Below, one piece after another: positions 1-64,000 of a stretch of 64,000 nt of DNA. The DNA comes from a bacterium (GTDB lineage Bacteria > SAR324 > NAC60-12), in assembly GCA_965205865.1 (NCBI GenBank), contig CBDBHR010000029.1, positions 576,001 to 640,000 of the forward strand, written 5' to 3'. How positions within the stretch are numbered: position 1 is the stretch's first letter; the number at the start of each line of letters is the position of its first letter. A model generated the notes under the pieces. That model saw only the letters and a list, made by a program, of their open reading frames with translations. It did not search any database and had not been told where the DNA came from. The translations under genes were made by a program, and so were the position numbers.

Positions 1-1974
1 TACTGAAACAATCAGCGACTGACTGGGCAGATCAATTTCCCTGACGCGTTTGCCGACAACTGGGGAATGAGAGGCAATCCGCACCTCGACAAGACTGGTA
101 CCATCCAGTTTCTCCAGACGAATCATGTCGCTATGATGTTGTTTTTCCGCTTTCTTGAGAATGGCTTGATTGTATGCTCGAATGATTTCAATGCGGCTCA
201 CCAGTCCCACCAGTTTTTTCTTTTCCTCGTCCAAAACAGGCAGCCGACCAATGTCGTGATCACCGAGGCGGCGCAGAGCCATCCACATGGGTTCGTAAGG
301 GTAAGCAATCTGCAACTCATTTGTCGTTGCAACGTCCAATGCCGTTTTTTCTTCCAATTCCCCTGTACTGAGCGTATTTTCCAGATCCTCGAGGGTTACG
401 ATCCCCTGCAAATCTCCCTGCTCATCCACAACTGGGAAACCATGATGGTGAGTGTGAGCAAATTTCTTCATCAAGTCTTTGAATGGCATCTTGGCCGAAA
501 TCAATTCCATATTGCGACTCATCACCTCGCCAACAGTGATCCCCTGCATGACGTCGACGTCTTCAACTCCCAAATCCAATTGGACGCCACGCCGACTGAG
601 CTTGAGGGTGTAAATGGATTCTTCACTGATCATACGGGAAACCAATGTACTGACTACAGTAGCTAACATGAGAGGTAAAATTATATTGTAATCACCCGTC
701 ATCTCGAACAATATCAGGATGGCAGTGATTGGCGCATGAGCAGCCCCACTGAAGAAAGCAGCCATCCCCACCAGCGCATAAGCTCCCGAAGAGGCCGTGA
801 GTTCCGGAAAAACCTGGTTTGCCAGCTGACCAAATGCGCTTCCCAGCATGGCTCCCATGAAAAGTGAAGGGGCGAAAATACCTCCCGATCCCCCGGACCC
901 CAAGGTGATGACCGTGGCCAGCATCTTCAAAAATAACAAGGCTGCCACCACGAAGAAGGTCAATTTCCCAAAAATAACTTCGCTGATCGTGTCGTAGCCA
1001 ACCGAGAAAACCCGGGGAAATCCATCCAACTGGAATGAAAAAATGCCAACCACCCCCAAAAGCAGGCCTCCCAGCATAGGCTTGATGTACTCCGGTAGGG
1101 GAATCTTATTCCACATGTCCTCGGAAAAATAGAGCAGGCGGGTGAACCCCACGGAGGCTACGGCAGCGACTGCTCCCAGAATGGCGTACAAAAACAATTC
1201 CCACGGATTGACCAGAGAATTGACAGGAACCGAGAATGTGCGCAAATCGCCTTCAAAGAGATGGGCGATGACGTCGGCGATGACGGCCGAAATGACCACC
1301 GCGCCAAAGTAAAGACTGTTTATGCGACTCAAAACCACTTCCAATGCGAAGATCGATCCGGCAATCGGAGCGTTGAAAGTGGCAGCAATACCTCCCGCCG
1401 CTCCACAGGCGACCAGAGTGCGGAGATGGTCATCGGAAAGTTTGAGCCATTGTCCGACGGTAGAGCCCAAGGCCGCCCCGATTTGAGCAATCGGGCCTTC
1501 CCGTCCGACGGAGCCACCGGTGCCGATACAGATCGAAGATGCCAGAGATTTGACAAGCACCACCGGAGGACGAATCCTTCCGCCACGCAGGGCTACTGCT
1601 TCCATGATCTCAGGCACTCCATGCCCTTTGGCCTCGCGAGCAAAGCGGTAAATGAGGGGTCCGATGATTGCGCCGCCAAGAGCAGGAAGGATCATCAGAT
1701 GAAAAGGGGCGATGGATTTGAGAAACCCACCTATTTGACTGTAAGACAAATGATGGACGCCCTCGATGAGGTAACGAAAGGCAACAGCTCCCAAACCGGC
1801 CCCGATGCCTACGATCACTGCCGTCAGTAAATATGCGCCCGATTCCGGAGTCTTGTAACGTCCTAACGATTGTTGCAGGTTTCGGCGCAGCGTATAGAGG
1901 GATATACCAATTTTGCGGCGAAAAGAGGGTTGAATCATCGGCAAAAGGATTTTGTATTTGAGAGGGTTTACCAT
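1..1974 (-). CDS. ClC-family chloride channel/H+ antiporter with C-terminal CBS domains (3' end outside window)
   Basis: Manual minus-strand translation from ATG 1974 gives GHGVPE, GGSVGREGP, GAAGGIAATFNAP and ESIYTLKL. Absent from the ORF track because it has no stop in the window. Confidence 0.9.
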   Translation of the reverse strand, partial: MVNPLKYKILLPMIQPSFRRKIGISLYTLRRNLQQSLGRYKTPESGAYLLTAVIVGIGAGLGAVAFRYLIEGVHHLSYSQIGGFLKSIAPFHLMILPALGGAIIGPLIYRFAREAKGHGVPEIMEAVALRGGRIRPPVVLVKSLASSICIGTGGSVGREGPIAQIGAALGSTVGQWLKLSDDHLRTLVACGAAGGIAATFNAPIAGSIFALEVVLSRINSLYFGAVVISAVIADVIAHLFEGDLRTFSVPVNSLVNPWELFLYAILGAVAAVASVGFTRLLYFSEDMWNKIPLPEYIKPMLGGLLLGVVGIFSFQLDGFPRVFSVGYDTISEVIFGKLTFFVVAALLFLKMLATVITLGSGGSGGIFAPSLFMGAMLGSAFGQLANQVFPELTASSGAYALVGMAAFFSGAAHAPITAILILFEMTGDYNIILPLMLATVVSTLVSRMISEESIYTLKLSRRGVQLDLGVEDVDVMQGITVGEVMSRNMELISAKMPFKDLMKKFAHTHHHGFPVVDEQGDLQGIVTLEDLENTLSTGELEEKTALDVATTNELQIAYPYEPMWMALRRLGDHDIGRLPVLDEEKKKLVGLVSRIEIIRAYNQAILKKAEKQHHSDMIRLEKLDGTSLVEVRIASHSPVVGKRVREIDLPSQSLIVSV

Positions 1975-2193
1975 GCAAAATGGCGCGGTATGTTCAATAG
2001 ATACAATTCCCTCTTGAAAATCAAGGCAAAATAGTCGGTTTCTTTGCTATATTTCAAATTCAGACGCTTTGCTTCCCCTGAGACCAAAGCGGTGGAGTCG
2101 GCGTTTCCGTTTATATAGCCATTATATGATGAATCAGTTATAGTGAGCTTTACTTGATAACCACCTTACTTCAGACGAAAATCGATATCTCCT

Positions 2194-4248
2194 GTGCAAG
2201 CTTCACGAATAAAAATAGGGGGCGCGACGCTCAATCAAATTCCTTTGGACTGGCGGGGAAACCGGGATCGTATTCTGCAAGCCGTTGTCCGGGCGCGGCA
2301 AGAAGGGGTGGCGATATTATGCTTACCGGAGTTATGCCTTTCGGGATATGGCTGCGAAGACGCGTTTCATGCGGCCGGTGTCAGTGAAACGGCATGGCGG
2401 ATACTATTGGAAATTCTTCCTCATACTTGCGGGATTGCGGTTGCGCTGGGATTGCCAATTCACTCGAATCATGTGCTCTACAATGGTTTGGCGCTCGTTT
2501 GTGACGGCCGCATTTGCGGGGTTGCCGCCAAGCAGTTTTTGCCAGGAGACGATCTGTATTATGAACCACGCTGGTTCAAACCCTGGCCTGCCGGCAAAGT
2601 GCGGATCCTGCGACATCAGGATATTTCGGTGCCATTGGGAGATTTGATTTTTGATCTGGGCATACTGCGTATCGGAGTCGAGATTTGTGAAGATGCCTGG
2701 GTAGCCAATCGTCCGGCAGGACGACTGGCTGCTCAGGGGGTTGACCTGATCCTCAATGCCAGTGCCAGTCACTTCGCTTTGGATCGCTATGATGCCCGAC
2801 GTCAAATCGTGGAAGAAGGCGCTCGCGCGACCAGCACAACCTACCTTTACAGCAATTTGCTGGGTTGCGAAGCAGGGAGAATTCTTTATGATGGCACCGT
2901 CTTGATTGCCTCCGGCAACCAGGGCATTCTGGCGGAAGGTCCTCGTTTTTCCTATCAAGACATGGTCTTGACAAATGCGGTGATCGACTTGGAATTGAAT
3001 CGCCTGCAGCGTCGTAAAAATGTCAATTATCATCCCCTGGACACTCCCCCTGAAAATTTAGTGGTTTGCCCGTTTCCATGGAATCGCTTTTCAGAAGAAT
3101 CCACGCTTTCTATTCCCCTGGGGGATATATCTTCACGACCCGGCCGTTCACCTGCTTCTTTATCGCGCTTTGAGGAATTCACCCATGCCGTCGCTCTTGG
3201 ATTGTGGGATTATTTGAGAAAAAGCCGGAGTCAGGGATTCGTTATTTCCATCAGTGGCGGCGCAGATTCAGCAACAGTGGCGGTGTTGATCCATGTGATG
3301 GCAAATCTTGCGCTGAAAGAATTGGGATGGCAAAACTTTTCCGGGAAGCTGGCGCATCTTTCCTGGCTGCCAACTGGCAAAGAGTGGAGTGTCGCCGAAG
3401 TGATGTCCCATTTGCTACTCACCGTTTATCAGGCCAGTGAACATTCTTCTCTAACCACTTATACCGCCGCTCGGGAATTGACTCGCGCGCTCCATGCCCG
3501 TTTCATTGAATTCAACATCTCCTCCGTGGTCGAAAATTATACGAATTGGCTGTCAAATGTGCTGCAACGTCCCCTCAGCTGGGAGGTGGACGATCTGGCC
3601 CTGCAAAACATTCAAGCCAGGGTGCGCGGCCCCAGTGTGTGGCTGTTGGCCAATACCTGCGGCGCCCTTTTACTTTCGACCAGCAACCGCAGCGAAGCCG
3701 CGGTGGGTTACACTACTATGGATGGCGACACCTGTGGAGGCTTGAGTCCCATTGCCGGGATCGACAAGGCATTCATTTTACGCTGGTTGCAATGGATGGA
3801 AACACAGAATGAGATTGGCGTGGGTCCGTTGCCGGTTTTGAAATTGATCACGGCTCAAAAACCAACTGCGGAGCTGCGTCCGTCAAGCAGCAAACAATCG
3901 GATGAAGACGACTTGATGCCCTATCCGATCTTGGATGCCATTGAACGGCTGGCCATTCGAGACCACAAAATGCCCCTGCAAGTCTGGCAAGATCTGCAGG
4001 GGAAATTGTCTCTTGCAAAACAATACTCCCCCCAGCGCTTGGCGTCATTTGTCGAGCGATTTTTCCAATTATGGAGCCGCAATCAATGGAAACGGGAACG
4101 CTATGCTCCTTCCTTTCACTTGGATGATGAAAATCTCGATCCCAAAACCTGGTGCCGTTTTCCGATTCTCTCAGGAGGATTCGCAGAAGAACTCAAATTG
4201 CTTCGCAATGAGGTTTCACAGAAGAATCATAGCGATACCTGCAATTGA
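2194..4248 (+). CDS. nadE: Glutamine-dependent NAD+ synthetase
   Basis: Nitrilase domain (PEL, EICED), SGGADS, QNIQAR and PTAEL motifs. Confidence 0.95.
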   Translation: MQASRIKIGGATLNQIPLDWRGNRDRILQAVVRARQEGVAILCLPELCLSGYGCEDAFHAAGVSETAWRILLEILPHTCGIAVALGLPIHSNHVLYNGLALVCDGRICGVAAKQFLPGDDLYYEPRWFKPWPAGKVRILRHQDISVPLGDLIFDLGILRIGVEICEDAWVANRPAGRLAAQGVDLILNASASHFALDRYDARRQIVEEGARATSTTYLYSNLLGCEAGRILYDGTVLIASGNQGILAEGPRFSYQDMVLTNAVIDLELNRLQRRKNVNYHPLDTPPENLVVCPFPWNRFSEESTLSIPLGDISSRPGRSPASLSRFEEFTHAVALGLWDYLRKSRSQGFVISISGGADSATVAVLIHVMANLALKELGWQNFSGKLAHLSWLPTGKEWSVAEVMSHLLLTVYQASEHSSLTTYTAARELTRALHARFIEFNISSVVENYTNWLSNVLQRPLSWEVDDLALQNIQARVRGPSVWLLANTCGALLLSTSNRSEAAVGYTTMDGDTCGGLSPIAGIDKAFILRWLQWMETQNEIGVGPLPVLKLITAQKPTAELRPSSSKQSDEDDLMPYPILDAIERLAIRDHKMPLQVWQDLQGKLSLAKQYSPQRLASFVERFFQLWSRNQWKRERYAPSFHLDDENLDPKTWCRFPILSGGFAEELKLLRNEVSQKNHSDTCN

Positions 4249-4276
4249 TATCTTTGTTTTCCGAAAAGCACTCAAT

Positions 4277-6013
4277 TCAATATTTTTTTTCTGGCTCGAG
4301 GCTGACGGGGACAATAGGAAGGTTGTCGATGAGCCTGGGAATCCAGCGCGCTAGTCCGTGTTTGGGAGCCGGATGAAGCCAGGCAACCGGGATTCCGAAA
4401 CGCGCTAACTGCCGCAAGGCATGACGAAAAGTTTGCAGAGCTTTTTGAGCGCTTTCTCCAGGCTGGGGGCTGGTCAATCCATCGGAGCAGATCAGAATGC
4501 GATCCCCCGCTCCAACACCTTGGCGTTGGATGCCACGGATGAGTTGCTGAAGACACTGGGCCAAATGACTCTTCCCTCCCGCTTCGTTCAAGGCAAGCAG
4601 GGCGGATTCTGTCTGTCGGATGGTTCCTCGACGCAATAGCCACGAAGGGCGACTGTCTCTTAAAAGCAATATATGGAAGCGGCAGGCGCGTGCCAGGGGA
4701 CTGGAAGACAATAACACATTGCGCGCCTCAGCCAAAAAACGAAGGGCTGCCGTAGAACGGCTGGCATCGAGGAAAATCCAGACATTGGCTTTACGAGTGG
4801 GATAATGGAATCGCATTTGCCAATTGCGGCTTCCCGGCTTCCATCCTTGCTTGACGGATGCCAAAAAAGAATTGAACCAGCAGATCCTGGAGTCCGCATA
4901 CTCTATTCCCCCGATTGCGCCGGTGGAATTATTGGATTGTTTGTGAGACCCGGTGGATGGCAAATCCGTTTGCCACCAAGCCTCCAGTATCTCATACCCC
5001 CGTGGCTCGGCTGCCCTCAGTTTTAGATTGTCCCACCGGGATTCAAGGGGAGCCATAGAAGTTTTCAAGGCAACAGGTGGCGACACACCCGATCGTGGGG
5101 CGGAATTTGATAGTTTTTCTTTGATTCGGGGAGCAGCGTGAGGTGGTATTCGATTTTCCCGTTGACGATGACCCAGACAGAGAATCCAAGCGGCATCGAC
5201 GTCTTCCGCTTCCACGTTTTGTCGTCCCTCCCAGGCGGCCAGGCAACGTGAGGTTCTCAAAGCCGCCAATTCAGCCCGCACTCCTTCCATTTTCAGATCT
5301 CTGGCAGTCTGGGCAATGTCCCTGCGCAAAGTGTCCGGAATATGGAGGGAGGGCAGTCGTCTACGAGCTTGCAAAATTTGCTTTTTCAAGATGTCTAAGG
5401 CAGACTGGTAACTCCCGATGAAGGCGGTTTGATTATCGTCAAATGCCATGCGACGTTCCACAATGGTCATCCGCTCCTCCACCGAGTAATCATCCGATAT
5501 TAAAATCCCATGAGAAAAGCGATCCAAAAGCTGAGGTCGCAAATCTCCTTCTTCCGGATTCATCGAACCAACCAGAATATAGTGGGCCGCCACCTCTGAG
5601 GAAATCCCATCCCGCTCTATCCGGTGAGTGCCGCTTGCCGCAGAATCGAGGATGGAATCGGACAGATGATCCGGCATCAAATTGATTTCATCAATGTACA
5701 ACACCCCCCGATGAGCTTGTTGGATCAAACCAATGCGAGATGACCATTTTCCCTTCTCCAGCAGGGAAGCAGCATCCATGGAGCCCAACAGCCGGTCTTC
5801 AGTGGCGCCCAGTGGAACCTCCACGAATGGCGCGTCGTCGCCTTCGAAGGGAGGCAGGGCTTGCGCAAATGCGCGGGCCAGAGTGCTTTTTGCGCACCCT
5901 CGGTGTCCCAATAGAATCAGTCCTCCCAGGTGCGGGTCGATAGCATGGCAAAGCATGGAGCTTTTAGCGCGCTCCATCCCTACGATGGCAGTGAAAGGAA
6001 AAGGGACACTCAT
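4277..6013 (-). CDS. ChlI/ChlD-like chelatase ATPase subunit (AAA+ plus vWA), probable cobaltochelatase partner
   Basis: FPFTAIVG, Walker A GHRGCAKST, LYIDEIN, MNPEEGDLRPQLLDRF and MIDAS DASRS. Overlaps the cobN stop. Confidence 0.85.
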   Translation of the reverse strand: MSVPFPFTAIVGMERAKSSMLCHAIDPHLGGLILLGHRGCAKSTLARAFAQALPPFEGDDAPFVEVPLGATEDRLLGSMDAASLLEKGKWSSRIGLIQQAHRGVLYIDEINLMPDHLSDSILDSAASGTHRIERDGISSEVAAHYILVGSMNPEEGDLRPQLLDRFSHGILISDDYSVEERMTIVERRMAFDDNQTAFIGSYQSALDILKKQILQARRRLPSLHIPDTLRRDIAQTARDLKMEGVRAELAALRTSRCLAAWEGRQNVEAEDVDAAWILCLGHRQRENRIPPHAAPRIKEKLSNSAPRSGVSPPVALKTSMAPLESRWDNLKLRAAEPRGYEILEAWWQTDLPSTGSHKQSNNSTGAIGGIEYADSRICWFNSFLASVKQGWKPGSRNWQMRFHYPTRKANVWIFLDASRSTAALRFLAEARNVLLSSSPLARACRFHILLLRDSRPSWLLRRGTIRQTESALLALNEAGGKSHLAQCLQQLIRGIQRQGVGAGDRILICSDGLTSPQPGESAQKALQTFRHALRQLARFGIPVAWLHPAPKHGLARWIPRLIDNLPIVPVSLEPEKKY

Positions 6014-9000
6014 TCCAGTTGCCCTTCTAATTCGATAAGGTTCAATTCCAATGCTTCGATGGTTTGCGGACTAGCTTCTTGCCAGAGCCCGCGTTCGTGG
6101 GCTTCGAGCAATCGTTTGACGGAATCCTGCAGAGCCGCGGGATTGTGGCGTTTGAAAAAATCCTGCTGTTTCTCATCCAAAAAAAGTTTGTGGGCCAGTT
6201 CTTCATATTGATAGTCTGCCACAATATCACAGGTGGCGTCATATCCAAAAATATAATCCGCAGTCGCAGCCATTTCAAATGCTCCTTTGTAGCCATGCTT
6301 TTTCATGGCTTCAATCCAGCGAGGATTGAGCACTCGGCTGCGAAAAACACGATTGAATTCCTCGGAAAGAGTTCTCACTTTGACCTGATCCGGTTGGCTG
6401 GAATCGCCATGGTAGGTGATGGGTGCTTGCCCTCGAATGGAATGAACTGCAGCATGCAACCCTCCCTGGAATTGGAAATAATCGTCGGAGTCCAAAATAT
6501 CATGTTCCCGATTGTCTTGATTTTGATGGACGACCTCGACGGCTCCGAGGCGGTTCTCAAACAGAGCCATTTGTTCACTGCTGCTGCCATCGGTGTCATA
6601 AGCATGCCCCCCCCATTTCAGAAAAACCTTTGTCAAATCCTCCCGGCTCTCCCAATTCCCCCCGTCAATGAGAGGCAACAGTCCGGCGCCATAGGATCCG
6701 GGACCGGAGCTGAAGACCCTCAGATAGGCCATCCGTTCGCATTGCTCTCCAGCAATCCCTTGTTCGCTCAATTGTTTTTTTTCCTTTAACCAGGCTGCTC
6801 GAATGGGATTGAGTTCTTCAGGTTCTTCCAAAACCGCCAGCCGTTTGGGGATGGTGGCCAACAGCCGCATTGTGTCGCCAAATGCGTCTCGAAACAAGCC
6901 GGACACGCGCAAAAGAACGTCGACTCGAGGTCGCCCCAACAAATGGGCGGGATGAATCTGAAAATCGATGATCCGCCCGGAAACACGTTCCCAGACTGGC
7001 TCACACCCCCACAACCACAAGGCTTGGGCAATATCATCTCCGCCAGTGCGCATATTGGAAGTACCCCAAATCACCATGGCAATGCTGCGTGGATAGCTTC
7101 CATGATCCTCTTGATGACGTTCCAACAAACGCTCCGCTATTTGTTTTCCGCAAAGCCATGAGGTGGGAGTGGGGATCATACGGGGATCAATGGAAAAAAA
7201 GTTGCGTCCGGTGGGTAATACGTCAATGCGTCCCCTTGTGGGGGCCCCGGAAGGACCGGGAGCGATGAATCGACCGCTCAAGCCTTGGAGCAAATTTTTC
7301 ATTTCATCCTGACACTGCATCAAGCGCGGATGGAGATGATCGTAAAGAAGCTGGCGGAGAATTTTCAAATGTTCGCTCTCCTCTTCAGGAAAAACGCGTT
7401 TTTCGAGGGCATTCTCTATCCAAAGGCGGGCTTTTTGATCAAGGGCATCACGTTCACTGATTGAAAGCTGCTCCATATCGAAATCGTTTTCGCGTCCCAG
7501 CAGACTATGCAAGAGTCCGGGATAGTGCGCAGAGGGCATGCGCAGCAGACTGAGCAGAAAATCGATTTTCTGGCCTCCTTGAGGGTTTTGACCAAATATA
7601 TGCAATCCGCTGCGAATCTGACTTTCTTTGATTTCGCACAAGTAATTTCCGAGCGCACTGAGCCAATCCCCCTCCTTTGGCAACTCCTCCCGCCAGGCGG
7701 CATGTTCCAGGAGATGTTCAATTTCATGTTCCAACGCCAGGGCTCGTTCGGGATAAAGCGTTTCACAGTGCGCGTGTTCTTCCAAAAGGCGCTCGATCCG
7801 TTGTAAATCGTCATAAAGACCCGCACGAGCCAGTGGTGGGGTGAGATGATCGACAATGGCTGCCGAAGTCCGGCGTTTGGCTTGCGTGCCCTCCCCGGGA
7901 TTGTTGACGATAAAAGGATAAAGATGCGGCACTGTCCCTATACAGATGCGCGGGAAATCCTCGGCACCCAGCACAACACTTCTTCCCGGAAGCCACTCCA
8001 GGTTGCCATGCTTGCCGAAATGGATGATGGCTTGAACCTGAAACACTTCGCGCAGCCATAAATAAAAACTGATATATTCCGGAGTGGGAGGCAAATCGGG
8101 ACTGTGATAAATCGCCTGCGTTTGCATGCCAAAACCACGAGGAGGCTGGATGCCGACAAACACATTGCCAAATTGCTTTCCGGGTACGGGAATTGATTCG
8201 GGCAAGTCATGGGACCAGTGTTTTGAAAGTTCTTGATGACAACGGGAGGGCAAAGCGTCGATGAATGCTTCCAACCGCTGTTTGGCAAAGCCTTGCTCGC
8301 AGGGTTTACCATAGCTCGACTCCTCATCATTGGTCTGCAGGGATTGTAGCAAGCGCATCAACCCTTCGCCGTCCTCAGGAACGTCTTGCAGTCGATAGCC
8401 CATTGTTACCAGCTTCTTCATGAAGAGGACGACACTGGCCGGCGTGTCCAATCCCACCCCGTTGCCAATTCGACTGTTTTTGTTGGGGTAGTTGGCCAGG
8501 ACAATGGCAATTTTTTTATCAGCATTGGCTATTTTCCGCAGTAAGGCCCAATTTTTTGCAAGGGCTGCAATGTCCCTTATCTGCTGAGCATGCGGTTGCA
8601 GGCTTTTAATGGCGTACTCCAGTTCGGCCATACCTTGACATTCTTCTTTGAAACCCACCACCGACGTGAGGATGCGGCCATCGATTTCAGGGAGGGCTAC
8701 GTTCATGGCAACGTCGGAAGGAGATAAACCTCTGGGATTTTGCAACCACGCCTTGCGATTTTGGGATGAAACCGGCACTTGCAACACAGGACACCCCAGG
8801 GTCTCCAAAAAAGAAACCCGGTTCCCGTCATTGATACGGATGGAAAAGCTTTGCAGTGTGAGGATCACTTGGGGGGCCTTTGTTTGCGCCGCACGGAGCA
8901 AGGTTTGCTGGGCATGGTGATCACGCAAACTATACGCATAAAAAGCACGGACGTGGAACCCTGCTACCGCCAGAGCATCCCACAAACAGTCAATCACTGC

Positions 9001-9669
9001 CATATCGCCGGTTTGATACCACGCGCGATAAAAGCAGATCCAGACAAGCGGGTGGTCTGTTGCAAATCTTTGGTCTTTCTGCTGTTTTCCTACAGAAGGT
9101 GTATGGGGCGGATCAACTTTTTGATACCAGCCAAACTTTGTCATCTTGATCAAGGGAGGAAAATTTTCTGAATTTTTCTGCAGCAGCATTCCTATGCATT
9201 CACCGGCATGGCGGAAATTTTCCAGACCGCCTTCCCTGAAATAATCAAAGAGTTGTCGGACAACTAATTCTTCAAAATCGCCATATTGGAAAAGCTCCGC
9301 ATCCCAATGATCGGTTCCTGAGAGGACTACAATGCGTGGAGGAGATCGATGAGTTTTCAGATGAAGCAATGCCTCCATCAAGTACGGAAAATATGCTTTC
9401 CCTCCCAATAAGCGCAAGACGATCAGCTTCGCCTGACTCAAAAGACGTTCGCAATAATCTTCCACCACCATCGGCTTTTGCAAGGGAGCAGCATGAGTGA
9501 TTCGCAAACGCTTGCCAAAGAGTGGCCCCCAGGTTTGCGCCACACACGCCAAATCAGTATCGGCAGCACTGATAAAGACTATTTCTCCAGGAGTCTGTTT
9601 GATTCTTTCATGAGCAAATTCCGCGCTCAACAGTCCGTTTTGGGTGGCAACTCGATGCATGGAGATCAC
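6010..9669 (-). CDS. cobN: Cobaltochelatase subunit CobN
   Basis: 1219 aa with HFGKHGNLEWLPG, LPTGRNF, HNQDNREHDILDSDDY-like and HGYKGAFE motifs. Confidence 0.95.
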   Translation of the reverse strand: MISMHRVATQNGLLSAEFAHERIKQTPGEIVFISAADTDLACVAQTWGPLFGKRLRITHAAPLQKPMVVEDYCERLLSQAKLIVLRLLGGKAYFPYLMEALLHLKTHRSPPRIVVLSGTDHWDAELFQYGDFEELVVRQLFDYFREGGLENFRHAGECIGMLLQKNSENFPPLIKMTKFGWYQKVDPPHTPSVGKQQKDQRFATDHPLVWICFYRAWYQTGDMAVIDCLWDALAVAGFHVRAFYAYSLRDHHAQQTLLRAAQTKAPQVILTLQSFSIRINDGNRVSFLETLGCPVLQVPVSSQNRKAWLQNPRGLSPSDVAMNVALPEIDGRILTSVVGFKEECQGMAELEYAIKSLQPHAQQIRDIAALAKNWALLRKIANADKKIAIVLANYPNKNSRIGNGVGLDTPASVVLFMKKLVTMGYRLQDVPEDGEGLMRLLQSLQTNDEESSYGKPCEQGFAKQRLEAFIDALPSRCHQELSKHWSHDLPESIPVPGKQFGNVFVGIQPPRGFGMQTQAIYHSPDLPPTPEYISFYLWLREVFQVQAIIHFGKHGNLEWLPGRSVVLGAEDFPRICIGTVPHLYPFIVNNPGEGTQAKRRTSAAIVDHLTPPLARAGLYDDLQRIERLLEEHAHCETLYPERALALEHEIEHLLEHAAWREELPKEGDWLSALGNYLCEIKESQIRSGLHIFGQNPQGGQKIDFLLSLLRMPSAHYPGLLHSLLGRENDFDMEQLSISERDALDQKARLWIENALEKRVFPEEESEHLKILRQLLYDHLHPRLMQCQDEMKNLLQGLSGRFIAPGPSGAPTRGRIDVLPTGRNFFSIDPRMIPTPTSWLCGKQIAERLLERHQEDHGSYPRSIAMVIWGTSNMRTGGDDIAQALWLWGCEPVWERVSGRIIDFQIHPAHLLGRPRVDVLLRVSGLFRDAFGDTMRLLATIPKRLAVLEEPEELNPIRAAWLKEKKQLSEQGIAGEQCERMAYLRVFSSGPGSYGAGLLPLIDGGNWESREDLTKVFLKWGGHAYDTDGSSSEQMALFENRLGAVEVVHQNQDNREHDILDSDDYFQFQGGLHAAVHSIRGQAPITYHGDSSQPDQVKVRTLSEEFNRVFRSRVLNPRWIEAMKKHGYKGAFEMAATADYIFGYDATCDIVADYQYEELAHKLFLDEKQQDFFKRHNPAALQDSVKRLLEAHERGLWQEASPQTIEALELNLIELEGQLE

Positions 9670-9819
9670 TCAGACAAAGGAAAGTAAAAAATTCATTCAA
9701 GTGAGGGTTCCCACTCGAGCGAATAAAAGATACTGTGGGAGAAACGTTAAGGAAAAAAGCTTGCATGCGCAAGCGAAATCCTTGACTCCCGCCTTGCCGG
9801 CATCCGGAGCTTGACTTGA

Positions 9820-10821
9820 ATGATTCACCAACCCCTTTTTTCGACCTTCGACTGGCACTTCCCTTTCTTCCTGATGCTCCTCGCCCTGGCACTCGACCAG
9901 ATGCTGGGAGATCCAGTCTATCGTTTCCATCCCGTTCGCATAATCGGCGCCCTCCTGCTTTTTTTTGAAAGGCGCTTGAGACGCTTCGGACTGGATGGAT
10001 ACGGGGGCGGGGTGATCTTGGTTTTTCTGCTCGCTTTCATTGTTATGGGAAGTTACCAGGGAATTTTTCTCTTGTTGAAACAAGAGTATTGGTTTTTGGG
10101 ATGGGCTTGGGAATTATTCATTGTTTATAGCATGGTTGCTCTCAAGGATTTGAAAGCGCATGGACAACGGGTAGTGGTCGCAGCAAAAAAAGGAAGGCTC
10201 GAGCAAGCGCGCCGCCAGACAGGGAAAATGGTTGGCAGGGATACGGATCGTATGGATTTCGCCGCCTGCAAGCGGGCCGTTATCGAGAGTTTCAGTGAAA
10301 ATTTGAGCGATGCCGTGATCGCTCCTCTTCTTTTTTTACTTCTTTTCGGCGTGCCTGGTATGGTCTTTTATAAAACCATCAACACCCTGGATTCGATGGT
10401 GGGTTATCGCCATGGAAAATATCAGCATTTCGGCTGGTTTGCCGCAAGGCTCGATGACCTGCTCAATTGGATTCCGGCTCGTCTGACCTGGCTTTTGATC
10501 AGCGGGACGGCTCTCATTTGTCCGGGCTGTTCTGCCAGGAAGGCTTTCCATATCGGATGGTCTCAGCGCCACTTCCTCCCCAGCCCCAATGCCGGCTGGC
10601 CTCAGGCGGCTGCCGCGGGGGCGCTGCAATTGAAGTTGGTCGGCCCCCTTTGGAGAAAAGGCCAACTGGCCCACAACCATTGGATCGGAGACCCTCGAGA
10701 CCGGGAAGGCGCTACTAGTGAAGACATTGAGCAAATGTCGAAAATTGTCAATGGAAGTACAATTCTCTTCGGGATCGGATATTTTCTCCTGCTAACCTTG
10801 CTTCAACTCTGGGTTGCTTGA
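9820..10821 (+). CDS. cbiB: Adenosylcobinamide-phosphate synthase CbiB/CobD
   Basis: HPV, ENLSDAVIAP, NTLDSMVGY, ARLDD and SPNAGWP motifs. Confidence 0.93.
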   Translation: MIHQPLFSTFDWHFPFFLMLLALALDQMLGDPVYRFHPVRIIGALLLFFERRLRRFGLDGYGGGVILVFLLAFIVMGSYQGIFLLLKQEYWFLGWAWELFIVYSMVALKDLKAHGQRVVVAAKKGRLEQARRQTGKMVGRDTDRMDFAACKRAVIESFSENLSDAVIAPLLFLLLFGVPGMVFYKTINTLDSMVGYRHGKYQHFGWFAARLDDLLNWIPARLTWLLISGTALICPGCSARKAFHIGWSQRHFLPSPNAGWPQAAAAGALQLKLVGPLWRKGQLAHNHWIGDPRDREGATSEDIEQMSKIVNGSTILFGIGYFLLLTLLQLWVA

Positions 10822-11231
10822 TTACGAAACCCCCTCAACATACCTGTCGGCTGATTCAAACAATGGAATGTCACTGGAAACATCATAATATAGCCACTAC
10901 CGATTGGAAAAGGAATGAGCATTTCCGACATCTGAATGCAATTGAACCAATCCATCTGAAGAGCGTCCAAGGAATTCCTCTTTTAGTTCGTATGGATCTT
11001 CAGTATACTGAGCAGATGAAGATATCCTTTACGATCGAATTTAAAAAATCGGCATTCGCCACCTTGAACAGTTTAAACGAGCCGATCGAAACAGAATTCC
11101 GGATGGAATTAAGGCGCAGTTGATACATACGTCCACGGAAGAAACGAGGAATAGGAAATTACTTCGACAGAATCCTCTGGCGGATTGGTAGTTACGAATT
11201 GATCCTTATCGGGTATTTTACGATATCAAAA

Positions 11232-11909
11232 AGAAAGGGGGTCAGGCCTTTGATTAGGTGATTAACCTGAGTTCGAGATAAGAATTTAATAAATTCAATA
11301 TGTTATGGAATCTTCATATCTTAGAGAAACCTTGATAGGGGTCAGGAAGGCATTAGCCTCCCTGCCCTCCGAACCGTGCGTGCGGTTCTCCCGCACACGG
11401 CTCTCCAGTCGTTGGTTTCCTCATCGGGATTGGCTCGCTACCCATCGGGCTTCTTTCATGGTGAAAAGTCCGAGTTGCGCAAAGAAGAGATCGCCTTTGA
11501 CTCCGTTACCCAGAGCCGCCAACATACGTTCGATCCATATCGTTGTTTCCACCCAACTCCAATGAGGAGAGAAAGGGGGTCAGGCCTTTGATTAGGTGAT
11601 TAACCTGAGTTCGAGATAAGAATTTAATAAATTCAATATGTTATGGAATCTTCATATCTTAGAGAAACCTTGATAGGGGTCAGGAAGGCATTAGCCTCCC
11701 TGCCCTCCGAACCGTGCGTGCGGTTCTCCCGCACACGGCTCTCCAGTCGTTGGTTTCCTCATCGGGATTGGCTCGCTACCCATCGGGCTTCTTTCATGGT
11801 GAAAAGTCCGAGTTGCGCAAAGAAGAGATCGCCTTTGACTCCGTTACCCAGAGCCGCCAACATACGTTCGATCCATATCGTTGTTTCCACCCAACTCCAA
11901 TGAGGAGAG
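11232..11909. repeat. Direct tandem duplication with a 338-bp unit (REP motif + MITE left end + intron 3' end)
   Basis: 11232-11571 matches 11570-11909. The ORF track shows the same 86-aa ORF twice, 338 bp apart. Confidence 0.95.
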
Positions 11910-12624
11910 GCTTCTGTTTCCAGGTTAGTCATCTCCGACACTTTGGAAACTCCTTTTTCTTGAGGATCAACTTGATGAACTGCTCGTATCCAACTTCCTA
12001 CCCCGCTTCCCTCTTCGGGATTTTGCTTCTCCCGCTTTTCATGAAGCCTGCCTGTCAATTCAGGTTCGTGTTTGTTTTCCCTGTTGGCCATCTGCTTTCC
12101 CGATGGTGTCACAATATCCTCACCTTGTTGACAGACACAACTCCATTACGGTACTATCAGGGTTCTGACTCCTCTACCTCTCACCAAAGGCAGAGGTCTC
12201 CCTGCTTCTCTCGCTTAACCTTCCTGATGTTCCGTCCCCAACCACGTTATGCGCCTGACCCTCGTTTTATCCACCACCGCAACGGGATCAGTGAGTTTCA
12301 GACTTCGCCACGAATGAGCAAGCTCGTCGCTAACATGCCGCCGAATCGGGTTCGTTCTCCTACGGACCACCATTTCGCCTCCGGTTGCTCCCCACCCCGC
12401 CTCATGGCGACGCAGTTACCTTCGGCTACATGGCTGTGGTTTACCATGGCACGGAATTCCACCGTGCTGATTAAGCGCCTTCCCAGGCGCACTCATTCCT
12501 GCGAAAGCAGGAATCCGGAGGTATGCAGCCAGACTGAAATCCGGATCCCCGCTCCCCGCTTTCGCGAGGATGACATATACACTAGGATACTCATATTATT
12601 GAAGATTTATGTCGAACTCAGGTT
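11602..12624. mobile_element. MITE (TIR AACCTGAGTTCGA, GATT target duplication) carrying a group II intron
   Basis: Ends are aacctgagttcga and tcgaactcaggtt, with gatt on both sides. An intron-free copy is at 32273-32490. Confidence 0.9.
11673..12492 (-). mobile_element. Non-autonomous class C (IIC) group II intron with the RT ORF internally deleted
   Basis: 5' GTGCGCC, DV GAGCCGTGTGCGGGAGAACCGCACGCACGGTTC and 3' ...ACCCCTAT. The residual ORF fuses the IEP N-terminus (WVETTIWIERMLAALGNGVKG) to the C-terminus (FFAQLGLFTM). It lies directly after a hairpin. Confidence 0.88.
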
Positions 12625-12655
12625 GATTAAATAGTGTTACGTTAAATTCTATCAA

Positions 12656-13315
12656 TCAATTTTTCAAGGAGAATAAGATCCGTTTTGATTGCCCCTTCAC
12701 TTGACCGAGCGCATTGATGCCTGAATCGACAAAACTCGAGGCATCATCGCTATCCCTGGAAAAATGATCGCTTTCATGGTATATGGTAGCCACCCGTTGA
12801 TAGTCCAGCTTGGCGTGAGTCGCCTCGATACCGCTAGGAATGAGCACGTCCGTGGTGAGGGCGACGCGAAAGATAAAATCACCAATCACGCTGAGGCCAC
12901 GGGCGGCGGAGGTCGGGCTGACAGCCACGATCTGATTTTCTTGCCCAACCGGGAAAGCCTCTGTGGTCTCGGCTGAAGTCGCGGGTCCGATGATGACGGA
13001 GACCCCACTTGATGAATCAGTTTATTGAAGGCTTCCACGGCACCCTCCACGCTGCTGCGGTCATCTACGATGACGAACTCGATGCTGGCATCGTCGAAGC
13101 GTGTGTTGTTGATCTCATCGAGTGCCAGTTCCAAACCTTGTCCCATTGGTCTGCCAAACGAGGAGGCGAGTCGCCCAGTCACAGGTAAGACGACGCCGAG
13201 GGGAATCTCTCCACCAAGGCTTTCCTTGCTGGCATTGGCGGGTTGGAGAATTTGCGAAATCCGCTCACAGGCGGGAAGAAGCGCAATCAGCGCGCCAAGT
13301 TTACGTGTTTCATCT
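12656..13315 (-). pseudogene. Frameshifted and truncated branched-chain amino acid ABC substrate-binding protein
   Basis: Fragments GLELALDEIN...DDRSSVEGAVEAFNKLI and SPTSAARGLS..GDFIFR lie in different frames. Confidence 0.75.
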
Positions 13316-13407
13316 GAAACACCTCCACTGTCTCATCACTCTGCCTCCACCTAACGCGCGGGTATTAGGCAACAACAACGATAGGAGTTGTTCGCTTGCA
13401 TACCCTA

Positions 13408-14586
13408 GTGTGTCGCTCTTTTATTAATGTGTAAAAAAATCCTTGGTTTGCTATACTACGAGCTGTCCTTTTTTTTGCATATATGGAGACAGCATGAGAA
13501 AAGCACCAAGTATAAAACTGACCCGGGAAGAACGGGATGAATTGGGCAAAACCGCACGCCGTCATACCGGAGCGATGCGAGACACTCGTCGTGCGCGCAT
13601 CATCCTGTTGGCTGCTGATGGCCTTAAGAATCAAGAAATTGCCAAAACGCTTGGAACCAGCGGTAATGCCGTTGGAAAGTGGCGACGGCGCTTTGTTGAA
13701 AAAGGAATAACAGGTCTCAATGATGATCCGCGGCCTGGCAGGACACGCATTTATGGAGCGGATAAAATCGAGGAGATTGTGAAGAAAACCATTGAAGAGA
13801 AGCCTGAGGACCGTACCCATTGGAGCACGCGATCGATGGCCAAGGCAGTTGGCGTAGGCAAGACAACCGTCGGTAAAGTATGGAAGGCCCATCGCCTCAA
13901 GCCTCATCTGGAAAAAACATTTAAGTTGTCGCATGATAAGCATTTCACTGCGAAACTGAAAGATGTCATCGGTTTGTACATGAATCCTCCTGAGAAAGCG
14001 CTGGTCTTGAGCGTCGATGAGAAATCACAAATCCAGGCACTCGATCGCACCCAGCCAGGTCTGCCACTGAAACCAGGGCGCAATGGCACCAGAACTCATG
14101 ATTATATCCGTCATGGCACCTGCTGTCTGTTTACTGCTTTGAATACGCAGACAGGGGAAGTGCTCGCTCGCTGTGAAAAACGGCACCGACACCAAGAGTA
14201 TCTGCGCTTCCTGCGTCTTATTGACAAGACTACCTCGAAGCAACTGCAGGTACACTTGATCCTGGACAATTACGCCACCCACAAACATCTTAAGGTGAAA
14301 GAATGGCTCAAAAAACACCCGCGATTTCACCCGCATTTCATTCCTACTTCCTCCTCATGGCTGAACATGGTGGAACGCTTTTTTGGCAAGATCACTGCAG
14401 AACGGATTCGACGAGGCGCCTTCAAAAGCGTGCTCGAGTTGACCGAAGCCATCCATAGTTACATCGAGACACACAATCGCAACCCAAAACCCTATGTCTG
14501 GACTAAAACTGCCGAAGAAATTATCAACAAACTCAAACCTGTCTACCAAATGACCAATAATACAATGTATTAAACAGGCAATACAC
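13408..14586 (+). mobile_element. IS630-family insertion sequence
   Basis: Flanked by duplicated TA. Ends are (cta)gtgtgtcgc and gcaatacac(tag). Confidence 0.92.
13494..14573 (+). CDS. IS630 transposase
   Basis: VDEKSQIQAL, DYIRHGT, ILDNYATHK and SSWLNMVERFF motifs. Confidence 0.95.
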   Translation: MRKAPSIKLTREERDELGKTARRHTGAMRDTRRARIILLAADGLKNQEIAKTLGTSGNAVGKWRRRFVEKGITGLNDDPRPGRTRIYGADKIEEIVKKTIEEKPEDRTHWSTRSMAKAVGVGKTTVGKVWKAHRLKPHLEKTFKLSHDKHFTAKLKDVIGLYMNPPEKALVLSVDEKSQIQALDRTQPGLPLKPGRNGTRTHDYIRHGTCCLFTALNTQTGEVLARCEKRHRHQEYLRFLRLIDKTTSKQLQVHLILDNYATHKHLKVKEWLKKHPRFHPHFIPTSSSWLNMVERFFGKITAERIRRGAFKSVLELTEAIHSYIETHNRNPKPYVWTKTAEEIINKLKPVYQMTNNTMY

Positions 14587-14589
14587 TAG

Positions 14590-14790
14590 TTAGACCTCTA
14601 GCTCATACCATATAGAAATAATAATTTTGCTTGGTTCTACACTTCCTCCGCATGATGATTGCTTTAAATCTATGATTTTGATTCCAGAATTAGCCTTAAT
14701 CCAAGCATTAATCTCCTCTTCAAGAGACAATGCTGTTTTTGATATATTACGAAAGTAACCACCTGATATTGCAAATATTTTAGTTTTCAT
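14590..14790 (-). CDS. Small hypothetical protein, probable integron gene cassette ORF
   Basis: 66 aa, AT-rich, with an AAGGAG RBS. Its stop overlaps the attC-like R'' box. Confidence 0.6.
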   Translation of the reverse strand: MKTKIFAISGGYFRNISKTALSLEEEINAWIKANSGIKIIDLKQSSCGGSVEPSKIIISIWYELEV

Positions 14791-15364
14791 GACGACTCCT
14801 TTTTTTGTTCATTATCACAGACCTGACGAAAAAGTTCAGTTGTGGTAGAGATTCGCCCAGATACCTCCAACAAACTAAACTCCACCGCAACCCAAAAACA
14901 TTACCACATAGGAAAATCGAAAATTTAGATGACCTTACCATTTGAAAATAGGTGTGTTAAGGGGAATTTAGGGGAGATTTTTTTGATTTTTTGGCAGATT
15001 TTTTGCCGGGATGTGCGGCCTTTGAATGTTTCGCCGCTTTTCTTCTACGCGGGTCGGAAAATACTGGATTTTAGACAAGGGGATCTCTGAGGTTTAAAGG
15101 CCCCATTCTGCATCACAAAAATAAGCTTCATCTGGCGGAAAGTCTCCCCAGTCATAGGAGTCTTCTAACTTATAGCGCATGATAGTAGGGAGGGCGTAAC
15201 CCGGCCATACCAGATTCTATCTCTAATCAACGTAATGATTAAACCTTTGTAATCATTACGATTATTTCTTATCTTAGTGCCATTCGGGACATGGACTTGT
15301 TCCGCGTCCCCATATTTTGCAGATTGTTTCATTACATGTCTCATAATTTTTCCTTTCTCAAAAG

Positions 15365-15795
15365 GTAACTATTCAGGTCTCTTAAGAACTGGACTTTGGA
15401 CATTCGATTTATTCTTTTAATTTTCATTATTCAATAATATCAATTGGTTGAAATTCTTTAAAAAATTAATACAGGTTACTGTTTTCTATTTTTGATGATA
15501 CGACCTGTATTAATTCCAATACAGATTCGTAAGACATTGATTTTATTAAACCCAAAAGTTAGATAAAATGTTCAAAGTCGAGTTAAGAACCCGATTGGTT
15601 AAATAACGTTGAAAAAAGATTCCCGGGGAGGATCCATCGCTTTCACGTCCTTCCACGATATTGTTCAATCGATCGGGTGGGAACTCTCTCCTTCCTTAAA
15701 ACAACAAGGCATGATTTTAGCACTACTACGCGGCCTCAAGCCCCAAATGAAAAAAATGCGGGATTCGCAAAAAATTTAAAAAATCATAAAATCAA
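15365..15795. repeat. Dispersed ~230-bp non-coding repeat (copy A, interrupted by a MITE)
   Basis: Homologous in inverted orientation to 38494-38670 and 38700-38928. Shares the terminus taactattcaggtctct with the latter. Confidence 0.8.
15387..15584. mobile_element. MITE (~200 bp, AT-rich) with 18-bp TIRs
   Basis: TIRs aactggactttggacatt / aatgttcaaagtcgagtt with aag duplicated. Absent from the homologous repeat at ~38910. Confidence 0.75.
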
Positions 15796-16310
15796 GGAGG
15801 AAGGCGATTGATTTTTTTGAAAATGTTGGATAACAGAGGACCGGGAGACGCCTTCGCACAGCAAAAGGGAAGGAAAAGGGAGCATACAGTCGTAGGGAAT
15901 AAGGCATTGGGATAAAGATTTTTCTTTTCAAAGACCATTCGAACTTGTGAGATTATCTATTGGTGGGCATAATTGGGAGAACAGATGATCGCCTGAAAGG
16001 GTTTTCGACCGATGAGTTCCTCAAGTGGGGGCGCGTTTTTTCCAACAGTTTCCAAAGTGGAACGTGAGGCATTTAACATAAAAATCGACATGCTCGGACA
16101 CAGACTGGTTCATATCAAACGACTCGATTTAAAATAAGGAAGCCAACGATTTTTTAGAATCAAGGATTCGAAATTAGCGATATTCATATGTGGAAAATTT
16201 CAACATAGAGTCAAATAACCCACTCCAGTCGACGGCATAAAACAGTTAAAGAATTTTTAGAAGTACTGGATCCAACCTATGACAAGTCACTCATTCAAGA
16301 GATCAAATCG

Positions 16311-16685
16311 ATGCTGACTTTACTTTCAATCGGAGCAGGGGGTTTTCTTGGCAGCATTTCCCGATATTTTCTGTCCACCCAGGTTCATTTGCGGCTGGGG
16401 AGTGATTTTCCTTATGGAACCCTGGTCGTCAATGCCTTCGGTTCTTTTGTTTTGGGAACGCTTGCAGGTTATGCGTATGAGCACATGGCCATCAGCGAAG
16501 AGTTGAGGCAGAGTGTGACTGTTGGATTCTTGGGAGCTTTCACCACTTTTTCGACCTTCAGTTATGAAACGGTCATATTGATGCAAAGTGGAGATTACTG
16601 GAAAATGGGGATCAATATGTTGAGTAATGTATTGATCTGCCTTATTTTGTGTATCCTCGGATTAGAGCTTGTAAAAACGATTTGA
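16311..16685 (+). CDS. crcB: Fluoride efflux channel Fluc/CrcB
   Basis: GGFLGSISRY, FPYGTLVVN and GFLGAFTTFSTF motifs. Confidence 0.95.
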   Translation: MLTLLSIGAGGFLGSISRYFLSTQVHLRLGSDFPYGTLVVNAFGSFVLGTLAGYAYEHMAISEELRQSVTVGFLGAFTTFSTFSYETVILMQSGDYWKMGINMLSNVLICLILCILGLELVKTI

Positions 16686-16694
16686 TGAGGTTTT

Positions 16695-17960
16695 ATGAAG
16701 CATACTATTCAATCAATCCAGGCACTGGAAATCCTGGATTCCCGGGGCAATCCGACTGTTCGAGTAAGAGTGACATTGGAAAATGGTTGCAGTGCGTCCG
16801 CATCGGTGCCGTCGGGAGCTTCCAAGGGGGAAAAAGAAGCCTTGGAACTGCGTGATGGAGACCCTGGTCGCTACGGAGGGAAAGGCGTGCTCAAGGCCAT
16901 TCGCAATATCAACCAGGAAATTTCACCAAAGCTGATCGGTATGGATTCAACCCGACAGGCGGAAATCGACGGACTGATGCTTTATCTGGATGGAACTCCT
17001 TTCAAACAAAACCTGGGAGCAAATGCTATTCTGGGCATTTCAATGGCAATTGCCGCAGTGGCAGCACAATCCGTTGATCTTCCTCTCTATGCATACATGG
17101 GGGGGGTGGACAGCTTCCTTTTACCCGTTCCGATGATGAACATCATCAATGGAGGAGAACATGCCGACAATAGTGTGGATCTGCAAGAATTTATGATTGT
17201 GCCTCTGGGGGCGCCGAATTTTACGGAAGCACTCAGGTATGGCGCCGAGACATTTCATGCCTTGAAAAAAATTCTCCGGACCAAAGGCTATGTTACGAAC
17301 GTGGGGGATGAAGGCGGCTTTGCCCCCAACTTGCAAAGCAACGAAGAAGCGTGTGAACTGATTGTGGAAGCAATTGAAACAGCCGGATACCGTCCGGGTG
17401 TGGAGATCAGCATTGCTCTGGATGCGGCGGCGAGTTCTTTTTCTGAAAAAGACTCCTACAACTTGGCCAAATCCGGTCAAGGGCAAAAGAGCCGGGAAGA
17501 GATGATTGCCCTGTATAAAAAATGGTGCAACCAGTATCCCATCGTTTCCCTGGAAGATCCTATGGACGAGCACGACTGGGATGGATTCTGCCAAATCACA
17601 AAGGAGATCGGAGACGAAATCCAGATTGTGGGAGACGATCTTTACGTAACCAACAAGGAATTTGTCAAAAAAGGCATCGAAAAGCAAGCTTCCACCGCAG
17701 TTTTGATCAAACTAAACCAAATCGGCAACGTCACGGAAACGATTGAGACCATCAATCTATGCCGAAAAGCCGGTTGGAACTATGTAGTTTCCCATCGCAG
17801 CGGTGATACCGAAGACACTTTTATCGCAGATTTCAGCGTTGCCATGGGCGGCGGACAAATCAAAACAGGGTCTCTCAGCCGCAGTGAACGGCTTGCCAAG
17901 TATAATCGTTTGATAGAAATTGAAGCAGCACTGGGAAAATCTGCTGTTTTCAGTTGGTGA
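16695..17960 (+). CDS. eno: Enolase
   Basis: ILDSRGNPTV, VGDEGGFAP, VSHRSG and QIKTGS motifs. Confidence 0.97.
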   Translation: MKHTIQSIQALEILDSRGNPTVRVRVTLENGCSASASVPSGASKGEKEALELRDGDPGRYGGKGVLKAIRNINQEISPKLIGMDSTRQAEIDGLMLYLDGTPFKQNLGANAILGISMAIAAVAAQSVDLPLYAYMGGVDSFLLPVPMMNIINGGEHADNSVDLQEFMIVPLGAPNFTEALRYGAETFHALKKILRTKGYVTNVGDEGGFAPNLQSNEEACELIVEAIETAGYRPGVEISIALDAAASSFSEKDSYNLAKSGQGQKSREEMIALYKKWCNQYPIVSLEDPMDEHDWDGFCQITKEIGDEIQIVGDDLYVTNKEFVKKGIEKQASTAVLIKLNQIGNVTETIETINLCRKAGWNYVVSHRSGDTEDTFIADFSVAMGGGQIKTGSLSRSERLAKYNRLIEIEAALGKSAVFSW

Positions 17961-18019
17961 TTCCAGCTATTATTTTTAAATTCACGATCATCGTACTCGA
18001 GAATAACCGGGAACAGTTC

Positions 18020-18150
18020 CAATCCCCGCTTTCGCGGGGACAAGATTCATGTTATGAAAACAGGGAACGCGGATCAATCCCCGGATCAAGTCCGAGGACA
18101 CCCTCGAGAAATCGGGGGTCCATGTCCCCTCCCCCGATGTCTCGAGGGCA
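18020..18150. repeat. Cluster of REP-like palindromes between eno and amtB
   Basis: ccccgctttcgcgggg, ccggatcaagtccg and the inverted pair ccctcgaga..cgggg / ccccgatgtctcgaggg. The last motif recurs at 19497 and 19555. Confidence 0.65.
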
Positions 18151-18170
18151 TGGTTTCTGAAACGGAAGCA

Positions 18171-19469
18171 TTAATTCAAATGATATGCATGTTCTCCATG
18201 GGTGTTGGTATCAAGTCCTTCACGCTCATCATCCTCTTCGACCCTCAATCCCATGGTCGCATCAAGAATTTTCACTAAAATGAAAGTCACGACCGATGCA
18301 TAGATCATGGTCGCCAAAACCCCTATAATCTGCGGTCCCATAACGGCAAGATTGCCTTCAAACAAACCGGCTGTTCCCCCAATGGCTTCTGCTGCAAAGA
18401 CCCCGGTCAACAAGGCGCCCAGCAACCCTCCGATCCCGTGTATTCCGAAGGCATCGAGAGAATCATCATAACTGAATTTTCCCTTCATCAATATGGCGCC
18501 ATAGCAAACCAGACCACCGATCAGCCCCATAAGCAAGGCGCCCATGGGAGAAACAAAGCCGGCAGCCGGCGTGATGGTCACCAATCCGGCAATCACGCCG
18601 GAAGCAGCGCCCAAAATACTTGGTTGTCGCCTGAACCACCACTCTGCAAAAACCCAGGAAACCATTGCGCCGGCGGCGGCAATGTGAGTGGTGACGAATG
18701 CGTTTGCAGCCGAAGCACCGGAACTCAACGCGCTTCCCGCGTTGAAACCATACCACCCAAACCACAACAAGGCGGCACCAAGAGCTGTGAATACCAAGTT
18801 GTTCGGATATATTGGCGTCTTGCCATAATCCATGCGCTTTCCGATAATAATTGCCAACACCAGTGCCGAAAAACCGGAAGACATGTGCACCACGGTTCCT
18901 CCTGCAAAATCAAGTGTTCCCATTTCTAACAACCAGCCTCCTGATCCCCATACCCAATGCGCAATGGGATCGTAGACCAACGTTCCCCACAGTAGAATGA
19001 ACACGCAATACGTGGAAAACTTCATGCGCTCTGCAATGGCACCGGAAATCAGAGCAGGCGTGATGATCGCAAACATGCCCTGGAACATCATGAAAACCAA
19101 GTGTGGAATCGATCCACTGGGTTCCGTTCCCACGCCACGGAGAAACAAGTGGTTGAGCCCGCCAACAAAACCTCCAACATCCTCGCCAAAAGCGAGGGTA
19201 TAACCCAAGACCACCCATTGGATGGACATCAATCCCATGGCGAAGAAACTGTGCATGAGAGACGAGAGCACGTTCTTGGAGCGGACCATTCCGCCGTAGA
19301 ACAATGCCAATCCCGGGGTCATGAGCATCACCAAGGCGCATGCCACCATCATCCAGGCTGTATCCCCGGTATCGAGCGTTCCTTCCTCAGCCCATGCAAG
19401 CATTGGAAAGAGCAACAAAAACTGAACGATTTGAATAGTACGAAACAGTGTTTTTTTCATGCGATCCAC
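18171..19469 (-). CDS. amtB: Ammonium transporter
   Basis: PGLALFYGG, DFAGGTVVH, WFGWYGFNAG and DDSLDAFGIHG motifs. Confidence 0.96.
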   Translation of the reverse strand: MDRMKKTLFRTIQIVQFLLLFPMLAWAEEGTLDTGDTAWMMVACALVMLMTPGLALFYGGMVRSKNVLSSLMHSFFAMGLMSIQWVVLGYTLAFGEDVGGFVGGLNHLFLRGVGTEPSGSIPHLVFMMFQGMFAIITPALISGAIAERMKFSTYCVFILLWGTLVYDPIAHWVWGSGGWLLEMGTLDFAGGTVVHMSSGFSALVLAIIIGKRMDYGKTPIYPNNLVFTALGAALLWFGWYGFNAGSALSSGASAANAFVTTHIAAAGAMVSWVFAEWWFRRQPSILGAASGVIAGLVTITPAAGFVSPMGALLMGLIGGLVCYGAILMKGKFSYDDSLDAFGIHGIGGLLGALLTGVFAAEAIGGTAGLFEGNLAVMGPQIIGVLATMIYASVVTFILVKILDATMGLRVEEDDEREGLDTNTHGEHAYHLN

Positions 19470-19666
19470 CTCTCTTCTGATCTAATTTGATACTGACCCC
19501 CGATGTCTCGAGGGCATTTTTCAAACTCTTGTCCGCAAGCAGAAGTCATGCCACCCCCCGATGTCTCGAGAGTATACCTATGATGATCATTTCCCCTCCT
19601 CCGACAGATGTTGAATTTAAACTAACCGTTCCCTTTTTACCAAGTAGCGCCAATAAATACAAATTT

Positions 19667-21382
19667 TCAAAATTTTTCCTTCGAGTGAGACAAAATAAAC
19701 AGGGAGTAAGTGCCATAGTCCGTAACAAAGCGGACAAGCGGATGCTCTTTTTTGAGTTGGTTTTTATACTTACGCTCCGTAATCACGAACAAATCGCTGT
19801 CCTGCGGGTTATTCAAAATTTCAGGATTTCCAGGGAATTTGTAAGTATGCAGCATTTCGATAGGTTGTTTTCCATAATACAAAGCCGCAAATGAAACAAT
19901 GCGATAAAACAGAACTTTCCCCTGGAGAGCATTTGCGCTCCGTACAATGGTAATCAGCGGCTGCTGCACGTATCGTAGATAAACCGGCAGATGAAATCGC
20001 CAAATCCCTTGTGTGGTGAGAAACACAGTTGCTACAGTGATCCAGATTGCAACCCTGATTCTTTTTTTCCAAAAAAACACGCTACCTGAAATCATCCCTA
20101 AAAAAAACGCAATTCCCGTCCCATAGATTTGCCAGGGACTCTGAATCTCAAACCCAAGCCCTTGCTTATTGAAATGATTCTCCAGTAGTGCCGGAAAAAG
20201 CAACAGCATTGCTGAAAAAACCATTCCCATCAAGAAGTATAGAATTGTGACTCCTTTTGGAATCCCGGTGCGGGTTTGGAGGCATCGTTCCAAACAAAGG
20301 GCAATGACAAAGGTCAAAGGAATATAAATCGAAGCAGAATAGTGAGGCAATTTGGTGGTCACGATGGCAAACAAAATCAGGACAAAACCAATCCAGCCCC
20401 CACCCATGACGAGCAAAGGACGCACATGGGGCTGGTGAGGAGAGTAATGCTTCCATTTGAACAGGAATAAAAAGGGAGTCCAGGGAAATAAGCCGAGGAT
20501 CACAATCACAAAGTGGTAATAAAAGGGACCTTGATGCCCTTCCAAAGGCTTGGAAAAAAGGGCTTGTTGGAACTCTATGAATTCTGCAATAAAGTGGAAT
20601 CCATAGACCCACCAATTGATCAGGTACCAGGAAAGGGCCACAGTAAGGGAAAGCACTCCGCAATAGAAAAAATGAAGTAGAGAAATCCACGGATAACGAT
20701 GAAAACCTTTATAAACCGCATATCCCACCAGGGGAATGACGGCTCCTATCGGGCCTTTGGTCAAGACCGCCATTCCCATGCTGATACTGGCAATAGTGAG
20801 GTATCCCCAGTATTGGTGGCGTCCTTCTCGATGTTGCGAAGTAAGATTTTCCTTATATTTTACATCATAGGCATACAACGCATAGGCAGCCAACATGATA
20901 AAGAAATTGAAGGTGTGTTCTATGACCCCACTACGGGCAAACAAGGCAGGCAAAAAGCTTGTCAAATAGAGAATTCCCCACAACATGCCAAATTGATACG
21001 AACGAATTTTTCTGCCAAAAAAGAAACAAAACCAAATGCTCAATACTCCGGCAACTGCAGAAGGAAATCTGGCAGCAAATTCATTGATTCCGAAGAGATG
21101 ATAGCTGAACGATTGCAGCCAGAAAAAGAAGGGGGGTTTTTCCGCAAAAGGATAATTGTTGATGTAAATATTGAGATAATCTCCACGTAGCACCATCTGT
21201 CGACTGGCTTCCGCATAAATATTTTCATCCCAATCGATCAAGGGAGCCGTCCCCAATCCCCACATCAAAAAAAGGCCTGCAAAGGCCGACAAAAACCCGA
21301 ATCCCAACCATTCTGTTTTCTTGGAAAATCCCATAAGATTACGCATCCCTTTCGTTTCTGCTCCCTGCTTTCGCAGGGACAA
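19667..21382 (-). CDS. ArnT/PMT-family (GT83) membrane glycosyltransferase (true start may be downstream)
   Basis: DWDENIYAEASRQM, EKPPFFFW, LTKGP and TKLPHY motifs. Confidence 0.85.
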   Translation of the reverse strand: MSLRKQGAETKGMRNLMGFSKKTEWLGFGFLSAFAGLFLMWGLGTAPLIDWDENIYAEASRQMVLRGDYLNIYINNYPFAEKPPFFFWLQSFSYHLFGINEFAARFPSAVAGVLSIWFCFFFGRKIRSYQFGMLWGILYLTSFLPALFARSGVIEHTFNFFIMLAAYALYAYDVKYKENLTSQHREGRHQYWGYLTIASISMGMAVLTKGPIGAVIPLVGYAVYKGFHRYPWISLLHFFYCGVLSLTVALSWYLINWWVYGFHFIAEFIEFQQALFSKPLEGHQGPFYYHFVIVILGLFPWTPFLFLFKWKHYSPHQPHVRPLLVMGGGWIGFVLILFAIVTTKLPHYSASIYIPLTFVIALCLERCLQTRTGIPKGVTILYFLMGMVFSAMLLLFPALLENHFNKQGLGFEIQSPWQIYGTGIAFFLGMISGSVFFWKKRIRVAIWITVATVFLTTQGIWRFHLPVYLRYVQQPLITIVRSANALQGKVLFYRIVSFAALYYGKQPIEMLHTYKFPGNPEILNNPQDSDLFVITERKYKNQLKKEHPLVRFVTDYGTYSLFILSHSKEKF

Positions 21383-21604
21383 AATTATCTATCTCATTCC
21401 CATGTTAAAGACAATGCACGGACATATTGGCTTTTCAAGATTCTTTGTCTTTCTTCGGGATTCCACTTGACAAAGGTCAGTAAGCTTTGTAAGTTTGTAT
21501 CAGACAAGAGTATGCTCTTGTGGGGAGTAATTTATGCATTCAGGTGGAAACACCTCTGTAGCTTTTAAATTTAATATAAAATATTTTTTATTTCAGGAGG
21601 AATT

Positions 21605-22582
21605 ATGAAAAAAATACTATCACTGATTTTTACATCGATAATGACCATCACATTCAGTCTGTCTGTTCTTGTTGGACAGAGTACTGCAGCTCAATTTGTC
21701 ACGATCGGTACGGGAGGCGTGACAGGCGTGTATTATCCCACGGGAGGCTCTATTTGCCGTTTGGTCAACAAAGGACGCAAGCAACACGGCATTCGCTGTT
21801 CAGTGGAAAGCACGGGTGGGTCGGTTTACAATTTAAATACAATCCGTGCGGGTGAATTGGATATGGGTGTCGCTCAATCCGACTGGCAATTTCATGCCTA
21901 TCACGGGTCCAGCAAGTTCGCAGACCAAGGAGCCAACAAGGAATTGCGCGCCATCTTTTCAGTGCATCCCGAACCATTCACGGTGGTAGCCCGTGTGGAC
22001 TCGGGAATCAAATCATTTGCTGATTTGAAAGGTAAACGGGTCAATATTGGCAACCCCGGATCTGGTCAACGGGGTACTATGGAAGTAGTCATGGCAGCGT
22101 TTGGTTGGGAAAAATCCGATTTTGCGCTCGCTTCCGAATTAAAATCCGCCGAACAATCCCAAGCACTTTGTGATAACAAAATTGATGCCATCGTATTCAC
22201 AGTAGGCCATCCCTCCGGTTCCATAAAAGAAGCAACGACTTCTTGTGACAGTGTGCTGGTTTCGGTCACCGGAGCTGCAATTGATATGCTGGTTGCTGAC
22301 AACGACTATTATCGCACAGCCACAATTCCTGGTGGCATGTACCGTGGGAATCCCGATGATGTTGTCACTTTTGGTGTCGGTGCAACTTTTGTCAGTTCTA
22401 CCAACACTTCGGCTGAAGTAGTTTATGAAGTCGTGAAAGCGGTATTTGAAAACTTTGATGATTTCAAGAAGCTGCATCCTGCTTTCAGTGTGCTCAAGAA
22501 AGAAGAAATGATCAAAGACGGATTATCCGCTCCCATACATGAAGGGGCGATGAAGTACTACAAAGAAGCCGGACTGATGTAG
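21605..22582 (+). CDS. TAXI-family TRAP solute-binding protein
   Basis: [20 protein letters not shown] and GNPGSGQR motifs. Confidence 0.93.
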
Positions 22583-22589
22583 TCCCCAC

Positions 22590-22626
22590 GCAGTAAAAAG
22601 GAAGTGCTTTACTTTCTTTTTACTGC
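22590..22626 (+). terminator. Hairpin (possible terminator/stabiliser) after the TAXI gene
   Basis: gcagtaaaaagga...tctttttactgc inverted repeat. Confidence 0.45.
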
Positions 22627-22720
22627 CGACCCACCTTGTCGACAGTGCTAAATCGGCGCAATTTCTTTCCTTCTGACATCAATCCTCTTCATTCTTGCCT
22701 CAACTACAGGAAAAACAACA

Positions 22721-25315
22721 ATGGCTGAAATCGGAAAAAAAGAGGGAAGCGCTTCTGAAGAAGAACTCGAGGTAATGGTTGCCGAATCAGATAGTGGCGC
22801 CCGAAGTGTTGCGGGGCTCCCGGGAATAGTTTTATTTTTTGTTCCTTTGCTATGGGCATTGTTCCAGCTGTGGTACGCGTCTCCCTTGCCATTTATGTTA
22901 CGAATTGGCGTGCTCAACGACACGGAAGCTCGTTCAATTCATCTCGCATTTGCAATATTCCTCACTTTTACGGCATTTCCCGCGTTTAAAAAATCTGCCA
23001 GAGATGTCATCCCCCTTCATGATTGGGCGATGGCTTTGGCAGGGGCTTTTTGCGCCGGATATATCTATCTTTTCTATGCTCAACTCTCAGATCGTTCCGG
23101 GGCTCCCGTCACCTTGGATCTGGTGATTGCGGGAGTGGGTATGGTTTTGCTATTGGAAGCTACCCGTCGGGCTCTCGGCCCCCCTTTGATGGTCGTGGCT
23201 CTGGTTTTTTTATGTTACACGTTTTTTGGTTCTTATATGCCGGAGGTGATTTCTCACAAAGGGGCTAGTTTCAGCAAGACCATGTCTCATCAGTGGTTGG
23301 GGACCGAAGGCGTATTTGGTGTCGCATTGGGGGTTTCCACGAGCTTCGTTTTTCTCTTCGTATTGTTTGGCGCGTTGCTGGACAAGGCGGGGGCAGGAAA
23401 TTATTTCATCAAAGTGGCATTTTCACTGTTAGGACACTACCGTGGAGGTCCCGCAAAAGCCGCCGTTGTTTCATCAGGACTGAGTGGATTGGTTTCCGGC
23501 TCTTCCATCGCCAACGTTGTGACCACCGGGACCTTTACAATTCCATTGATGAAGCGCGTGGGGTTCCCCGATTACAAGGCAGCGGCTGTCGAGGTGGCGG
23601 CGTCCACCAATGGTCAATTGACACCTCCCATTATGGGTGCCGCCGCATTTTTGATGGTGGAGTATGTTGGCGTCTCTTACATTGAAGTCATAACTCATGC
23701 GATTTTACCTGCCCTGATTTCCTACATTGCACTTGTTTATATTGTCCATTTGGAAGCGTGCAAGGCCAATATGCAAGGTCTACCCCGGCGTCATAAACCA
23801 ACACTGGCGCAAAGTCTACTCTCCTTTGTCGGTACCATTCTGGGATTGATGATCCTCAGCGGCATTGTGTATTTCGGGATTGGTTGGATGAAAGATGTTT
23901 TCGGCGATGGCGCCATTGCAATCGTTGGAATCCTCACTCTCATTATTTACATCTTGTTGATCTGGTATGGAACTGAATATCCTGAGTTGGAAATGGACGA
24001 TCCCAACTCCGACGTCGTCGAGTTGCCGGAGACGGGTCCTACTGTCAAAGCAGGTTTGCATTTCTTGTTGCCGATCGTGGTACTGGTTTGGTGTCTGGTG
24101 GTGGAGCGATTTTCTCCAGGACTGGCCGCCTTCTGGGCTGCTTTATTCATGATTTTCATCGTCATCACCCAGCGTCCTTTGAAATCTTTTTTTCGGAAGC
24201 AAGGTCATCTTTCTTCAGAATTCAAAGCCAGTGCTCGTGAGTTAATGGAAGGATTGGTCGCAGGTTCCCGGAACATGATTGGTATCGGTGTGGCGACTGC
24301 CACTGCCGGGATTGTAGTGGGAACTGTCACTTTGACTGGTATTGGTCTGGTGATGACAGAATTTGTGGAGTTCATCTCAGGCGGCAATGTTATGCTGATG
24401 TTGATTTTTACTGCAGTGATCAGCCTGATATTAGGTATGGGACTGCCCACCACTGCCAATTATATTGTTGTCTCAACCTTGATGGCTCCTGTGATTGTGA
24501 CCTTGGGAGCCGAAAGCGGTTTGATTGTTCCTTTGATTGCCGTACATTTGTTTGTCTTTTACTTTGGAATCCTTGCTGATGATACTCCACCCGTAGGGTT
24601 GGCGGCTTTTGCCGCCGCAGCCATTGCGCGAAGCAATCCAATAAAAACCGGTATCCAGGGATTTACATACGACATCCGCACTGCAATCTTACCCTTCATG
24701 TTCATTTTCAACACGCAGTTGCTTTTGATTGGCATCGAGAATATCTGGTCTCTGCTTTCTGTTATTTTCGGTGCGGTCGTCGCCATGTTGACCTTTTCTG
24801 CAGCCACCCAGGGATATTGGCTGGTGAAAAATAAAATTTGGGAATCCCTTGCCTTGTGCCTGATTGCATTTGTTCTCTTTCGCCCCGGGTTTTTCTGGGA
24901 CATGATCTTTCCCGAATATCAAAACATAGCTGCTTCCCAAATCGAATCTGTTGCAGAACAAACTCCTGAAAACGGGAAACTGCGTTTGGTCGTCGAAGGA
25001 GAAACCATTGATGGGAAACAGGTGAAAAAAACGGTTCAATTGCCCTTGGGGGCCAGTGGAACTGGTCCGGAGAGGCTGATGGAAGCCGGTCTTGAAATTA
25101 TGCTCACGGACAACAAAGTCCTGCTGGACAATGTGGTTTTTGATAGTGCAGCTCAAAAAGCAGGATTGGACTTTGACTGGGAAATTTTGAGTGTCCAAGT
25201 GCTTTCCGACCGTCTGCCCAAGCAACTGATGTTTTTCCCGGCCCTGGTTTTACTGGGACTGTTGGCATTGTTACAAAAACGCCGTGTCGATACTGGTTCA
25301 GCACAAATCGAATGA
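22721..25315 (+). CDS. TRAP transporter 4TM/12TM fused permease
   Basis: GGPAKAAV, PPIMGAAAF, LGMGLPTTANY and TPPVGLAA motifs. Confidence 0.93.
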   Translation: MAEIGKKEGSASEEELEVMVAESDSGARSVAGLPGIVLFFVPLLWALFQLWYASPLPFMLRIGVLNDTEARSIHLAFAIFLTFTAFPAFKKSARDVIPLHDWAMALAGAFCAGYIYLFYAQLSDRSGAPVTLDLVIAGVGMVLLLEATRRALGPPLMVVALVFLCYTFFGSYMPEVISHKGASFSKTMSHQWLGTEGVFGVALGVSTSFVFLFVLFGALLDKAGAGNYFIKVAFSLLGHYRGGPAKAAVVSSGLSGLVSGSSIANVVTTGTFTIPLMKRVGFPDYKAAAVEVAASTNGQLTPPIMGAAAFLMVEYVGVSYIEVITHAILPALISYIALVYIVHLEACKANMQGLPRRHKPTLAQSLLSFVGTILGLMILSGIVYFGIGWMKDVFGDGAIAIVGILTLIIYILLIWYGTEYPELEMDDPNSDVVELPETGPTVKAGLHFLLPIVVLVWCLVVERFSPGLAAFWAALFMIFIVITQRPLKSFFRKQGHLSSEFKASARELMEGLVAGSRNMIGIGVATATAGIVVGTVTLTGIGLVMTEFVEFISGGNVMLMLIFTAVISLILGMGLPTTANYIVVSTLMAPVIVTLGAESGLIVPLIAVHLFVFYFGILADDTPPVGLAAFAAAAIARSNPIKTGIQGFTYDIRTAILPFMFIFNTQLLLIGIENIWSLLSVIFGAVVAMLTFSAATQGYWLVKNKIWESLALCLIAFVLFRPGFFWDMIFPEYQNIAASQIESVAEQTPENGKLRLVVEGETIDGKQVKKTVQLPLGASGTGPERLMEAGLEIMLTDNKVLLDNVVFDSAAQKAGLDFDWEILSVQVLSDRLPKQLMFFPALVLLGLLALLQKRRVDTGSAQIE

Positions 25316-25353
25316 CCTGCATGAAATGGAGGTAGAGTGATTCAGAGAATCAG

Positions 25354-25700
25354 ATGAAACTTTCAATCAACCCTCAACTGCTCCAAGTTAGAGAATCGGC
25401 AACTTTAGCGATCAATCAAAAAGTGAAAGTATTGAGAAGCCAAAACAGGGAATCATCACCGGCTCTCAGTTGAGCAATAGGATATTGCAAGAGGCAAAAG
25501 TCGCCGTACTTCCTGCTTCTGATTTTTACCTGCCTGAGACTCATTTAGGCGTACGGGTCACTTCAGTGGACTATGATGGAACGCAAGTGTTGGAGGAATT
25601 TCCTGCCCGAGAGCAGATGGATTTAAAAAAAACAGCCTACCTTTTTCCTAATTTAGTGAAAGGGTGTGAGCGCTTGGAGGAATTTCTACAAAAACTATAA
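25354..25700 (+). pseudogene. Class I/II aminotransferase remnant (central part deleted)
   Basis: The N-terminus ESATLAINQKVK is joined to the C-terminus ILQEAKVAVLPASDF. The PLP core is missing. Confidence 0.65.
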
Positions 25701-25734
25701 CATTCCGGAGGAGTCAAAAACTCACATCGGGACT

Positions 25735-27879
25735 ATGACTGCCGAAAAACTAAGACCCTCTTTGTCAGAGTGGCAAAAACTTGCGGCGAAGGAATTGAAA
25801 AACCAATCCTTTACCGACATTCACTGGAAAACAACAGAAGAGCTTGATATCAAGCCTTTGTATACAGTTGAAGATCTGGAAGAGTTGGAATATACCAATA
25901 CCCTCCCAGGAATCTTTCCTTTCATTCGAGGTCCCCAGGCCACCATGTACGCCGGACGTCCGTGGACGATTCGGCAGTACGCGGGCTTTTCCACAGCAGA
26001 GGAATCCAATTCGTTCTACCGCCGTTGTTTGGCTGCAGGTCAAAAAGGGTTGAGCGTAGCTTTTGATTTGAAAACCCACCGGGGCTATGATTCGGATCAC
26101 CCCAGAGTGCAGGGGGACGTGGGCAAAGCGGGAGTCGCTGTTGATAGCGTGGAGGATATGAAAATTCTGTTTGACCGGATCCCTCTGGATCAGATGTCCG
26201 TTTCCATGACCATGAATGGTGCAGTCCTCCCTGTTTTGGCCTGCTATATTGTTGCTGCCGAAGAACAAGGAGTATCCCAAGAACAACTCACCGGTACCAT
26301 CCAAAATGACATTTTAAAAGAATTCTTGGTTCGCAACACCTATATTTATCCTCCTCAGCCTTCCATGAGAATTATTGCGGATATTATTGCCTACACTTGC
26401 GAACACATGCCCAAGTACAACTCTATCAGCATCAGCGGATATCATATCCAGGAGGCGGGAGGCAATGCGGTGCAGGAACTGGCGTTTACTCTGGGAGACG
26501 GACTCGAATACGTGCGGCTTGCCTTGGAACAAGGGATGGCCATTGACCAATTCGCGCCACGACTTTCCTTTTTCTTCGGAATTGGCATGAATTTCTTCAT
26601 GGAGATCGCCAAATTGAGGGCAGCTCGCTTTCTATGGGCCAAACAGATTCTGGCTTTCAATCCGAAAGATCCGAAATCGATGAAATTACGAGCGCATTGT
26701 CAAACGTCCGGATGGAGTTTAACGGAACACGATCCTTTCAATAACATCGTCCGTACCACGATTGAAGCCATGGCAGCAACTCTGGGAGGCACTCAATCAT
26801 TGCACACCAATGCCTTTGACGAGGCTTTGGCTCTACCTTCTGAAACGTCTGCCCGCGTTGCCAGAAATACCCAGTTGATCCTGCAAGAGGAAGCTGGAAT
26901 TCCGCGGGTCATTGACCCTTTTGGAGGATCTTATTTTATCGAATCCCTGACCCATTCCTTAATCAAGGCATCAGAAAAGCTGATGGCGGAAATTGAGCTA
27001 TTTGGGGGAATGACCCGCGCTATCGAAGCGGGTCTGCCCAAATCGCGCATTGAAGAATCGGCGGCAAAACGACAAGCTTCAATCGACCAAGGACAAGAAA
27101 CGATCGTCGGTGTCAATAAATACCAACTGGAGGAACAGGATCCCGTCGACACGCTTGAAATCGACAACACAGCTGTTCGGGAATCTCAAATTTCCCGTTT
27201 AAAAACAATCAAAGCGACGCGAGACCCATCCCGGGTTGCGTCTTGTTTGCAGGCTATAAGCCAGGCAGCTGAATCAAACAAAGGCAACTTGCTGGCCTTA
27301 ACGATCGAGGCGGTACGATGCCGCGCCACGGTTGGTGAAATTTCACATGCGTTAGAAAAAATTTTTGGACGTTACAAGGCCTCGCTTCAAACCATTTCAG
27401 GTGTCTACGGTAACTCTTATAGTGGGCAAGAAATAGAAAAAATCCGAACCAGGGTTGAAGAGTTTTCCAAGATTGCAGGACGGCAGCCTCGCATTCTGGT
27501 GGCAAAAGTAGGACAGGATGGTCATGACCGAGGGGCAAAAGTAATCGCCACTGCGTTTTCCGATTTTGGTTTCGACGTGGATGTCGGCCCTTTGTTTCAA
27601 ACTCCTCGAGAAGTTGCGCGACAGGCCATTGAAAACGACGTCCATGTGGTGGGTATTTCCAGCCAGGCAGGTGGACATAAAACACTGGTCACTCAGTTGG
27701 TCCACGCTCTCAAAGCAGAGGAGGCCGATCAAGACATCGTGATTGTCGTCGGTGGTGTCATCCCCCCCAAAGATTATGATTTTCTGCATCAACTGGGTGT
27801 CTCCTGTGTTTTTGGTCCCGGCACTCCCATTCCTCATGCGGCGATTCAGCTCCTCGAAGCGATTCAGCAACGTCAGTAA
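25735..27879 (+). CDS. scpA: Methylmalonyl-CoA mutase
   Basis: [20 protein letters not shown] and the B12-binding motif GQDGHDRG. Confidence 0.96.
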
Positions 27880-28868
27880 TGAAATATTCTACAAACCGGT
27901 ACGTCGAAGAAATTCAGAAAGGCAAACGCCGATTCATTGCAAAAGCCATCACACTCCTGGAAAGCACCCTACCCCAACAGTTTGAGCAGGGTTGGCAAAT
28001 TTTAGAAAAACTGATGCCAAATACAGGCAATTCTATCCGGATTGGCATCACCGGCGTACCTGGAGTAGGCAAAAGTACTTTTATCGAAACACTGGGCTTG
28101 CGCCTGACAGAACAGGGACACCGCCTTGCCGTACTACCGATTGATCCAAGCAGTTCAATCAGTGGTGGTAGCATTATGGCAGACAAAACCCGCATGTCCC
28201 ATCTTTCTTCTCATCCCCAAGTCTATATCCGCCCCTCTCCTTCTCAAGGAATCCTGGGAGGAGTGGCACCTAAAACCAAAGAAAGTATCTTGATTTGCGA
28301 AGCTGCAGGTTATGACATCATTTTTGTAGAAACGGTCGGAGTGGGACAATCTGAAACTGCCGTAGCATCCATGGTGGATTTTTTTCTGGTACTGATGCTT
28401 TCCAATACGGGTGATGAATTGCAAGGAATCAAAAAAGGAATTTTGGAGATGGCAGATTTGATTGTTATCAATAAAGCGGATGGAGAAAACATCCATTCGG
28501 CACTACGTGCCGCAGCAGAATATCGGAAGGCACTGCAATTCTTGTCACCATCCCGGAGTTCCTGGACTCCGCAGGTGCTGACCTGCAGTGCTTTACAAGC
28601 AACAGGTTTGGATGAACTTTGGGCTGAAATTCTAAAGTTCCGGGAAAAAACAATCGCGTCCGGAGCATGGCAACAGAGGCGACAAACCCAGCTAAGCAGT
28701 TGGATGTGGCAATTCATTGAAGAAGAACTGCACTTCCGATTTCGTACGCATCCTCAAATTGCGGCAATGCTTCCTGCTATCGAACAATCCGTACATGAGG
28801 GCAAACAGCCCTCGATCAATGCGGCTCGAAAGCTGCTGGATACTTGGTGGAGTACTTTGCGCCGGTGA
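27879..28868 (+). CDS. meaB: MCM-associated GTPase MeaB
   Basis: GITGVPGVGKST, DPSS, ETVGVGQSE and INKAD motifs. Follows the mutase. Confidence 0.94.
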   Translation: MKYSTNRYVEEIQKGKRRFIAKAITLLESTLPQQFEQGWQILEKLMPNTGNSIRIGITGVPGVGKSTFIETLGLRLTEQGHRLAVLPIDPSSSISGGSIMADKTRMSHLSSHPQVYIRPSPSQGILGGVAPKTKESILICEAAGYDIIFVETVGVGQSETAVASMVDFFLVLMLSNTGDELQGIKKGILEMADLIVINKADGENIHSALRAAAEYRKALQFLSPSRSSWTPQVLTCSALQATGLDELWAEILKFREKTIASGAWQQRRQTQLSSWMWQFIEEELHFRFRTHPQIAAMLPAIEQSVHEGKQPSINAARKLLDTWWSTLRR

Positions 28869-28999
28869 ACTTCTAAGACAAGACAAAGTCGCCAAATTGA
28901 AATGAGAATAAGGCAATAGGTGTAAAAACATTAAAACTCTGCTATCTTGGATTTCATTCTATTCAAGATCTGTTTGTACCTTGTGCTCAAACGACCAAC

Positions 29000-30514
29000 A
29001 TGACCCTTGAAACGCTCCGTGAAGAGTGCGGGATTGCCGTCATATACCAGTTGGACCAATCCAAAGCAGCGCCACTCAATGTCACTCAATACATCCCGGG
29101 GTTTTTACTGGATTTACAAAACCGTGGTCAATTGAGTGCCGGACTCACCAGTTTCAATCCCAACCGCGACCGTCTATTACAAACTCATAAAGATATAGGC
29201 GCTGTGGAGCAGGTTTTTCGCATGTACAGTCCTCAGAAATTGCATTCCCTGATTGAAGATTATAGCGGCACCATTGCCATTGGACATGTACGATATGCAA
29301 CCAGTGGTCAGGAAAACTGGAATTTTGCCCAACCCTTTGAGCGGGTTCACGGACGCAAATGGAAATGGTTTTCACTGGCTTTCAATGGCAATCTGGCCAA
29401 TTTTGAGAGCTTGAAAACCGAACTTATCAAGAAAGGGTACCACATCACTTATAATACCGATACGGAAGTGATGATGCATTACCTCAACAAAGAACTCATA
29501 GGAGAAGACAGACGCGATTTCAAGGATATCTTTTCGTCCCTCGCCCGAGTGTTTGATGGCGCTTTCAATATCGTTTTTCTGAATGCCTGTGGGGATTTGG
29601 TTGCCATGAGAGATCCACTGGGAATCAAGCCGCTTTGTTATGGCGTCAAGGACAACCTCCTGGTGGTCGCATCTGAAAGTGTTGTACTGACTCGCATGGG
29701 GATTGAGGACTTTCAAAACCTCGAGCCAGGTACTCTCTTGATTGCTACTTTGGACGGTAGTTATCGTATTGAACGATATTGGGATGTACAACAAACGGCG
29801 CATTGCCAGTTTGAATGGGTGTATTTTGCAAATCTGGCCTCCAACCTCGATGGACATTCCATTTTCAATGCACGGAGTAATATGGGGCGTCTGCTTGCAG
29901 AAACGGAGGATGAGGATCACAGCGATGCATTAGTGGTTCCCGTGCCTGAAACCGCAAAAGTCGCAGGAGACGCATTCGGGTACAAACTGGGTATTCCGGT
30001 GATTGAAGGGATCTTGCGAAATCGCTATGTGGGACGGACCTTTATTGAAGGGGAAAATCGACAGGCTTTGATTTTACGTAAATTCACGCCGCTTCGTGAA
30101 CTTCTGGAAAACAGGAAAATCTTTTTGGTTGACGATTCCCTGGTACGTGCCGTCACTTTAAAAAACATCATAGAAGACCTGAATCTACGGGGAAAAGCAG
30201 CAGAGGTACATGTTCGCATTGCTTGTCCTGCGATCATTGCTCCCTGTTTTTATGGCATCAATATTCCCACGGTGGGGGAACTATTCGCCACTCGTTATTG
30301 GCAACCCGGACAGCCTTTGAAACTTTCCAGCGAAACATTGGAAGCCATGGCACGGGATTTGGGGGCAGCGAGTTTGAAATTCTTAACGATTGAGCAGCTT
30401 ACCCAAGCGATTGGTTTTCCTAAAGATCGACTTTGCACTGCGTGTATCAGTACCATCTATCCCACTCCTGCTGGAATAGAACGATATTCCAAACAAATCA
30501 TGCAAATGAATTGA
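29000..30514 (+). CDS. purF: Amidophosphoribosyltransferase
   Basis: EECG, IGHVRYAT, RNRYVGRTFI and VDDSLVR motifs. Confidence 0.93.
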   Translation: MTLETLREECGIAVIYQLDQSKAAPLNVTQYIPGFLLDLQNRGQLSAGLTSFNPNRDRLLQTHKDIGAVEQVFRMYSPQKLHSLIEDYSGTIAIGHVRYATSGQENWNFAQPFERVHGRKWKWFSLAFNGNLANFESLKTELIKKGYHITYNTDTEVMMHYLNKELIGEDRRDFKDIFSSLARVFDGAFNIVFLNACGDLVAMRDPLGIKPLCYGVKDNLLVVASESVVLTRMGIEDFQNLEPGTLLIATLDGSYRIERYWDVQQTAHCQFEWVYFANLASNLDGHSIFNARSNMGRLLAETEDEDHSDALVVPVPETAKVAGDAFGYKLGIPVIEGILRNRYVGRTFIEGENRQALILRKFTPLRELLENRKIFLVDDSLVRAVTLKNIIEDLNLRGKAAEVHVRIACPAIIAPCFYGINIPTVGELFATRYWQPGQPLKLSSETLEAMARDLGAASLKFLTIEQLTQAIGFPKDRLCTACISTIYPTPAGIERYSKQIMQMN

Positions 30515-30526
30515 AACAAAAGAATC

Positions 30527-30784
30527 ATGATTGATCAAGAATTGCTCGACATACTAGTTTGTCCTGAAACCAAAGAGCCGGTTTCAATAGGCAGCGAAGA
30601 ATTGATCGAGAAAATCAATAAAAAAATCAATGAAAACACTCTATTGAACCGGGGAAACCGAGTGGTAACTCAAACGATTGATGGTGGACTTATCCGCAAT
30701 GATCAAAAATTTCTTTATCCCATCCGAGAAAATATTCCAATCATGCTGATTGAGGAAGCCATTCCACTGGAAGGGCTGACCTGA
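30527..30784 (+). CDS. Trm112/UPF0434-family protein
   Basis: ELLDILVCPETK...YPIRENIPIMLIEEA. Confidence 0.85.
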   Translation: MIDQELLDILVCPETKEPVSIGSEELIEKINKKINENTLLNRGNRVVTQTIDGGLIRNDQKFLYPIRENIPIMLIEEAIPLEGLT

Positions 30785-30884
30785 TAGCATGTATGCATTC
30801 GAGAAGTCGGAGAGTTTAGACACCTGAGATTTCCTGTTTGAATTTCAAATTTGAACGTTTCTGTCACCATATTTTGAGTTGACG

Positions 30885-31125
30885 CTTTGCACTGCGAGTC
30901 CCCTGGCAGCAAAGAGCCAACAGGTCGGGCTTCCGGAAGGCGGATGGCCGGGCTTCGATCTTGGTTTCGGACCGGTTTTTTGGGCACTCCTTCCGGCATT
31001 CGTGTTTGTGACACTGGTGGGAGCCATCGAAACCATTGGCGATGCCATCGCCATCCAGCGCGTATCCTGGCGCCAGCCTCGGGCGGTGGATTTCCGAGCG
31101 GTGCAGGGGGGGGCAGCGGACGGAA
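30885..31125 (+). pseudogene. Internal fragment of a xanthine/uracil (NCS2) permease
   Basis: GWPGFDL..FWALLPAFVFVTLVGAIETIGD. GC-richer than the flanks. Confidence 0.6.
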
Positions 31126-31223
31126 TGAGGAAGCCCCACGATAGGTTTCGACGATTCTCACTCTGGTGTTGGAGAACTTGATCAGGATCTCTTTCCAATT
31201 GCTCGCTGCTCGATTGAAATTTC

Positions 31224-31796
31224 ATGCTTGATACTTACCGGACACTCAATCTCCTTAAAGAACATAAAATCGAAATTGTGCTGTTATTGCTTCTGGGAGG
31301 ATTGCTCTTTTACATCTATTCGAGATTCCCAGAAGATCCTATCGTCCCATCTCTTGGGGAATCCAGATATCTTTTGAAGCTTGATGAGGTCGAAATTGAA
31401 GATTATTGGCAGAATCTGAAACGTTGGAAATTACTGGGCAAACAAGCTTCTGTTGCCAAAGACAATCAGATTGTTTTCTTAACGGATATCCAAATTTTTG
31501 TATACAATCTCAAAAACCCGGAAAGCACAATTATCGATATTATAGTCACTGCAAACGAAGGAAGCATTGACTGGGAAAAAGAAGTGGTAACACTCACTTC
31601 TGACGTCGAAATAACCCGTCAATCAAATATGCGGATCAATACGGAAGAGGCAATTTATCAATATAACGAAGGCTTGCTACACCTTCCACGAAAAGTGGAT
31701 GTTCGTTATTTAGAAGAAACGGTGAGAGGAGAACAGCTCACATATAATATTCATCAAAATAGAATCGAACTGCACAACTCGATCTTGCTGGAATGA
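31224..31796 (+). CDS. lptC: LPS export protein LptC-like
   Basis: Single N-terminal TM helix followed by a beta-jellyroll-like pattern (WKLLGKQA, TANEG, INTEEA). Confidence 0.65.
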   Translation: MLDTYRTLNLLKEHKIEIVLLLLLGGLLFYIYSRFPEDPIVPSLGESRYLLKLDEVEIEDYWQNLKRWKLLGKQASVAKDNQIVFLTDIQIFVYNLKNPESTIIDIIVTANEGSIDWEKEVVTLTSDVEITRQSNMRINTEEAIYQYNEGLLHLPRKVDVRYLEETVRGEQLTYNIHQNRIELHNSILLE

Positions 31797-31870
31797 GAAT
31801 TGCGGGGTTGAACTATTATCAAGAACGACCCGCTTACTTTCGTCAATTTATAGAGGCGGCGCATTGACGA

Positions 31871-32128
31871 CTAGCTTTGTTTTGAAACGTCTTGATAACG
31901 TTGCTTAACCGACTGGGGTAATTGGAGAGATTCGTCTGTTTCAAAGGAATGAATGAGTTGGTGGACCATATGATGAAGCACTCGAATTTGTTTGGTAAAT
32001 TCTTGACAGGTATCACAAGCATAAAGATGCATTTGCAGAAGGATCCGCTGATACCAGGGTAATTTCTTATCCAATGACTCTGATACCAATTGTGCTACCT
32101 TTTCACAATTCGCTCCAAACATCATCAT
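31871..32128 (-). CDS. zf-HC2 anti-sigma-factor-like protein
   Basis: NCEKVAQLVSESLD...MHLYACDTC. Confidence 0.8.
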   Translation of the reverse strand: MMMFGANCEKVAQLVSESLDKKLPWYQRILLQMHLYACDTCQEFTKQIRVLHHMVHQLIHSFETDESLQLPQSVKQRYQDVSKQS

Positions 32129-32272
32129 TCTTATGCTCCTGAGGTGAGGGAGTGAAAAAAATTTTCACTCCCTCGCTGACATATTCGTAGGGGATAGTCG
32201 TACCTGCCTTTAAAATCTTACTGCTTCTCCAATGCATGATAATTTGAAAAATTCACTGACAAAAAAGTGATT

Positions 32273-32490
32273 AACCTGAGTTCGAGATAAGAATTTAATA
32301 AATTCAATATGTTATGGAATCTTCATATCTTAGAGAAAACTTGTCATTCCTGCGAAGCTTGTCCCTGCGAAAGCAGGGAGCAGGAATCCGGAGGTATGCA
32401 GCCAGACTGAAATCCGGATCCCCGCTTTCGCGAGGATGACATATACACTAAGATAATCATATTATTGAAGATTTATGTCGAACTCAGGTT
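32273..32490. mobile_element. MITE, intron-free copy (TIR AACCTGAGTTCGA, GATT duplication) with internal REP-like hairpins
   Basis: Near-identical to the flanks of the intron at 11602-11672 and 12493-12624. Confidence 0.9.
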
Positions 32491-32492
32491 GA

Positions 32493-32987
32493 TTATAGAT
32501 TCTGGATAATCAGTGAGGATATATATTGAGGAGAAAAATCCTTTGTTTCAACAATCTGATCAGCCTGTTCATATAAAGGTGCGCGTTGTAGAAGCAACAT
32601 ATGAATTCGCTCCTCAGGGTTCTCGGTTTGCAGCAAAGGTCGGTGAAGTGTACTTTTGAGCCGTAGTTTGATGTCTTCAATAGACGTTTTTATATAAATG
32701 ATCGTTCCTATTCTTTTCATCACATCAAAATTACCTTCCGACACCACAACACCGCCTCCTGTTGCAATAACCGTATTTTGCGCCAACAAGAGTCTATTGA
32801 GCAGTTTAGTCTCCAAATGCCGAAAATATTCTTCCCCTTGATGAGAAAAAATTTCAGAAATACTGCAATTTTGATCACTTTCAATTTGCTCATCCATATC
32901 GAGGAAATGGTATCCAAGACGGTTGGCCAATTTACGACCAATTGTCGTCTTTCCTCCTCCCATCATGCCGATCAGTATCAGATTCAT
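32493..32987 (-). CDS. aroK: Shikimate kinase
   Basis: GMMGGGKTTIG, GEEYFR, ATGGG and RPLL motifs. Confidence 0.95.
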   Translation of the reverse strand: MNLILIGMMGGGKTTIGRKLANRLGYHFLDMDEQIESDQNCSISEIFSHQGEEYFRHLETKLLNRLLLAQNTVIATGGGVVVSEGNFDVMKRIGTIIYIKTSIEDIKLRLKSTLHRPLLQTENPEERIHMLLLQRAPLYEQADQIVETKDFSPQYISSLIIQNL

Positions 32988-34078
32988 TTTCCCTCAGGAG
33001 GCTGACAGTGATCTATCCAACCACCCCCCAACAATACTTCATCCTGATAAAAAACGGCTGCTTGCCCCGGAGACGCTGATCGTTCAGGAGTATCGAGAAT
33101 TAATTGAGCTGTGTTGTCATCCAGGGGAATAACAGTCGCTTTTACTCCTTTGTGGGCATAACGCAATTTGACAGTTACCGGAATCGGTTCCTGAACTGGA
33201 TCTATGGATACCCAATTCAAATCGGAAACCCGGATCGATTCGACATGCATATCTTGCAGTTTTCCCAAGACGATTTGATTTGTCTCTTTAAGAATATGGA
33301 TCACATAGTAAGGATCACTACTGCTGATTTGCAAACCCCGACGCTGTCCTACTGTATAGTAGGGAATGCCTTTATGACATCCTAAAATTTCTCCGGAAGT
33401 GGAAACAAAATCACCAGGTTCGGGTAAGGTTTTCGTTTGTTTGGCAATGAAATCCCGATAGTTCTGAGGAACAAAGCATATTTCCTGACTATCCGGCTTG
33501 TGTGCGGAAACCAATTCATGACGCGCCGCAATCTGTCGGACTTCCGGTTTGGAATAATCTGCTAAGGGAAACAGCAATCTTGGCAGTTCCTCGTTAGGAG
33601 TTCCATACAAAAAATAGGTTTGATCCTTGCGTCGATCTTGTGGTTTCGTGATTTGCCACTTTCCCGTGATGGGCTCTTTACCAACACGAGCATAGTGTCC
33701 TGTAGCCAAATAGGCGCAATCCAATTCGTCTGCCTTTTCCAGCAAATATCGGGTTTTTATTATTTTGTTGCACATGACGCATGGATTGGGCGTTCTGCCA
33801 TCAAGGTACTCTTGCACAAAATAATCAATCACGTTTTCTTTAAACTCATCCTGGAAATCAAGAACATAAAAAGGCACGCCCAGGTGGCTGCAAACAGCCC
33901 GCGCATCCAAGGCATCATTGAGAGAGCAACAACTTTTGTTTTGCCGTTCTTCAGGTGGCGCATCGTGCAGCTTCATGTGAATCCCAAGGACTTCATAACC
34001 TTGTTTTTGCAATAAAACCACTGCAACGGAGGAATCAACCCCACCACTCATGGCAACGGCCACACGTTTTTTATTCAT
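32984..34078 (-). CDS. mnmA: tRNA 2-thiouridine(34) synthase
   Basis: AMSGGVDSS, TPNPCVMCN, ATGHY, DSQEICF and PGQAAVFY motifs. Confidence 0.96.
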   Translation of the reverse strand: MNKKRVAVAMSGGVDSSVAVVLLQKQGYEVLGIHMKLHDAPPEERQNKSCCSLNDALDARAVCSHLGVPFYVLDFQDEFKENVIDYFVQEYLDGRTPNPCVMCNKIIKTRYLLEKADELDCAYLATGHYARVGKEPITGKWQITKPQDRRKDQTYFLYGTPNEELPRLLFPLADYSKPEVRQIAARHELVSAHKPDSQEICFVPQNYRDFIAKQTKTLPEPGDFVSTSGEILGCHKGIPYYTVGQRRGLQISSSDPYYVIHILKETNQIVLGKLQDMHVESIRVSDLNWVSIDPVQEPIPVTVKLRYAHKGVKATVIPLDDNTAQLILDTPERSASPGQAAVFYQDEVLLGGGWIDHCQPPEGK

Positions 34079-34214
34079 CTTGAAATTTTGAGAGCAAATA
34101 TTGTTAATCGGTGAGTAATTTTCGATCGATGGGAAAGAATTTTTATTGAGCGTCCTTTAATTCTTTCAAGCAACATATTCAATGCGTATGATCGCTTAAT
34201 CGTACTTGCATTTG

Positions 34215-34682
34215 TCAGTATCGCAATTCGGTCGATTGAACATATTCATGCATATAGGTAGTTTTCAGTGCTTCCAATGAAAATTCCGCACCGCCTTCAC
34301 TGGCCTGTTTTTCATAAAATGCAACAATGGCTTTTTGCATCAGGATCAGGCCTTCATCATCCGACTTTAGGACAATTTCTCCTTTATTGAGGGCATCCAC
34401 CGTTTGTGGAACCAATTCACAACATGTGATTGTTTTCAGGTTGGGGATCGCCAGTATTTCCTGGAGTGGCGTCATTGCCGAAAGTTTGCTTTCTGCCCGA
34501 TTGAAATGATGACATTGTCCCTGATTGTCCAGAAAACAAAAGAGATCCGTTGTTAAATCCTTATAAAAATGATCCACTTCATTGATACGATAACAACGAG
34601 AGACGGCGTGGATCCAATAAAAGTGACCGCTATGGAGAATACCCACTTTCTTCAGTCCGATCTCTTCCGGAAAATTCATCAC
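34215..34682 (-). CDS. Hypothetical protein
   Basis: 155-aa ORF with a GAGGAG RBS, co-oriented with its neighbours. Confidence 0.6.
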   Translation of the reverse strand: MMNFPEEIGLKKVGILHSGHFYWIHAVSRCYRINEVDHFYKDLTTDLFCFLDNQGQCHHFNRAESKLSAMTPLQEILAIPNLKTITCCELVPQTVDALNKGEIVLKSDDEGLILMQKAIVAFYEKQASEGGAEFSLEALKTTYMHEYVQSTELRY

Positions 34683-35019
34683 TGCTCCTCACAAACTTAA
34701 GGTTATACTATACTTCGGGAATCGATCCTGCTCAATACCTGAATTTAGAAACAAGTTGATGTCTACTTGTCTAAAATAAAAAACTGCATTTCAGATATTC
34801 GTATTTAACCACATTTCTCCATAAAAAGCCAAGTACCTATACGAATACTTCAGACGTTATGCCAAATTAAAAATTTACGGTGCGACGAGGTGTCAGTGTT
34901 TGATCATCCTCTGGAAAAAATACGCGTTGGATTCCGTGATGCAAACAGGTTTGGTGTTTTGGAGAATCGAGGAAGGAGAATGGGGGTCCAAAGGTCTGCC
35001 GAAGCAGACCCAGGATAAA

Positions 35020-35319
35020 CTATATTTTTCCTTGTAGAATGAAAGCGATGACCAAACCATAGATAACCAAAGATTCGATCAAGGCCAGTCCTACAATCAT
35101 CGGAGTAAAAATTTTGTCGGAGGCATTGGGATTGCGAGCAATTCCTTCCAACGCGGCATTGACAGCAATCCCCTGTCCAATCCCTCCACCCAAAGCAGCT
35201 AAGGAAACGGCCAAACCAGCTCCCAAAGCCAGTCCGAAGGTTGCCAATTCACCATCTGCCGCATACAAAGGAGCAGCGATGATCACCATAAAAAATGTGA
35301 AAAACCCTAACTTTTTCAT
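35020..35319 (-). CDS. atpE: ATP synthase F0 subunit c
   Basis: GGGIGQG, IARNP and ALIESLVIY motifs. Confidence 0.96.
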   Translation of the reverse strand: MKKLGFFTFFMVIIAAPLYAADGELATFGLALGAGLAVSLAALGGGIGQGIAVNAALEGIARNPNASDKIFTPMIVGLALIESLVIYGLVIAFILQGKI

Positions 35320-35351
35320 TTCAAAACCTTTTATAGATTAATCGATTGCGA

Positions 35352-36164
35352 TCAGTGTGCTTCACTCATCGCGCTTTCAAAATAAATTGCGGATAACAAA
35401 ACAAAAACAAATGCTTGTAAAAAAGAGATAAGAACTCCCAATCCCATAAACGGGATGGGCAATCCAACCGCAAGAATAGCAGTGAAAACTGCTACAACCT
35501 TGTGGTCACCCGTCATATTCCCAAAGAGACGAATGGACAAAGACATTGGTCGAACACAATGAGTGATCAATTCAATGGGGAACATCAACGGAGCTAACCA
35601 CCAAAGGGGTCCTGTAAACTGTTTGAGATAATGGGATCCATTAATCCTGATCCCCAAATAATGGGTCGTTACAAAAATTATCAAGGCGAAGGGGAGGGTC
35701 ACATTGAATTGATCCGTTGGTGGATTGAAACCGGGAATCAAGCCTAACAAATTCATGCTTAAAATGAACAAGGCGTATGTCCCCAATAAAGGAAACAGAG
35801 GTCTGGCCCCCACTCCATGCTGAATGATTCCAGAGAGAAAATTATAAATTCCTCTGATCATTACTTCAATAAAATGAGAAAAATTTGCTTTTCCGGAAGG
35901 TTCCAGCATGTCCGATTGTCGAAAAGGTTTTCCTCCAAAATAAGCAAATATGATGAGACCTGCGACCACAAACAGCATATCCAGAACAGGCAATGGATCG
36001 ATGCCCTTTTCAGCCAAAGGCTCTTCCAGAAACCCCAATACCAGATGCGACCAGGTCAATCCTCCTGCCCCAAAAGCGGATGGAGCAAAAAGGTACAAAA
36101 ATCCCATTAAGACGAATTTTTTCATGGATTTCCCAAGTTTCGATGATAGAGCAATTTGTTTCAA
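35352..36164 (-). CDS. atpB: ATP synthase F0 subunit a
   Basis: NLLGLIPG, RPMSLSIRLFGNM and LQAFVF motifs. Confidence 0.95.
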   Translation of the reverse strand: MKQIALSSKLGKSMKKFVLMGFLYLFAPSAFGAGGLTWSHLVLGFLEEPLAEKGIDPLPVLDMLFVVAGLIIFAYFGGKPFRQSDMLEPSGKANFSHFIEVMIRGIYNFLSGIIQHGVGARPLFPLLGTYALFILSMNLLGLIPGFNPPTDQFNVTLPFALIIFVTTHYLGIRINGSHYLKQFTGPLWWLAPLMFPIELITHCVRPMSLSIRLFGNMTGDHKVVAVFTAILAVGLPIPFMGLGVLISFLQAFVFVLLSAIYFESAMSEAH

Positions 36165-36589
36165 ACCTTGGGGAGTTGAATAGAAGGAAACAAAGTGCGC
36201 TTAATTAACAAAATAAATACTGTTATCACAATGTTGGATAATCCAATCAAAATCCCAAGACCAGAGATCTGAAGATGAACAATTGCCAGATACAATACCA
36301 TCCCGGATAATCCCAGTTTCAAAAGATAAAAAACCAACATTCGCCGTTTCAAATCTTTAAAAAGCAAGAGCCGTAAAAGAATCCGGCGAGTGATGTAAAA
36401 ATTCAATCCAACAAGCAGACAACCTAACAAAACTGCGGGTACAAAGTCAAGCTGGAAAAATGCGGTTCCCGCGACAATCAACAGGCTCACCACGATCAAT
36501 ATAATCGTGATTTCGTTCAGGGTTGCAATTGTTTGAGGGGAAACGGGGGCAGCAGGGTTGCTGGTGTTGGAGTGTTGTTCGTTTTCCAT
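36161..36589 (-). CDS. atpI: ATP synthase protein I
   Basis: Hydrophobic 4-TM protein immediately upstream of atpB. Confidence 0.75.
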   Translation of the reverse strand: MENEQHSNTSNPAAPVSPQTIATLNEITIILIVVSLLIVAGTAFFQLDFVPAVLLGCLLVGLNFYITRRILLRLLLFKDLKRRMLVFYLLKLGLSGMVLYLAIVHLQISGLGILIGLSNIVITVFILLIKRTLFPSIQLPKV

Positions 36590-36600
36590 GGATTGACAAA

Positions 36601-36858
36601 CTATTTAGAGGAGGAGCTTTCTGTAGAGTTCAGTTTTTTAAGGAGGCGGAAAACGCTGCGGAATCCCGCGATTAGTCCGAAAATGAGAAACAACAATAGC
36701 AGCCAGGGTTCAGTATCAAATTGTTTGTCCAGAAAATCTCCCACAAATAGCCCTACAATTACTGAAATTCCCAATTCCAAGCCCATGGCGCTGAATTGAA
36801 TCCATTTACTATCCAATTTAAACCCTTTCATGATAGAGCCTTTCCGGGAAGCAATCAC
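36601..36858 (-). CDS. atpZ: AtpZ/AtpI-family (ATPase gene 1) protein
   Basis: GLFVGDFLDKQFDTEPW motif. Confidence 0.8.
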   Translation of the reverse strand: MIASRKGSIMKGFKLDSKWIQFSAMGLELGISVIVGLFVGDFLDKQFDTEPWLLLLFLIFGLIAGFRSVFRLLKKLNSTESSSSK

Positions 36859-37292
36859 CTGACCTGATACATATCAACGCCGTAACGCACTGAAATCAAT
36901 TGAAAATATTCAGCGAGAAATTGCATCCAGGTCACCCTGTTTCTAACACCCATTCTATTGGCAAAGCTTTAATTAGACAAGAATTTCCTTACCGTCGCGT
37001 TATTTCTTTCCCCTTAACCAACATCTCCTGTGTAGTTTCCAATCTGTACGCATTGGGGAAAAAGTGAATAAGGCAGTTTTTGAGGATACGCCAGACATCT
37101 TCATGAGCATAAGCGCCACCTAAATGCGATTTTGTATGTCGTGAAAACGGGTTGTCAGTGGAGCATGCTTGCCCATGATTTACCTCCCTGGCAAAGCGTT
37201 TACGATCATTATCGCCGTTGGAAAAAACGCTGGACTGTGGAGCGAACATTCGCTTTTTGGCTCATGCCGAAGATGAACCGCTAAATATTTTT

Positions 37293-38430
37293 CGGAATGA
37301 TAGACATTAAGGCTTAAGCGATTAATGGTAAGTTAGGTCTCTTTCCTTGACTAATAGCATATTCCTTTCTGCAATCCGCTCATTTGTAACGTCGTGAGGT
37401 TTAACGATCTCACGGCGTTTATTTTTTGTCAATATCAACCCCCCAGGCAAAGTTTCAAGGTATCGGTGAACATGTTTTCATTGCGTCTATGGTTGTATTT
37501 GAAGCATGATTCGCCGATATAAAGATGCGCATACCGACGACTATACCAGTGATGTTGGCCATACCATGCGCGTTTTAAAAGACTCCAAAAACTCTCAATC
37601 GTGTTTGTGTGGATATTCCCGTCTACGAATTGCTTTTCATGATCAACAGAATAATGAAATATTTCATCTTTCATTGCTCGGTACCCTGAATATTGATCCG
37701 TCATCAAAACAGCCTTCGCCAGGTCAACGTGCTCCTTCAGCATCTCTTTGAAATTCTTGTTCGATAAGGACTTGTCATCAAAGAGCTCTGCCGCAACTCC
37801 CCCCTTACGCTCCGCAATACCTACAACAGGAAGCTTTTTTGTTCCCCTACCACGCTTGTTGTCATCATCCCTGTCTTCCTTCTTGTTCTCCTTCCTGGGC
37901 TTTCCTCCGACATAGGTTTCATCCATCTCGACGATTCCTTTGAATAGACGTTGTTGCTCGCCATCTTTTCCCATGGCTTCCCGGATTCGTTTCCCGAATG
38001 ACCAGGCAGTTTTGACACTCAAATCCAAGTCTCTTCCGAGTTGACGGTTTGAAATTGATTTCTTGGCATTCAAAACGAGAACGATCCCAAGGAACCATTT
38101 TCTCAAGGAAAGTTTGCTGTTATGGAAGATCGTATTGACGGTTGCCGAAAAAGAACGATGGCAGGATTGACATTGAAGCCGGCTTCTTTGGTTCTTTTCT
38201 TTGTGTCTCGACACCTTCTGGGAATGACAGTAGGGACACTCTGGTTTATCGCTCCATCGTAGATTTTCAAGATGCTTCAGTGCTTCTTCTTCTGTTGGGA
38301 ATTTATTGATTATTTCCATGAGACTTGTGCTTTTCATTTTCAATCTCCTCTGATAGATTCTTGTTTAATTCATTTGAATCTATCATAGCAGATTCCAAGT
38401 ATATGCTAAGCCTTTTTGTCTATCATTCCG
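37293..38430 (-). mobile_element. IS1595-family insertion sequence
   Basis: TIRs cggaatgatagaca / tgtctatcattccg with an 8-bp TSD atattttt. Confidence 0.93.
37435..38343 (-). CDS. IS1595 transposase
   Basis: Zn ribbon CPYC..CQSC, VEMDETYVGG and HTNTIESFW motifs. Confidence 0.95.
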   Translation of the reverse strand: MKMKSTSLMEIINKFPTEEEALKHLENLRWSDKPECPYCHSQKVSRHKEKNQRSRLQCQSCHRSFSATVNTIFHNSKLSLRKWFLGIVLVLNAKKSISNRQLGRDLDLSVKTAWSFGKRIREAMGKDGEQQRLFKGIVEMDETYVGGKPRKENKKEDRDDDNKRGRGTKKLPVVGIAERKGGVAAELFDDKSLSNKNFKEMLKEHVDLAKAVLMTDQYSGYRAMKDEIFHYSVDHEKQFVDGNIHTNTIESFWSLLKRAWYGQHHWYSRRYAHLYIGESCFKYNHRRNENMFTDTLKLCLGG

Positions 38431-38493
38431 ATATTTTTTTATAGCTGACCTCCTTTGTTGCGCAATTCTCCCTGTCCTGACTTGCTATAGGCT

Positions 38494-38928
38494 TTGCGCC
38501 GCGTAGTAGTGCTGAAATCATGCCTTGTTGTTTTAGGGAAGGAGAGGATTTCCGCTCGTTTGATTCAAAATTGGCTGTGGGAGGGTTCCCGCTTGATCAA
38601 TACCCTGGGAGGATGTGAAAACGATGGATCCTTGCCGGGAATCTTTTTTCAACGTTATTGAACTGAACGGCTTCTGACTGTCCCCGGATTTGAGCAGATT
38701 TATTGATTTTTTATTTTTTTTGCGAATCCCGCATTTATTTTGCCTTGGGGGGTTGACATTGGGTTTTTGTGTACTAGAATGATGCCATCATTGAGTTGTT
38801 TTAGTCACAGAGAAGGTTCTCGATTGATTGAGCAATATCGTGGGAGGACGTGAAAACGATTGATCTTCCCCGGGAATCTTTTTTAATGATATTTAACTAA
38901 ACGGGTTTTTCAGAGACCTGAATAGTTA
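38494..38928. repeat. Two tandem diverged copies (C, B) of the ~230-bp repeat, joined at an ACTGTCCCCGGATTT motif
   Basis: Shared blocks gtgaaaacgat..cgggaatctttttt and ttgttttag. Inverted homology to 15365-15795. Confidence 0.8.
38753..38780 (+). promoter_or_regulatory. Sigma70-like promoter inside repeat copy B
   Basis: TTGACA-16 nt-TAGAAT. Confidence 0.5.
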
Positions 38929-40750
38929 GACCCTAGCCGAAAAGGGTTTCGAAAATAGTAAATGTAACCAATTGGATTCTATTTGATTCAATATGACGAG
39001 AAAACGATTATTTTTGTTTTTTATTCGCCCACAGCACAGTTTTTATAGGGAAAAAATCTTTTTTGGACATACTTTCCTCGCCCCTGCTCATATTTCACAC
39101 TCCCCCATTGAATATTCAGGCCGCTTGTTTGAGTTGTCTTTTTTTCAACTCAATCATTTTGCAAAAATTATAGGTTAATGCTTTTTCCAGCAACTCTGCC
39201 CGAACGTTTTCAATCCCTCTGCGCATAACTTGTCCGAAATGGAAACGATGCTTAAGATGAAACATCAACGACTCTGCAGCAGATCTTCCATTTCGTGATT
39301 CCAAATAGATTTCACTTTCCCATTCTTCAATCGGGGTCATCTTTTTTCCCTTTGCCCCACTAATACTAAAAACCTTAACGCCTTTGCCCATCCACTTTTC
39401 TCTGATCGCCTGATTGGCATATCCATCATCAAGGCTCACTTCAGAGGGAATGGTGATGGTGCATCGCAAATGTTCAACAAGGGCAGGGTCGAGTTGCCCT
39501 GAATCAGCAGCATTGCCCTCCGGAGTAATTAACACGGAAATAAAACCATTTCCGCTCCTTCCTAATTGAGGCTTATATCCGATAAGCGCTTCTCGATCTC
39601 CCTTTTGAATATAAGCCGAGCTCTGATCGGAAAGACTCAATACTTTCTCAGTAGAAGGAACCTTCTTTTCTTCAAAAACTCTTTGATGACAGTAGATGAT
39701 TACCCGTTGCAAATTAGAAATATCTTCATTCATCATTTCAATGAGGCGAATCAAACGCGTTTTCCGAGAAGGGGGGAGAAGAGCTTTTTGGGCACGGATA
39801 TCCACCTTTGCCATTTCTTTTAAAAATTTCCCATGAGCGCTTTGAGCTTTCTTCAATAGGGTTTTGTAATGTTTTTTTCGCTTCGTTTTACTGTCCTTTT
39901 TACCTGTCTCAAAAGCAATCATCTTAGAGAGCTTATTCATCTCCTTGATGAGGAAATCAAAATTTCTTTCACTGATCTCAGCGATTCCAAATGTATCAAG
40001 GGAACGCCCTCGATGGTAGCTTCGCTCCACGAGACGAGTCAATATCGACGAATCAGTAGGCCAAGCTGTATTTCCTTTTACAGAGGTGCTATCCAGTTTT
40101 AAAATATCAAAATCGTCCAACTCTTCATCGAGAACCATTCGAATTTGAGCATCGAAAATAAACTGTCTGCTCTCGTTGCTGACAGCATTGACATTATCAA
40201 GGATTGTACTCGCTCCCGGCATTTTCAATCCACGGTTGAGCAGAAGCAGATGCAGTGTGATTGACTCTGAAAGAAATATTTGGGCCGTTTGGGATTTGAT
40301 ACTTCCTAAATATCCCCGAATCATCATAAAAAGGTAGACTAAAAAAGCCGACATCCGAGGACACCCTATTTCCAGCCTCAGTTCTTCCGGCTTCAATTCC
40401 TCATCTTCTACGGGAAGATGAGGAAGCCATGGATTCCGGGCTTCCTGCCATCGTTTATCCTCTAAACGCTCTTTCTTTTTATTTCTTGCGTATTTCTCCA
40501 AATCCTGTTCAATTTTGTCCAATATCTCCGGCTCTCGCTCAGACAATTGATCAAGTTCTGATAAGAAATTTTCAAATTCTGTATCAGGAGCGCTTAAAAT
40601 AAGATGTTTTTCTGCTCGAATGAATGGTTTCATTTTGGGTGCCATAATTCTTAATATTGAAGTTATTCACAGTGATTTCAATGAATTATGGCACTTTTTA
40701 ACCTCAAGTTTAAAGATATAATTCTAAAAAATACCTTTTCGGCTAGGATC
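38929..40750 (-). mobile_element. ISNCY/IS5-like insertion sequence
   Basis: TIRs gaccctagccgaaaagg / ccttttcggctaggatc. No TSD seen. Confidence 0.8.
39116..40645 (-). CDS. DDE transposase (ISNCY/IS5-like)
   Basis: LDSTSVKGNTAWPTDS, SLDDGY and RSAAESLMFHLK motifs. Confidence 0.85.
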   Translation of the reverse strand: MAPKMKPFIRAEKHLILSAPDTEFENFLSELDQLSEREPEILDKIEQDLEKYARNKKKERLEDKRWQEARNPWLPHLPVEDEELKPEELRLEIGCPRMSAFLVYLFMMIRGYLGSIKSQTAQIFLSESITLHLLLLNRGLKMPGASTILDNVNAVSNESRQFIFDAQIRMVLDEELDDFDILKLDSTSVKGNTAWPTDSSILTRLVERSYHRGRSLDTFGIAEISERNFDFLIKEMNKLSKMIAFETGKKDSKTKRKKHYKTLLKKAQSAHGKFLKEMAKVDIRAQKALLPPSRKTRLIRLIEMMNEDISNLQRVIIYCHQRVFEEKKVPSTEKVLSLSDQSSAYIQKGDREALIGYKPQLGRSGNGFISVLITPEGNAADSGQLDPALVEHLRCTITIPSEVSLDDGYANQAIREKWMGKGVKVFSISGAKGKKMTPIEEWESEIYLESRNGRSAAESLMFHLKHRFHFGQVMRRGIENVRAELLEKALTYNFCKMIELKKRQLKQAA

Positions 40751-41276
40751 GAGCTATTCTTAAACAAACAGACTCCTATGTACCCCCCCGAGGTATACAA
40801 GAATGAAAACAGCTTTGAGGACTGGAAGAACCTGGTCGGCACCGGGCCCTATCAACTGACTGAATTTGTGGAGGGCAGCTCTATGACCTATAAGAAGAAT
40901 CCCAACTACTGGGGGGTTGACGAAAAATTCGGGAACCGCCTGCCCTATATTGACGAGTTAAGGCCCGTGCTGTTAGCAGAAGAGTCAGCACGTATTGCGG
41001 CATTGCGCACGGGTAGGATTGATTTCGTTGGTAACCCGGGAGACGCTCAGATATCGAATGTCGACATTATAGCGAGCCTCCAGAAGAGCAACCCTGAACT
41101 CGAATTTCATTTCGTTAAAGCGAATAAGGGCTCCTTCATATTTAACCAGTCTTTGCCGCCGACGCAGGACGTAAGAGTGCGCAAAGCACTGCAGATGGCA
41201 GTGGACAACGAGGCAATTAACGCTAGCATCCATAAGGGTTTAGGAGTTGTAGAGCCTTATGGGGTTTATATTCAAA

Positions 41277-42972
41277 CCTAAATCCTGCAATTGAATATTT
41301 TGATTGAGTTTCCCCCCACTCTTTGAGAGGTTTTTTTAAAAAAAAGGATTTGAGAGTTGAATTTCCATCAGTCCTTGCTCATAAAGGTTTTTCCGCCCTC
41401 CATTAGATCGTCATATTTTGTGATGATCTGATACCCGCTTTCGCGGGCACAAGATTCAAGACGTACTTCTCCCTGGATTTGGGAATCTACATCTCAGCAA
41501 AATGTATCCACTGGAGTGAAACAAAGGTTCCAGGTCTCTCCAACAGCGACCCATGCATCCCATTGAGCATTGTAAAGTGTTCTTTCCGGAACTCTCAGTT
41601 TTTGTTGACGAGCGCCACTCGTCCATTTTCCTGCCATTCGGACAAGATAGGTGCGCATGGTGGCCGGTTCCCAACGGCGCAGTATTGCGTTACCACTACA
41701 AAGGGCCATCCAGCGCAGCGTGTTGTAAGCGAGTATCGCGCATTGGAACAAGGCACTGTTGGCCCAAAAATCGTCGGTTTTAATCTGAGCCAGCGCAGTT
41801 TGATTTTTTGCTTCCTCAATCCATGTCTCAGCGACCGCCCTTTGGCCATACTCTTTGTGAGCCTGCCAGGGAGTGAGCGCGTCAGTGAGAACATAACAAA
41901 AATAATCGTACTCCTTCATCTCAAAGAGGGTGGCCATCCCTTTGAGTTCCTCCTCTTTCTCCCTGCGTACGGCCATGAATTTTCTTGACCTCCTCCAAGT
42001 TTCACATTGGTGGGAAAACTCACACCCTTCCCAAGCGGGCTGCCCCTTCACTTTTTGCCATTTTTGGGTTTCCAACAACGAGACAAGCCCCTTGAGTTTG
42101 ACCTTGATCAGATAGCCATGGCCTCGTTCTTCGAGGAAATCCAGCAAATCCCCCACAAAAAAACCACTGTCTCCACGAAACAGAGTGCGAGTCCGATTTG
42201 GAAGGTGAGCGAGAAGTTGCCGCATGAATTCAACGACTCCATTGCTGGTATAGGCACTCCCATCACGAAGCCAACCCTGAAGAATCTCCTTTGTCTCTGC
42301 GCAAAATGCCAGCAGAGGATGATACGAAGCTGCACCGCGTTTGTGGGGATTATATCCGACAGACACTCCTTGCTGCTTGCCGTAGGCCGTTTTCACAGTG
42401 GAGTCCACGTCAATCACAAGACAGTGTAACACCCCAACGATGCTTGTCCCACTTCGAAGCGCCTTACGCCAGATACCGGCTCGAATCCGATGGTTCAAGC
42501 TCTCCATCTCATTGATGTTTTTCTGTGTGAAAGTACGCAGTATCCGGCCGAATGTGGTTTCATCCGGAATCCTCAGCCAACCGGCCACACGACTCAAAAC
42601 ACGGTCGTTCCAAACTGTCACAATCGAACGAATCGAACGGGCGCCACCAACAATGCCGACCACCGACAAAATGACCATGTCCACCGCGTCATAAAGACCC
42701 GTGGCGCCACGCCGATGATCTACGGTCTGCTCTGTCTTTGAAACAATCCCTTCTTTGTGAAAAAATTTGACAACCGGAATCAAGCCTGCTTGCGCGGTCA
42801 GGTCTCTGCCTCCCTGGCTGATATGGATGTTTTTTGCTGTCGTTCTTGCCGATCTTGCGCTACGTTTGTTTTTCATGGTAATGGTGATCTCTTAAAATGT
42901 TGATTCTGGTGTTAACTATTTGAGTATATTACCATTTCCATGTTTGATTGTCATCTAATTGCAGGATTTAGG
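41277..42972 (-). mobile_element. IS1380-family insertion sequence (complete)
   Basis: TIR cctaaatcctgcaatt at both ends with a 5-bp TSD tcaaa. Confidence 0.93.
41494..42876 (-). CDS. IS1380 transposase
   Basis: LTAQAGL, IDVDST, YHPLLAF, RGDSGF and RAVAETWIEEAK motifs. Confidence 0.95.
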   Translation of the reverse strand: MKNKRSARSARTTAKNIHISQGGRDLTAQAGLIPVVKFFHKEGIVSKTEQTVDHRRGATGLYDAVDMVILSVVGIVGGARSIRSIVTVWNDRVLSRVAGWLRIPDETTFGRILRTFTQKNINEMESLNHRIRAGIWRKALRSGTSIVGVLHCLVIDVDSTVKTAYGKQQGVSVGYNPHKRGAASYHPLLAFCAETKEILQGWLRDGSAYTSNGVVEFMRQLLAHLPNRTRTLFRGDSGFFVGDLLDFLEERGHGYLIKVKLKGLVSLLETQKWQKVKGQPAWEGCEFSHQCETWRRSRKFMAVRREKEEELKGMATLFEMKEYDYFCYVLTDALTPWQAHKEYGQRAVAETWIEEAKNQTALAQIKTDDFWANSALFQCAILAYNTLRWMALCSGNAILRRWEPATMRTYLVRMAGKWTSGARQQKLRVPERTLYNAQWDAWVAVGETWNLCFTPVDTFC

Positions 42973-43703
42973 TCAAAATCTTACAGATTGGGTCTGGCCA
43001 TATAAAGAATGGCCCGACGAGGTCAAGCGTGAGTATGAGTATCGCCCGGCAGATGCAGAAGCGTTGCTTGATGCGGCCGGATATCCACGAGGCGCCGACG
43101 GCTATCGATTCAAGCTCACGCTGAGCAATCTTGTGAGGTTTGAATCGACCTATGCAGAAATCGTCGTAGAGTTCTTCCGCGCCATTGGCGTTGATGCCGA
43201 GATCGTTGTTACTCCTGAAGCTGAGCAGTCCGCTGCCTTTGGAGCGGACACGCACGAGTGGCACATAATGCGTGGTCAGGGTATGGGGGAACGTCGCCCA
43301 GGGCTCTGGTTTGCAGGGCTCGCCACCCAAAACGTGCGTGACGAGAGCTACAGCAAGGTGAAGGACTCGCGTATCGAAACCTTTTATAATAACGCCAACA
43401 ATACTACGGACCTTGAGGAGTATTTTAGCAACATTCGAAAGATCGATGAGATCTTTGTAAGGGAGCACTTTGGCCTGGTTAGACCTGTAAGCCCCTTATT
43501 TCAGGTGGCCAAGCCGTGGGTGCAGGGTTGGCACGGTGAATGGGGTATGGGATACGCCGAGCGTCATACCCACTTTTCTCGCCTCTGGATTGATAGTGCG
43601 CTGAAGAAAGAAATGATGGGAAACTAGCAGTACACTCCTGTGGAGCCGGGGGGTGGTCGCTTGTGAGCGCGCTTCCCAGCTCCCATACTTGGGGCGCAAA
43701 CAC

Positions 43704-44723
43704 GTGAGTACCTATATCATCAGGCGGTTGTTGCTCATAATCCCCACGCTGTTCATACTGACCATCATAGTCTTTGCTACGGTCCGCTTTATCCCCGGCG
43801 ATACAATAGACGCAATGGTGGCTCAGATGGAAGCTGAGGGCAATCCGGGTTCCGTGAGTGCCAGAGACCGCGAAACTCTTGAGCGTATTATGGGACTGGA
43901 CGTGCCTGTCTACGTGCAGTATGGACGCTGGATCGGAGTGTTGTCGACCCCTGACTGGCGGCTTACCGGTGAGTCCCACTTTAGAGGTCTCCTCCAGGGC
44001 ACCTTTGGCCACTCACTGTATGGCGGAGGCACTACGGTAGAGGAGAGCATAATCGGGAGATTGCCAGTCACCATTGAGCTTGGTGTTCTGGCAATTGTAA
44101 TTGGTCTCGTCATCGCCCTGCCCGTCGGCGTCTACTCGGCGATCCGCCAGGATACCACCGCCGACTACGTCGGGCGAACCGTCGCCGTCATCGGCTTGGC
44201 AACGCCGAACTTCTGGCTGGCAACTATGGTCCTGCTCTACCCGGCACTCTGGTGGGGCTGGTCGCCACCGGTAGAGCTGATCCCCTTCAAGGAAGACCCG
44301 CTGGGAAATCTCGGGATGTTCATCATTCCGGCCGTGATTCTGGGGACGGCCCTTGCTGCCAGCACCATGAGGATGACGCGCACCATGATGCTGGAGGTGC
44401 TCAGGCAAGACTATATCAGGACGGCTTGGTCGAAGGGGCTCAGGGAGCGGATAGTTATAATAAGACACGCCATCAAGAATGCCCTCATCCCGGTAGTGAC
44501 GCTCGTCGGCCTGCAGCTCCCCATCCTGATCGGGGGCTCCGTTATCTTGGAGCAAATATTCGCTCTGCCGGGGATAGGCCGTCTGTTTGTGGTTGCGCTC
44601 GATGCAAGAGACTACCCGATCGTCTCCGCAATAAACCTGATTTTTGCTACCGCGGTTTTGGGGATCAATCTCATGATCGACCTGATTTACTCTTACTTGG
44701 ACCCCAGGATTCGGTATGAATGA
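43704..44723 (+). CDS. Peptide ABC permease (OppB/DppB family)
   Basis: YIIRRLL and RTMMLEVLRQDYIRTAWSKGL motifs. Confidence 0.92.
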   Translation: MSTYIIRRLLLIIPTLFILTIIVFATVRFIPGDTIDAMVAQMEAEGNPGSVSARDRETLERIMGLDVPVYVQYGRWIGVLSTPDWRLTGESHFRGLLQGTFGHSLYGGGTTVEESIIGRLPVTIELGVLAIVIGLVIALPVGVYSAIRQDTTADYVGRTVAVIGLATPNFWLATMVLLYPALWWGWSPPVELIPFKEDPLGNLGMFIIPAVILGTALAASTMRMTRTMMLEVLRQDYIRTAWSKGLRERIVIIRHAIKNALIPVVTLVGLQLPILIGGSVILEQIFALPGIGRLFVVALDARDYPIVSAINLIFATAVLGINLMIDLIYSYLDPRIRYE

Positions 44724-45672
44724 GACACCATCCCCTATCCGTGAGCCCAAACGACGGGGCCGGTTTGCTGATTTTTGGATCAGGCTTTTCAAGGAGAAGC
44801 CTCTTGGCACTGCCTGCGGGGTGATCATCTTGCTCTTGATTTTGGTGGCGATCTTTGCCGATGCGCTGGCGCCCTATTCCTTTAGGGAAATGCACCTGAT
44901 GGACAGGCTTACAGGCCCATCATCCCAATATCTGCTGGGGACCGACCAGATGGGACGAGACTTGTTCAGCCGCCTGATCTTCGGGGCGCATCTCTCCGTC
45001 TTTGTCGGTCTGGCCGCCACCATGCTCAATGTCGTCATCGCTGTCCTCATCGGTGGCATTTCAGGATTCATCGGGGGTAAACTGGATCTGGCGGTGCAGC
45101 GCTTTGTTGATGCCTGGATGGCTTTTCCGGGACTGTTGCTCTTGCTGACCGTCATGTCCATTGTGGGAAGGGATCTCTTCCAGATCATCGTGGTGCTGGG
45201 GATCGCCGGAGGCATCAGCGGCTCGAGAGTCATCAGAAGCGCCGTGATCGCTATCAAAGAGAATGACTATTTTCTGGCAGCCCAGGCCGTGGGCACCCCC
45301 ACGAGCAGAATCCTGAACCACCATGTGCTGCCCAATATTATGGCACCCGTCATCATTGTCTTCTCCATTAACATCGGGGGGGTGATTATGTCTTTGGCTG
45401 CTCTGGGCTTCCTCGGCTACGGTCTGCCACCCACCATTCCTGACTGGGGCGGCATGCTCAGCCGGGAAGGGCGCCGGTACATGGAACAGGCCCCCTGGCT
45501 GGCGCTCTGGCCGGGGCTGTGCCTGACGATTGTCGTCTACTCTTTCAACATGTTCGGCGATGCGGTGCGGGACCTGCTCGATCCCCGACTGCGGGGCGGG
45601 CAGGGCAGCTACGGCGCCGCAAAGAAACGCAAACGAGGCCTCCTCGCCAGATTGATCAACCCCTTCTCTTAG
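44716..45672 (+). CDS. Peptide ABC permease (OppC/DppC family)
   Basis: LGTDQMGRD, HVLPN and GDAVRDLLDPR motifs. Confidence 0.92.
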   Translation: MNETPSPIREPKRRGRFADFWIRLFKEKPLGTACGVIILLLILVAIFADALAPYSFREMHLMDRLTGPSSQYLLGTDQMGRDLFSRLIFGAHLSVFVGLAATMLNVVIAVLIGGISGFIGGKLDLAVQRFVDAWMAFPGLLLLLTVMSIVGRDLFQIIVVLGIAGGISGSRVIRSAVIAIKENDYFLAAQAVGTPTSRILNHHVLPNIMAPVIIVFSINIGGVIMSLAALGFLGYGLPPTIPDWGGMLSREGRRYMEQAPWLALWPGLCLTIVVYSFNMFGDAVRDLLDPRLRGGQGSYGAAKKRKRGLLARLINPFS

Positions 45673-45801
45673 CAGAGACGGTCTCATAGGAGCACAGAAT
45701 GAATTTTGGTATTGACAATGTAGGGGGCAAGTATATTTTACGCGGATCATCGCTCCAATTCCGGAGCGACTGAGTCCGATTAGAATGGTGAAAGGAGGGC
45801 G

Positions 45802-46716
45802 ATGATGAATCTGGAAGACTGGGATCTTACGAATATCAGTGACCTGACGCCGTTTTACAATCGGCAGATCGAACCCCTGCCGTATTGTTACCCGGTTTCG
45901 GTCGAGGAGTTTGACTGGGGGGTCCGGCACGATCGGTATAAGAACGAACTCTATCACCTGGACAGGCTTCACTCCCATCAGGTGATTGTGTCGAAACAGG
46001 GTGGTGAAGTGGTTGGATTTGTGCATATCAGTATCGAAAATGATGAGGATACAGGAAAGCAAAATGGCGTGATTCGTTTTTTGAGTTATGTGCCGGGCAA
46101 TCGGGAGGTCGGGCAGACGCTTTTAGACGAAGCGGAGTCTCGCTTCAGGGCAGCAGAGATCGGTCGGATTTATGCGTTTTTAACGCCGTATGTTTATCGC
46201 TTTTACTTTTTGGGCTATGGGGTTACAGAGCAGCAAGGGCATGTGACGGGTTTGCTCGGGATGAATGGCTATGAGATTGATCGGGGCGAGATTTTAATGG
46301 TCTGGCCCCATTTTGAGGTGACGGAGCCTGTCTTGAAAGATAGCAGTGTGGAGATTCAGGTTCAACCGTTCGACGGATATGGAATGTTGCCAGGGTTGGA
46401 GGTCTATGCGTTCCGCAACGGGGAACGCTTTGCGCAGTGTCAGAATTTTTCTGTAGGACATCGAATGCGGGCAGCCGAAGCCCAGGATCAGACCTTTATG
46501 CGATGGCTTGGGGTCAACGATTCGGTCCAGGGACAGGGGTGGGGACGGTATTTGCTCCAGCGGGCACTCTGGGAGGAACAGAAACTGGGATACAAACACG
46601 CGTTGATCAGTGCATCGACTCGAAACCACGAGGCACTGTTGTTTTATACCAATTACGGGTATCGAGTGACGGATACGTGGTATGAATATGTGAAAGGGGG
46701 GGAAGATGATTCATAG
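45802..46716 (+). CDS. Tandem GNAT acetyltransferase
   Basis: VQGQGWGRYLL and NHEALLFYTNYGY motifs, with an AGGAGG RBS. Confidence 0.8.
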   Translation: MMNLEDWDLTNISDLTPFYNRQIEPLPYCYPVSVEEFDWGVRHDRYKNELYHLDRLHSHQVIVSKQGGEVVGFVHISIENDEDTGKQNGVIRFLSYVPGNREVGQTLLDEAESRFRAAEIGRIYAFLTPYVYRFYFLGYGVTEQQGHVTGLLGMNGYEIDRGEILMVWPHFEVTEPVLKDSSVEIQVQPFDGYGMLPGLEVYAFRNGERFAQCQNFSVGHRMRAAEAQDQTFMRWLGVNDSVQGQGWGRYLLQRALWEEQKLGYKHALISASTRNHEALLFYTNYGYRVTDTWYEYVKGGEDDS

Positions 46717-46844
46717 ATCGGCAGGCGGGTTCAAATTTCGTGTTCCGATCAGCGGGTTCCGGCCATGTGTTAATCGTCGCAAGGTCATTCGTTTTTTGCT
46801 ACTAAACTGGATTACCGAGAGAACATGACCTAACGAGGTGAGTC

Positions 46845-47282
46845 ATGTTTAAAAAACTTGATCATATAGGCGTCGGAACCGCTGATTTCGAGAGATTCAT
46901 CAAATTCTATACAGAAATCCTGGGCTTCAAAGTTCGAGAGAGATGGAAAGTCGAACCGGGCACGGGCTCGGCGCAGGTGGATGAGCTTGCCAATCTCGTC
47001 CTCGAAGATGGCGCCGTGATAGAACTGTTTGGGTTCAACGCAGACGGACCCGATCCCGATTACAACAGGCCACCATTCGAAATGAGCTTTCGATTAATGG
47101 CCATCGAGGTGGAGGATATGCAAGAGGCTGAGGAATATCTCACCAGCAAGGGAATAGAAGTCCACCAAGCCCACAAGCTTAATCCAGCCAGATGGATCAG
47201 GGACCCAGACGGCAATATGCTCGTCCTGTTTCCCTCGTTTGTGTATGAAAATTACAAGAAATTGAACGAAGAATCGAAGTAG
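46845..47282 (+). CDS. VOC/glyoxalase-family protein
   Basis: LDHIGV, FYTEILGF and IRDPDGN motifs. Confidence 0.88.
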   Translation: MFKKLDHIGVGTADFERFIKFYTEILGFKVRERWKVEPGTGSAQVDELANLVLEDGAVIELFGFNADGPDPDYNRPPFEMSFRLMAIEVEDMQEAEEYLTSKGIEVHQAHKLNPARWIRDPDGNMLVLFPSFVYENYKKLNEESK

Positions 47283-47330
47283 AGTTCGACCCGTCGCTCA
47301 TTGGCCGAGGGGTCATAGCCGCTCATTCTA

Positions 47331-47725
47331 ATCTATCTCAATTCCTGTTCAACGAGCCCAGACCAATAGCTCACGCCAAGAGGCAGGATCTCCTCGTTGA
47401 AATCGTAGTTTGGATTGTGCGCATGGCAGCCGCCTGGACCACCTTCAACCCCGTTTCCGATAAAAATATAACAACCTGGAAGCTGGTTCAGCATCCAGAA
47501 AAATCTTCGGCTCCCTTCGAGGGCGGTTCATCACGAAGAATGTTTTCAGCACCAACGATTGCCGCTGCCGCAGCGGCCGCTTTTTCTGTTTCAATCTCTG
47601 TATTGATCGTCGGCAGATAACGCCGATCGTAGCTAAATTCGATTGCTACCCCATAGGCGACCCCAACGCCTTCAGCGATTTGCCGTAATTTACGCTCAAT
47701 CATGTCCTGAGTCTTGGGATTCAGG
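47331..47725 (-). pseudogene. C-terminal fragment of an M20 amidohydrolase (frameshifted)
   Basis: GAEDF followed, in another frame, by GCYIFIGNG..HNPNYDFNEEILPLG. Confidence 0.75.
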
Positions 47726-47964
47726 ATGAGCATGGATGTCTCTGCGGATGCGGGTGAGTTCGTCGTGTGATGCTGCAATGCGGTTGTCAATAATCATGTA
47801 TGTCTCCTTTTTTGATTTAAGTCCCTATGGTACGTCTTTAGTTTCCTGGCTTATGAAATTATTTGCACAAATTGTTGTTCTCTTTCCAAAAAAACAAAGT
47901 CGATGTAACCCAGCGGTGACTCGCCAGTCAGGAGTTCTACTATATAACACTGATTAACTCGGAT

Positions 47965-48063
47965 GAAAAGGTGTCAGGCCTTTGATTATTTGATTAGAAA
48001 GTGATTAGGAATGAGTCCAGTTTTTTTGCCCCCTTTTCATTTAATCAAAGGCCTGACCCTTTC
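47965..48063. repeat. REPIN-like element: inverted pair of GG(T/G)GTCAGGCCTTTGATTA motifs
   Basis: aaaggtgtcaggcctttgatta ... taatcaaaggcctgaccctttc. Confidence 0.8.
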
Positions 48064-48110
48064 GGATTTTTTTTTCTATACTGATACGCATCCCGGAGTG
48101 GGATCCTCAG

Positions 48111-48566
48111 ATGCAGATTAAAGTTAATGGAGAGGTTCCCTCTTGTGAATCTAAGCAGGGCTATGCCTGCATTAACAGTGAATGGCGAGATGGGGACAAG
48201 ATCGAGCTCAGCTTCAATTTTTCCCCAAGATTGGTGCGCTCCCAAGCCAAAGTCCGTTGCAACATTCGCCGGACTACTATCTTCCGTGGCCCCCTGTTGT
48301 ATTGCCTGGAAGCCATTGACAATCAGCCAGATCTCAATCAGATCATCCTGCCCACTCAACCTGCCTTTGAATGGCTTACCGACGAAACTTTGCTACCGGG
48401 CTGTCAGGCATTACGGGTTGGCGTAGAGCGCCTCCAAAGTGATTCAGAACAGCTCTACGGAGAGTCAAAGCCCGAACGTCAGTCAGTGAAGGCCACATTC
48501 ATTCCCTACTTCCTTTGGGCCAATCGAGGAGAAAATGAGATGCTGGTTTGGATCAACGAAAATTAA
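48111..48566 (+). pseudogene. C-terminal fragment of a GH127 glycoside hydrolase
   Basis: WRDGDKIEL, RGPLLYCLE and IPYFLWANRG motifs. The catalytic N-terminal domain is absent. Confidence 0.8.
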
Positions 48567-48589
48567 AAAAGATAATGATCATTATCTTA

Positions 48590-49477
48590 GAACCTGTTTG
48601 AAAGTCATTTAATTCTCTTTAACATCAAGCAAATCATAGCGACATAGATCATGTTTTCAGAGTTTTTTGTTTTTCTTTCATAATCGATGTTGAGTCTTCG
48701 ATACCATCCAAACCAGGAAAAGGTTCTTTCGACGATCCACCTTTTCGGTAGGACCTGAAAGCCCGTTCCTTGGAGGTTTAGAGTGATCTCAAGTTCACAT
48801 TGAAATCGATTCCATAACCATTGGGCTAATTCCCCTCGATAACCTCCGTCGGCCCAAATCATCTGAATCGAAAAGAACCAGCTAAACATCGATTCCAAAA
48901 GATCGTAAGCACTTTTGGAATCGGAGGCATTGGCATCAGTGACTTTAACCATGAGAGGAATTCCCGAGATATCGACAGCTACATGCCTTTTATGCCCTTT
49001 GATTCGTTTATTTCCATCAAAACCTCGACTATCAGCCAGTTCCGTGGTTTTGACGGATTGACTATCAATCATTGCAGCACTGGGTTCGGGAGCTCTGCCC
49101 ATTTCTATTCGGGTTTGCCGATGGAGAAACTGGTGAATCAGGAACCAAGTGTAGTTCTTGCACCATTTATTGTAGTGGTAATAAACACTTTGCCAAGGAG
49201 GAAAATCTTTGGGAAGCATTCTCCATTGACAACCCGTGGTCACTACATACAAAATGGCGTTTATGATAACTCGTAGTTCCCATTTACGAAGGTGGGCTCC
49301 ACGAGTTGAAAGTTCGGGAAGGTACTCTTGAAGTCTTTCCCATTGTTTATCACTGACATCACTGTTATAACCTGAACGTTCCATGTTCACTCCTTGTTAT
49401 TAAGGTTTCATTTTTCTCAAAATGAATGTGACATGGAACACTTCCAATAGGAAGCTCAACTTATTTCAAACAGGTTC
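48590..49477 (-). mobile_element. IS5-family (IS1031-like) element, transposase 48605-49390
   Basis: TIR gaacctgtttgaaa with TSD tta. IDSQSVK, WADGGY and KRWIVERTFSW motifs. Confidence 0.93.
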
Positions 49478-49648
49478 TTAGTGACATTCGTAACTGTCCC
49501 CGGATTTTCAGAAAAAGAAATTGGCAATTTTTTAAAAATGGGATAAGGCTTACCCTCTGTAGGGCTGTCGTTAAAAACATCTGACCCGATTAAATCTACG
49601 ACAATTTTTTATTCACCAGAGAGAAGTTCAAAGTGAGAAATCAAACAC

Positions 49649-50638
49649 ATGCCCGATCCCTCTCAAGATAAACTGCACAAGCAACATGATAAATTATTCA
49701 AAACAGTTTTTTCTGATCCAAAGGAGGCGTCCAGTTTTTTTAAGAGTTATTTGCCTACATCTTTAGTGGATCAAATCGACTGGACCTCTCTCCACCTAAC
49801 CGATAAGGAATATGTGGATGAAGCCTTTCAGGCAACTGAGTCGGACTTGCTGTATCAAGCACAACGGCAGGGTAGCAACCAGAGGATCATGATCTACTTG
49901 CTCTTTGAGCATCAGTCTGAACCCAGTAAATGGATTCGATTCCGATTGCTGAAATATTGCTGTCGGATTTGGGATGATTCGTTCAAGGTTTTTGCTGAGC
50001 AACAAAAGCTCAAGCCCATCTTTCCCATTGTGTTTTATCAAGGGGAGCGGACTTGGAATTTTTCCACAGAATTCCAGGAACTTATTGAGACCGAGGGCTT
50101 GGATCGGGAGTATCTTCCCCGATTTAGCCATTTTTTGGTCGATCAATCCGGATTTGGACTCGAATCGTTCCAAGGGGAAGTCAAAGCAAGAATTGCGCAA
50201 CTCTTGCTATCTCAAGCGTTTCATGGTCAAATACAAAAAGGATTAGAAATGCTGATCCGTCTGTTGGAAGAAGTGGAGAAAACCGGAGGAATTGATTATA
50301 TTCAAGTCTTTCTGCGTTATTTTTGGCACATTCAAGAGGAGGTGTCCCCTGAAACATTAGCGCAAGCTATTGAAGAATACTCGGACTCTCAACATTTAGG
50401 AGAACAAACGATGTCGATTGCAGAACAGTTGATTGCTCAAGGCGAAAAAAAAGGAATTCAGGAAGGAATCCAAACAGGAATTCAAAAAGGGTTGGATCAA
50501 GGCGAGTTGGTGGGTGAAATTCGATTCGCCCAAAAAATGTTAAAACAACCCCAATCTCCCAAAGAAGAACTCTTTCAAAAAACAGAGGAAGCGTTAAAAA
50601 ACCTGCTTGAACAATTAGAAAAACAGCTGCCCGAATAA
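49649..50638 (+). CDS. Rpn/YhgA-family PD-(D/E)XK nuclease
   Basis: HDKLFK, SDLLY, LFEHQS and PIVFYQG motifs, with C-terminal MSIAEQL..EG repeats. Confidence 0.9.
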   Translation: MPDPSQDKLHKQHDKLFKTVFSDPKEASSFFKSYLPTSLVDQIDWTSLHLTDKEYVDEAFQATESDLLYQAQRQGSNQRIMIYLLFEHQSEPSKWIRFRLLKYCCRIWDDSFKVFAEQQKLKPIFPIVFYQGERTWNFSTEFQELIETEGLDREYLPRFSHFLVDQSGFGLESFQGEVKARIAQLLLSQAFHGQIQKGLEMLIRLLEEVEKTGGIDYIQVFLRYFWHIQEEVSPETLAQAIEEYSDSQHLGEQTMSIAEQLIAQGEKKGIQEGIQTGIQKGLDQGELVGEIRFAQKMLKQPQSPKEELFQKTEEALKNLLEQLEKQLPE

Positions 50639-51015
50639 GGAATCAAGCCTTTTATTAGACCACCACATTAAGCAGTGGGCAGACCGTTTTGACCCCATTT
50701 CATGCTTTGCGTGGGAACGAGAAAAATTTCACGCTCCTCTCAAATTAGCCCCATTGCCCTGCCTTTTTTGCTAGTTTTCTTCTGGAAAAAATCATACCAT
50801 GTCCCAAACTTCGGAACCTTCTAGAATCACCCTGAAGGACAATTTTCTTCACACTTCCTACTTTGTTAAAAAATAACGACGTTCTTCCTGGTTTCAAAAA
50901 GTGGCTTGAGCCATATCTGTTTGAAAACAGTGAATGGTTTTAGTGCGAAAATCGGAAGGGTGAAATCGAGGGAAATGGTCTGCAAATAAAACGATGCAAG
51001 GTGCCGTTTAAAATA

Positions 51016-52615
51016 GTCATCGTAAAGAACTGACTTATAGTGGTTTCCAGCCACCTTTCGTCATTCCTCCGGTACAGATCCGGACGTGCGCTGCTAACGC
51101 ATCCGGCTCCTGCTTCGAGTCAGACGCTCAAACGTTGCCGTTTGGCGCACCCTGCTTAAACCGCTCTCTGATTTTACCGGCCTCTGAGTTCCGAACACAG
51201 GAGGGCAAGCAGAATTCCTCTCAGCCAAGTCCCTTTGCTCCACAGGCTCCGTTGATTTCCTTTGCATTATTACTCTCTACAAATGATCTCATTGTTCGCC
51301 GCTTCATGCCGGGTAGAAATACGGCGCGCGCATGTTTAGGTCAACGACTTCCAATGTATCCCCCGTTTCCGGTTTCGTGGCAAAAGGGCGTCAGACCCTG
51401 CATCACGTTTCCGCAAGCCCCCCTCTCATCCCGGACGGTCGGATTTCCCGAGTCCGGTTGGCAGCAACAGCGTTTCCCCAGAAACCCTTCCCACCCAATC
51501 CGAAGCTTAAGCACTCGCCTGCATTCACCCCTGGAGTGAGTGATTTGATCTCCAGCTCGACATTCTTTGTGGTGACACTCTTGACCGACACAAGTTCGGC
51601 AGTGGTTCATGAAATGCCCGCCATTTACCGAGAGCCCCTTTGCCTTTTAGAGGTGTTACCTCCAAAAGGGAGATGTCCAAGCATCCCCTCGACCAGCGTT
51701 ACCCGGTCTTCATCGCTCATACGGACTCATGCGCCAGACCAAAATCCTCCTGCCGATTTCGGTGTTACCCTATACGGTAGGTCCTTGCAGGTTATTGCGA
51801 GTCCCTGCTGGAAGTTGGCCCTTCCCGACGTTATCTCTGTGGATCTTTCCCTGGATGCTTGGATCCATACTCCGGCTCCCTCCAAGGTGCCTGTTCCCAT
51901 TACTTCCCTTGGAACTTCGGCCTTCCCCGAGTAGCGAGCGGGTCGGCGGTTGGGCAACACACCGTCAAGCCAATTCACGACGGAAGTCTCTTTCGGAGCT
52001 GCAATCATTCACTAATGTTCAGGCCTCCAGGTTTGCTCGCCACCCTGTTGGCTCCCACTATGGACTCTCGTCCAAAGCAGACGGTGACTTTTACTTCCGG
52101 GCAGAACGCAAAGCAGTTACCTGCTAAGCGCACCGGATATGCTAGTCGCCCGAATGGGAAACTGACGACAGAGAGACTTTCACTCTCCAAAATCCACAGC
52201 CTTGTCGGCTGCTCACGCTACTACGAACTTGTCCGACTTCCTGAAGACGTAGATATCGGGGTTATTTATTAATTTTCCCGATCCGACTACCAATAGAATG
52301 TTGACAGTCGTCTTCAGGATCTCCCAGGTTCCGGTCAAGAAACTTCCACACATGCACCGGGTCTTTGACTCCGCCAGGCTCAGCCGAGACTCACGCTAAC
52401 GCCTTCGGTTGATATTGCCTTCCCCACCAAACCACAAGGTCAGCGCCTGAAACTATGATTTCGGAGCTCAATACCGAGCCTATGTTCTCCCCTGTCAACG
52501 CTTAGCGCCTATCCTTGCGAATAACCACTCATGACTCGGGGACTCGGCGGGTCGTTACTGCCTTACCGAGTAAGAGACTTTCACTCTCTATTTCTTGCCA
52601 GCTTTCCTGGCGCAC
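51016..52615 (-). mobile_element. RT-deleted copy of the 55162-57118 group II intron, hosting a second intron
   Basis: Near-identical 5' (GTGCGCCAGG) and 3' (DV/DVI ...TGAC) RNA domains. About 1265 bp of the RT ORF is missing at ~51137. Confidence 0.92.
51308..52216 (-). mobile_element. Nested ORF-less group II intron (twintron inner element)
   Basis: 5' GTGAGCAGCCGACAAG, DV-like AACCGGACTCGGGAAATCCGACCGTCCGGGATGAGAGGGGGG and 3' ...CTACCCGGC. Interrupts the host at GTAGTAGC^ATGAAG. Confidence 0.85.
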
Positions 52616-52721
52616 GGCCTGACCCCCTTTTTTATCAGTGGCCTGATTGCACACTCGTTTATTCCGACACAAAAATTCGGCGGCCATTTCGGATAAAATG
52701 TTGTTGAACTGAGCCGAGGTG

Positions 52722-52997
52722 TTACAGAAAAATGAGTGTTTGCTCACTATAGTCTCTGAGAGCGCGCAATCGTCTTTCCCCGGCAATCAGCTCATAACGT
52801 CCCTGATGCCAACGGACCACAATCGACTCGATTAACCCGTCTTGTTCAATATTGGCTGCTAATTCTTTAAGCGTTTGTTCGTCAAAATATTCACGATACT
52901 GGAAAGGAGAGGGCGCAATCTCATCAACCGGCAAGTATTCTATTCGCTCAACTCCTCCCTGCTTCCGGACTGTCATACGAATTACTTTCTTTTCCAT
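52722..52997 (-). pseudogene. ParB N-terminal domain fragment
   Basis: LKELAANIEQDGLIE..YELIAGERRLRA. Truncated near the REP motif. Confidence 0.7.
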
Positions 52998-53197
52998 ACT
53001 CCTCCTTCCCCTTTCTCGATTCTGTCATTCCGCACAATTCCGCGGATTTACCGCCCTTTCAGGACCATTTCGCTCAGAGGAGGAAGGAAGAATCGATACT
53101 TTTTAGAGCTCGACGTCTTTTTGTTTTCTGGGAATGGTTCTTAACTCAATCCTGATCTGTACCGCAACTCTTTCAATGGAAGGATTCTTTTTTGTGT

Positions 53198-53323
53198 TGC
53201 GAACGCAGTGGTAACAAGCGCCCACTCAACAGGGATGAGTGAAAGAAATGATGTTGAATTACTTATCGAAAAAACCTTGGCGATAGCGTGGGGTTGGCGT
53301 CTTTGTTCAGCGCCTTGTTCGAC
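53198..53323 (-). other. attC-like site (126 bp) downstream of the TA module
   Basis: The minus strand reads GTCGAACAAGGCGCTGAACAAAGACGCC...GGGCGCTTGTTACCACTGCGTTCGCA. It abuts the toxin stop once IS5 is removed. Confidence 0.6.
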
Positions 53324-53326
53324 TTA

Positions 53327-54252
53327 GAACTTATCCTTTAATAACTTGAAAATTGGTATTTCCTGCATTATTTTTGTCATCATGTTCAACCATAAACGCA
53401 TGGAGGCTATATGGCAAAAGTACAGTCGTGGGAAGTATCTGATTCATTTTGGGCCAGAGTGGAGCCACTGATACCAAAACCCAAACGTGACCCGAACAAG
53501 ACCTACAAGCGCAAACCCGGTGGTGGTAGAAAGCCAATGCCTGCGCGCCAAATTTTCGAGGGAATTGTATATGTTTTGCGCACCGGTTGTCAATGGAGAG
53601 CCCTTCCCAAGGAAAAATATGGGAGTCCTAGTGCCATCCATGCTCATTTCATGCGTTGGAATGAAGCGGGTTTCTTTTTGTCGCTTTGGCAAGCCGGACT
53701 TGCCGAATATGATGAGATGGAAGGGATCTCCTGGAAATGGCAAAGCATAGACGGCACGACTGTCAAAGCCCCACTGGCTCAGGAAACCGTTGGTCGAAAC
53801 CCGACTGACAGGGGAAAAAAAAGGGAGCAAGCGTCATTTGCTGGTTGACGGCCGTGGTGTCCCGCTGTCCCTCGTCGTAACCGGGGCGAACCGGCATGAT
53901 GTGACACAGTTGGAATTGGTCTTGGAGGAAATCGTCATTGCGCGGCCTGAGGGCATTGAACAACATCTGTGCGCAGACAAAGGCTACCACGGTGAGCCAG
54001 CATCACAGATCATTCGATCCAATGATTATGTGCCACATGTGAAAAAACGGGGTGAAGAGATTCAAGAAAAAAAAGCAAATCCCCAATACAGACCCAGAAG
54101 ATGGGTCGTCGAGGTGAGCCATTCATGGTTCAACAGATTTCGCAAGATAATGGTCCGATTCGAAAAATATAATCAAACTTATCTCGCACTGCTTCAATTG
54201 GCTGCAGCTATCATAACTTACAGGAAAGTTAATGTTATTTAAGGATAAGTTC
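53327..54252 (+). mobile_element. IS5-family (IS427-like) element with split orfA (53411-53848)/orfB (to 54242)
   Basis: TIR gaacttatcctt with TSD tta. An A8 slippery run lies in the ORF overlap. IDGT, ADKGY and RWVVE motifs. Confidence 0.92.
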
Positions 54253-54543
54253 TTATATTCTGTGTTTCCAGTATTCCGGATCTCGATGCAGATGCATCAC
54301 AGCTACAATGAAAATTTCTTTGTCTTCTTCCGCATATAGGATTTCGTATGGAAACCTTCTGATCAGAGATCTTCTGATTTCACCTACTATCATTGGCCAC
54401 GCCTTGGGGTGTGTCAGAGTTCTTTCAATCGTTATTTAGACCTCTACCGCGAAGTCATATCCCAAGCCTGCTTCCTTCTCTTCATAGTATTCAATAGCCT
54501 GATCAAATTCTGATTCAGCTTCCGGATGAAACAAATATTTCAT
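54253..54543 (-). pseudogene. RelE/ParE-family toxin with an in-frame TAA at codon 36
   Basis: MKYLFHPEAESEFDQAIEYY...AVEV*ITIER...RFPYEILY..AVMHLHRDPEYW. Confidence 0.85.
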
Positions 54544-54764
54544 AAGGAAAATCTCTTCCAAATTTTTTTAAATACTTCATCTCCTGGAATAGCCGCCACC
54601 TCACCCGACCTCAACTCTTTCAGTCTCCGCTTTGCAACGGCTGCCCATTTTTGATCAATATCTGATTCAGGGGGGTTAAGGCTTTTCAGTAGCGAATCAA
54701 CCACGATCACCCTCTCTTCAACTGGAAGAGAAATCGCCTCCGCTATTAGGTCTTTGGTCTTCAT
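54540..54764 (-). CDS. Addiction module antitoxin (TIGR02574-type)
   Basis: LPVEER..VDSLLKSL..W...AKRR..ELRSGEV. Overlaps the toxin start. Confidence 0.85.
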   Translation of the reverse strand: MKTKDLIAEAISLPVEERVIVVDSLLKSLNPPESDIDQKWAAVAKRRLKELRSGEVAAIPGDEVFKKIWKRFSL

Positions 54765-54852
54765 CGTATCTCCAATATAATTTATGAAAATGTGAATGAG
54801 CATTGAGAAAGCAAGAATTTGTTGTTTCCAACTAGTCTCCTTAAGCATTGTA

Positions 54853-55146
54853 CCTAAATCCTGCAATTAGATGACAATCAAACATGGAAATGGTAATATA
54901 CTCAAATAGTTAACAGCAGAATCAACATTTTAAGAGATCACCATTTCCATGAAAAACAAAGGTAGCACAAGATCGGCAAGAACGACAGCAAAAAACATCC
55001 ATATCAGCCAGGGAGGCAGAGACCTGACCGCGCAAGCAGGCTTGATTCCGGTTGTCAAATTTTTCACAAAGAAGGGATTGTTTCAAAGACAGAGCAGACC
55101 GTAGATCATCAGCGTGGCGCCACGGGTCTTTATGACGCGCTGGACA
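54853..55146 (+). mobile_element. Truncated IS1380 left end
   Basis: Matches the start of the complete copy and stops abruptly at the AAAAGGGGTCAGGCC motif. Confidence 0.9.
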
Positions 55147-55161
55147 AAAAGGGGTCAGGCC

Positions 55162-57118
55162 GTGCGCCAGGAAAGCTGGCAAGAAATAGAGAGTGAAAGT
55201 CTCTTACTCGGTAAGGCAGTAACGACCCGCCGAGTCCCCGAGTCATGAGTGGTTATTCGCAAGGATAGGCGCTAAGCGTTGACAGGGGAGAACACAGGCT
55301 CGGTATTGAGCTCCGAAATCATAGTTTCAGGCGCTGACCTTGTGGTCTGGTGGGGAAGGCAATATCAACCGAAGGCGTTAGCGTGAGTCTCGGCTGAGCC
55401 TGGCGGAGTCGAAGACCCGGTGCATGTGTGGAAGTTTCTTGACCGGAACCTGGGAGATCCTGAAGACGACTGTCAACATTCTATTGGTAGTCGGGTCGGG
55501 AAAATTAATAAATAACCCCGACATCGACGTTTTCAGGAAGTCGGACAAGTTCGTAGTAGCGATGAAGCGGCGAACAATGAGATCATTTGTAGAGAGTAAC
55601 AATGCAAAGGAAATCAACGGAGCCTGTGGAGCAAAGGGACTTGGCTGAGAGGAATTCTGCTTGCCCTCCTGTGTTCGGAACTCAGAGGCCGGTAAAATCA
55701 GAGAGCGGTTTAAGCAGGGTGCGCCAAAGGGCGAAGAGGAACCCCCATCTTCAATTCAACAATCTCTTTCATCACATCAACCCTGACTTACTGCGGAGAG
55801 CTTACTTTGATCTCAATCGCAACTCAGCGGCGGGAGTGGACGAGGAGACCTGGAATGAGTATGGCATAAATCTCCTGGAGCGGATTAACGATCTGCACGG
55901 GAGGATCCACCAAGAACGTTATCGTCCTCACCCTTCTCTGCGAGTGTGGGTTCCTAAACCGGATGGCCGTCAAAGGCCAATCGGAATAGCCGCACTTGAA
56001 GACAAGATCGTACAACAAGCCCTTGTTTGGACGTTGGAATCGATCTATGAGGAGGATTTCCTTGGGTTTAGTTACGGGTTCCGACCCGGACGAAGCCAAC
56101 ATCAAGCCTTAGACGCTTTGTATGTGGCCATTACCCAACGGAAAGTGAGCTACATCTTAGATGCGGATATTCAAGGATTTTTCGACACAATTCAGCATGA
56201 TTGGATGCTGAAATTTATCGAGCATCGAATCTCCGACAAAAGGATTCTGCGTTTAGCAGAGAAAACGTTGCGCGCCGGAGTCATCGAAGAGGGGAAGTGG
56301 TCTGAAACGGTGGTCGGAACACCACAAGGTTCGGTAGTGTCTCCAATCTATTCAAATATCTACCTGCACTATGTTTTAGATCTATGGGTTAATCAATGGA
56401 GAAGGCGGGAAGCTCGGGGGGAAGTTTACATCATTCGCTATGCGGATGATTTCGTCGTGGGTTTTCAATATTCTGAAGATGGCCAGAAATTTAATCGCCA
56501 ACTAAGAGAACGCCTCTCTCAATTTGGACTGACTTTACATGAAGAGAAAACACGCCTCATCGAGTTCGGGCGATTTGCCGCCGATAACCGGGAAAAACAA
56601 GGTCTGGGAAAACCGGAAAGTTTCGACTTTTCAGGATTCACTCATGTCTGTGACACTCGGATAAAGGATGGAAAATTCAAGCTCACCCGTCTCACCATTT
56701 CCAAAAGGTTGCGAAAGAAGCTCAAAGAGATCAAACTTGAAGCGAAACGCAAACGTCATGAAAATGCGCATGAACAAGGAAAATGGCTCAGGTCTGTTTT
56801 AAACGGTCTGTACAACTACTATGGAGTCCCCGGCAACCGGAGTTCCTTGAATGCTTTTCGCACGGAAATCCATCGGACGTGGTTCAAATCACTAAGACGG
56901 AGGAGTCACAAAGCAAAGAGGATGAACTGGGAACGCTTCAAAGTACTGGTCAAACTACACATTCCTTCTGTAAGGACAACCCACCCGTATCCGAATCAAC
57001 GTTTGAGCGTCTGACTCGAAGCAGGAGCCGGATGCGTTAGCAGCGCACGTCCGGATTTGTACCGGAGGAATGACGAAAGGTGGCTGGAAACCACTATAAG
57101 TCAGTTCTTTACGGTGAC
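55162..57118 (+). mobile_element. Full-length group II intron (bacterial class E-like)
   Basis: 5' GTGCG, DV GAGCCGGATGCGTTAGCAGCGCACGTCCGG, and DVI with bulged A ending GGTGAC. Boundaries confirmed by the second copy. Confidence 0.93.
55602..57014 (+). CDS. ltrA: Group II intron reverse transcriptase/maturase (no endonuclease domain)
   Basis: PKPDGRQRPIGI, SYGFRPGR, GTPQG, NIYLHY and RYADD motifs. Confidence 0.95.
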   Translation: MQRKSTEPVEQRDLAERNSACPPVFGTQRPVKSESGLSRVRQRAKRNPHLQFNNLFHHINPDLLRRAYFDLNRNSAAGVDEETWNEYGINLLERINDLHGRIHQERYRPHPSLRVWVPKPDGRQRPIGIAALEDKIVQQALVWTLESIYEEDFLGFSYGFRPGRSQHQALDALYVAITQRKVSYILDADIQGFFDTIQHDWMLKFIEHRISDKRILRLAEKTLRAGVIEEGKWSETVVGTPQGSVVSPIYSNIYLHYVLDLWVNQWRRREARGEVYIIRYADDFVVGFQYSEDGQKFNRQLRERLSQFGLTLHEEKTRLIEFGRFAADNREKQGLGKPESFDFSGFTHVCDTRIKDGKFKLTRLTISKRLRKKLKEIKLEAKRKRHENAHEQGKWLRSVLNGLYNYYGVPGNRSSLNAFRTEIHRTWFKSLRRRSHKAKRMNWERFKVLVKLHIPSVRTTHPYPNQRLSV

Positions 57119-57129
57119 CCTTTGGTGCG

Positions 57130-57255
57130 CTTACCAATTGAAAGGGTTGATCAATCAGGCTAGGAGGCCTCGTTTGCGTTTCCTCTTTGTGGCACCATAA
57201 CTTCCATGAGCACCTCGCAGCTGCGGATCGAGCAAGTCTCTCACCACATCACCGA
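57130..57255 (-). pseudogene. 3'-terminal fragment of a third OppC paralogue
   Basis: GDVVRDLLDPQLRG...KRKRGLL..INPFNW*, similar to the ends at 45580-45672 and 60497-60620. Confidence 0.7.
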
Positions 57256-57475
57256 ACAGGTTGAGAGTAGACGACAATCGTCAGGAAAAGCCCCGGCCAG
57301 AGCGCCAGCCAAAATTTCACGTAAGTTATTTTCTGATTGACATTGAACCAACATACCGGTAATTAGGAAGGATCTTTCCCGAATGCCATTCACGGGATCA
57401 AGGGTATCGGGAAGATTGACACACACGATTATTTCACGCAGATACTGCGTAACTTTAAACTAAAGGAGTCCAACA

Positions 57476-58594
57476 ATGCCTTCAATTTCAGGACCTGAAG
57501 AGGGTCCCGTCGCCGTCACCGGCGCATCCGGTTACATCGGATCTCATCTCGTTAAAAACCTGGTAGAAGCGGGATACAACGTTTACGCCTGCGTCCGCGA
57601 CACCAGCCGAACCGACAAGATCTCCTATCTCCATGCCATGGACGAGAAAGGACCTGGTAATATCGAACTGTATTCCTGTGACCTGATAAAGGCCGCAGAA
57701 GGCTCCTATGACGAAGCATTCGCGGGATGCTCCGCGGTATTTCACGTAGCCGCAGATATCGGTACCGATCCGACCTACGGCAAACCCTCGCCACAACGTA
57801 TATACGATGGATTGCTGGACGCCACTGGTGGCGTTCTCGAATCCTGCAGAAAAGCAGGCACCGTTAAACGCGTTGTCTACACGTCTTCATGCGCCGCAAT
57901 TATGGGGGGAGGTCGTTTTGCCGACTACATCTATACCGAAGAGGATTGGGTGGGGGGTTCTTATGAAAGTCTGGAAGAAAGACACACCTCTACCAATCCG
58001 GAAGGCAAAATATCTATGAACTGGACAGTTGAGCAAAAGGATTATGCCAAAGGCAAGGTCGATGCTGAAAAATTGGGCTACGCGTTTGGTGAGAAACATG
58101 GCATCGATGTGGTTTCCTGCTGTCCATGTCATGTGCTCGGCCCCTTGCTGGGGAAACCGCACAATACGATCTGGCAGCATCGGATTGGTCTCTTCCTCTC
58201 TGGCACGACCTTTCGCGACCTCACTTTTGCGCCAGTAGACGGTCCTGGTATGCGATGGAATATCATCGACGTCCGGGATATTGCCGAAGCACAACGCTTG
58301 ATGGCAACCAGCGAGGTTGCGCAAAATGGTTCAAGATACATGCTGGTCGCGACCGATGAGTCAGGGGAACTTTCCATGCGTATGCTGCTCGACCTGCTTG
58401 CTGAACTGTATCCGGAAATCGATGTTGCCAGAGATTATGACCCACCAGCCACTGATGCCAGACTACGGGCACGGTGTACCAAAGCCATCACGGAACTGGG
58501 TCTGAAAACCCATCATGTGAGGGATACCCTGAAAGCGACCGGCGATACGCTGATCGAGTTCGGCTGTATCACACCCGCTCGCAAGTCGAACTAG
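57476..58594 (+). CDS. NAD-dependent epimerase/dihydroflavonol-reductase-like extended SDR
   Basis: VTGASGYIG, VFHVA, VYTSS, YAKGK and IDVRDIA motifs. Confidence 0.88.
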   Translation: MPSISGPEEGPVAVTGASGYIGSHLVKNLVEAGYNVYACVRDTSRTDKISYLHAMDEKGPGNIELYSCDLIKAAEGSYDEAFAGCSAVFHVAADIGTDPTYGKPSPQRIYDGLLDATGGVLESCRKAGTVKRVVYTSSCAAIMGGGRFADYIYTEEDWVGGSYESLEERHTSTNPEGKISMNWTVEQKDYAKGKVDAEKLGYAFGEKHGIDVVSCCPCHVLGPLLGKPHNTIWQHRIGLFLSGTTFRDLTFAPVDGPGMRWNIIDVRDIAEAQRLMATSEVAQNGSRYMLVATDESGELSMRMLLDLLAELYPEIDVARDYDPPATDARLRARCTKAITELGLKTHHVRDTLKATGDTLIEFGCITPARKSN

Positions 58595-59111
58595 TACACT
58601 GTCAGCTTGAAATTTACGGGTATGGTAGGGCGGGACTGCTGCTCCAGCGTACCGGTTCCCGCCAAAAAACGCCGGAGTTGGTACACCGCGCGGTAGTCCG
58701 ACCGGTACGCCGAGCGGCTACCATAAACAATGATGGGAATGCGCTAATTTACCTACCTTCTCAGAACCCCATCTCTTTCTTCAGTTCCTGATCGACCCAA
58801 ATTAAGGCGAGCCAGGGTTTGTTCACAGTTATGCCGAGATCAGTTTCCCCGTTGTGGCCCTTGATCCACGGCTGGGTGGCACCGAACGGGGGTGCCAGTG
58901 GCCCCCTGATCACCCACAGCATCTCGGCGACGCGCAGGTCGGCCTTCCGCACCCACTCCTTCTGTTCCTCCAGCGTGGTAGCGGCCAGCGCGTTCTCGAA
59001 GGAAAAGGGACAGGCCCCTTTATTCTCTTTTTCTCTAATCAAATGAAGGAATCCCTTGCAAATAATTAGTAACTGTCCCCGGATTTTGGTAGCGAAAGGG
59101 ACAAAAACGAC

Positions 59112-60359
59112 TTACATCGTCCAGCGTCCGGAAGCGCAGGATCGATATCCTAGCGCTCGATAAGTGGCATCCAACAGGCCTTGGCCACGTTCATTGAGGG
59201 TTGTCCCGGGTCCCATTTTGTTCATGCAATACCCAAATGACATTTCGGCCACCGGATCGGCCATACCAAAGGAACCACCAAAGCCCGGGTGTCCAAAGGC
59301 GTCTTCGGACATCAACAAGCTGTCAAGGTTGTGCGGTTTCCCCTTTCGATTATCAATCGCTTTCATGAAAACCTCGGAAAAACGGGTCGGTATAAGGAGT
59401 GATTTATCCAATTGCGTCGCGGAAGCAACTGCCCCCATACGGGCTAAGCTATCCGCATCCACCAATTCGAGGTCTCCCAGGCTGCCGCCGCAAGCCTGCG
59501 GTGCATAAATACTGGCCATTCCCCTGGCATTGGCGATCCCACCGGCGGCCGGGATTTCGGCCCTGAAAGCCTCCGGGGATTGGAATGCCCCTGCAGTGTA
59601 ACCGCCGTCGTTGGTAACAATCTTGGCTTGAAGCCCTTCCGGGTCTGTGGCCACACTGGCAAAAAAGTCGTTTGGCGGATCGGGTTGTTCCGGAAAGATC
59701 ATGGCCGCCACCCGGGAATGGTGTTCGTCGGGTAATCCAATCCAAAAATCGACACCCAACGGCCCCGAGATCTCTTCCTGAAGGAACTGACCGACGGTTT
59801 TCCCAGTAACCCGTTTTATTATTTCGCCGTTCAGCCAACCGAAAAGAAGTGAATGGTACCCCTGGTCCGCACCAGGTTCCCACCATAGCTCTCCTTCTTC
59901 CAGCATTTTGGTCAGCACTTCCGGATTAAAGCAGCTGCCCTCCGGCATGGTTTCTTTGAGATGAGGTAAGCCGGCAGTGTGGTTTAGAAACATTTTTACC
60001 CTGGTATTCTCTTTCTGCTCTTTGCCATTTTCCGGCCAATAATTGGCAACCGGGGCATCCAGATCCAGCATTCCTCGAGATGCCAGAACGTGCATACAGA
60101 TTGCCGTGGCACCTTTGGTGCTGGACCATACAAGAGCCAAGGTGTCACGGGTCCAGGGATCCCGGGTTTCTGCGTTAGCTACACCACCCCACAGATTGAC
60201 CACGGTTTTACCCCCTTGAGTGACAAAAACGGAAGCGCCCACTTCTTTCCTGGCTCTGAAGTTGAGTTCGAATTGCGCAAGAACACCGGCAAAGGCAGGA
60301 TCGCAAAACCCGTTTACCTGGATCTCGCCGGATGGAGTTTGAATTGTTCGACTAATCAT
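59112..60359 (-). CDS. Serine hydrolase, beta-lactamase/EstA family
   Basis: SxxK (WSSTKG), HTAGLP, GYH and FGHPGFGGS motifs. Confidence 0.9.
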   Translation of the reverse strand: MISRTIQTPSGEIQVNGFCDPAFAGVLAQFELNFRARKEVGASVFVTQGGKTVVNLWGGVANAETRDPWTRDTLALVWSSTKGATAICMHVLASRGMLDLDAPVANYWPENGKEQKENTRVKMFLNHTAGLPHLKETMPEGSCFNPEVLTKMLEEGELWWEPGADQGYHSLLFGWLNGEIIKRVTGKTVGQFLQEEISGPLGVDFWIGLPDEHHSRVAAMIFPEQPDPPNDFFASVATDPEGLQAKIVTNDGGYTAGAFQSPEAFRAEIPAAGGIANARGMASIYAPQACGGSLGDLELVDADSLARMGAVASATQLDKSLLIPTRFSEVFMKAIDNRKGKPHNLDSLLMSEDAFGHPGFGGSFGMADPVAEMSFGYCMNKMGPGTTLNERGQGLLDATYRALGYRSCASGRWTM

Positions 60360-60496
60360 GATTGTCCTCCTCGATGAATTTTAAGCACGGATTACTTATT
60401 TGCCTTTCAATCCCGGTGCGTTCTGTTTCGTCCGGCTTGATATATGACTTGACTATCTATAAACAAATTTCCGTTCACCCGGCTCCTTGGGTGCGC

Positions 60497-61465
60497 TTAC
60501 CAATTGAAAGGGGAGAGGAGCCGGGCCAGGAATCCTCGTTTGCGTTTCACCGCTGCACCATAACCGCCCTGCCCACCCCTCAGCCTGGGATCGAGCAAGT
60601 CTCTCAATGCGTCGCCAAACATGTTGATGCTGTAGATCACGATACTAAGGGCAAGACCAGGCCACAGGGCTAGCATCGGAGCTATCTCCATGTATTTACG
60701 CCCTTCTCCACTGAGCATACTACCCCAACTAGCAATCTCCGGAGGCAGACCATATCCCAGGAAGCCGAGGGCGGCTTCAGTCAGGATTATACTTCCTTTG
60801 GTTGTCGTATAAATCACAATAATGGGAGCCATAATATTAGGCATGATATGACGGACAAGTGTTCTTACGGTGCTGCTTCCGACAGCCTCCGCCGCCGACA
60901 CATACACATTCTCTTTGATACCGATGACGGCACTTTTCACTACCCTTGAGCTGTAAATGCCACTTAACACACCCAAAACAACTATTACCTGCATTAAGCC
61001 CTGACCCACCAGGGACATTACCGTTATCAGAAGGAGCAGAGCCGGGAAGACCACCACGGCATCAACAAACCTCTGTACTACCACGTCCATCTTACCGCCG
61101 AAGAATCCTGTAGGAACGCCTATCAATACAGCGATAACTAAATGGAGAGTAGTTGCCGTCAATCCGACAACTACCGAAATACGAGCGCCGTAGATAAGAC
61201 GGCTCAAGATATCTCTTCCTAACGCATCTGTACCGAGCCAGTACTCAGCTGACGCTCCCTCCAGCATGACCCTGAGGTTGATTTCATTCATGCCATAGGG
61301 TGCCAGGACGTCAGCAAAGATTGCAGTGAGAAGCAAGAGCAAAATGACAACCCCACACGCGGCCCCCAGTGGTTTCTCCTTTACCAACCTTAGCAGGAAA
61401 TCAACCAGCGGGGAATGCCTCTTTGCTTCGACTGTTTCTACACCTGCGCCGTCCACGCTACTCAT
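60497..61465 (-). CDS. Peptide ABC permease (OppC/DppC family)
   Basis: LGTDALGRD, HIMPN and GDALRDLLDPR motifs. Confidence 0.9.
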   Translation of the reverse strand: MSSVDGAGVETVEAKRHSPLVDFLLRLVKEKPLGAACGVVILLLLLTAIFADVLAPYGMNEINLRVMLEGASAEYWLGTDALGRDILSRLIYGARISVVVGLTATTLHLVIAVLIGVPTGFFGGKMDVVVQRFVDAVVVFPALLLLITVMSLVGQGLMQVIVVLGVLSGIYSSRVVKSAVIGIKENVYVSAAEAVGSSTVRTLVRHIMPNIMAPIIVIYTTTKGSIILTEAALGFLGYGLPPEIASWGSMLSGEGRKYMEIAPMLALWPGLALSIVIYSINMFGDALRDLLDPRLRGGQGGYGAAVKRKRGFLARLLSPFNW

Positions 61466-61478
61466 GCCTTCACTCCCT

Positions 61479-62440
61479 TCAACTATACCGGATCCTCGGT
61501 TCCAGCCAACCATAGCTGATGTCAATTAGTAGGTTAGATCCTACTACAAGCACGGCGACAAACAGGTTTATCCCGGAAACAATAGGGTAGTCCCTCCGGT
61601 TTAAGGAATGCAACATGAGACTGCCCAGTCCGGGCAGGACAAATATCTGCTCAATGATGACCGCACCACCAATCAGATAGGGCAAATGAGTTCCTATCAG
61701 GGTGACTAAGGGAATCAGGGCATTCTTAAGGGCATGCCGAACGATGACCACCCTCTCCTTGAGTCCCTTTGACCAGGCGGTCCTTATATAGTCCTGCCGC
61801 AGAACCTCCAGCATCATCGTGCGCGTCATTCTCATGATCCCCCCACAAAGAAACATAGCCAGAATAGAGGCAGGAATTATGAACATGCCAAGGTTGCCGA
61901 GCGGATCCTCGCTAAACGGAATTAGCTTCATTGATGGCGACCACCCCCAGTAAAGTGAGGGGTAGAGCATTACCATTGTCCCAATCCAGAAACTGGGTAG
62001 AGAGAGAGAAAAACGATAGCAATACTTCGCCCGATGTAGTCGCCGATGGTATCCTGCCGTATTGATGAGTAGATTCCTGTCGGTATGCCTACCAGCAACG
62101 CTAAAATCAAAGCCAGGAAGCTGATCTCAAAGGTTACCCATACTCTTCCGAAGATTTTTCCGGCCACATCCTTACCACTACGCAAAGACTCCCCGAGACT
62201 GCCATGCAAAATGATGTCTCCTATCCAGCGTCGGTACTGCACGTGTATAGGTACATTCAGCCCAAGTTTTTCCTCAATTGCCTCGCGGTCAACCTTGTTG
62301 CCAGAAAAAGTTCCCATCTCACCTAGAATTACGTCTACCACGTCACCCGGGATGAAACGTATGGTAAGAAAGACGAGAATAGTTACCAATAATACTGTTG
62401 GTATAAGTAACAGTGATCTTCTGATTATGTAAGCAGTCAT
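61479..62440 (-). pseudogene. Peptide ABC permease (OppB/DppB), frameshifted at a (CT)5 tract
   Basis: Two ORFs (61970-62440 and 61479-61976) join if one CT unit at 61999-62008 is removed. Confidence 0.85.
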
Positions 62441-62778
62441 ATTATTGAGCCTAACAAGTATTTCAAGTGACTATCCATCGCTTTTCGCTCCAGTCAATGG
62501 CTTTGGCATGGGTAGATACGTTAGCAGGGCCAAGCTCAGCGGTTTCGCCACCGACGTCCACTTGGTTGAAGGGAAACCAATAGCCAAACGAGTTAGAATC
62601 CCTGGTATCACCCCCAAATATCAAACTCAAGCGTACTTGAGAACCCCTCTGTCACTGAGGTCAGTGGCAGGCACTGTGGATGGTATCGGATATATCACAC
62701 AGGCGACGGGCATTACAAGCCCATCCAGCGATGGGCTTGTAATTTCATTCTCCTTGCAATGACACGAGAAGGCGGCTT

Positions 62779-63095
62779 CTAACGGCCCTTCTCTTCCTTC
62801 ACGTCTTGATAAACCCAGGTAAACCGCAATGGCGACGCAGGGCTATCAAGAAGGTCAATATTACTTTCTCCAAAGTAACCACCCACCCACGGCTGCCAGA
62901 AGGTATACTCGAAACCGGTAGGACCCCATACATTGAGGTGCTGGCCAATGAGGTACATATCGGCCTCTATAGCCCCATCCTTTAACTCTTCAATGGTAGT
63001 CGCCGCATTCACCTTCTCATCAATGAGGGCGTCATAGACTGGGTCTTTGAAACCGTGCCAGTTCCACGGGCCGTCTGTTACATAAAGTAATACTA
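62779..63095 (-). pseudogene. C-terminal part of a peptide ABC substrate-binding protein cut by IS1380
   Basis: WQPWVGGYFGE...WVYQDVKEEKGR, paralogous to the end of 42959-43627. Confidence 0.75.
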
Positions 63096-64000
63096 CCTAA
63101 ATCCTGCAATTAGATGACAATCAAACATGGAAATGGTAATATACTCAAATAGTTAACACCAGAATCAACATTTTAAGAGATCACCATTACCATGAAAAAC
63201 AAAGGTAGCGCAAGATCGGCAAGAACGACAGCAAAAAACATCCATATCAGCCAGGGAGGCAGAGACCTGACCGCGCAAGCAGGCTTGATTCCGGTTGTCA
63301 AATTTTTTCACAAAGAAGGGATTGTTTCAAAGACAGAGCAGACCGTAGATCATCGGCGTGGCGCCACGGGTCTTTATGACGCGGTGGACATGGTCATTTT
63401 GTCGGTGGTCGGCATTGTTGGTGGCGCCCGTTCGATTCGTTCGATTGTGACAGTTTGGAACGACCGTGTTTTGAGTCGTGTGGCCGGTTGGCTGAGGATT
63501 CCGGATGAAACCACATTCGGCCGGATACTGCGTACTTTCACACAGAAAAACATCAATGAGATGGAGAGCTTGAACCATCGGATTCGAGCCGGTATCTGGC
63601 GTAAGGCGCTTCGAAGTGGGACAAGCATCGTTGGGGTGTTACACTGTCTTGTGATTGACGTGGACTCCACTGTGAAAACGGCCTACGGCAAGCAGCAAGG
63701 AGTGTCTGTCGGATATAATCCCCACAAACGCGGTGCAGCTTCGTATCATCCTCTGCTGGCATTTTGCGCAGAGACAAAGGAGATTCTTCAGGGTTGGCTT
63801 CGTGATGGGAGTGCCTATACCAGCAATGGAGTCGTTGAATTCATGCGGCAACTTCTCGCTCACCTTCCAAATCGGACTCGCACTCTGTTTCGTGGAGACA
63901 GTGGTTTTTTTGTGGGGGATTTGCTGGATTTCCTCGAAGAACGAGGCCATGGCTATCTGATCAAGGTCAAACTCAAGGGGCTTGTCTCGTTGTTGGAAAC
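63096..64000 (+). mobile_element. IS1380 copy (runs off the window), transposase from 63192
   Basis: Near-identical to 41277-42972 in reverse orientation. Confidence 0.93.

What the first reader, a model, noticed from the sequence alone, without database searches (positions are those of the whole stretch)
11602..12624. RT-deleted class C intron riding inside a MITE, with the empty MITE in the same window
Seen: removing 11673-12492 restores ...CTTG|TCATTCCTGCGAA..., as in the 218-bp MITE at 32273-32490. On the intron strand the 5' exon ends in the hairpin TTCCTGC-TTTC-GCAGGAA plus TGA. Known: IIC introns insert just downstream of stem-loops. The MITE is itself inserted in the arm of a GGGGTCAGGCCTTTGATTA repeat, giving triple nesting. 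Inference: the MITE disperses IIC target sites and could carry the intron as cargo, forming a DNA-transposon/retroelement composite with no protein of its own.
Basis: partly seen in the sequence, partly recalled or inferred. Interest (0 to 1): 0.72.

Follow-up and report, generated by a model that had tools for sequence, protein, structure and literature searches.

The report
Protein-less group II intron inside a MITE
A self-splicing group II intron that has lost its own reverse transcriptase sits just after a hairpin inside a tiny IS982-type DNA transposon, so two mobile elements that both depend on outside enzymes are nested, in a way that follows the known targeting rule of this intron class.

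Summary
The core observation holds. Window 11673-12492 (- strand) is an 820-nt group II intron. It has a GUGCG 5' end, an Rfam DV/DVI match, a D1-D3 fold kept by compensatory changes, and an in-frame stump of its protein gene. It lies 3 nt after a 7-bp hairpin inside a 216-bp MITE. Removing it in silico restores the MITE seen empty at 32274-32489 (204 matches, 3 mismatches, 2 indels).

New points:
- The MITE carries IS982-family ends, and both copies are flanked by TGATTA.
- The intron's EBS1 loop pairs 6/6 with the last six exon bases, and this pairing covaries in full-length relatives.
- Class C is well supported but not proven.
- All 7 close relatives whose 5' junction could be read sit at the same kind of hairpin, 4 of them in recognisable MITE sequence.

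Homing into the MITE hairpin is therefore the rule, which supports the idea that the MITE spreads target sites. Movement of MITE plus intron as one DNA unit is not shown.

"Triple nesting" is not supported. The GGGGTCAGGCC motif is the 5'-exon end of a second intron family.

The parts
11673..12492 (-). ORF-deleted group II intron, 820 nt, 5' GUGCG ... CCCCUAU 3'
   Evidence: Aligns with full-length relatives of 1859 nt. 25 of 120 predicted D1-D3 pairs show compensatory changes.
11673..11743 (-). Domains V and VI
   Evidence: RF00029, 54.3 bits against a gathering score of 40.
11759..12112 (-). In-frame stump of the intron-encoded protein gene (117 codons): N-terminal ~95 aa joined to the C-terminal ~21 aa, with RT and X domains deleted
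   Evidence: No Pfam hit. Alignments A1 and A3 with P0218, P0321, P0333 and P0320.
12312..12317 (-). EBS1 loop UCAUUC
   Evidence: Pairs 6/6 with the exon end GAAUGA. Relatives have ACUAAA opposite the exon end UUUAGU at the same loop.
12493..12498 (-). IBS1 GAAUGA, the last six bases of the 5' exon
12496..12513 (-). Target hairpin TTCCTGC-TTTC-GCAGGAA, 3 nt before the insertion point
11603..11672 (+). MITE left arm (3' exon of the intron), beginning with the IS982-type end ACCTGAGTTCGAG
12493..12623 (+). MITE right arm (5' exon of the intron), ending TCGAACTCAGGT
11597..11602 (.). Left flanking direct repeat TGATTA
12624..12629 (.). Right flanking direct repeat TGATTA
11232..11569 (.). First unit of a perfect 338-bp tandem duplication (second unit 11570-11907). 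It holds 33 bp of flank that ends in the TGATTA repeat, the 70-bp MITE left arm, and the last 235 nt of the intron.
   Evidence: Second DV/DVI hit at 11335-11405.
32274..32489 (+). Empty copy of the MITE (216 bp), flanked by TGATTA at 32268-32273 and 32490-32495. Its target hairpin carries a 22-bp nested hairpin.
11238..11256 (+). GGGGTCAGGCCTTTGATTA motif in the left flank (again at 11576-11594 through the duplication). It is an unoccupied copy of the 5'-exon end of the second intron family.

Best explanation
An internally deleted, non-autonomous copy of an endonuclease-less, IIC-type group II intron has retrohomed into its natural target. That target is a short hairpin followed by GAAUGA, a module inside an IS982-type MITE.

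Shown:
- the intron, its boundaries, the deleted protein gene and a structurally intact ribozyme;
- the 6-bp EBS1-IBS1 match with covariation;
- the MITE with IS982-type ends and flanking TGATTA repeats;
- an empty MITE copy;
- the same hairpin target in other copies of the intron.

Inferred:
- The copy was inserted, and could still be spliced or moved, by the protein of a full-length relative acting in trans. Such relatives exist in public data.
- The MITE, by multiplying, multiplies landing sites for the intron.
- A later tandem duplication of 338 bp copied the left junction.

Movement of the 1,021-bp MITE-plus-intron unit by an IS982 transposase is possible in principle but has no direct support.
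For: Intron identity:
-.
- Full-length relatives of 1859 nt align at 71-74% over the 5' 342 nt.
- 25 of 120 predicted pairs are kept through changes on both sides.

Targeting:
- The EBS1 loop is TCATTC in the window and ACTAAA in three Burkholderiales relatives. Their exon ends are GAATGA and TTTAGT.
- A hairpin lies directly upstream in both groups.

Deleted protein gene and possible helpers:
- Alignments.
- P0321 (471 aa) and P0333 (406 aa) share the identical last 21 residues.

IIC type:
- Relatives' proteins carry only PF00078 and PF08388.
- The best solved matches are IIC reverse transcriptases, at 212-228 bits, against 154-179 for T.el4h and 140-142 for LtrA.
- Only about 380 nt lie between the 5' end and the ORF stump.
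- Rfam D1D4-3 scores 41.8 and 34.4 bits in the relatives. It scores 70.9 bits in a Desulfotalea psychrophila plasmid intron.

MITE:
- The TIR core occurs on both arms.
- The same motif ends three complete ~1.04-1.07-kb elements. L066 and L061 encode a full-length IS982 transposase and L032 a frameshifted one. The L066 protein scores 260 bits on NF033520 against a cut-off of 130.
- 19 of 32 complete elements have flanking repeats of 5-7 bp, and both window copies have TGATTA.

Recurrence:
- All 7 non-self close relatives with a readable junction start the exon with TCAT plus a hairpin.
- 4 of the 7 tails match MITE sequence at E<=1e-5.
- In 3 loci of a related genome, 4 of 4 MITE-type hairpins ending GGAATGA are empty.
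Against: - The window copy itself scores only 25 bits on Rfam D1D4-3, below the gathering score of 32.
- No full-length relative of this intron lies in the window. The only RT gene there (55602-57011) is 38% identical to the family and belongs to another intron.
- Whether a helper protein exists in this genome is unknown.
- The class was not tested by a tree against classes D, E and F, and absence of EBS2 was not tested.
- Only two full MITE copies were seen in this genome.
- The junction contexts of other copies were read from spurious antisense ORFs, not from DNA. Two of the 7 tails are only 13 residues long.
- The 338-bp duplication could be an assembly error.
Confidence: 0.75

Rival explanations
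1. The MITE and the intron move together as one DNA transposon, with the intron as cargo. An IS982-family transposase cuts at the MITE ends and carries the 1,021-bp unit to new sites.
For: - Both IS982-type ends are intact, and the unit is flanked by a 6-bp direct repeat.
- Its length of 1,021 bp is close to that of complete IS982 elements with the same ends, 1,037-1,073 bp.
- In Paraburkholderia plasmid pBN3, three identical copies of a related intron share an identical 5' flank of at least 90 nt but have different 3' flanks. Beside each lies a repeated pair of IS91-transposase and integrase genes. This would fit carriage by a DNA element there.
Against: - No second identical composite was seen.
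- Copies elsewhere differ in hairpin variant and, in P0005, in which hairpin is used. That is what repeated homing predicts.
- The same junction is expected from independent homing, so shared junctions would not discriminate.
- No IS982 transposase lies in the window or in the three loci of the related genome.
- The flanking repeat is equally explained by insertion of the MITE before the intron arrived.
Confidence: 0.15
2. The copy is a dead relic. It can no longer splice or move, and it sits in a decaying, IS-rich stretch where rearrangements such as the 338-bp duplication accumulate.
For: - No cognate protein gene lies in the window.
- Neighbours are pseudogene fragments and an IS630 element.
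- A tandem duplication cuts across the left junction.
- Truncated copies of the family exist elsewhere: P0008 and P0010 hold only the 5' part.
Against: - The ribozyme retains GUGCG, a canonical DV, and D1-D3 helices with 25 compensatory pairs relative to distant relatives.
- EBS1 still matches its exon 6/6.
- The deletion keeps the reading frame and both ends of domain IV.
- Near-parent proteins exist in public data.
Confidence: 0.25
3. The intron belongs to an endonuclease-less class other than C. It finds the MITE by ordinary sequence-specific pairing, and the hairpin is incidental.
For: - EBS1-IBS1 is 6 bp, longer than I recall for IIC introns (the usual length is recalled, not checked here).
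- The protein has a long N-terminal extension not seen in the solved IIC proteins: matches start at residue ~81-107.
- Classes D, E and F also lack the endonuclease domain (PMC4424553, passages read).
Against: - Two subfamilies with unrelated IBS1 sequences both have a hairpin directly upstream.
- The ribozyme is compact.
- Rfam D1D4-3 is the matching model, and a phage intron described as lying in the typical IIC position is reported to hit the same model (PMC12350094, passages read).
- The best solved relatives are all IIC proteins.
Confidence: 0.1

Closest known systems
Bacterial group IIC (class C) introns that insert after terminator stem-loops, and the IIC-attC subgroup that inserts at integron attC hairpins
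   Same: - The protein lacks the endonuclease domain.
- The ribozyme is compact.
- Insertion lies a few bases 3' of a DNA stem-loop, with a short EBS1-IBS1 pairing.
- IIC-attC introns are a precedent for a IIC lineage tied to a hairpin that belongs to another mobile system (PMC4424553 and PMC7306698, passages read).
   Different: - The hairpin here has no U-run and is not an attC. It is a module inside an IS982-type MITE.
- The pairing is 6 bp.
- This copy has lost its protein gene.
ORF-less bacterial group II introns served in trans by related introns (for example the Thermosynechococcus family)
   Same: An internal deletion of the protein gene with the ribozyme kept. Dependence on a relative's protein is the accepted model (PMC4424553, passages; PMC2882425, search listing only).
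   Different: - The review calls such introns rare in bacteria.
- In this lineage, 24 of the 150 best representative hits are in-frame mini-ORFs with different deletion junctions.
- No helper was found in the 64-kb window.
Group II introns 'hiding' in mobile elements
   Same: The intron sits inside another mobile element, where insertion harms no host gene (PMC7306698, abstract and passages).
   Different: - That survey reported only a slight preference of class C introns for mobile-element neighbourhoods.
- Here the host element is a protein-less MITE, and the intron targets a structural module of it.
IStrons (group I intron plus IS) and the Thiomargarita 'MITEtron' (a MITE inside a group I intron)
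   Same: Chimeras of a self-splicing intron and a DNA transposon or MITE (PMC4227781, abstract in the search listing; PMC4853749, passages).
   Different: - Those involve group I introns.
- In the MITEtron the nesting is the other way round.
- In IStrons the two parts move as one unit, which is not shown here.
IS982-derived MITEs (for example in Cardinium)
   Same: An element of about 240 bp with ends like those of an IS982-family IS and no transposase gene (PMC9769881, passages).
   Different: The interior here is built of palindromic hairpin modules and serves as an intron target. The cognate IS was not found in the sequence held.

Membership tests
Group II intron ribozyme | Conserved 5' end GUGYG | tested here: met
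   GUGCG at 12492-12488 on the - strand.
Group II intron ribozyme | Domain V/VI match | tested here: met
   RF00029, 54.3 bits against a gathering score of 40.
Group II intron ribozyme | D1-D4 covariance model match | tested here: inconclusive
   Window copy: 25 bits on RF02001, below the gathering score of 32. Aligned full-length relatives: 41.8 and 34.4 bits. 25 of 120 predicted pairs are compensatory.
Group II intron ribozyme | EBS1-IBS1 pairing with the 5' exon | tested here: met
   6/6 bp, and it covaries with relatives: TCATTC/GAATGA against ACTAAA/TTTAGT.
Group IIC / class C intron | Protein with RT and X domains only, no D/En | tested here: met
   All 120 listed full-length relatives of P0121 carry PF00078 and PF08388 and no endonuclease family; one also lists PF00680. 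The same holds for P0321, P0323 and P0333. The feature is shared with classes D, E and F (PMC4424553).
Group IIC / class C intron | Protein groups with class C in a phylogeny | tested here: inconclusive
   The best solved relatives are IIC proteins (7uim 212-228 bits, 6ar1 206-227), against 6me0 at 154-179 and 5g2x at 140-142. No reference proteins of classes D, E or F were at hand, and no tree was built.
Group IIC / class C intron | Insertion a few bases 3' of a DNA stem-loop | tested here: met
   A 7-bp stem, a 4-nt loop, then TGA. The relatives have ACCGC-GTCA-GCGGT followed by TTAGT.
Group IIC / class C intron | No EBS2-IBS2 pairing; the 3' exon is read by EBS3 | not tested
   Only a candidate EBS3 was found: alignment column 136 (window 12357). 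It is G where the 3' exon starts with C and U where it starts with A. It is the only one of 4 such columns that is unpaired.
Group IIC / class C intron | Small ribozyme | tested here: met
   380 nt from the 5' end to the start of the ORF stump and 86 nt after its stop, so about 466 nt of non-coding RNA. The typical IIC size is recalled, not checked.
MITE derived from an IS982-family element | Terminal inverted repeats matching those of an autonomous IS | tested here: met
   The core AACCTGAGTTCGA occurs on both arms of both copies. The same motif ends three complete elements: L066 and L061 encode a full-length IS982 transposase and L032 a frameshifted one.
MITE derived from an IS982-family element | Target-site duplication | tested here: met
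   TGATTA flanks both window copies. 19 of 32 complete elements of the family have repeats of 5-7 bp. The two copies share the same 6-mer, which is unexplained.
MITE derived from an IS982-family element | Small and non-coding | tested here: met
   216 bp for the empty copy.
MITE derived from an IS982-family element | Many copies in the genome and a cognate transposase in trans | tested here: inconclusive
   The 64-kb window holds two full copies plus one duplicated arm. Related copies at 70-93% identity lie in another genome. No IS982 transposase lies in the window.
Intron-transposon chimera that moves as one unit (IStron-like) | Identical composites at different sites | tested here: inconclusive
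   None was seen. Only protein-level views of other copies were available, and they show different hairpin variants.

The most novel reading that the evidence does not exclude
A lineage of IIC-type introns has specialised on the hairpin modules of IS982-type MITEs. Its RT-deleted derivatives, lodged in those MITEs, form a doubly non-autonomous composite that can spread by two routes. One is retrohoming, with an intron protein supplied in trans. The other is cut-and-paste transposition, with an IS982 transposase supplied in trans. The DNA transposon would seed new landing sites, and the intron would ride along.
Probability: 0.15. Interest if true: 0.75.

Novelty: new variant of a known kind. 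Interest (0 to 1): 0.5.

Why it matters
IIC introns are known to choose DNA hairpins rather than long sequences. They are mostly seen after terminators, and one subgroup at integron attC sites. Here a lineage appears tied to a hairpin module carried by a MITE. The number and spread of its landing sites would then be set by another mobile element.

The lineage also produces many RT-deleted, in-frame mini-ORF derivatives, although ORF-less introns are described as rare in bacteria. If the census bears this out, it offers a natural system for two questions: how retroelements and DNA transposons shape each other's niches, and how non-autonomous introns persist.

As it stands, it is a clear and instructive example of known rules, not a new mechanism.

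Tried and rejected
- **Genome-wide MITE census.** The motif proved to be the end of a widespread IS982-type family in many phyla. None of the loci came from the window's genome, and only 3 loci of one related MAG hold close MITE relatives. Occupancy in this genome therefore stayed unmeasured.
- **Contigs behind the other intron copies.** The listing of cluster members, meant to tell whether they share an assembly, was switched off. The question was left open.
- **IS630 as parent of the MITE.** I first read the flanks as a TA duplication of the IS630/mariner type, because an IS630 lies next door at 13443-14573. I rejected this once complete elements with the same ends proved to encode IS982 transposases and to carry 5-7-bp repeats.
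- **The window's own RT gene as parent.** The gene at 55602-57011 is only 38% identical to the family, and its RNA is of a different Rfam type, D1D4-6.
- **Triple nesting.** Rejected: no second arm of the GGGGTCAGGCC... repeat follows the MITE.
- **Pfam on the ORF stump.** No hit.
- **The first hairpin-scanning script.** It missed true sites through a regex fault and was replaced.
- **Literature.** Searches for a group II intron inside a MITE listed no such case among the papers shown. The nearest were the group I 'MITEtron' and IStrons. One further search failed on a syntax error.
- **Supplements.** Supplementary tables of PMC3552965 and PMC7306698, which may list the class of the Cupriavidus and Paraburkholderia introns, could not be seen.

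Full report
**What is there**

On the - strand, window 12492 to 11673 is an 820-nt group II intron. It starts GUGCG and ends CCCCUAU. Rfam's DV/DVI model matches 11673-11743 at 54.3 bits, against a gathering score of 40. The best D1-D4 model, RF02001 (D1D4-3), reaches only 25 bits on this copy, below its gathering score of 32.

Domain IV holds a 117-codon ORF at 11759-12112 with no Pfam hit. This ORF aligns with the first ~95 and the last ~21 residues of 470-500-aa intron proteins that carry only the RT and maturase families.

P0321 (471 aa) and P0333 (406 aa) share the identical last 21 residues. P0320 matches the N-terminal part at 79% over 88% of the query. Near-parents therefore exist in public data. 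Whether one lies in this genome is unknown.

**Ribozyme and targeting**

Full-length relatives of 1859 nt occur on replicons held in the plasmid collection, from Cupriavidus sp. P-10, C. taiwanensis and Paraburkholderia aromaticivorans. The first 342 nt align at 71-74% identity. In the consensus fold, 25 of 120 predicted pairs are kept through changes on both sides. The window copy has thus stayed under structural constraint.

The loop of one D1 hairpin reads UCAUUC in the window (12317-12312) and ACUAAA in the relatives. The last six exon bases are GAAUGA and UUUAGU respectively. This is a 6-bp EBS1-IBS1 pairing that covaries, and it fixes the 5' boundary.

A hairpin lies directly upstream in both groups. 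In the window it is TTCCTGC-TTTC-GCAGGAA followed by TGA. In the relatives it is ACCGC-GTCA-GCGGT followed by TTAGT.

A candidate EBS3 lies at alignment column 136 (window 12357). It is G where the 3' exon starts with C and U where it starts with A. It is the only unpaired column among 4 with this pattern. This is tentative.

**Class**

Five results point to IIC:
- The relatives' proteins lack an endonuclease domain.
- The best solved relatives are the IIC proteins 7uim and 6ar1, at 206-228 bits. T.el4h scores 154-179 and LtrA 140-142.
- The non-coding RNA is short, about 466 nt.
- Insertion follows a stem-loop.
- The relatives pass the gathering score of Rfam D1D4-3, at 41.8 and 34.4 bits. 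The same model scores 70.9 bits on a Desulfotalea psychrophila plasmid intron.

Two papers bear on the last point. D.p.I1 is listed among class C ORFs in PMC3552965 (passage), though I cannot show that this plasmid copy is D.p.I1. A phage intron that PMC12350094 describes as lying in the typical IIC position hits the same model (passages).

No tree against classes D, E and F was built, and EBS2 was not examined. I therefore hold class C at about 0.8.

**The MITE**

With the intron removed in silico, the flanks align with 32267-32495 at 204 matches, 3 mismatches and two indels. The empty copy has 22 extra bases that form a hairpin nested in the loop of the target hairpin. The occupied copy has a 7-bp duplication.

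Both copies begin ACCTGAGTTCGAG, end TCGAACTCAGGT, and are flanked by TGATTA.

The elements found are 57-360 bp or 1,037-1,073 bp long. The long ones encode IS982-family transposases: L066 scores 260 bits on NF033520 against a cut-off of 130, and tblastn finds such a gene beside the motif in 6 of the 101 loci.

Of 32 complete elements, 19 have flanking repeats of 5-7 bp, 11 share only TA, and 2 have none. The element is therefore an IS982-type MITE, a kind already described in PMC9769881 (passages).

No IS982 transposase lies in the window. The closest MITE relatives, at 70-93% identity, are in a MAG (L001, L058). None of them holds the intron.

**Is the association a rule?**

DNA of other copies could not be fetched, so I used the spurious 306-codon ORF that runs antisense through the intron into the MITE (11714-12634). 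It has 49 relatives in the protein collection, and I read all 49.

Eight carry the junction motif LPRRT, including the window's own protein. The tails of the 7 others all begin H-S or H-P, which is TCAT followed by a palindrome:
- HSCESRNP in 3 tails.
- HSWRRPGIQ in 2 tails.
- HSWLDQESRG in 1 tail.
- HPREACPRFRGDKLREDD in 1 tail.

Four tails (P0003, P0005, P0006, P0007) match MITE sequences of the window or of the related MAG at E<=1e-5. P0005 runs through the MITE's end into a different flank. P0008 matches over the hairpin only. P0001 and P0004 are too short to judge, at 13 residues. P0005 uses a different hairpin of the MITE.

More distant relatives also start the exon with TH, for example P0014, P0016, P0019 and P0028.

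Within the sequences held, the target motif (a stem followed by GGAATGA) occurs twice in the window, both times in the MITE copies, with one site occupied. It occurs four times in the three loci of the related MAG, and all four sites are empty.

Repeated homing into this hairpin module is the best reading. The variety of hairpin variants argues for independent insertions rather than spread of a single composite.

- *The tandem duplication.* Window 11232-11569 and 11570-11907 are a perfect 338-bp tandem duplication with 2 bp of microhomology. Each unit spans 33 bp of flank ending in the TGATTA repeat, the 70-bp MITE left arm and the last 235 nt of the intron. This explains the second GGGGTCAGGCCTTTGATTA and the second DV/DVI hit. 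It may be real or an assembly error.
- *The repeat motif.* GGGGTCAGGCC is the end of the 5' exon of a second, unrelated group II intron present twice in the window. It also forms the arms of a 91-bp palindrome at 47970-48060. No second arm follows the MITE, so nesting of the MITE in that repeat is not shown.

**Mechanism, with status**

- Shown: the anatomy, the pairing, the recurrent target and the empty site.
- Inferred: insertion and splicing depend on a relative's protein in trans. This is the accepted model for bacterial ORF-less introns (PMC4424553, passages).
- Inferred: the MITE multiplies landing sites.
- Open: whether the 1,021-bp composite has ever moved as DNA. Its intact ends, its flanking repeat and its IS-like length allow this, but nothing demonstrates it.

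**Comparison and novelty**

Several elements of this case are already known:
- IIC introns that target terminator or attC hairpins.
- Introns that hide in mobile elements.
- ORF-less derivatives.
- IS982-derived MITEs.
- Group I intron-transposon chimeras.

References for these are PMC4424553, PMC7306698, PMC9769881, PMC4853749 and PMC4227781, read as stated in the other fields. Four searches listed no paper that describes a group II intron lodged in a MITE hairpin. I rate the finding as a new variant of a known kind, of moderate interest.

**Left unchecked**

- Genome-wide counts.
- The metagenome and viral collections.
- The contigs of the other copies.
- Supplementary tables of the cited surveys.

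Noticed in passing
window 55162-57123 (+), and 52615-51011 (-): A second, unrelated group II intron family (Rfam D1D4-6, 168 bits). One copy is full length, with a 470-aa RT/maturase gene at 55602-57011. The other copy lacks the protein gene: it keeps the 5' 587 nt and the 3' 127 nt as inverted repeats of the first. Both follow a 5' exon that ends GGGGTCAGGCC.
   Followed up: partly
window 51308-52215 (-): A 908-bp insert interrupts the deleted copy of the second intron at the position matching 55561/55562 of the full copy. It starts GTGAGC and has a weak Rfam D1D4-4 match at 52013-52189 (33.2 bits, below the gathering score of 49, E=1e-4). It may be a third, nested ORF-less group II intron, twintron-like. 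No DV match was found in it.
   Followed up: partly
window 47970-48060; also 11238-11256 and 11576-11594: A 91-bp palindromic element whose two arms are GG(T/G)GTCAGGCCTTTGATTA, the unoccupied form of the second intron's exon end. This may be a second case in the same window of a small repeat that carries an intron landing site.
   Followed up: partly
proteins P0050-P0199: Among the 150 best representative relatives of the ORF stump, none is longer than 256 aa. In 24 of them the N-terminal motif (RMLAAL..GVKG) is joined within 40 residues or fewer to the C-terminal motif (FFA..GLFT...ASQSR), at different junctions. These are many independent in-frame RT deletions in one intron lineage. 83 others keep only the N-terminal motif. 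Why the frame is kept is unexplained, and gene callers may bias the sample.
   Followed up: partly
NZ_CP022993.1 (L105-L108), Paraburkholderia aromaticivorans plasmid pBN3: The plasmid holds four 100% identical full-length copies of the related intron, plus one 239-nt 3' fragment. Two copies lie head to tail with no spacer (108631-106773 and 106772-104914). Three of the four have an identical 5' flank of at least 90 nt but different 3' flanks, and beside each lies a repeated pair of IS91-family transposase and integrase genes.
   Followed up: partly
proteins P0006, P0008, P0010: P0006 reads through two copies of the intron about 57 nt apart, and the second copy has a larger deletion. P0008 and P0010 hold only the 5' part of the intron, broken at the same point (…TLLKDTT). 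In P0010 that part is fused to a luciferase-like monooxygenase gene.
   Followed up: no
window 32344-32390; L007 589-1317: The target hairpin behaves as a module of its own. The empty MITE has a second hairpin nested in its loop. The same TTCCTGC...GCAGGAATGA module occurs four times in a 2.2-kb stretch of a Lutibacter MAG, in and between MITEs with the same ends. It may be an independently spreading palindrome.
   Followed up: no
L001-L101: The 18-letter end motif AACCTGAGTTCGASATAA occurs in genomes of many phyla, including Bacteroidota, Cyanobacteriota, Pseudomonadota, Acidobacteriota and Saccharibacteria. It is often about 100-170 bp from contig ends. This points to a very widespread family of IS982-type MITEs that breaks assemblies.
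   Followed up: partly
window 11124-11231, 12656-13182, 13443-14573, 37435-43000, 48605-50638, 63094-64000: The stretch is rich in insertion sequences and decayed genes. It holds IS630, IS1595, IS4/IS5-type and DDE_Tnp_1_4 transposases, the last as a 906-bp perfect inverted repeat at 42068-42973 / 63095-64000. It also holds a YhgA-like transposase, split fragments of a periplasmic binding protein next to the composite, and split ABC-transporter genes. Window GC is 47.7%.
   Followed up: no
window 11597-11602, 12624-12629, 32268-32273, 32490-32495: Both MITE copies are flanked by the same 6-mer, TGATTA, each preceded by G. Other members of the family mostly have 5-bp repeats such as TAATA or TATTA. 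This may be a target preference or chance, and it is unexplained.
   Followed up: no

Follow-up and report, generated by a model that had tools for sequence, protein, structure and literature searches.

In the 64-kb (64,000-nucleotide) stretch of bacterial DNA analyzed here, the window, an endonuclease-less, IIB-like group II intron probably retrohomes into a short repeated motif that forms the head of a REP/REPIN-like repeat. The motif would be such a head: it appears in both arms of a 99-bp inverted doublet as well as in single copies in the window, and the corresponding motifs of relatives in some cases flank Y1 (RAYT-like) genes in inverted orientation and also form short doublets. The window contains one autonomous intron copy, one dead copy and five empty sites.

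Two copies of one intron

The two copies, 98-99% identical to each other, both match Rfam RF02005 (group-II-D1D4-6; gathering score 49), the + copy with 167.8 bits at 55196-55418(+) and the - copy with 167.9 bits at 52359-52581(-), and the 3′ end of the + copy gives a sub-threshold match to RF00029 at 57023-57118 (28.8 bits; gathering score 40). Pairwise alignment and a repeat finder delimit the + copy at 55162 (5′ end) and 57118 (3′ end) and the - copy at 52615 and 51016, respectively, and the repeat finder pairs the arms 52216-52631/55146-55561 (98%), 51137-51307/55562-55732 (99%) and 51011-51137/56997-57123 (97%). The coordinates given for both copies by an earlier, sequence-only reading of the window are thus borne out by the RF02005 matches, the alignment and the repeat finder (Table 1).

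Table 1. Coordinates of the intron copies, their flanks and the empty sites in the window
Feature	Position	Strand	Remarks
Empty target GAAAGGGGGTCAGGCC/TTTGATTA	11233..11256	+	abuts another MITE-like element
Identical empty target	11571..11594	+	copied by tandem duplication (family D1)
Inverted doublet, 99 bp, REPIN- or MITE-like	47965..48063		GGAT on both flanks
Second intron copy, non-autonomous	51016..52615	-	RT ORF deleted, insert inside
Insert of 908 nt, group-II-like domain I	51308..52215	-	within - copy; RF02003 match
EBS1 of - copy, GGUUUG	52428-52433	-	within - copy
5′ exon motif of - copy, AAAGGGGGTCAGGCC	52616..52630	-	motif search and alignment
IS4-like element, first ~300 nt	54842..55146	+	repeats D2, D5, I4, I8; intact copies also present; Pfam DDE_Tnp_1_4
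5′ exon motif of + copy, AAAAGGGGTCAGGCC	55147..55161	+	IBS1 = 55156-55161
Full-length group II intron, 1957 nt	55162..57118	+	starts GUGCG, ends GAC; limits from alignment with - copy
EBS1 GGUCUG, intron nt 183-188	55344..55349	+	terminal loop of a domain I hairpin, in Rfam consensus structure
RT/maturase, 470 aa, intron-encoded, intact	55602..57014	+	YADD present (read from DNA)
Domain V	57025-57058	+	folded as 57026-57059, shifted by one base
Domain VI	57060-57118	+	bulged A 7 nt from 3′ end; folds to -21 kcal/mol, z -4.1
3′ exon of + copy = 3′ end of OppC-like permease pseudogene	57119..57311	-	repeats D7, D9, I12, I13
Empty target-like site AAAAGGGACAGGCC/CCTTT	59003..59016	+	terminator-like hairpin between convergent genes

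Without its ORF the intron measures 544 nt. The encoded RT/maturase matches NCBIfam TIGR04416 (339.8 bits; cut-off 300), and no endonuclease domain was found in it, Pfam giving only RVT_1 at residues 117-347; in the RT tree it belongs to a 100/100 clade of eight rows. The intron is an endonuclease-less, IIB-like bacterial group II intron, and the case for its membership of class E is circumstantial. Set beside the published description only, it resembles group IIE/IIF introns in being small, endonuclease-less, IIB-like and dominated by EBS1-IBS1; the passages concerned report EBS2-IBS2 to be dispensable for splicing but an apparent covarying EBS2 to be present, whereas none was found in the window's intron (PMC3753933). 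The - copy has no equivalent of 55733-56996 of the + copy, corresponding to the lost ORF. Its insert, which matches RF02003 at 52013-52189(-) with 33.2 bits (gathering score 49; E 1.6e-5) and in which a search found no domain V, is probably a degenerate nested intron. This dead copy, if mobile at all, would depend on RT provided in trans.

The same 15-base motif precedes both copies, and their common junction reads AAAA(G)GGGGTCAGGCC followed directly by GTGCG. In pairwise alignment the 5′ flanks diverge beyond about -17 and the 3′ flanks from +1, which bears out the claim of a common 5′ exon with unrelated distal flanks; independent insertions behind one short motif, also proposed earlier, find support as retro-insertions of one endonuclease-less intron. 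At the + copy, the IS4-like sequence ends exactly where the motif begins, and the intron occupies the antisense of a terminator-like hairpin beside this truncated IS, with the stop codon of the OppC-like pseudogene 12 nt from the insertion site; Pfam identifies an OppC-like paralogue at 60497-61522(-). Rejoining the exons of the + copy restores the hairpin AAAGGGG-TCAGG-CCCCTTT (-13.8 kcal/mol, z -2.0), as had been noted, but the rejoined exons of the - copy reach -6.3 kcal/mol (z -0.4), so the hairpin is not general to the sites.

Reading of the target

EBS1 (GGUCUG) pairs with the last six bases of the 5′ exon, CAGGCC. A set of 21 non-redundant relatives, in which EBS1 takes 13 and IBS1 17 different sequences, has 121 of its 126 cells over exon -1 to -6 complementary (113 of them Watson-Crick). 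When the exons are permuted, the mean is 73.4, the highest value is 93, and 0/2000 permutations reach 121. This pairing and its covariation support the proposal that TCAGGCC is read by base pairing. The companion proposal, that an EBS2 pairs with AAGGGG, found no support: the search for an EBS2 for the AAAAGGGG part found none, as no 5-nt run was more than 0.62 complementary to exon -6 to -14, whereas the two best EBS1 runs of 5 nt reach 0.95-0.96 (100/105 and 101/105 cells); one ambiguous EBS2 candidate was noted. An A-rich GG(G)AC block lies directly upstream of IBS1 in all seven clade rows with a known 5′ exon; written more broadly, the block is A-rich GG(G)[A/T]C, and the hosts of the clade span different phyla.

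In the mechanism that we propose, the intron RNA reads CAGGCC through its GGUCUG loop, which we count, like the conservation of the upstream block, among the steps demonstrated. That block may be recognized without any detectable EBS2, most likely through the intron protein. Having no endonuclease, the intron probably inserts by reverse splicing into DNA that is transiently single-stranded at replication forks, where a nascent strand would serve as primer. In RmInt1-type introns, both the use of single-stranded DNA at forks as target and of the nascent strand as primer have been shown before.

The motif in the window and among relatives

With up to 2 mismatches allowed, the window has 5 occurrences of the motif where 0.21 would be expected, and none of 100 shuffles reaches 5. 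Relaxing the rule to CAGGCC with first a G-rich and then an A-rich block ahead of it yields 7 sites, the expected number being 0.23 (maximum 2 in 200 shuffles), namely the occupied 55156 and 52621 and the empty 11243, 11581, 47975, 48055(-) and 59011. These motif searches recover all five unoccupied relatives of the motif named by the sequence-only reading, and the count it called for is 2 occupied versus 5 empty in the window; 11233 and 11571, however, are one site doubled by a 338-bp tandem duplication. Four empty sites have a longer motif, GGGTCAGGCCTTTGATTA, in common, and the TTTGATTA continuation of empty sites is absent at both occupied ones. The 99-bp doublet folds to -40.8 kcal/mol (z -7.55), and each of its arms, 22-24 nt long, holds an empty target (GGTGTCAGGCC/TTTGATTA and GGGTCAGGCC/TTTGATTA). 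The 59003 site resembles the rejoined exons of the + copy, and small hairpins across the site are possible at 59003, 11233 and 47965. Within 400 nt downstream of either occupied site no inverted partner of the motif was found (best 5 mismatches of 14). A GTAG head is typical of classical REPs, and the window motif is without one. The window has no Y1/RAYT gene, in that 0/59 scanned ORFs match PF01797 and tblastn for Y1-like genes gave no match at E<=1e-3. The best of the weak Y1-like matches in the window, at E 1.8e-4, falls within a gene of the beta-lactamase family and is antisense to it.

The corresponding motifs of relatives (in Planctomycete, Endozoicomonas, Psychrobium and L028 loci) are inverted repeats that occur dispersed, in some cases flanking Y1/RAYT-like transposase genes, and the earlier guess that the window's motif is REP-like gains support from this. 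The Planctomycete loci L006, L007 and L022 together hold 4 occupied and 6 empty homologous sites, with 1 probable chance match. In L022, one ~510-bp element with the inverted motif at its bounds is found both empty (about 4003-4514) and filled (about 5441-7895), and the two copies agree at nearly all aligned positions. The coding remnant in this element itself has no Pfam or NCBIfam match, and PF01797 (Y1_Tnp) is found in 120/120 of its listed full-length relatives. Among the 23 distinct intron copies with at least 600 nt of downstream sequence, a Y1 (IS200-like/RAYT-like) gene or remnant starts 26-97 nt downstream of the intron in six (L001, L009, L015, L022, L032 and L033) and the other 17 have no Y1-like neighbour; the ORF of L009 has no Pfam match and that of L015 scores 19.8, below the Pfam cut-off of 23. 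The only further Y1-like match in the 37 loci is the empty element of L022.

The inverted-partner test was clearly significant in 1/19 copies, from L006, where the inverted motif lies 60 nt after each of two intron copies, and borderline in L014 (p 0.035) and L004a (p 0.055). The closest DNA relative, L028 (88-95% identical), has another MITE family in common with the window, and there 42 nt follow the 3′ end of the intron before the inverted GGGGTCAGGC. In Thiodiazotropha, EBS1 matches at all 6 positions only in L009, the copy beside the Y1-like gene, and the other two copies mismatch. Most 'empty' motifs of Psychrobium belong to an odd rearranged intron variant.

Alternative explanations and known systems

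Under ordinary retrotransposition, unconnected with any particular repeat family, only the 6-nt IBS1 and a loosely preferred upstream block would be needed, the empty motifs being an unrelated MITE end that matches by chance. We consider this unlikely, although the occupied sites have neither the 3′ half of the empty sites nor an inverted partner nearby, the site of the + copy reads as a gene terminator hairpin, and L010 and L011 are ectopic insertions with imperfect IBS1, since chance would have to supply seven matching sites for 0.23 expected in 64 kb and the link to a dispersed inverted repeat recurs in the Planctomycete, Endozoicomonas, Psychrobium and L028 loci. Class C-like targeting, in which a DNA hairpin or terminator is recognized instead of a sequence family, would fit the fold of the + copy's exons, its position 12 nt beyond the stop codon of an opposite-strand gene and the small hairpins that can form at three empty sites. 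Such targeting is nevertheless highly improbable: the - copy's exons give no convincing hairpin, the insertion point lies within the 3′ arm and not after a stem-loop, EBS1, at a full 6 nt, covaries, and most exon junctions of relatives (for example L006/L007 and L014/L015), judged by eye, have no site-spanning hairpin.

It is also very unlikely that the intron itself carried or left the motif, as a unit including about 15 nt of 5′ exon or as footprints of lost introns, with the empty copies as products. The IS4-like fragment stops exactly at the motif, both copies have the motif yet unrelated sequence on both outer sides, and in L004b an intron 5′ fragment is flanked by the motif on either side; however, group II mobility as established takes, to our knowledge, no exon sequence along, a footprint would not give symmetric inverted pairs around Y1-like genes and doublets, and EBS1 covaries with the exon as it should with a target. 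A local inverted DNA duplication that brought the motif along could explain two inverted copies 2.5 kb apart with 98-99% identity, but its breakpoints would have to fall precisely on the 3′ splice site and on the edge of the recognized 5′ exon, the ORF has since been lost from one copy, which also acquired the 908-nt insert, and the same flank pattern is seen at unlinked sites in relatives, which leaves this explanation scarcely credible.

Retrohoming of an endonuclease-less intron into the inverted repeat of another element, as in the reading that we favour, is a known habit (RmInt2), with different targets here. RmInt2 is likewise endonuclease-less, the site it naturally uses is within the terminal inverted repeat of a repeated mobile element (ISRm17), which offers two opposite-strand sites per element, and its target rules are relaxed upstream of IBS1. 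It differs in having a working EBS2-IBS2 and an autonomous IS as target, in a single species. The search in the window's intron turned up no EBS2; here the flanks of Y1/RAYT-like genes and short non-coding doublets serve as targets, relatives in several phyla have the habit too, and both arms of the window's doublet are empty.

IIC introns, according to the passages concerned in PMC4424553 and PMC1702495, insert after intrinsic terminators or into attC sites, just past the stem-loop, and lack EBS2 entirely and the EBS1 motif in part. As far as these passages describe them, they share with the window's intron the absence of an endonuclease, apparently little or no role for EBS2, and abundant, non-coding, partly palindromic targets; the window's intron differs in its covarying 6-nt EBS1, its insertion inside the motif, its RF02005 match and its IIB-like features. 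A partial REP association of a group II intron has already been published: the table passage of PMC1525189 gives ISPpu9, ISPpu10, ISPa11 and IS1397 as IS elements targeting REP sequences and 2/9 copies (22%) of a Pseudomonas putida KT2440 group II intron as REP-associated, and that passage gives no mechanism for the latter. These elements and the window's intron have REP-type extragenic repeats as landing sites in common. In contrast to the KT2440 intron as presented there, the association of the window's intron goes with a defined EBS1-IBS1 pairing and is found repeatedly across its clade.

The intron pair and its ribozyme

Both intron copies in the window give full matches to the group II family RF02005 (Rfam; 167.8 bits at 55196–55418 on the + strand and 167.9 bits at 52359–52581 on the − strand, gathering threshold 49), and regional alignment together with a repeat finder shows that they are a single element, present twice in inverted orientation with 97–99% identity. 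The core features of a group II ribozyme, a domain I–IV structure with 5′ GUGYG and 3′ AY, are present as the RF02005 match and the GUGCG and ...GAC ends. In the + copy, domain V folds into a 34-nt hairpin with a 2-nt bulge, and domain VI has an unpaired, bulged branch-point A 7 nt from the 3′ end, both folding as expected; the domain V/VI model RF00029 matches the window copies below its gathering threshold (28.8 and 25.6 versus 40). The ORF of the + copy has RVT_1 as its sole Pfam match and no endonuclease or HNH domain in that search. The − copy, because its ORF is nearly all missing and a 908-nt insert is present, is dead or dependent on an RT acting in trans. The insert itself is probably a decayed nested intron; no domain V was found in 51308–52215, and a possible EBS1, GCUACU, matches the host sequence AGUAGC.

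Coordinates of the introns, target sites and neighboring elements within the window
Feature	Position	Strand	Basis or remark
+ copy	55162 (GUGCG) to 57118 (...GGUGAC)	+	alignment, repeat finder
RT/maturase ORF, 470 aa, domain IV of + copy	55602–57014	+	NCBIfam TIGR04416 339.8 bits, cut-off 300
− copy	52615 to 51016	−	lacks equivalent of 55733–56996, nearly whole ORF
908-nt insert within − copy	51308–52215	−	group-II-like domain I, RF02003 33 bits, below gathering 49
99-bp inverted doublet	47965–48063		arms are two empty sites; GGAT on both sides; −40.8 kcal/mol, z −7.55
Empty sites	11233 and 11571		one site copied by 338-bp tandem duplication (repeat finder)
Fifth empty site	59003		terminator-like hairpin closely resembling the + copy's rejoined exons
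ORF-less group II intron	11673–12490	−	RF00029 54.3 bits
MITE-like element, empty copy	32267–32495
IS4-like element (Pfam DDE_Tnp_1_4)	41497–42983	−	906 nt 100% identical to next row
IS4-like element	63095–64000	+
IS4-like 5′ fragment	54842–55146	+
IS630-like	13428–14570
IS1595-like	37438–38364
IS5-like	48605–49390
IS5-like	53326–54266		frameshifted
YhgA-like gene	49649–50638
Opp-type permease gene pair	43617–45669	+	diverged paralogue of next row, 70–83% DNA identity in parts
Opp-type permease gene pair	60497–62470	−
Third Opp-type permease copy, truncated	57119–57311		adjoins + intron

Insertion sites and recognition of the 5′ exon

The sequence AAAA(G)GGGGTCAGGCC directly precedes both copies, their aligned 5′ flanks are unrelated upstream of about −17, and 3′ identity stops at the last intron base. 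This pattern is expected of retromobility and not of segmental duplication. What the sequence-only reading observed is confirmed, and its interpretation, that two copies with the same 5′ exon homed independently into a short dispersed motif, is right in its core; its views on EBS2, the hairpin, the class and motif abundance in this genome are tentative. Upstream of the + copy, ~300 nt from the start of an IS4-like element end precisely where the motif begins; downstream lies the terminal part of an OppC-like permease pseudogene of the opposite strand, whose stop codon is 12 nt away from the insertion. A hairpin had also been proposed for the rejoined exons; it holds for the + copy (−13.8 kcal/mol, z −2.0), where on the permease strand it resembles a terminator, a stem with a T-run behind it, but not for the − copy, whose rejoined exons form no convincing hairpin (z −0.4). 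The window's two occupied sites are without the TTTGATTA half of the empty sites.

In the Rfam consensus structure, a domain I hairpin has the terminal loop GU-GGUCUG-G, in which GGUCUG (55344–55349) can pair with CAGGCC, one of the pairs being G-U; the corresponding GGUUUG of the − copy still pairs. In 37 loci of other bacteria that encode relatives of the RT (47–86% identity), we defined intron 5′ ends for 28 copies and aligned domain I; a blind scan then compared exon positions −1 to −19 with all alignment columns across intron nt 1–330. The scan singles out the EBS1 loop, with a complementarity of 0.95–0.96 to exon −1 to −6 and nothing else above 0.83. Among 21 non-redundant introns with 13 different loop sequences, 121 of 126 EBS1-IBS1 cells are paired (113 Watson-Crick), as compared with a mean of 73.4 and a maximum of 93 when exons are permuted among introns, none of 2000 permutations reaching 121. 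The EBS1-IBS1 pairing is thereby established, as the initial reading of TCAGGCC had it.

The other half of that expectation, pairing of EBS2 with the AAAAGGGG half, found no such support: in the column scan no partner emerged, the best run for exon −6 to −14 reaching 0.62. Looking for 6-nt complements intron by intron yields the EBS2 candidate GUUUCUU (nt 273–279, candidate region ~nt 273–288), and 6 of 8 clade members have it in an equivalent position; the same segment also pairs with nt 20–26 in the basal helix of the fold. In IIE and IIF introns, EBS2 was found to be dispensable for splicing (PMC3753933). For EBS3 and the +1 base, variation among the relatives is too little to tell.

Upstream of the variable IBS1, the 5′ exons of the relatives carry an A-rich run and GG(G)AC, for example AAAAAAAGGGA-CAGGCA, AAAAAAGGA-CACCCA, GGGGGA-CAGGCG and AATGGGGA-CACCTT, beside GGGGT-CAGGCC in the window. 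In an RT tree (three RTs with a single stop read as X, loci with more stops excluded), the window intron falls, with 100/100 support, in an 8-row clade drawn from Delta- and Gammaproteobacteria; the upstream block is present in all seven rows whose exon is known, and a Planctomycete intron outside the clade also carries it. Since the block is conserved in the target yet no complement emerged in the RNA, recognition by the protein is suggested. Many relatives have intron 5′ ends of GAAAGCG, GAUAGCG or GAGCG and not the canonical GUGCG, as aligned to the window intron and the exon motif (loci L005, L006, L007, L008, L012, L013, L017, L022, L024, L029, L031 and L039).

As to the class of the intron, the Rfam family name is no guide, the only paper found in the open-access literature that names RF02005 assigning none. 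Class C introns, which target terminators or attC, are characterized by an incomplete EBS1 motif, no EBS2 and insertion right after a stem-loop; in contrast, the window intron has a 6-nt covarying EBS1, is inserted inside the 3′ arm and has no convincing hairpin at the − copy, so that it does not fit this class. Marks of group IIE are an endonuclease-less IEP and a ribozyme of 450–700 nt without the IEP (PMC3753933), and also a 5-nt domain V loop, an apparent EBS2-IBS2 pairing in domain Id and alpha′ in a terminal loop of domain Id3; here, Pfam finds no endonuclease and the ribozyme is 544 nt long (1957 nt less the 1413-nt ORF). These two points, the domain V loop, which has 5 nt (UAGCA) if a U-A pair is open and is closed to 3 nt by RNAfold, and the likeness to a plasmid intron of S. 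meliloti (RT 52% identical, 5′ end cut by an IS66-family element) make the class E label a lead only. PMC5894124 notes that another strain has a disrupted class E intron, located on an accessory plasmid.

The target as a probable REP-like repeat

CAGGCC preceded by G-rich and A-rich blocks occurs at 7 sites in the window, whereas 0.23 are expected and 200 shuffles give at most 2. Two sites are occupied and five empty, the latter being the unoccupied relatives that had been picked out from the sequence alone and prove to be real; four of the empty sites share GGGTCAGGCC before and TTTGATTA after the insertion point. The motif is thus a short repeat in excess within the window, as is typical of extragenic REP/REPIN sequences, and inverted doublets folding into a long hairpin, another such trait, are found at 47965–48063 and in the relatives' loci L006, L028 and L004. 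REP/REPIN repeats go with a cognate RAYT (Y1) gene flanked by inverted copies of the repeat; no Y1 gene was found in the window, and a downstream search gave no inverted motif partner near its two occupied sites. Classical REPs have a conserved GTAG-type head; the motif has none and starts GAAAGGGG. As for introns inside a repeat's terminal inverted repeat, the window doublet has a site in both arms, both empty, and the occupied repeat arms are those of L006 (twice), L022 and L028.

In locus L022, a ~510-bp element with the motif in inverted orientation at its two ends is present twice, once empty and once filled, and the two copies match at nearly all aligned positions to the outer edge. The element's coding remnant has no Pfam or NCBIfam match itself, and we identify it as Y1-like because full-length homologues carry PF01797 (Y1, IS200-like), 120 of 120 among the matches listed. 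An inverted repeat pair around a Y1 gene is the REP-RAYT arrangement; it is seen in L022 and, with 2 mismatches in the inverted motif, in L015/L014. Of 23 distinct copies for which sufficient downstream sequence is available, 6 have a Y1-like gene or remnant that starts 26–97 nt past the intron (L001, at 81% identity the closest full relative, L009, L015, L032, L022 and L033); none was seen in the other 17. The L033 gene is above the Pfam cut-off and that of L015 below (19.8 versus 23), and the Y1 identity of L009 rests on tblastn and likeness to L015; elsewhere in the 37 loci, the only Y1-like match is in the empty element of L022. Plasmid RT relatives in Pseudomonas, Burkholderia and Sinorhizobium (52–55% identical) have 5′ exons of another type, with no Y1 neighbor in the three examined.

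Further repeat structure surrounds the relatives' introns. Of the homologous sites in the Planctomycete loci, with GGAAGGGGGACAGGCG before and CGCTTAT... after the insertion point, 4 are occupied and 6 empty. L006 has two intron copies with the inverted motif 60 nt after each, and is the only case in which an inverted downstream partner is clearly significant (19 copies tested). In L028, whose genome has intron DNA 88–95% identical to that of the window and another MITE family in common, the intron end is followed after 42 nt by inverted GGGGTCAGGC, and in Endozoicomonas each arm of a 57-nt doublet carries the motif. In Psychrobium, most of the apparently empty motifs belong to a rearranged intron variant. 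Alignment of 3′ exons across loci was uninformative.

We tentatively propose, as a reading somewhat short of probable, that an endonuclease-less intron clade spanning several phyla may be specialized on the REP/REPIN heads of Y1 (RAYT-like) transposases, the A-rich GGGAC block being read by protein or by an undetected RNA element and EBS1 being retuned in each genome to the next six bases. The closest known parallel is the class D intron RmInt2, which has no endonuclease and has 7 of 7 copies in the inverted repeats of ISRm17; these double the number of RmInt2 sites, one per strand (PMC4615759 and PMC5894124). A table in PMC1525189 lists an intron of P. putida KT2440 as REP-associated in 2 of 9 copies, and the open-access literature gave nothing closer than these two for group II introns tied to REP, MITE or RAYT. 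Three target specificities of bacterial group II introns, namely homing sites, terminators and attC, are distinguished in a 2015 review (PMC4424553); clade-wide REP/REPIN specialization, if true, would be a fourth, and one selfish element would then be living off the repeats of another. Such a lineage would add an abundant, non-coding target renewed by another enzyme, which could explain how endonuclease-less introns persist without harm to the host. The upstream block, conserved but lacking a matching EBS2, suggests that recognition has a protein-DNA or structural step. These aspects bear on targetron design and on the interpretation of genomes rich in repeats, in which rearrangements are driven jointly by intron insertions and REP-type repeats. 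The link of the clade to REP/RAYT-type repeats across phyla is the part worth following up.

Rearranged relatives and other mobile DNA

The window region is very rich in mobile DNA (Table). The ORF-less second group II intron (11673–12490, with 11232–11907) lies within a ~230-bp MITE-like element, just after a small hairpin; its last ~235 nt and ~100 nt of 3′ exon form the tandemly duplicated 338-bp unit, and the unit boundary falls at the outer edge of the AAAGGGGGTCAGGCC motif. The exact 10-mer GGGTCAGGCC recurs at L007 6163–6172, 27 nt past a Planctomycete intron copy, probably by chance, since there are only 2 such matches in 37 loci. The Psychrobium variant is present three times (L032 2742–2867, L032 5837–5957 and L037 2837–2960) in the order target motif, intron nt 1–80, inverted target motif and, almost directly, the RT ORF, with ~330 nt of domain I missing. 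At L004 10426–10740, a ~170-nt piece of an intron 5′ end precedes a (GGTAATAGC)n tandem array, after which come a further target motif and a 57-nt inverted doublet. In L001 (4121–5500), domain I contains a ~1.38-kb insertion that has a transposase-like ORF and the inverted ends CTAGTACAGC.../...GCTGTACTAG.

Follow-up and report, generated by a model that had tools for sequence, protein, structure and literature searches.

A likely twintron of two non-autonomous group II introns in a SAR324 bacterium, with an ORF-deleted host and an inner member from an ORF-less ribozyme family

Bacterial twintrons and ORF-less introns are both known, and both are considered rare. The locus described here, at positions 51016-52615 (- strand) of the window (the whole 64,000-nt stretch of DNA that was analysed), combines the two and raises the question of how two introns that encode no protein came to lie one inside the other, and by what means either could move. 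In our view the locus, which lies among many mobile elements, is likely to consist of two nested group II introns that are both non-autonomous, with an outer intron that has lost its ORF and an inner one that belongs to a family of ORF-less ribozymes. The twintron itself is a known kind of arrangement.

The outer intron and its full-length neighbour

The limits of the twintron were set by blastn, and the outer intron runs from GTGCGCC at 52615 to ...GATGAC at 51016 (- strand). Apart from one deletion and one insertion, it is 98% identical to a full-length sister intron at 55162-57118 (+ strand), which was recognised by Rfam model group-II-D1D4-6 (167.8 bits) and by an RT/maturase ORF at 55602-57014 (RVT_1, E-value 2e-36). 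Comparison of the region with the window by blastn divides this likeness into three blocks, namely 52631-52216 (-) against 55146-55561 (98.1% over 416 nt), 51307-51137 (-) against 55562-55732 (98.8% over 171 nt), and 51137-51016 (-) against 56997-57118 (98.4% over 122 nt). The outer intron is thus the full intron minus 55733-56996, or 1,264 nt of the RT ORF, close to the ~1265 bp estimated in the initial annotation. The deletion junction at 51137 (-) joins 55732 to 56997 of the full copy with one shared C, and what is left of the ORF is a frameshifted remnant of 57 aa (51267-51094), so that the outer intron has no RT/maturase ORF. The ORF check of the window found no ORF with protein-family support in the inner intron either, in agreement with the earlier description of a twintron without any protein of its own.

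It had also been claimed that the outer copy retains its RNA domains. This holds at full strength for the domain I-III core at 52359-52581 (-), which matches D1D4-6 over the full model (1-225) with 167.9 bits against a gathering score of 49, and with less force for domains V-VI at 51016-51111 (-), where Intron_gpII gives 25.6 bits, under its gathering score of 40; the full copy itself reaches 28.8 bits at 57023-57118 with the same model and gathering score.

The full-length neighbour carries the RT/maturase ORF expected of a mobile group II intron, and its 470-aa product, starting at the ATG at 55602, passes TIGR04416 (339.8 bits, cut-off 300) as an authentic group II RT/maturase. Because this ORF encodes a genuine RT and the only one within the window, it is plausible, as was suggested earlier for a neighbouring LtrA, that it acts in trans on the 98%-identical outer RNA. 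A motif search of the window placed the 5' exon motif of the outer intron, AAGGGGGTCAGGCC, at 52616-52629 (-). The motif recurs with 1 mismatch at 55148-55161 (+) and stands unoccupied at 11235-11248 and 11573-11586 (+), and its 6 matches at up to 2 mismatches compare with 0.45 expected (0/100 shuffles reach 6). The twintron lies outside any intact gene. The region holds many repeats, and its two 98%-identical intron copies are 2.5 kb apart.

The inner intron is the exact block that the full copy lacks, 52215-51308 (-), 908 nt in length (TGAGC...CTACCCGGC in the DNA, UGAGC...CUACCCGGC in the RNA), and its excision restores the sister sequence exactly, as the definition of a twintron implies. 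The full copy retains the empty site, as had been noted: the sequence GTAGTAGCG|A at 55553-55562, with the junction at 55561|55562, is identical to the occupied site once the 908 nt are removed (site proper, 55555-55562, + strand). The insertion point lies in outer domain IV, 40 nt upstream of the ATG of the RT ORF, which confirms its placement just before the host ORF start. On the other hand, the inner element had been taken as about 909 bp with a GTGAGC start and a junction ambiguous by 1 nt. Since G 52216 has its counterpart in G 55561 of the full copy and is paired with the exon-binding sequence EBS1, it belongs to the exon; the intron begins at U 52215, and this assignment leaves an exact insertion free of ambiguity. 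Chance is excluded as the origin of the twintron by BLAST E-values of 0 to 1e-56 together with the 7+1 nt match of guides to site.

Group II features of the inner intron and its relatives

Group II introns are recognised by six helical domains around a central wheel, a 5' GUGYG, an AGC/CGC catalytic triad, a bulged A 7-8 nt from the 3' end, a 3' AY and, in classes IIA and IIB, EBS2-IBS2 pairing. Judged by comparative sequence evidence, the inner element is a real group II-type ribozyme. It was compared with 115 relatives, and the RNAalifold consensus of 30 members contains 159 pairs, 111 of them with compensatory changes, in six domains (D1-D6). Transferred to the window copy (- strand), this consensus gives domain I at 51825-52208, domain II at 51821-51736, domain III at 51734-51627 and a short, ORF-less domain IV at 51626-51461. 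The family alignment places domain V at 51427-51460, a hairpin of 34 nt that has a 2-nt bulge and carries AAC instead of the AGC triad, and domain VI at 51420-51315, followed at 51314 by an unpaired A that stands 7 nt before the 3' end (51314-51420 as a whole).

Two guide sequences link the family to its insertion sites. EBS1 (CGCUACU, 51930-51936, -), in a hairpin loop of domain I, was identified by covariation with the 5' flank, with which it pairs in 26-27 of the 33 distinct targets, while 20 shuffles yield no more than 4-6; in the window it is the perfect complement (7/7) of IBS1 (AGUAGCG, 52216-52222, -), the last 7 nt of the 5' exon, within outer domain IV. Likewise, the EBS3 column is Watson-Crick to the first 3' exon base in 33/40 contexts (best of 200 shuffles, 22), and in the window the U at 51867 (-) pairs with A 51307 (1/1). 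No alignment column paired with flank positions -7 to -16 above shuffles as an EBS2-IBS2 contact would (at most 6/33).

Domains V-VI have 98.4% of cells paired, against 86.0% in shuffles (0/500 as high) and 22-43% with the partners slid, and the three helices of domain VI show compensatory changes in 12/15 pairs. The closing pair of domain V covaries (GC 23, CG 6, AU 1), an A-U pair is invariant and the central A lies opposite GA; the hairpin is otherwise invariant by construction, because the sample was chosen by the exact domain V pattern. Its geometry, a 34-nt hairpin with a 2-nt bulge, is that of group II introns. The triad is not, being AAC in all copies among the matches listed and in the 3 plasmid relatives, found via whole-element blastn, that have the domain V region. 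The 5' end also departs from GUGYG, with a family consensus of GGAGC(A/G)GCC and UGAGC in the window. An unpaired A, at -7 or -8 and within a helix of strong covariation, is a candidate branch point, and AY ends 56/58 copies among the matches listed, whereas the window copy ends in GC.

Independent support for the family boundaries comes from domain V loops, where occupied copies (L061, L095, L103) can be set against an identical uninterrupted domain V (L058). Occupied and empty sites show that the base preceding the conserved G-GAGC start pairs with EBS1 in the relatives and is exonic. A 5' end two bases before GAGC was considered and rejected, as occupied/empty pairs place the start one base before it. 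The objection that the domain V-like hairpin lies too far (~150 nt) from the 3' end was likewise dropped, the gap being a long domain VI of variable length in the family alignment.

The initial annotation had proposed Rfam models as the check, with failure of the inner element to match as grounds to discard it. The outer intron passes with D1D4-6; the inner one has no gathering-score match, reaching 33.2 bits with D1D4-4 (gathering score 49) at 52189-52013 and giving no Intron_gpII match in the Rfam scan, and a few relatives barely pass D1D4-4 (50.8-54.4 bits, among the matches listed). To discard it on this ground would have been a mistake, because the covariation shows a group II-type ribozyme. 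Single-sequence folds of the inner intron and host domain IV were no better than shuffles (z = 0.67, -1.27 and -0.50).

The window copy deviates from its relatives at both ends. Among the matches listed, the first intron nucleotide is G in 57/59 copies, a single C being a mis-hit and the window having U, and the 3' ends are GAC 51, AAC 4, GAT 1, AGC 1 and GGC 1, the last being the window. The unique U at the first position and G at the penultimate one make impairment of this copy possible; taken with 8 mismatches in near-invariant columns (231/239 matched, tenth lowest of 52 among the matches listed) and a perfect empty site 3 kb away that was not invaded, they suggest that it is probably impaired or inactive now. 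The first and penultimate intron positions are reported to interact (PMC4238363, citing Chanfreau and Jacquier, 1993), and the U and the G could compensate each other rather than disable the intron. In the same copy, a domain IV hairpin (51598-51590) has 9 nt of complementarity to the host exon, with an expected chance count of ~0.04.

Distribution, mobility and competing explanations

The family scan reached more than 108 genomic stretches. Many loci come from metagenome-assembled genomes and are possibly chimeric, and the sample was drawn with the exact domain V pattern, so that its counts describe the matches listed and are not unbiased frequencies, and any relatives that bear an RT but have another form of domain V fall outside it. 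With this scope, the elements measure 806-989 nt, and an RT ORF occurs in 0/83 assessable copies (at least 900 nt of upstream sequence) among the matches listed and an ORF in 0/5 plasmid records matching the inner intron. Full length, with domain I beginning fewer than 1,000 nt before domain V, is seen in 65/83, while 17/83 are 5'-truncated or interrupted and 1/83 has an IS inside (among the matches listed).

Other group II introns are frequent hosts, holding 33 of the 57 copies with defined flanks among the matches listed. By position, and again among the matches listed, 14/57 copies are in domain V loops (11 flagged by script, 3 by eye), 10/57 in domain I of D1D4-6-class introns and 8/57 in the first domain I hairpin of D1D4-6-class introns, the last partly assigned by eye; the window copy is in domain IV. 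Copies outside recognised introns number 24/57, and RT-like sequence is present at 32/112 loci, with none in the 8-kb block at the other 80/112 (among the matches listed). Nested arrays of the family occur at L014, L059, L070 and L075. A general preference for hairpin loops was rejected, with 14/42 distinct contexts against 121/410 random control positions in the MFE fold; the domain V loop targets are themselves loops. A search of open-access text found no published description of the family.

As to origin, we propose that the outer intron and the neighbour at 55162-57118 shared an ancestor, from which the outer copy would have diverged by one internal deletion of 1,264 nt in the RT ORF. With domains I-III, V and VI kept, it could splice and move only through an RT/maturase acting in trans, for which the neighbour's RT is the obvious candidate. 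The inner intron would have entered host domain IV by reverse splicing at a site read by EBS1 (7 nt) and EBS3 (1 nt), a chemistry suggested by the match of the guides to the insertion site. For its copying into DNA, the family may borrow the RT of resident host introns: about one fifth of the relatives are 5'-truncated with the 3' end kept, as after incomplete reverse transcription, and most mapped relatives lie within RT-bearing introns. Borrowing from the immediate host cannot explain everything, given the 24/57 copies outside recognised introns and the 80/112 loci without an RT in the 8-kb block. The initial annotation had assigned the inner intron an IEP from an RT-bearing relative, which the absence of an ORF from all 83 assessable relatives among the matches listed speaks against; the host class is the likelier donor, since the introns in which the family usually resides bear an RT and often share the Rfam class of the outer intron. 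Nor must the inner intron splice first, as had been thought probable, the insertion being in domain IV, a region that holds a 1.4-kb ORF in the full copy. Such an order would be required for members inserted in domain V loops.

A broader proposal, which we put forward tentatively and with some doubt as a whole, is that the inner introns form an obligately protein-less group II-type lineage with an AAC domain V, present in many bacterial phyla and some archaeal MAGs, that parasitizes group II introns through a 7-nt guide plus 1 base, depends on host RTs, and targets exposed parts of host introns, the domain V loop included. A 2015 review (PMC4424553) states that surveys should have missed few ORF-less introns, save those whose domain V departs from the known forms, and the lineage, if real, is of this ORF-less kind with an unusual domain V that surveys based on domain V could miss. 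It would then be a natural system for how a ribozyme persists as a parasite of retroelements, how far the domain V catalytic triad can vary, and how sites are chosen by short guides (7+1 nt). An occupied site, a perfect empty site and a candidate helper RT within 6 kb would make the locus a ready test bed.

Several other explanations have to be weighed against a nested pair of this origin. Assembly chimerism, in which the assembler joined a 908-nt fragment, might be suspected among so many repeats and near-identical neighbouring intron copies, but it is hardly credible when the junctions fall exactly where EBS1 and EBS3 predict, removal of the block restores the sister sequence to the base, and comparable nesting is seen in dozens of unrelated genomes, complete chromosomes included (among the matches listed). 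Quite unlikely, too, is the view that the inner element is a 909-nt GUGAGC intron with a 1-nt junction slip, degenerated from an RT-bearing intron elsewhere in the genome that supplies its IEP. GUGAG does resemble the canonical GUGYG start, and ORF-less bacterial introns are described as usually co-occurring with closely related RT-bearing ones (PMC4424553); yet a boundary at G 52216 is contradicted by the empty site, by the pairing with EBS1 and by the exonic base in the relatives, and the RT-bearing parent by the 0/83 assessable relatives (among the matches listed) and 0/5 plasmid records with an ORF.

It is unlikely, moreover, that the family is independent of protein like the class IIC HYER ribozymes, spreading and persisting without a borrowed RT, even though no assessable copy among the matches listed has an ORF, ~240 near-invariant columns are kept across phyla, and many copies are located outside introns, in blocks that contain no RT (both among the matches listed). 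Fixation of an inserted RNA in DNA still requires reverse transcription, and the 17/83 truncated or interrupted copies point the same way, 5' truncation with a retained 3' end being the usual trace of RT-primed copying. Proliferation of ORF-less class IIC introns within genomes is on record (cited in PMC11754743), but the family, with elements of 850-990 nt, does not have the size or the domain V triad of class IIC, for which the same source gives about 0.4-0.6 kb without an ORF. The twintron may also have reached 52615 as a composite, the inner intron having entered an outer copy, either full or already ORF-deleted, elsewhere and the pair having retrohomed together into the AAGGGGGTCAGGCC site. 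We regard this as conceivable, if somewhat doubtful: the outer copy is at its own target motif, the inner site of the adjacent full copy is perfect but empty, and composite mobility has been proposed for Thermosynechococcus elongatus twintrons (PMC2882425), but nothing sets such an arrival apart from a history in which the inner intron inserted in place and later lost its activity, and the blastn comparison within the window showed no second twintron copy.

Relation to known nested and ORF-less introns

Read as a nested pair of non-autonomous introns, the locus has a close counterpart in the twintrons of T. elongatus, in which ORF-less TeI3 (F3) introns lie inside TeI4 (F1) introns (Mohr et al., 2010, PMC2882425). 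As described there, the ORF-less intron likewise occupies domain IV, right where the ORF region of the host begins, ORF-less derivatives arose by internal ORF deletion and are served in trans by the RT of the host family, and inner copies are recent and outer copies diverged (PMC2882425). In that account the inner and outer introns are closely related and the outer still encodes an RT (PMC2882425), whereas here the outer intron has no ORF, the inner one is of a distinct lineage with another domain V and 5' end, and no RT-bearing member of that lineage was seen among the matches listed.

The nested group II introns of Methanosarcina acetivorans, as summarised by Zimmerly and Semper (2015, PMC4424553), likewise home to specific sites in other group II introns, forming nested arrays that have no coding exons. 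Homing there is into the sequences of related introns (PMC4424553); here the host domain V loop and domain I are among the sites, and the invading lineage is ORF-less throughout (among the matches listed). Trichodesmium erythraeum, whose genome is laden with introns, some of them ORF-less and dependent on factors supplied in trans, offers another bacterial group II intron inside a second one: a twintron of 5,400 nt that interrupts a conserved protein gene and whose sequential splicing was demonstrated (Pfreundt and Hess, 2015, PMC4649490). The window twintron differs in lying outside any intact gene.

HYER ribozymes and class IIC introns are characterised by hydrolytic DNA cleavage, and we know of no nuclease activity in the inner family. 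As portrayed in PMC11754743, HYER ribozymes are ORF-less class IIC introns of about 0.4-0.6 kb. They resemble the inner family in having no ORF, several copies per genome, short guide-target pairing and no detected EBS2. The inner family, in contrast, exceeds that size at 806-989 nt, has AAC as its triad, shows covariation along an extended domain VI, and is found mostly inside other introns (among the matches listed).

Composition of the twintron

The outer intron, counted with its insert, occupies 52615–51016 on the minus strand, starts with GTGCGCC and ends with GATGAC. Its group-II-D1D4-6 match (52581–52359, minus strand) is a full match, scoring 167.9 bits in Rfam (gathering score 49), equal to that of the full-length sister intron (55196–55418, plus strand). 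A blastn comparison of the region with the window returned three blocks, 52631–52216 = 55146–55561 (98.1%), 51307–51137 = 55562–55732 (98.8%) and 51137–51016 = 56997–57118 (98.4%); the outer element is therefore the sister intron (55162–57118) with a loss of 1,264 nt (55733–56996) and a gain of 908 nt (52215–51308), in agreement with the initial annotation, which had described it as the full intron minus about 1265 bp of the reverse transcriptase (RT) ORF. The sister ORF (55602–57014, plus strand, 470 aa) carries an RVT_1 domain and matches the NCBIfam group II intron RT/maturase model TIGR04416 with 339.8 bits at a cut-off of 300. The outer copy retains the first 131 and the last 18 nt of this ORF, read as a frameshifted remnant of 57 aa, and tblastn with five RT queries found no further RT in the window. 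The motif AAGGGGGTCAGGCC lies directly 5′ of both introns and occurs without an intron at 11235 and 11573; at two mismatches or fewer it has six matches in the window, where 0.45 are expected.

The inner intron (52215–51308, minus strand, 908 nt) begins with the U at 52215, and the G at 52216 just before it belongs to the exon. Its EBS1, CGCUACU (51936–51930, minus strand), pairs at 7 of 7 positions with the IBS1 AGUAGCG (52222–52216, minus strand), and its EBS3, a U at 51867 (minus strand), pairs with the A at 51307. The guides predict precisely the junctions at which the BLAST alignment breaks; the insertion is therefore exact, and the 1-nt junction ambiguity once attached to it is settled. 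The empty inner site that the full-length copy was said to keep is indeed found there, at 55555–55561 with its junction before 55562, and is identical to the occupied site. Lying in domain IV, the insertion leaves the ribozyme core of the outer intron in one piece, so that this twintron has no structural need for the inner intron to be excised beforehand, contrary to the proposal that the inner intron probably must splice first; for the domain V loop insertions found elsewhere in its family, prior excision would be required.

A family of ORF-less group II-type ribozymes

The inner element scores 33.2 bits against Rfam D1D4-4, below the gathering score of 49; its domain V/VI has no Rfam match, and its single-sequence folds are not better than those of shuffles. 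The initial annotation had counted lacking covariance-model matches as a refutation, yet covariation across the family supports a group II-type ribozyme. Plasmid blastn with the inner element gave five records, three of which share a 34-nt hairpin at the expected place of domain V and a conserved 3′ end. A scan of species-representative genomes with this hairpin pattern returned at least 108 stretches, making, with the plasmid loci, at least 115 matches in 112 loci, many of them MAG contigs. Hosts among the matches listed belong to Bacillota, Actinomycetota, Desulfobacterota, Planctomycetota, Acidobacteriota, Gammaproteobacteria, Chlamydiota and Omnitrophota and also, by record title, to two archaeal MAGs. 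The RNAalifold consensus of 30 diverse full-length members contains 159 pairs, 111 with compensatory changes, and falls into six domains. The share of paired cells in domains V–VI is 98.4%; shuffles give 86.0%, with none of 500 reaching the observed value, and sliding the partners gives 22–43%. Both sides vary in 14 of the 27 pairs; the invariance of domain V results by construction from a sample chosen by its pattern, but the covariation in domain VI and domains I–III does not. On these comparative grounds, the inner element is a group II-type ribozyme, despite missing the curated models.

Among the matches listed, no member has an ORF. For 83 of them the upstream sequence extends to 900 nt or more, and none of these assessable members is an RT-bearing relative of the inner intron with an RT ORF inside. 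In 65 of the 83 the start of domain I is under 1,000 nt from domain V (mostly 713–881 nt), 17 are 5′-truncated or interrupted, and one is broken by a DDE transposase gene. Copies that keep the 3′ end and lose the 5′ end may be the trace of incomplete reverse transcription.

Within the matches listed, the loop of a domain I hairpin shows covariation with the final bases of the 5′ flank, forming five consecutive pairs in 26–27 of 33 distinct flanks, against a maximum of 4–6 in 20 flank-assignment shuffles. A column at the motif CGG(G/A)GUA-N-GGG is Watson–Crick with the first 3′-flank base in 33 of 40 distinct contexts (runner-up column, 19 of 40; best of 200 shuffles, 22). We identify loop and column, from their covariation, as EBS1 and EBS3; no EBS2 signal was found in the alignment against the flanks of the matches listed. 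The window copy has a domain IV hairpin, CGAACUUGU (51590–51598, minus strand), complementary at 9 of 9 nt to the host ACAAGUUCG (52224–52232, minus strand), 9–17 nt upstream of the insertion; the chance expectation for such a 9-nt match is about 0.04.

The EBS1 pairing extends to the base immediately before a conserved G-GAGC(A/G)GCC, and joining the flanks of three loci (L061, L095, L103) recreates without a single difference the uninterrupted domain V found in a fourth (L058; 46 nt compared with L061), which together place the 5′ end at the first G of that motif. The empty site (L058:7303) and its occupied counterparts span Neobacillus and Pseudalkalibacillus genomes. Among the matches listed, the 5′ end is GGAGC rather than GUGYG, and the 3′ end is GAC in 51 of 58 copies. 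Domain V, in this pattern-selected sample, has canonical length and a 2-nt bulge, with AAC for AGC and a central A opposite GA; domain VI is long and length-variable, with an unpaired A 7–8 nt before the 3′ end.

Insertion sites across the family

Both flanks are defined for 57 copies among the matches listed, and 33 of these lie within another group II intron. Ten are inserted after GUAGACAGUUAGGU in domain I of D1D4-6-class introns, the HMM of that region being split around the insert; 14 sit in the loop of the canonical domain V of an RT-bearing intron (11 flagged by script; L011, L063 and L083 by eye); eight occupy the first domain I hairpin of D1D4-6-class introns, assigned by eye against the Rfam consensus with an abutting complete HMM match; and the window copy is inserted in domain IV. 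Rfam confirmed host D1D4-6 or D1D4-4 domains in the 18 loci scanned. Four more copies, judged by eye, abut or interrupt a copy of their own family: a second copy follows directly in L059 and L075 and after 13 nt in L014, and in L070 a copy seems to lie within domain VI of a second one. An RVT_1 ORF ends just 5′ of the element in L010, L014, L052, L061, L063 and L067 (6 of 36 upstream ORFs sent to Pfam). RT-like sequence is present in 32 of the 112 loci among the matches listed; these loci are fixed 8-kb blocks, so a missing nearby RT says little about the whole genome. Nesting is three deep in L057, L095 and L101, where additional insertions of 1.7–1.9 kb break up the RT ORF of the host intron as well; L095 has a DDE transposase there, and L101 a second RT-like sequence.

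The remaining 24 of the 57 copies listed lie elsewhere. In Gracilibacillus massiliensis, at least seven copies (L006, L024, L033, L041, L066, L092, L104) with about 99% mutual identity are found inside a much more diverged repeat of about 200 nt with covarying stems, which is also present empty and inverted some 60–100 nt downstream of each copy; Rfam scans of three of these loci (L006, L041, L066) yielded no match at the gathering score. A general preference for hairpin-loop targets was unsupported: such loops contain 14 of the 42 junctions and 121 of the 410 control positions.

State and setting of the window copy

Twintron arrangements of this kind are known: published accounts describe ORF-less introns at the start of the host intron ORF, ORF-deleted derivatives and trans-acting RTs in T. 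elongatus (PMC2882425), nested homing into introns in M. acetivorans (via PMC4424553) and a spliced bacterial twintron in Trichodesmium (PMC4649490). The inner family is unlike these cases and also unlike the class IIC HYERs (PMC11754743), and no published description of it was found in the open-access literature.

Among the matches listed, the window copy alone has U at nucleotide 1 (G in 57 of 59 copies, the other exception being a mis-hit), and it alone of 58 copies with 3′ ends terminates in GGC. In the other copies, 239 columns reach 95% conservation or more; the window copy agrees at 231 of them, the tenth lowest count of 52 copies listed, and six of its eight mismatches are transitions. 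An interaction between the first and penultimate intron nucleotides following branching is reported (PMC4238363, citing Chanfreau and Jacquier 1993), and the paired changes at U1 and the penultimate G may therefore be either decay or compensation. The perfect empty site in the sister argues either that the inner copy is inactive at present or that the twintron arrived as one composite.

The twintron lies within a patch of mobile and addiction-type genes (48605–54866): an IS4/5-family transposase (48605–49390), a YhgA-like putative transposase (49649–50638), a 91-aa ParB N-terminal fragment (52722–52997) that ends 107 nt upstream of the twintron, another transposase of the IS4/5 type, broken into two frames (53411–53848 and 53790–54242) and an antitoxin-like ORF (54540–54866). 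At 11200–12000 (minus strand), a 338-bp tandem duplication contains domains V–VI of a third group II intron (Intron_gpII, 11405–11335 and 11743–11673, minus strand, 54.3 bits each). Its domain V loop is GAGAA, the same as the insertion site of actinobacterial inner-family members, and each repeat bears an unoccupied outer-intron target motif on the plus strand (11235, 11573).
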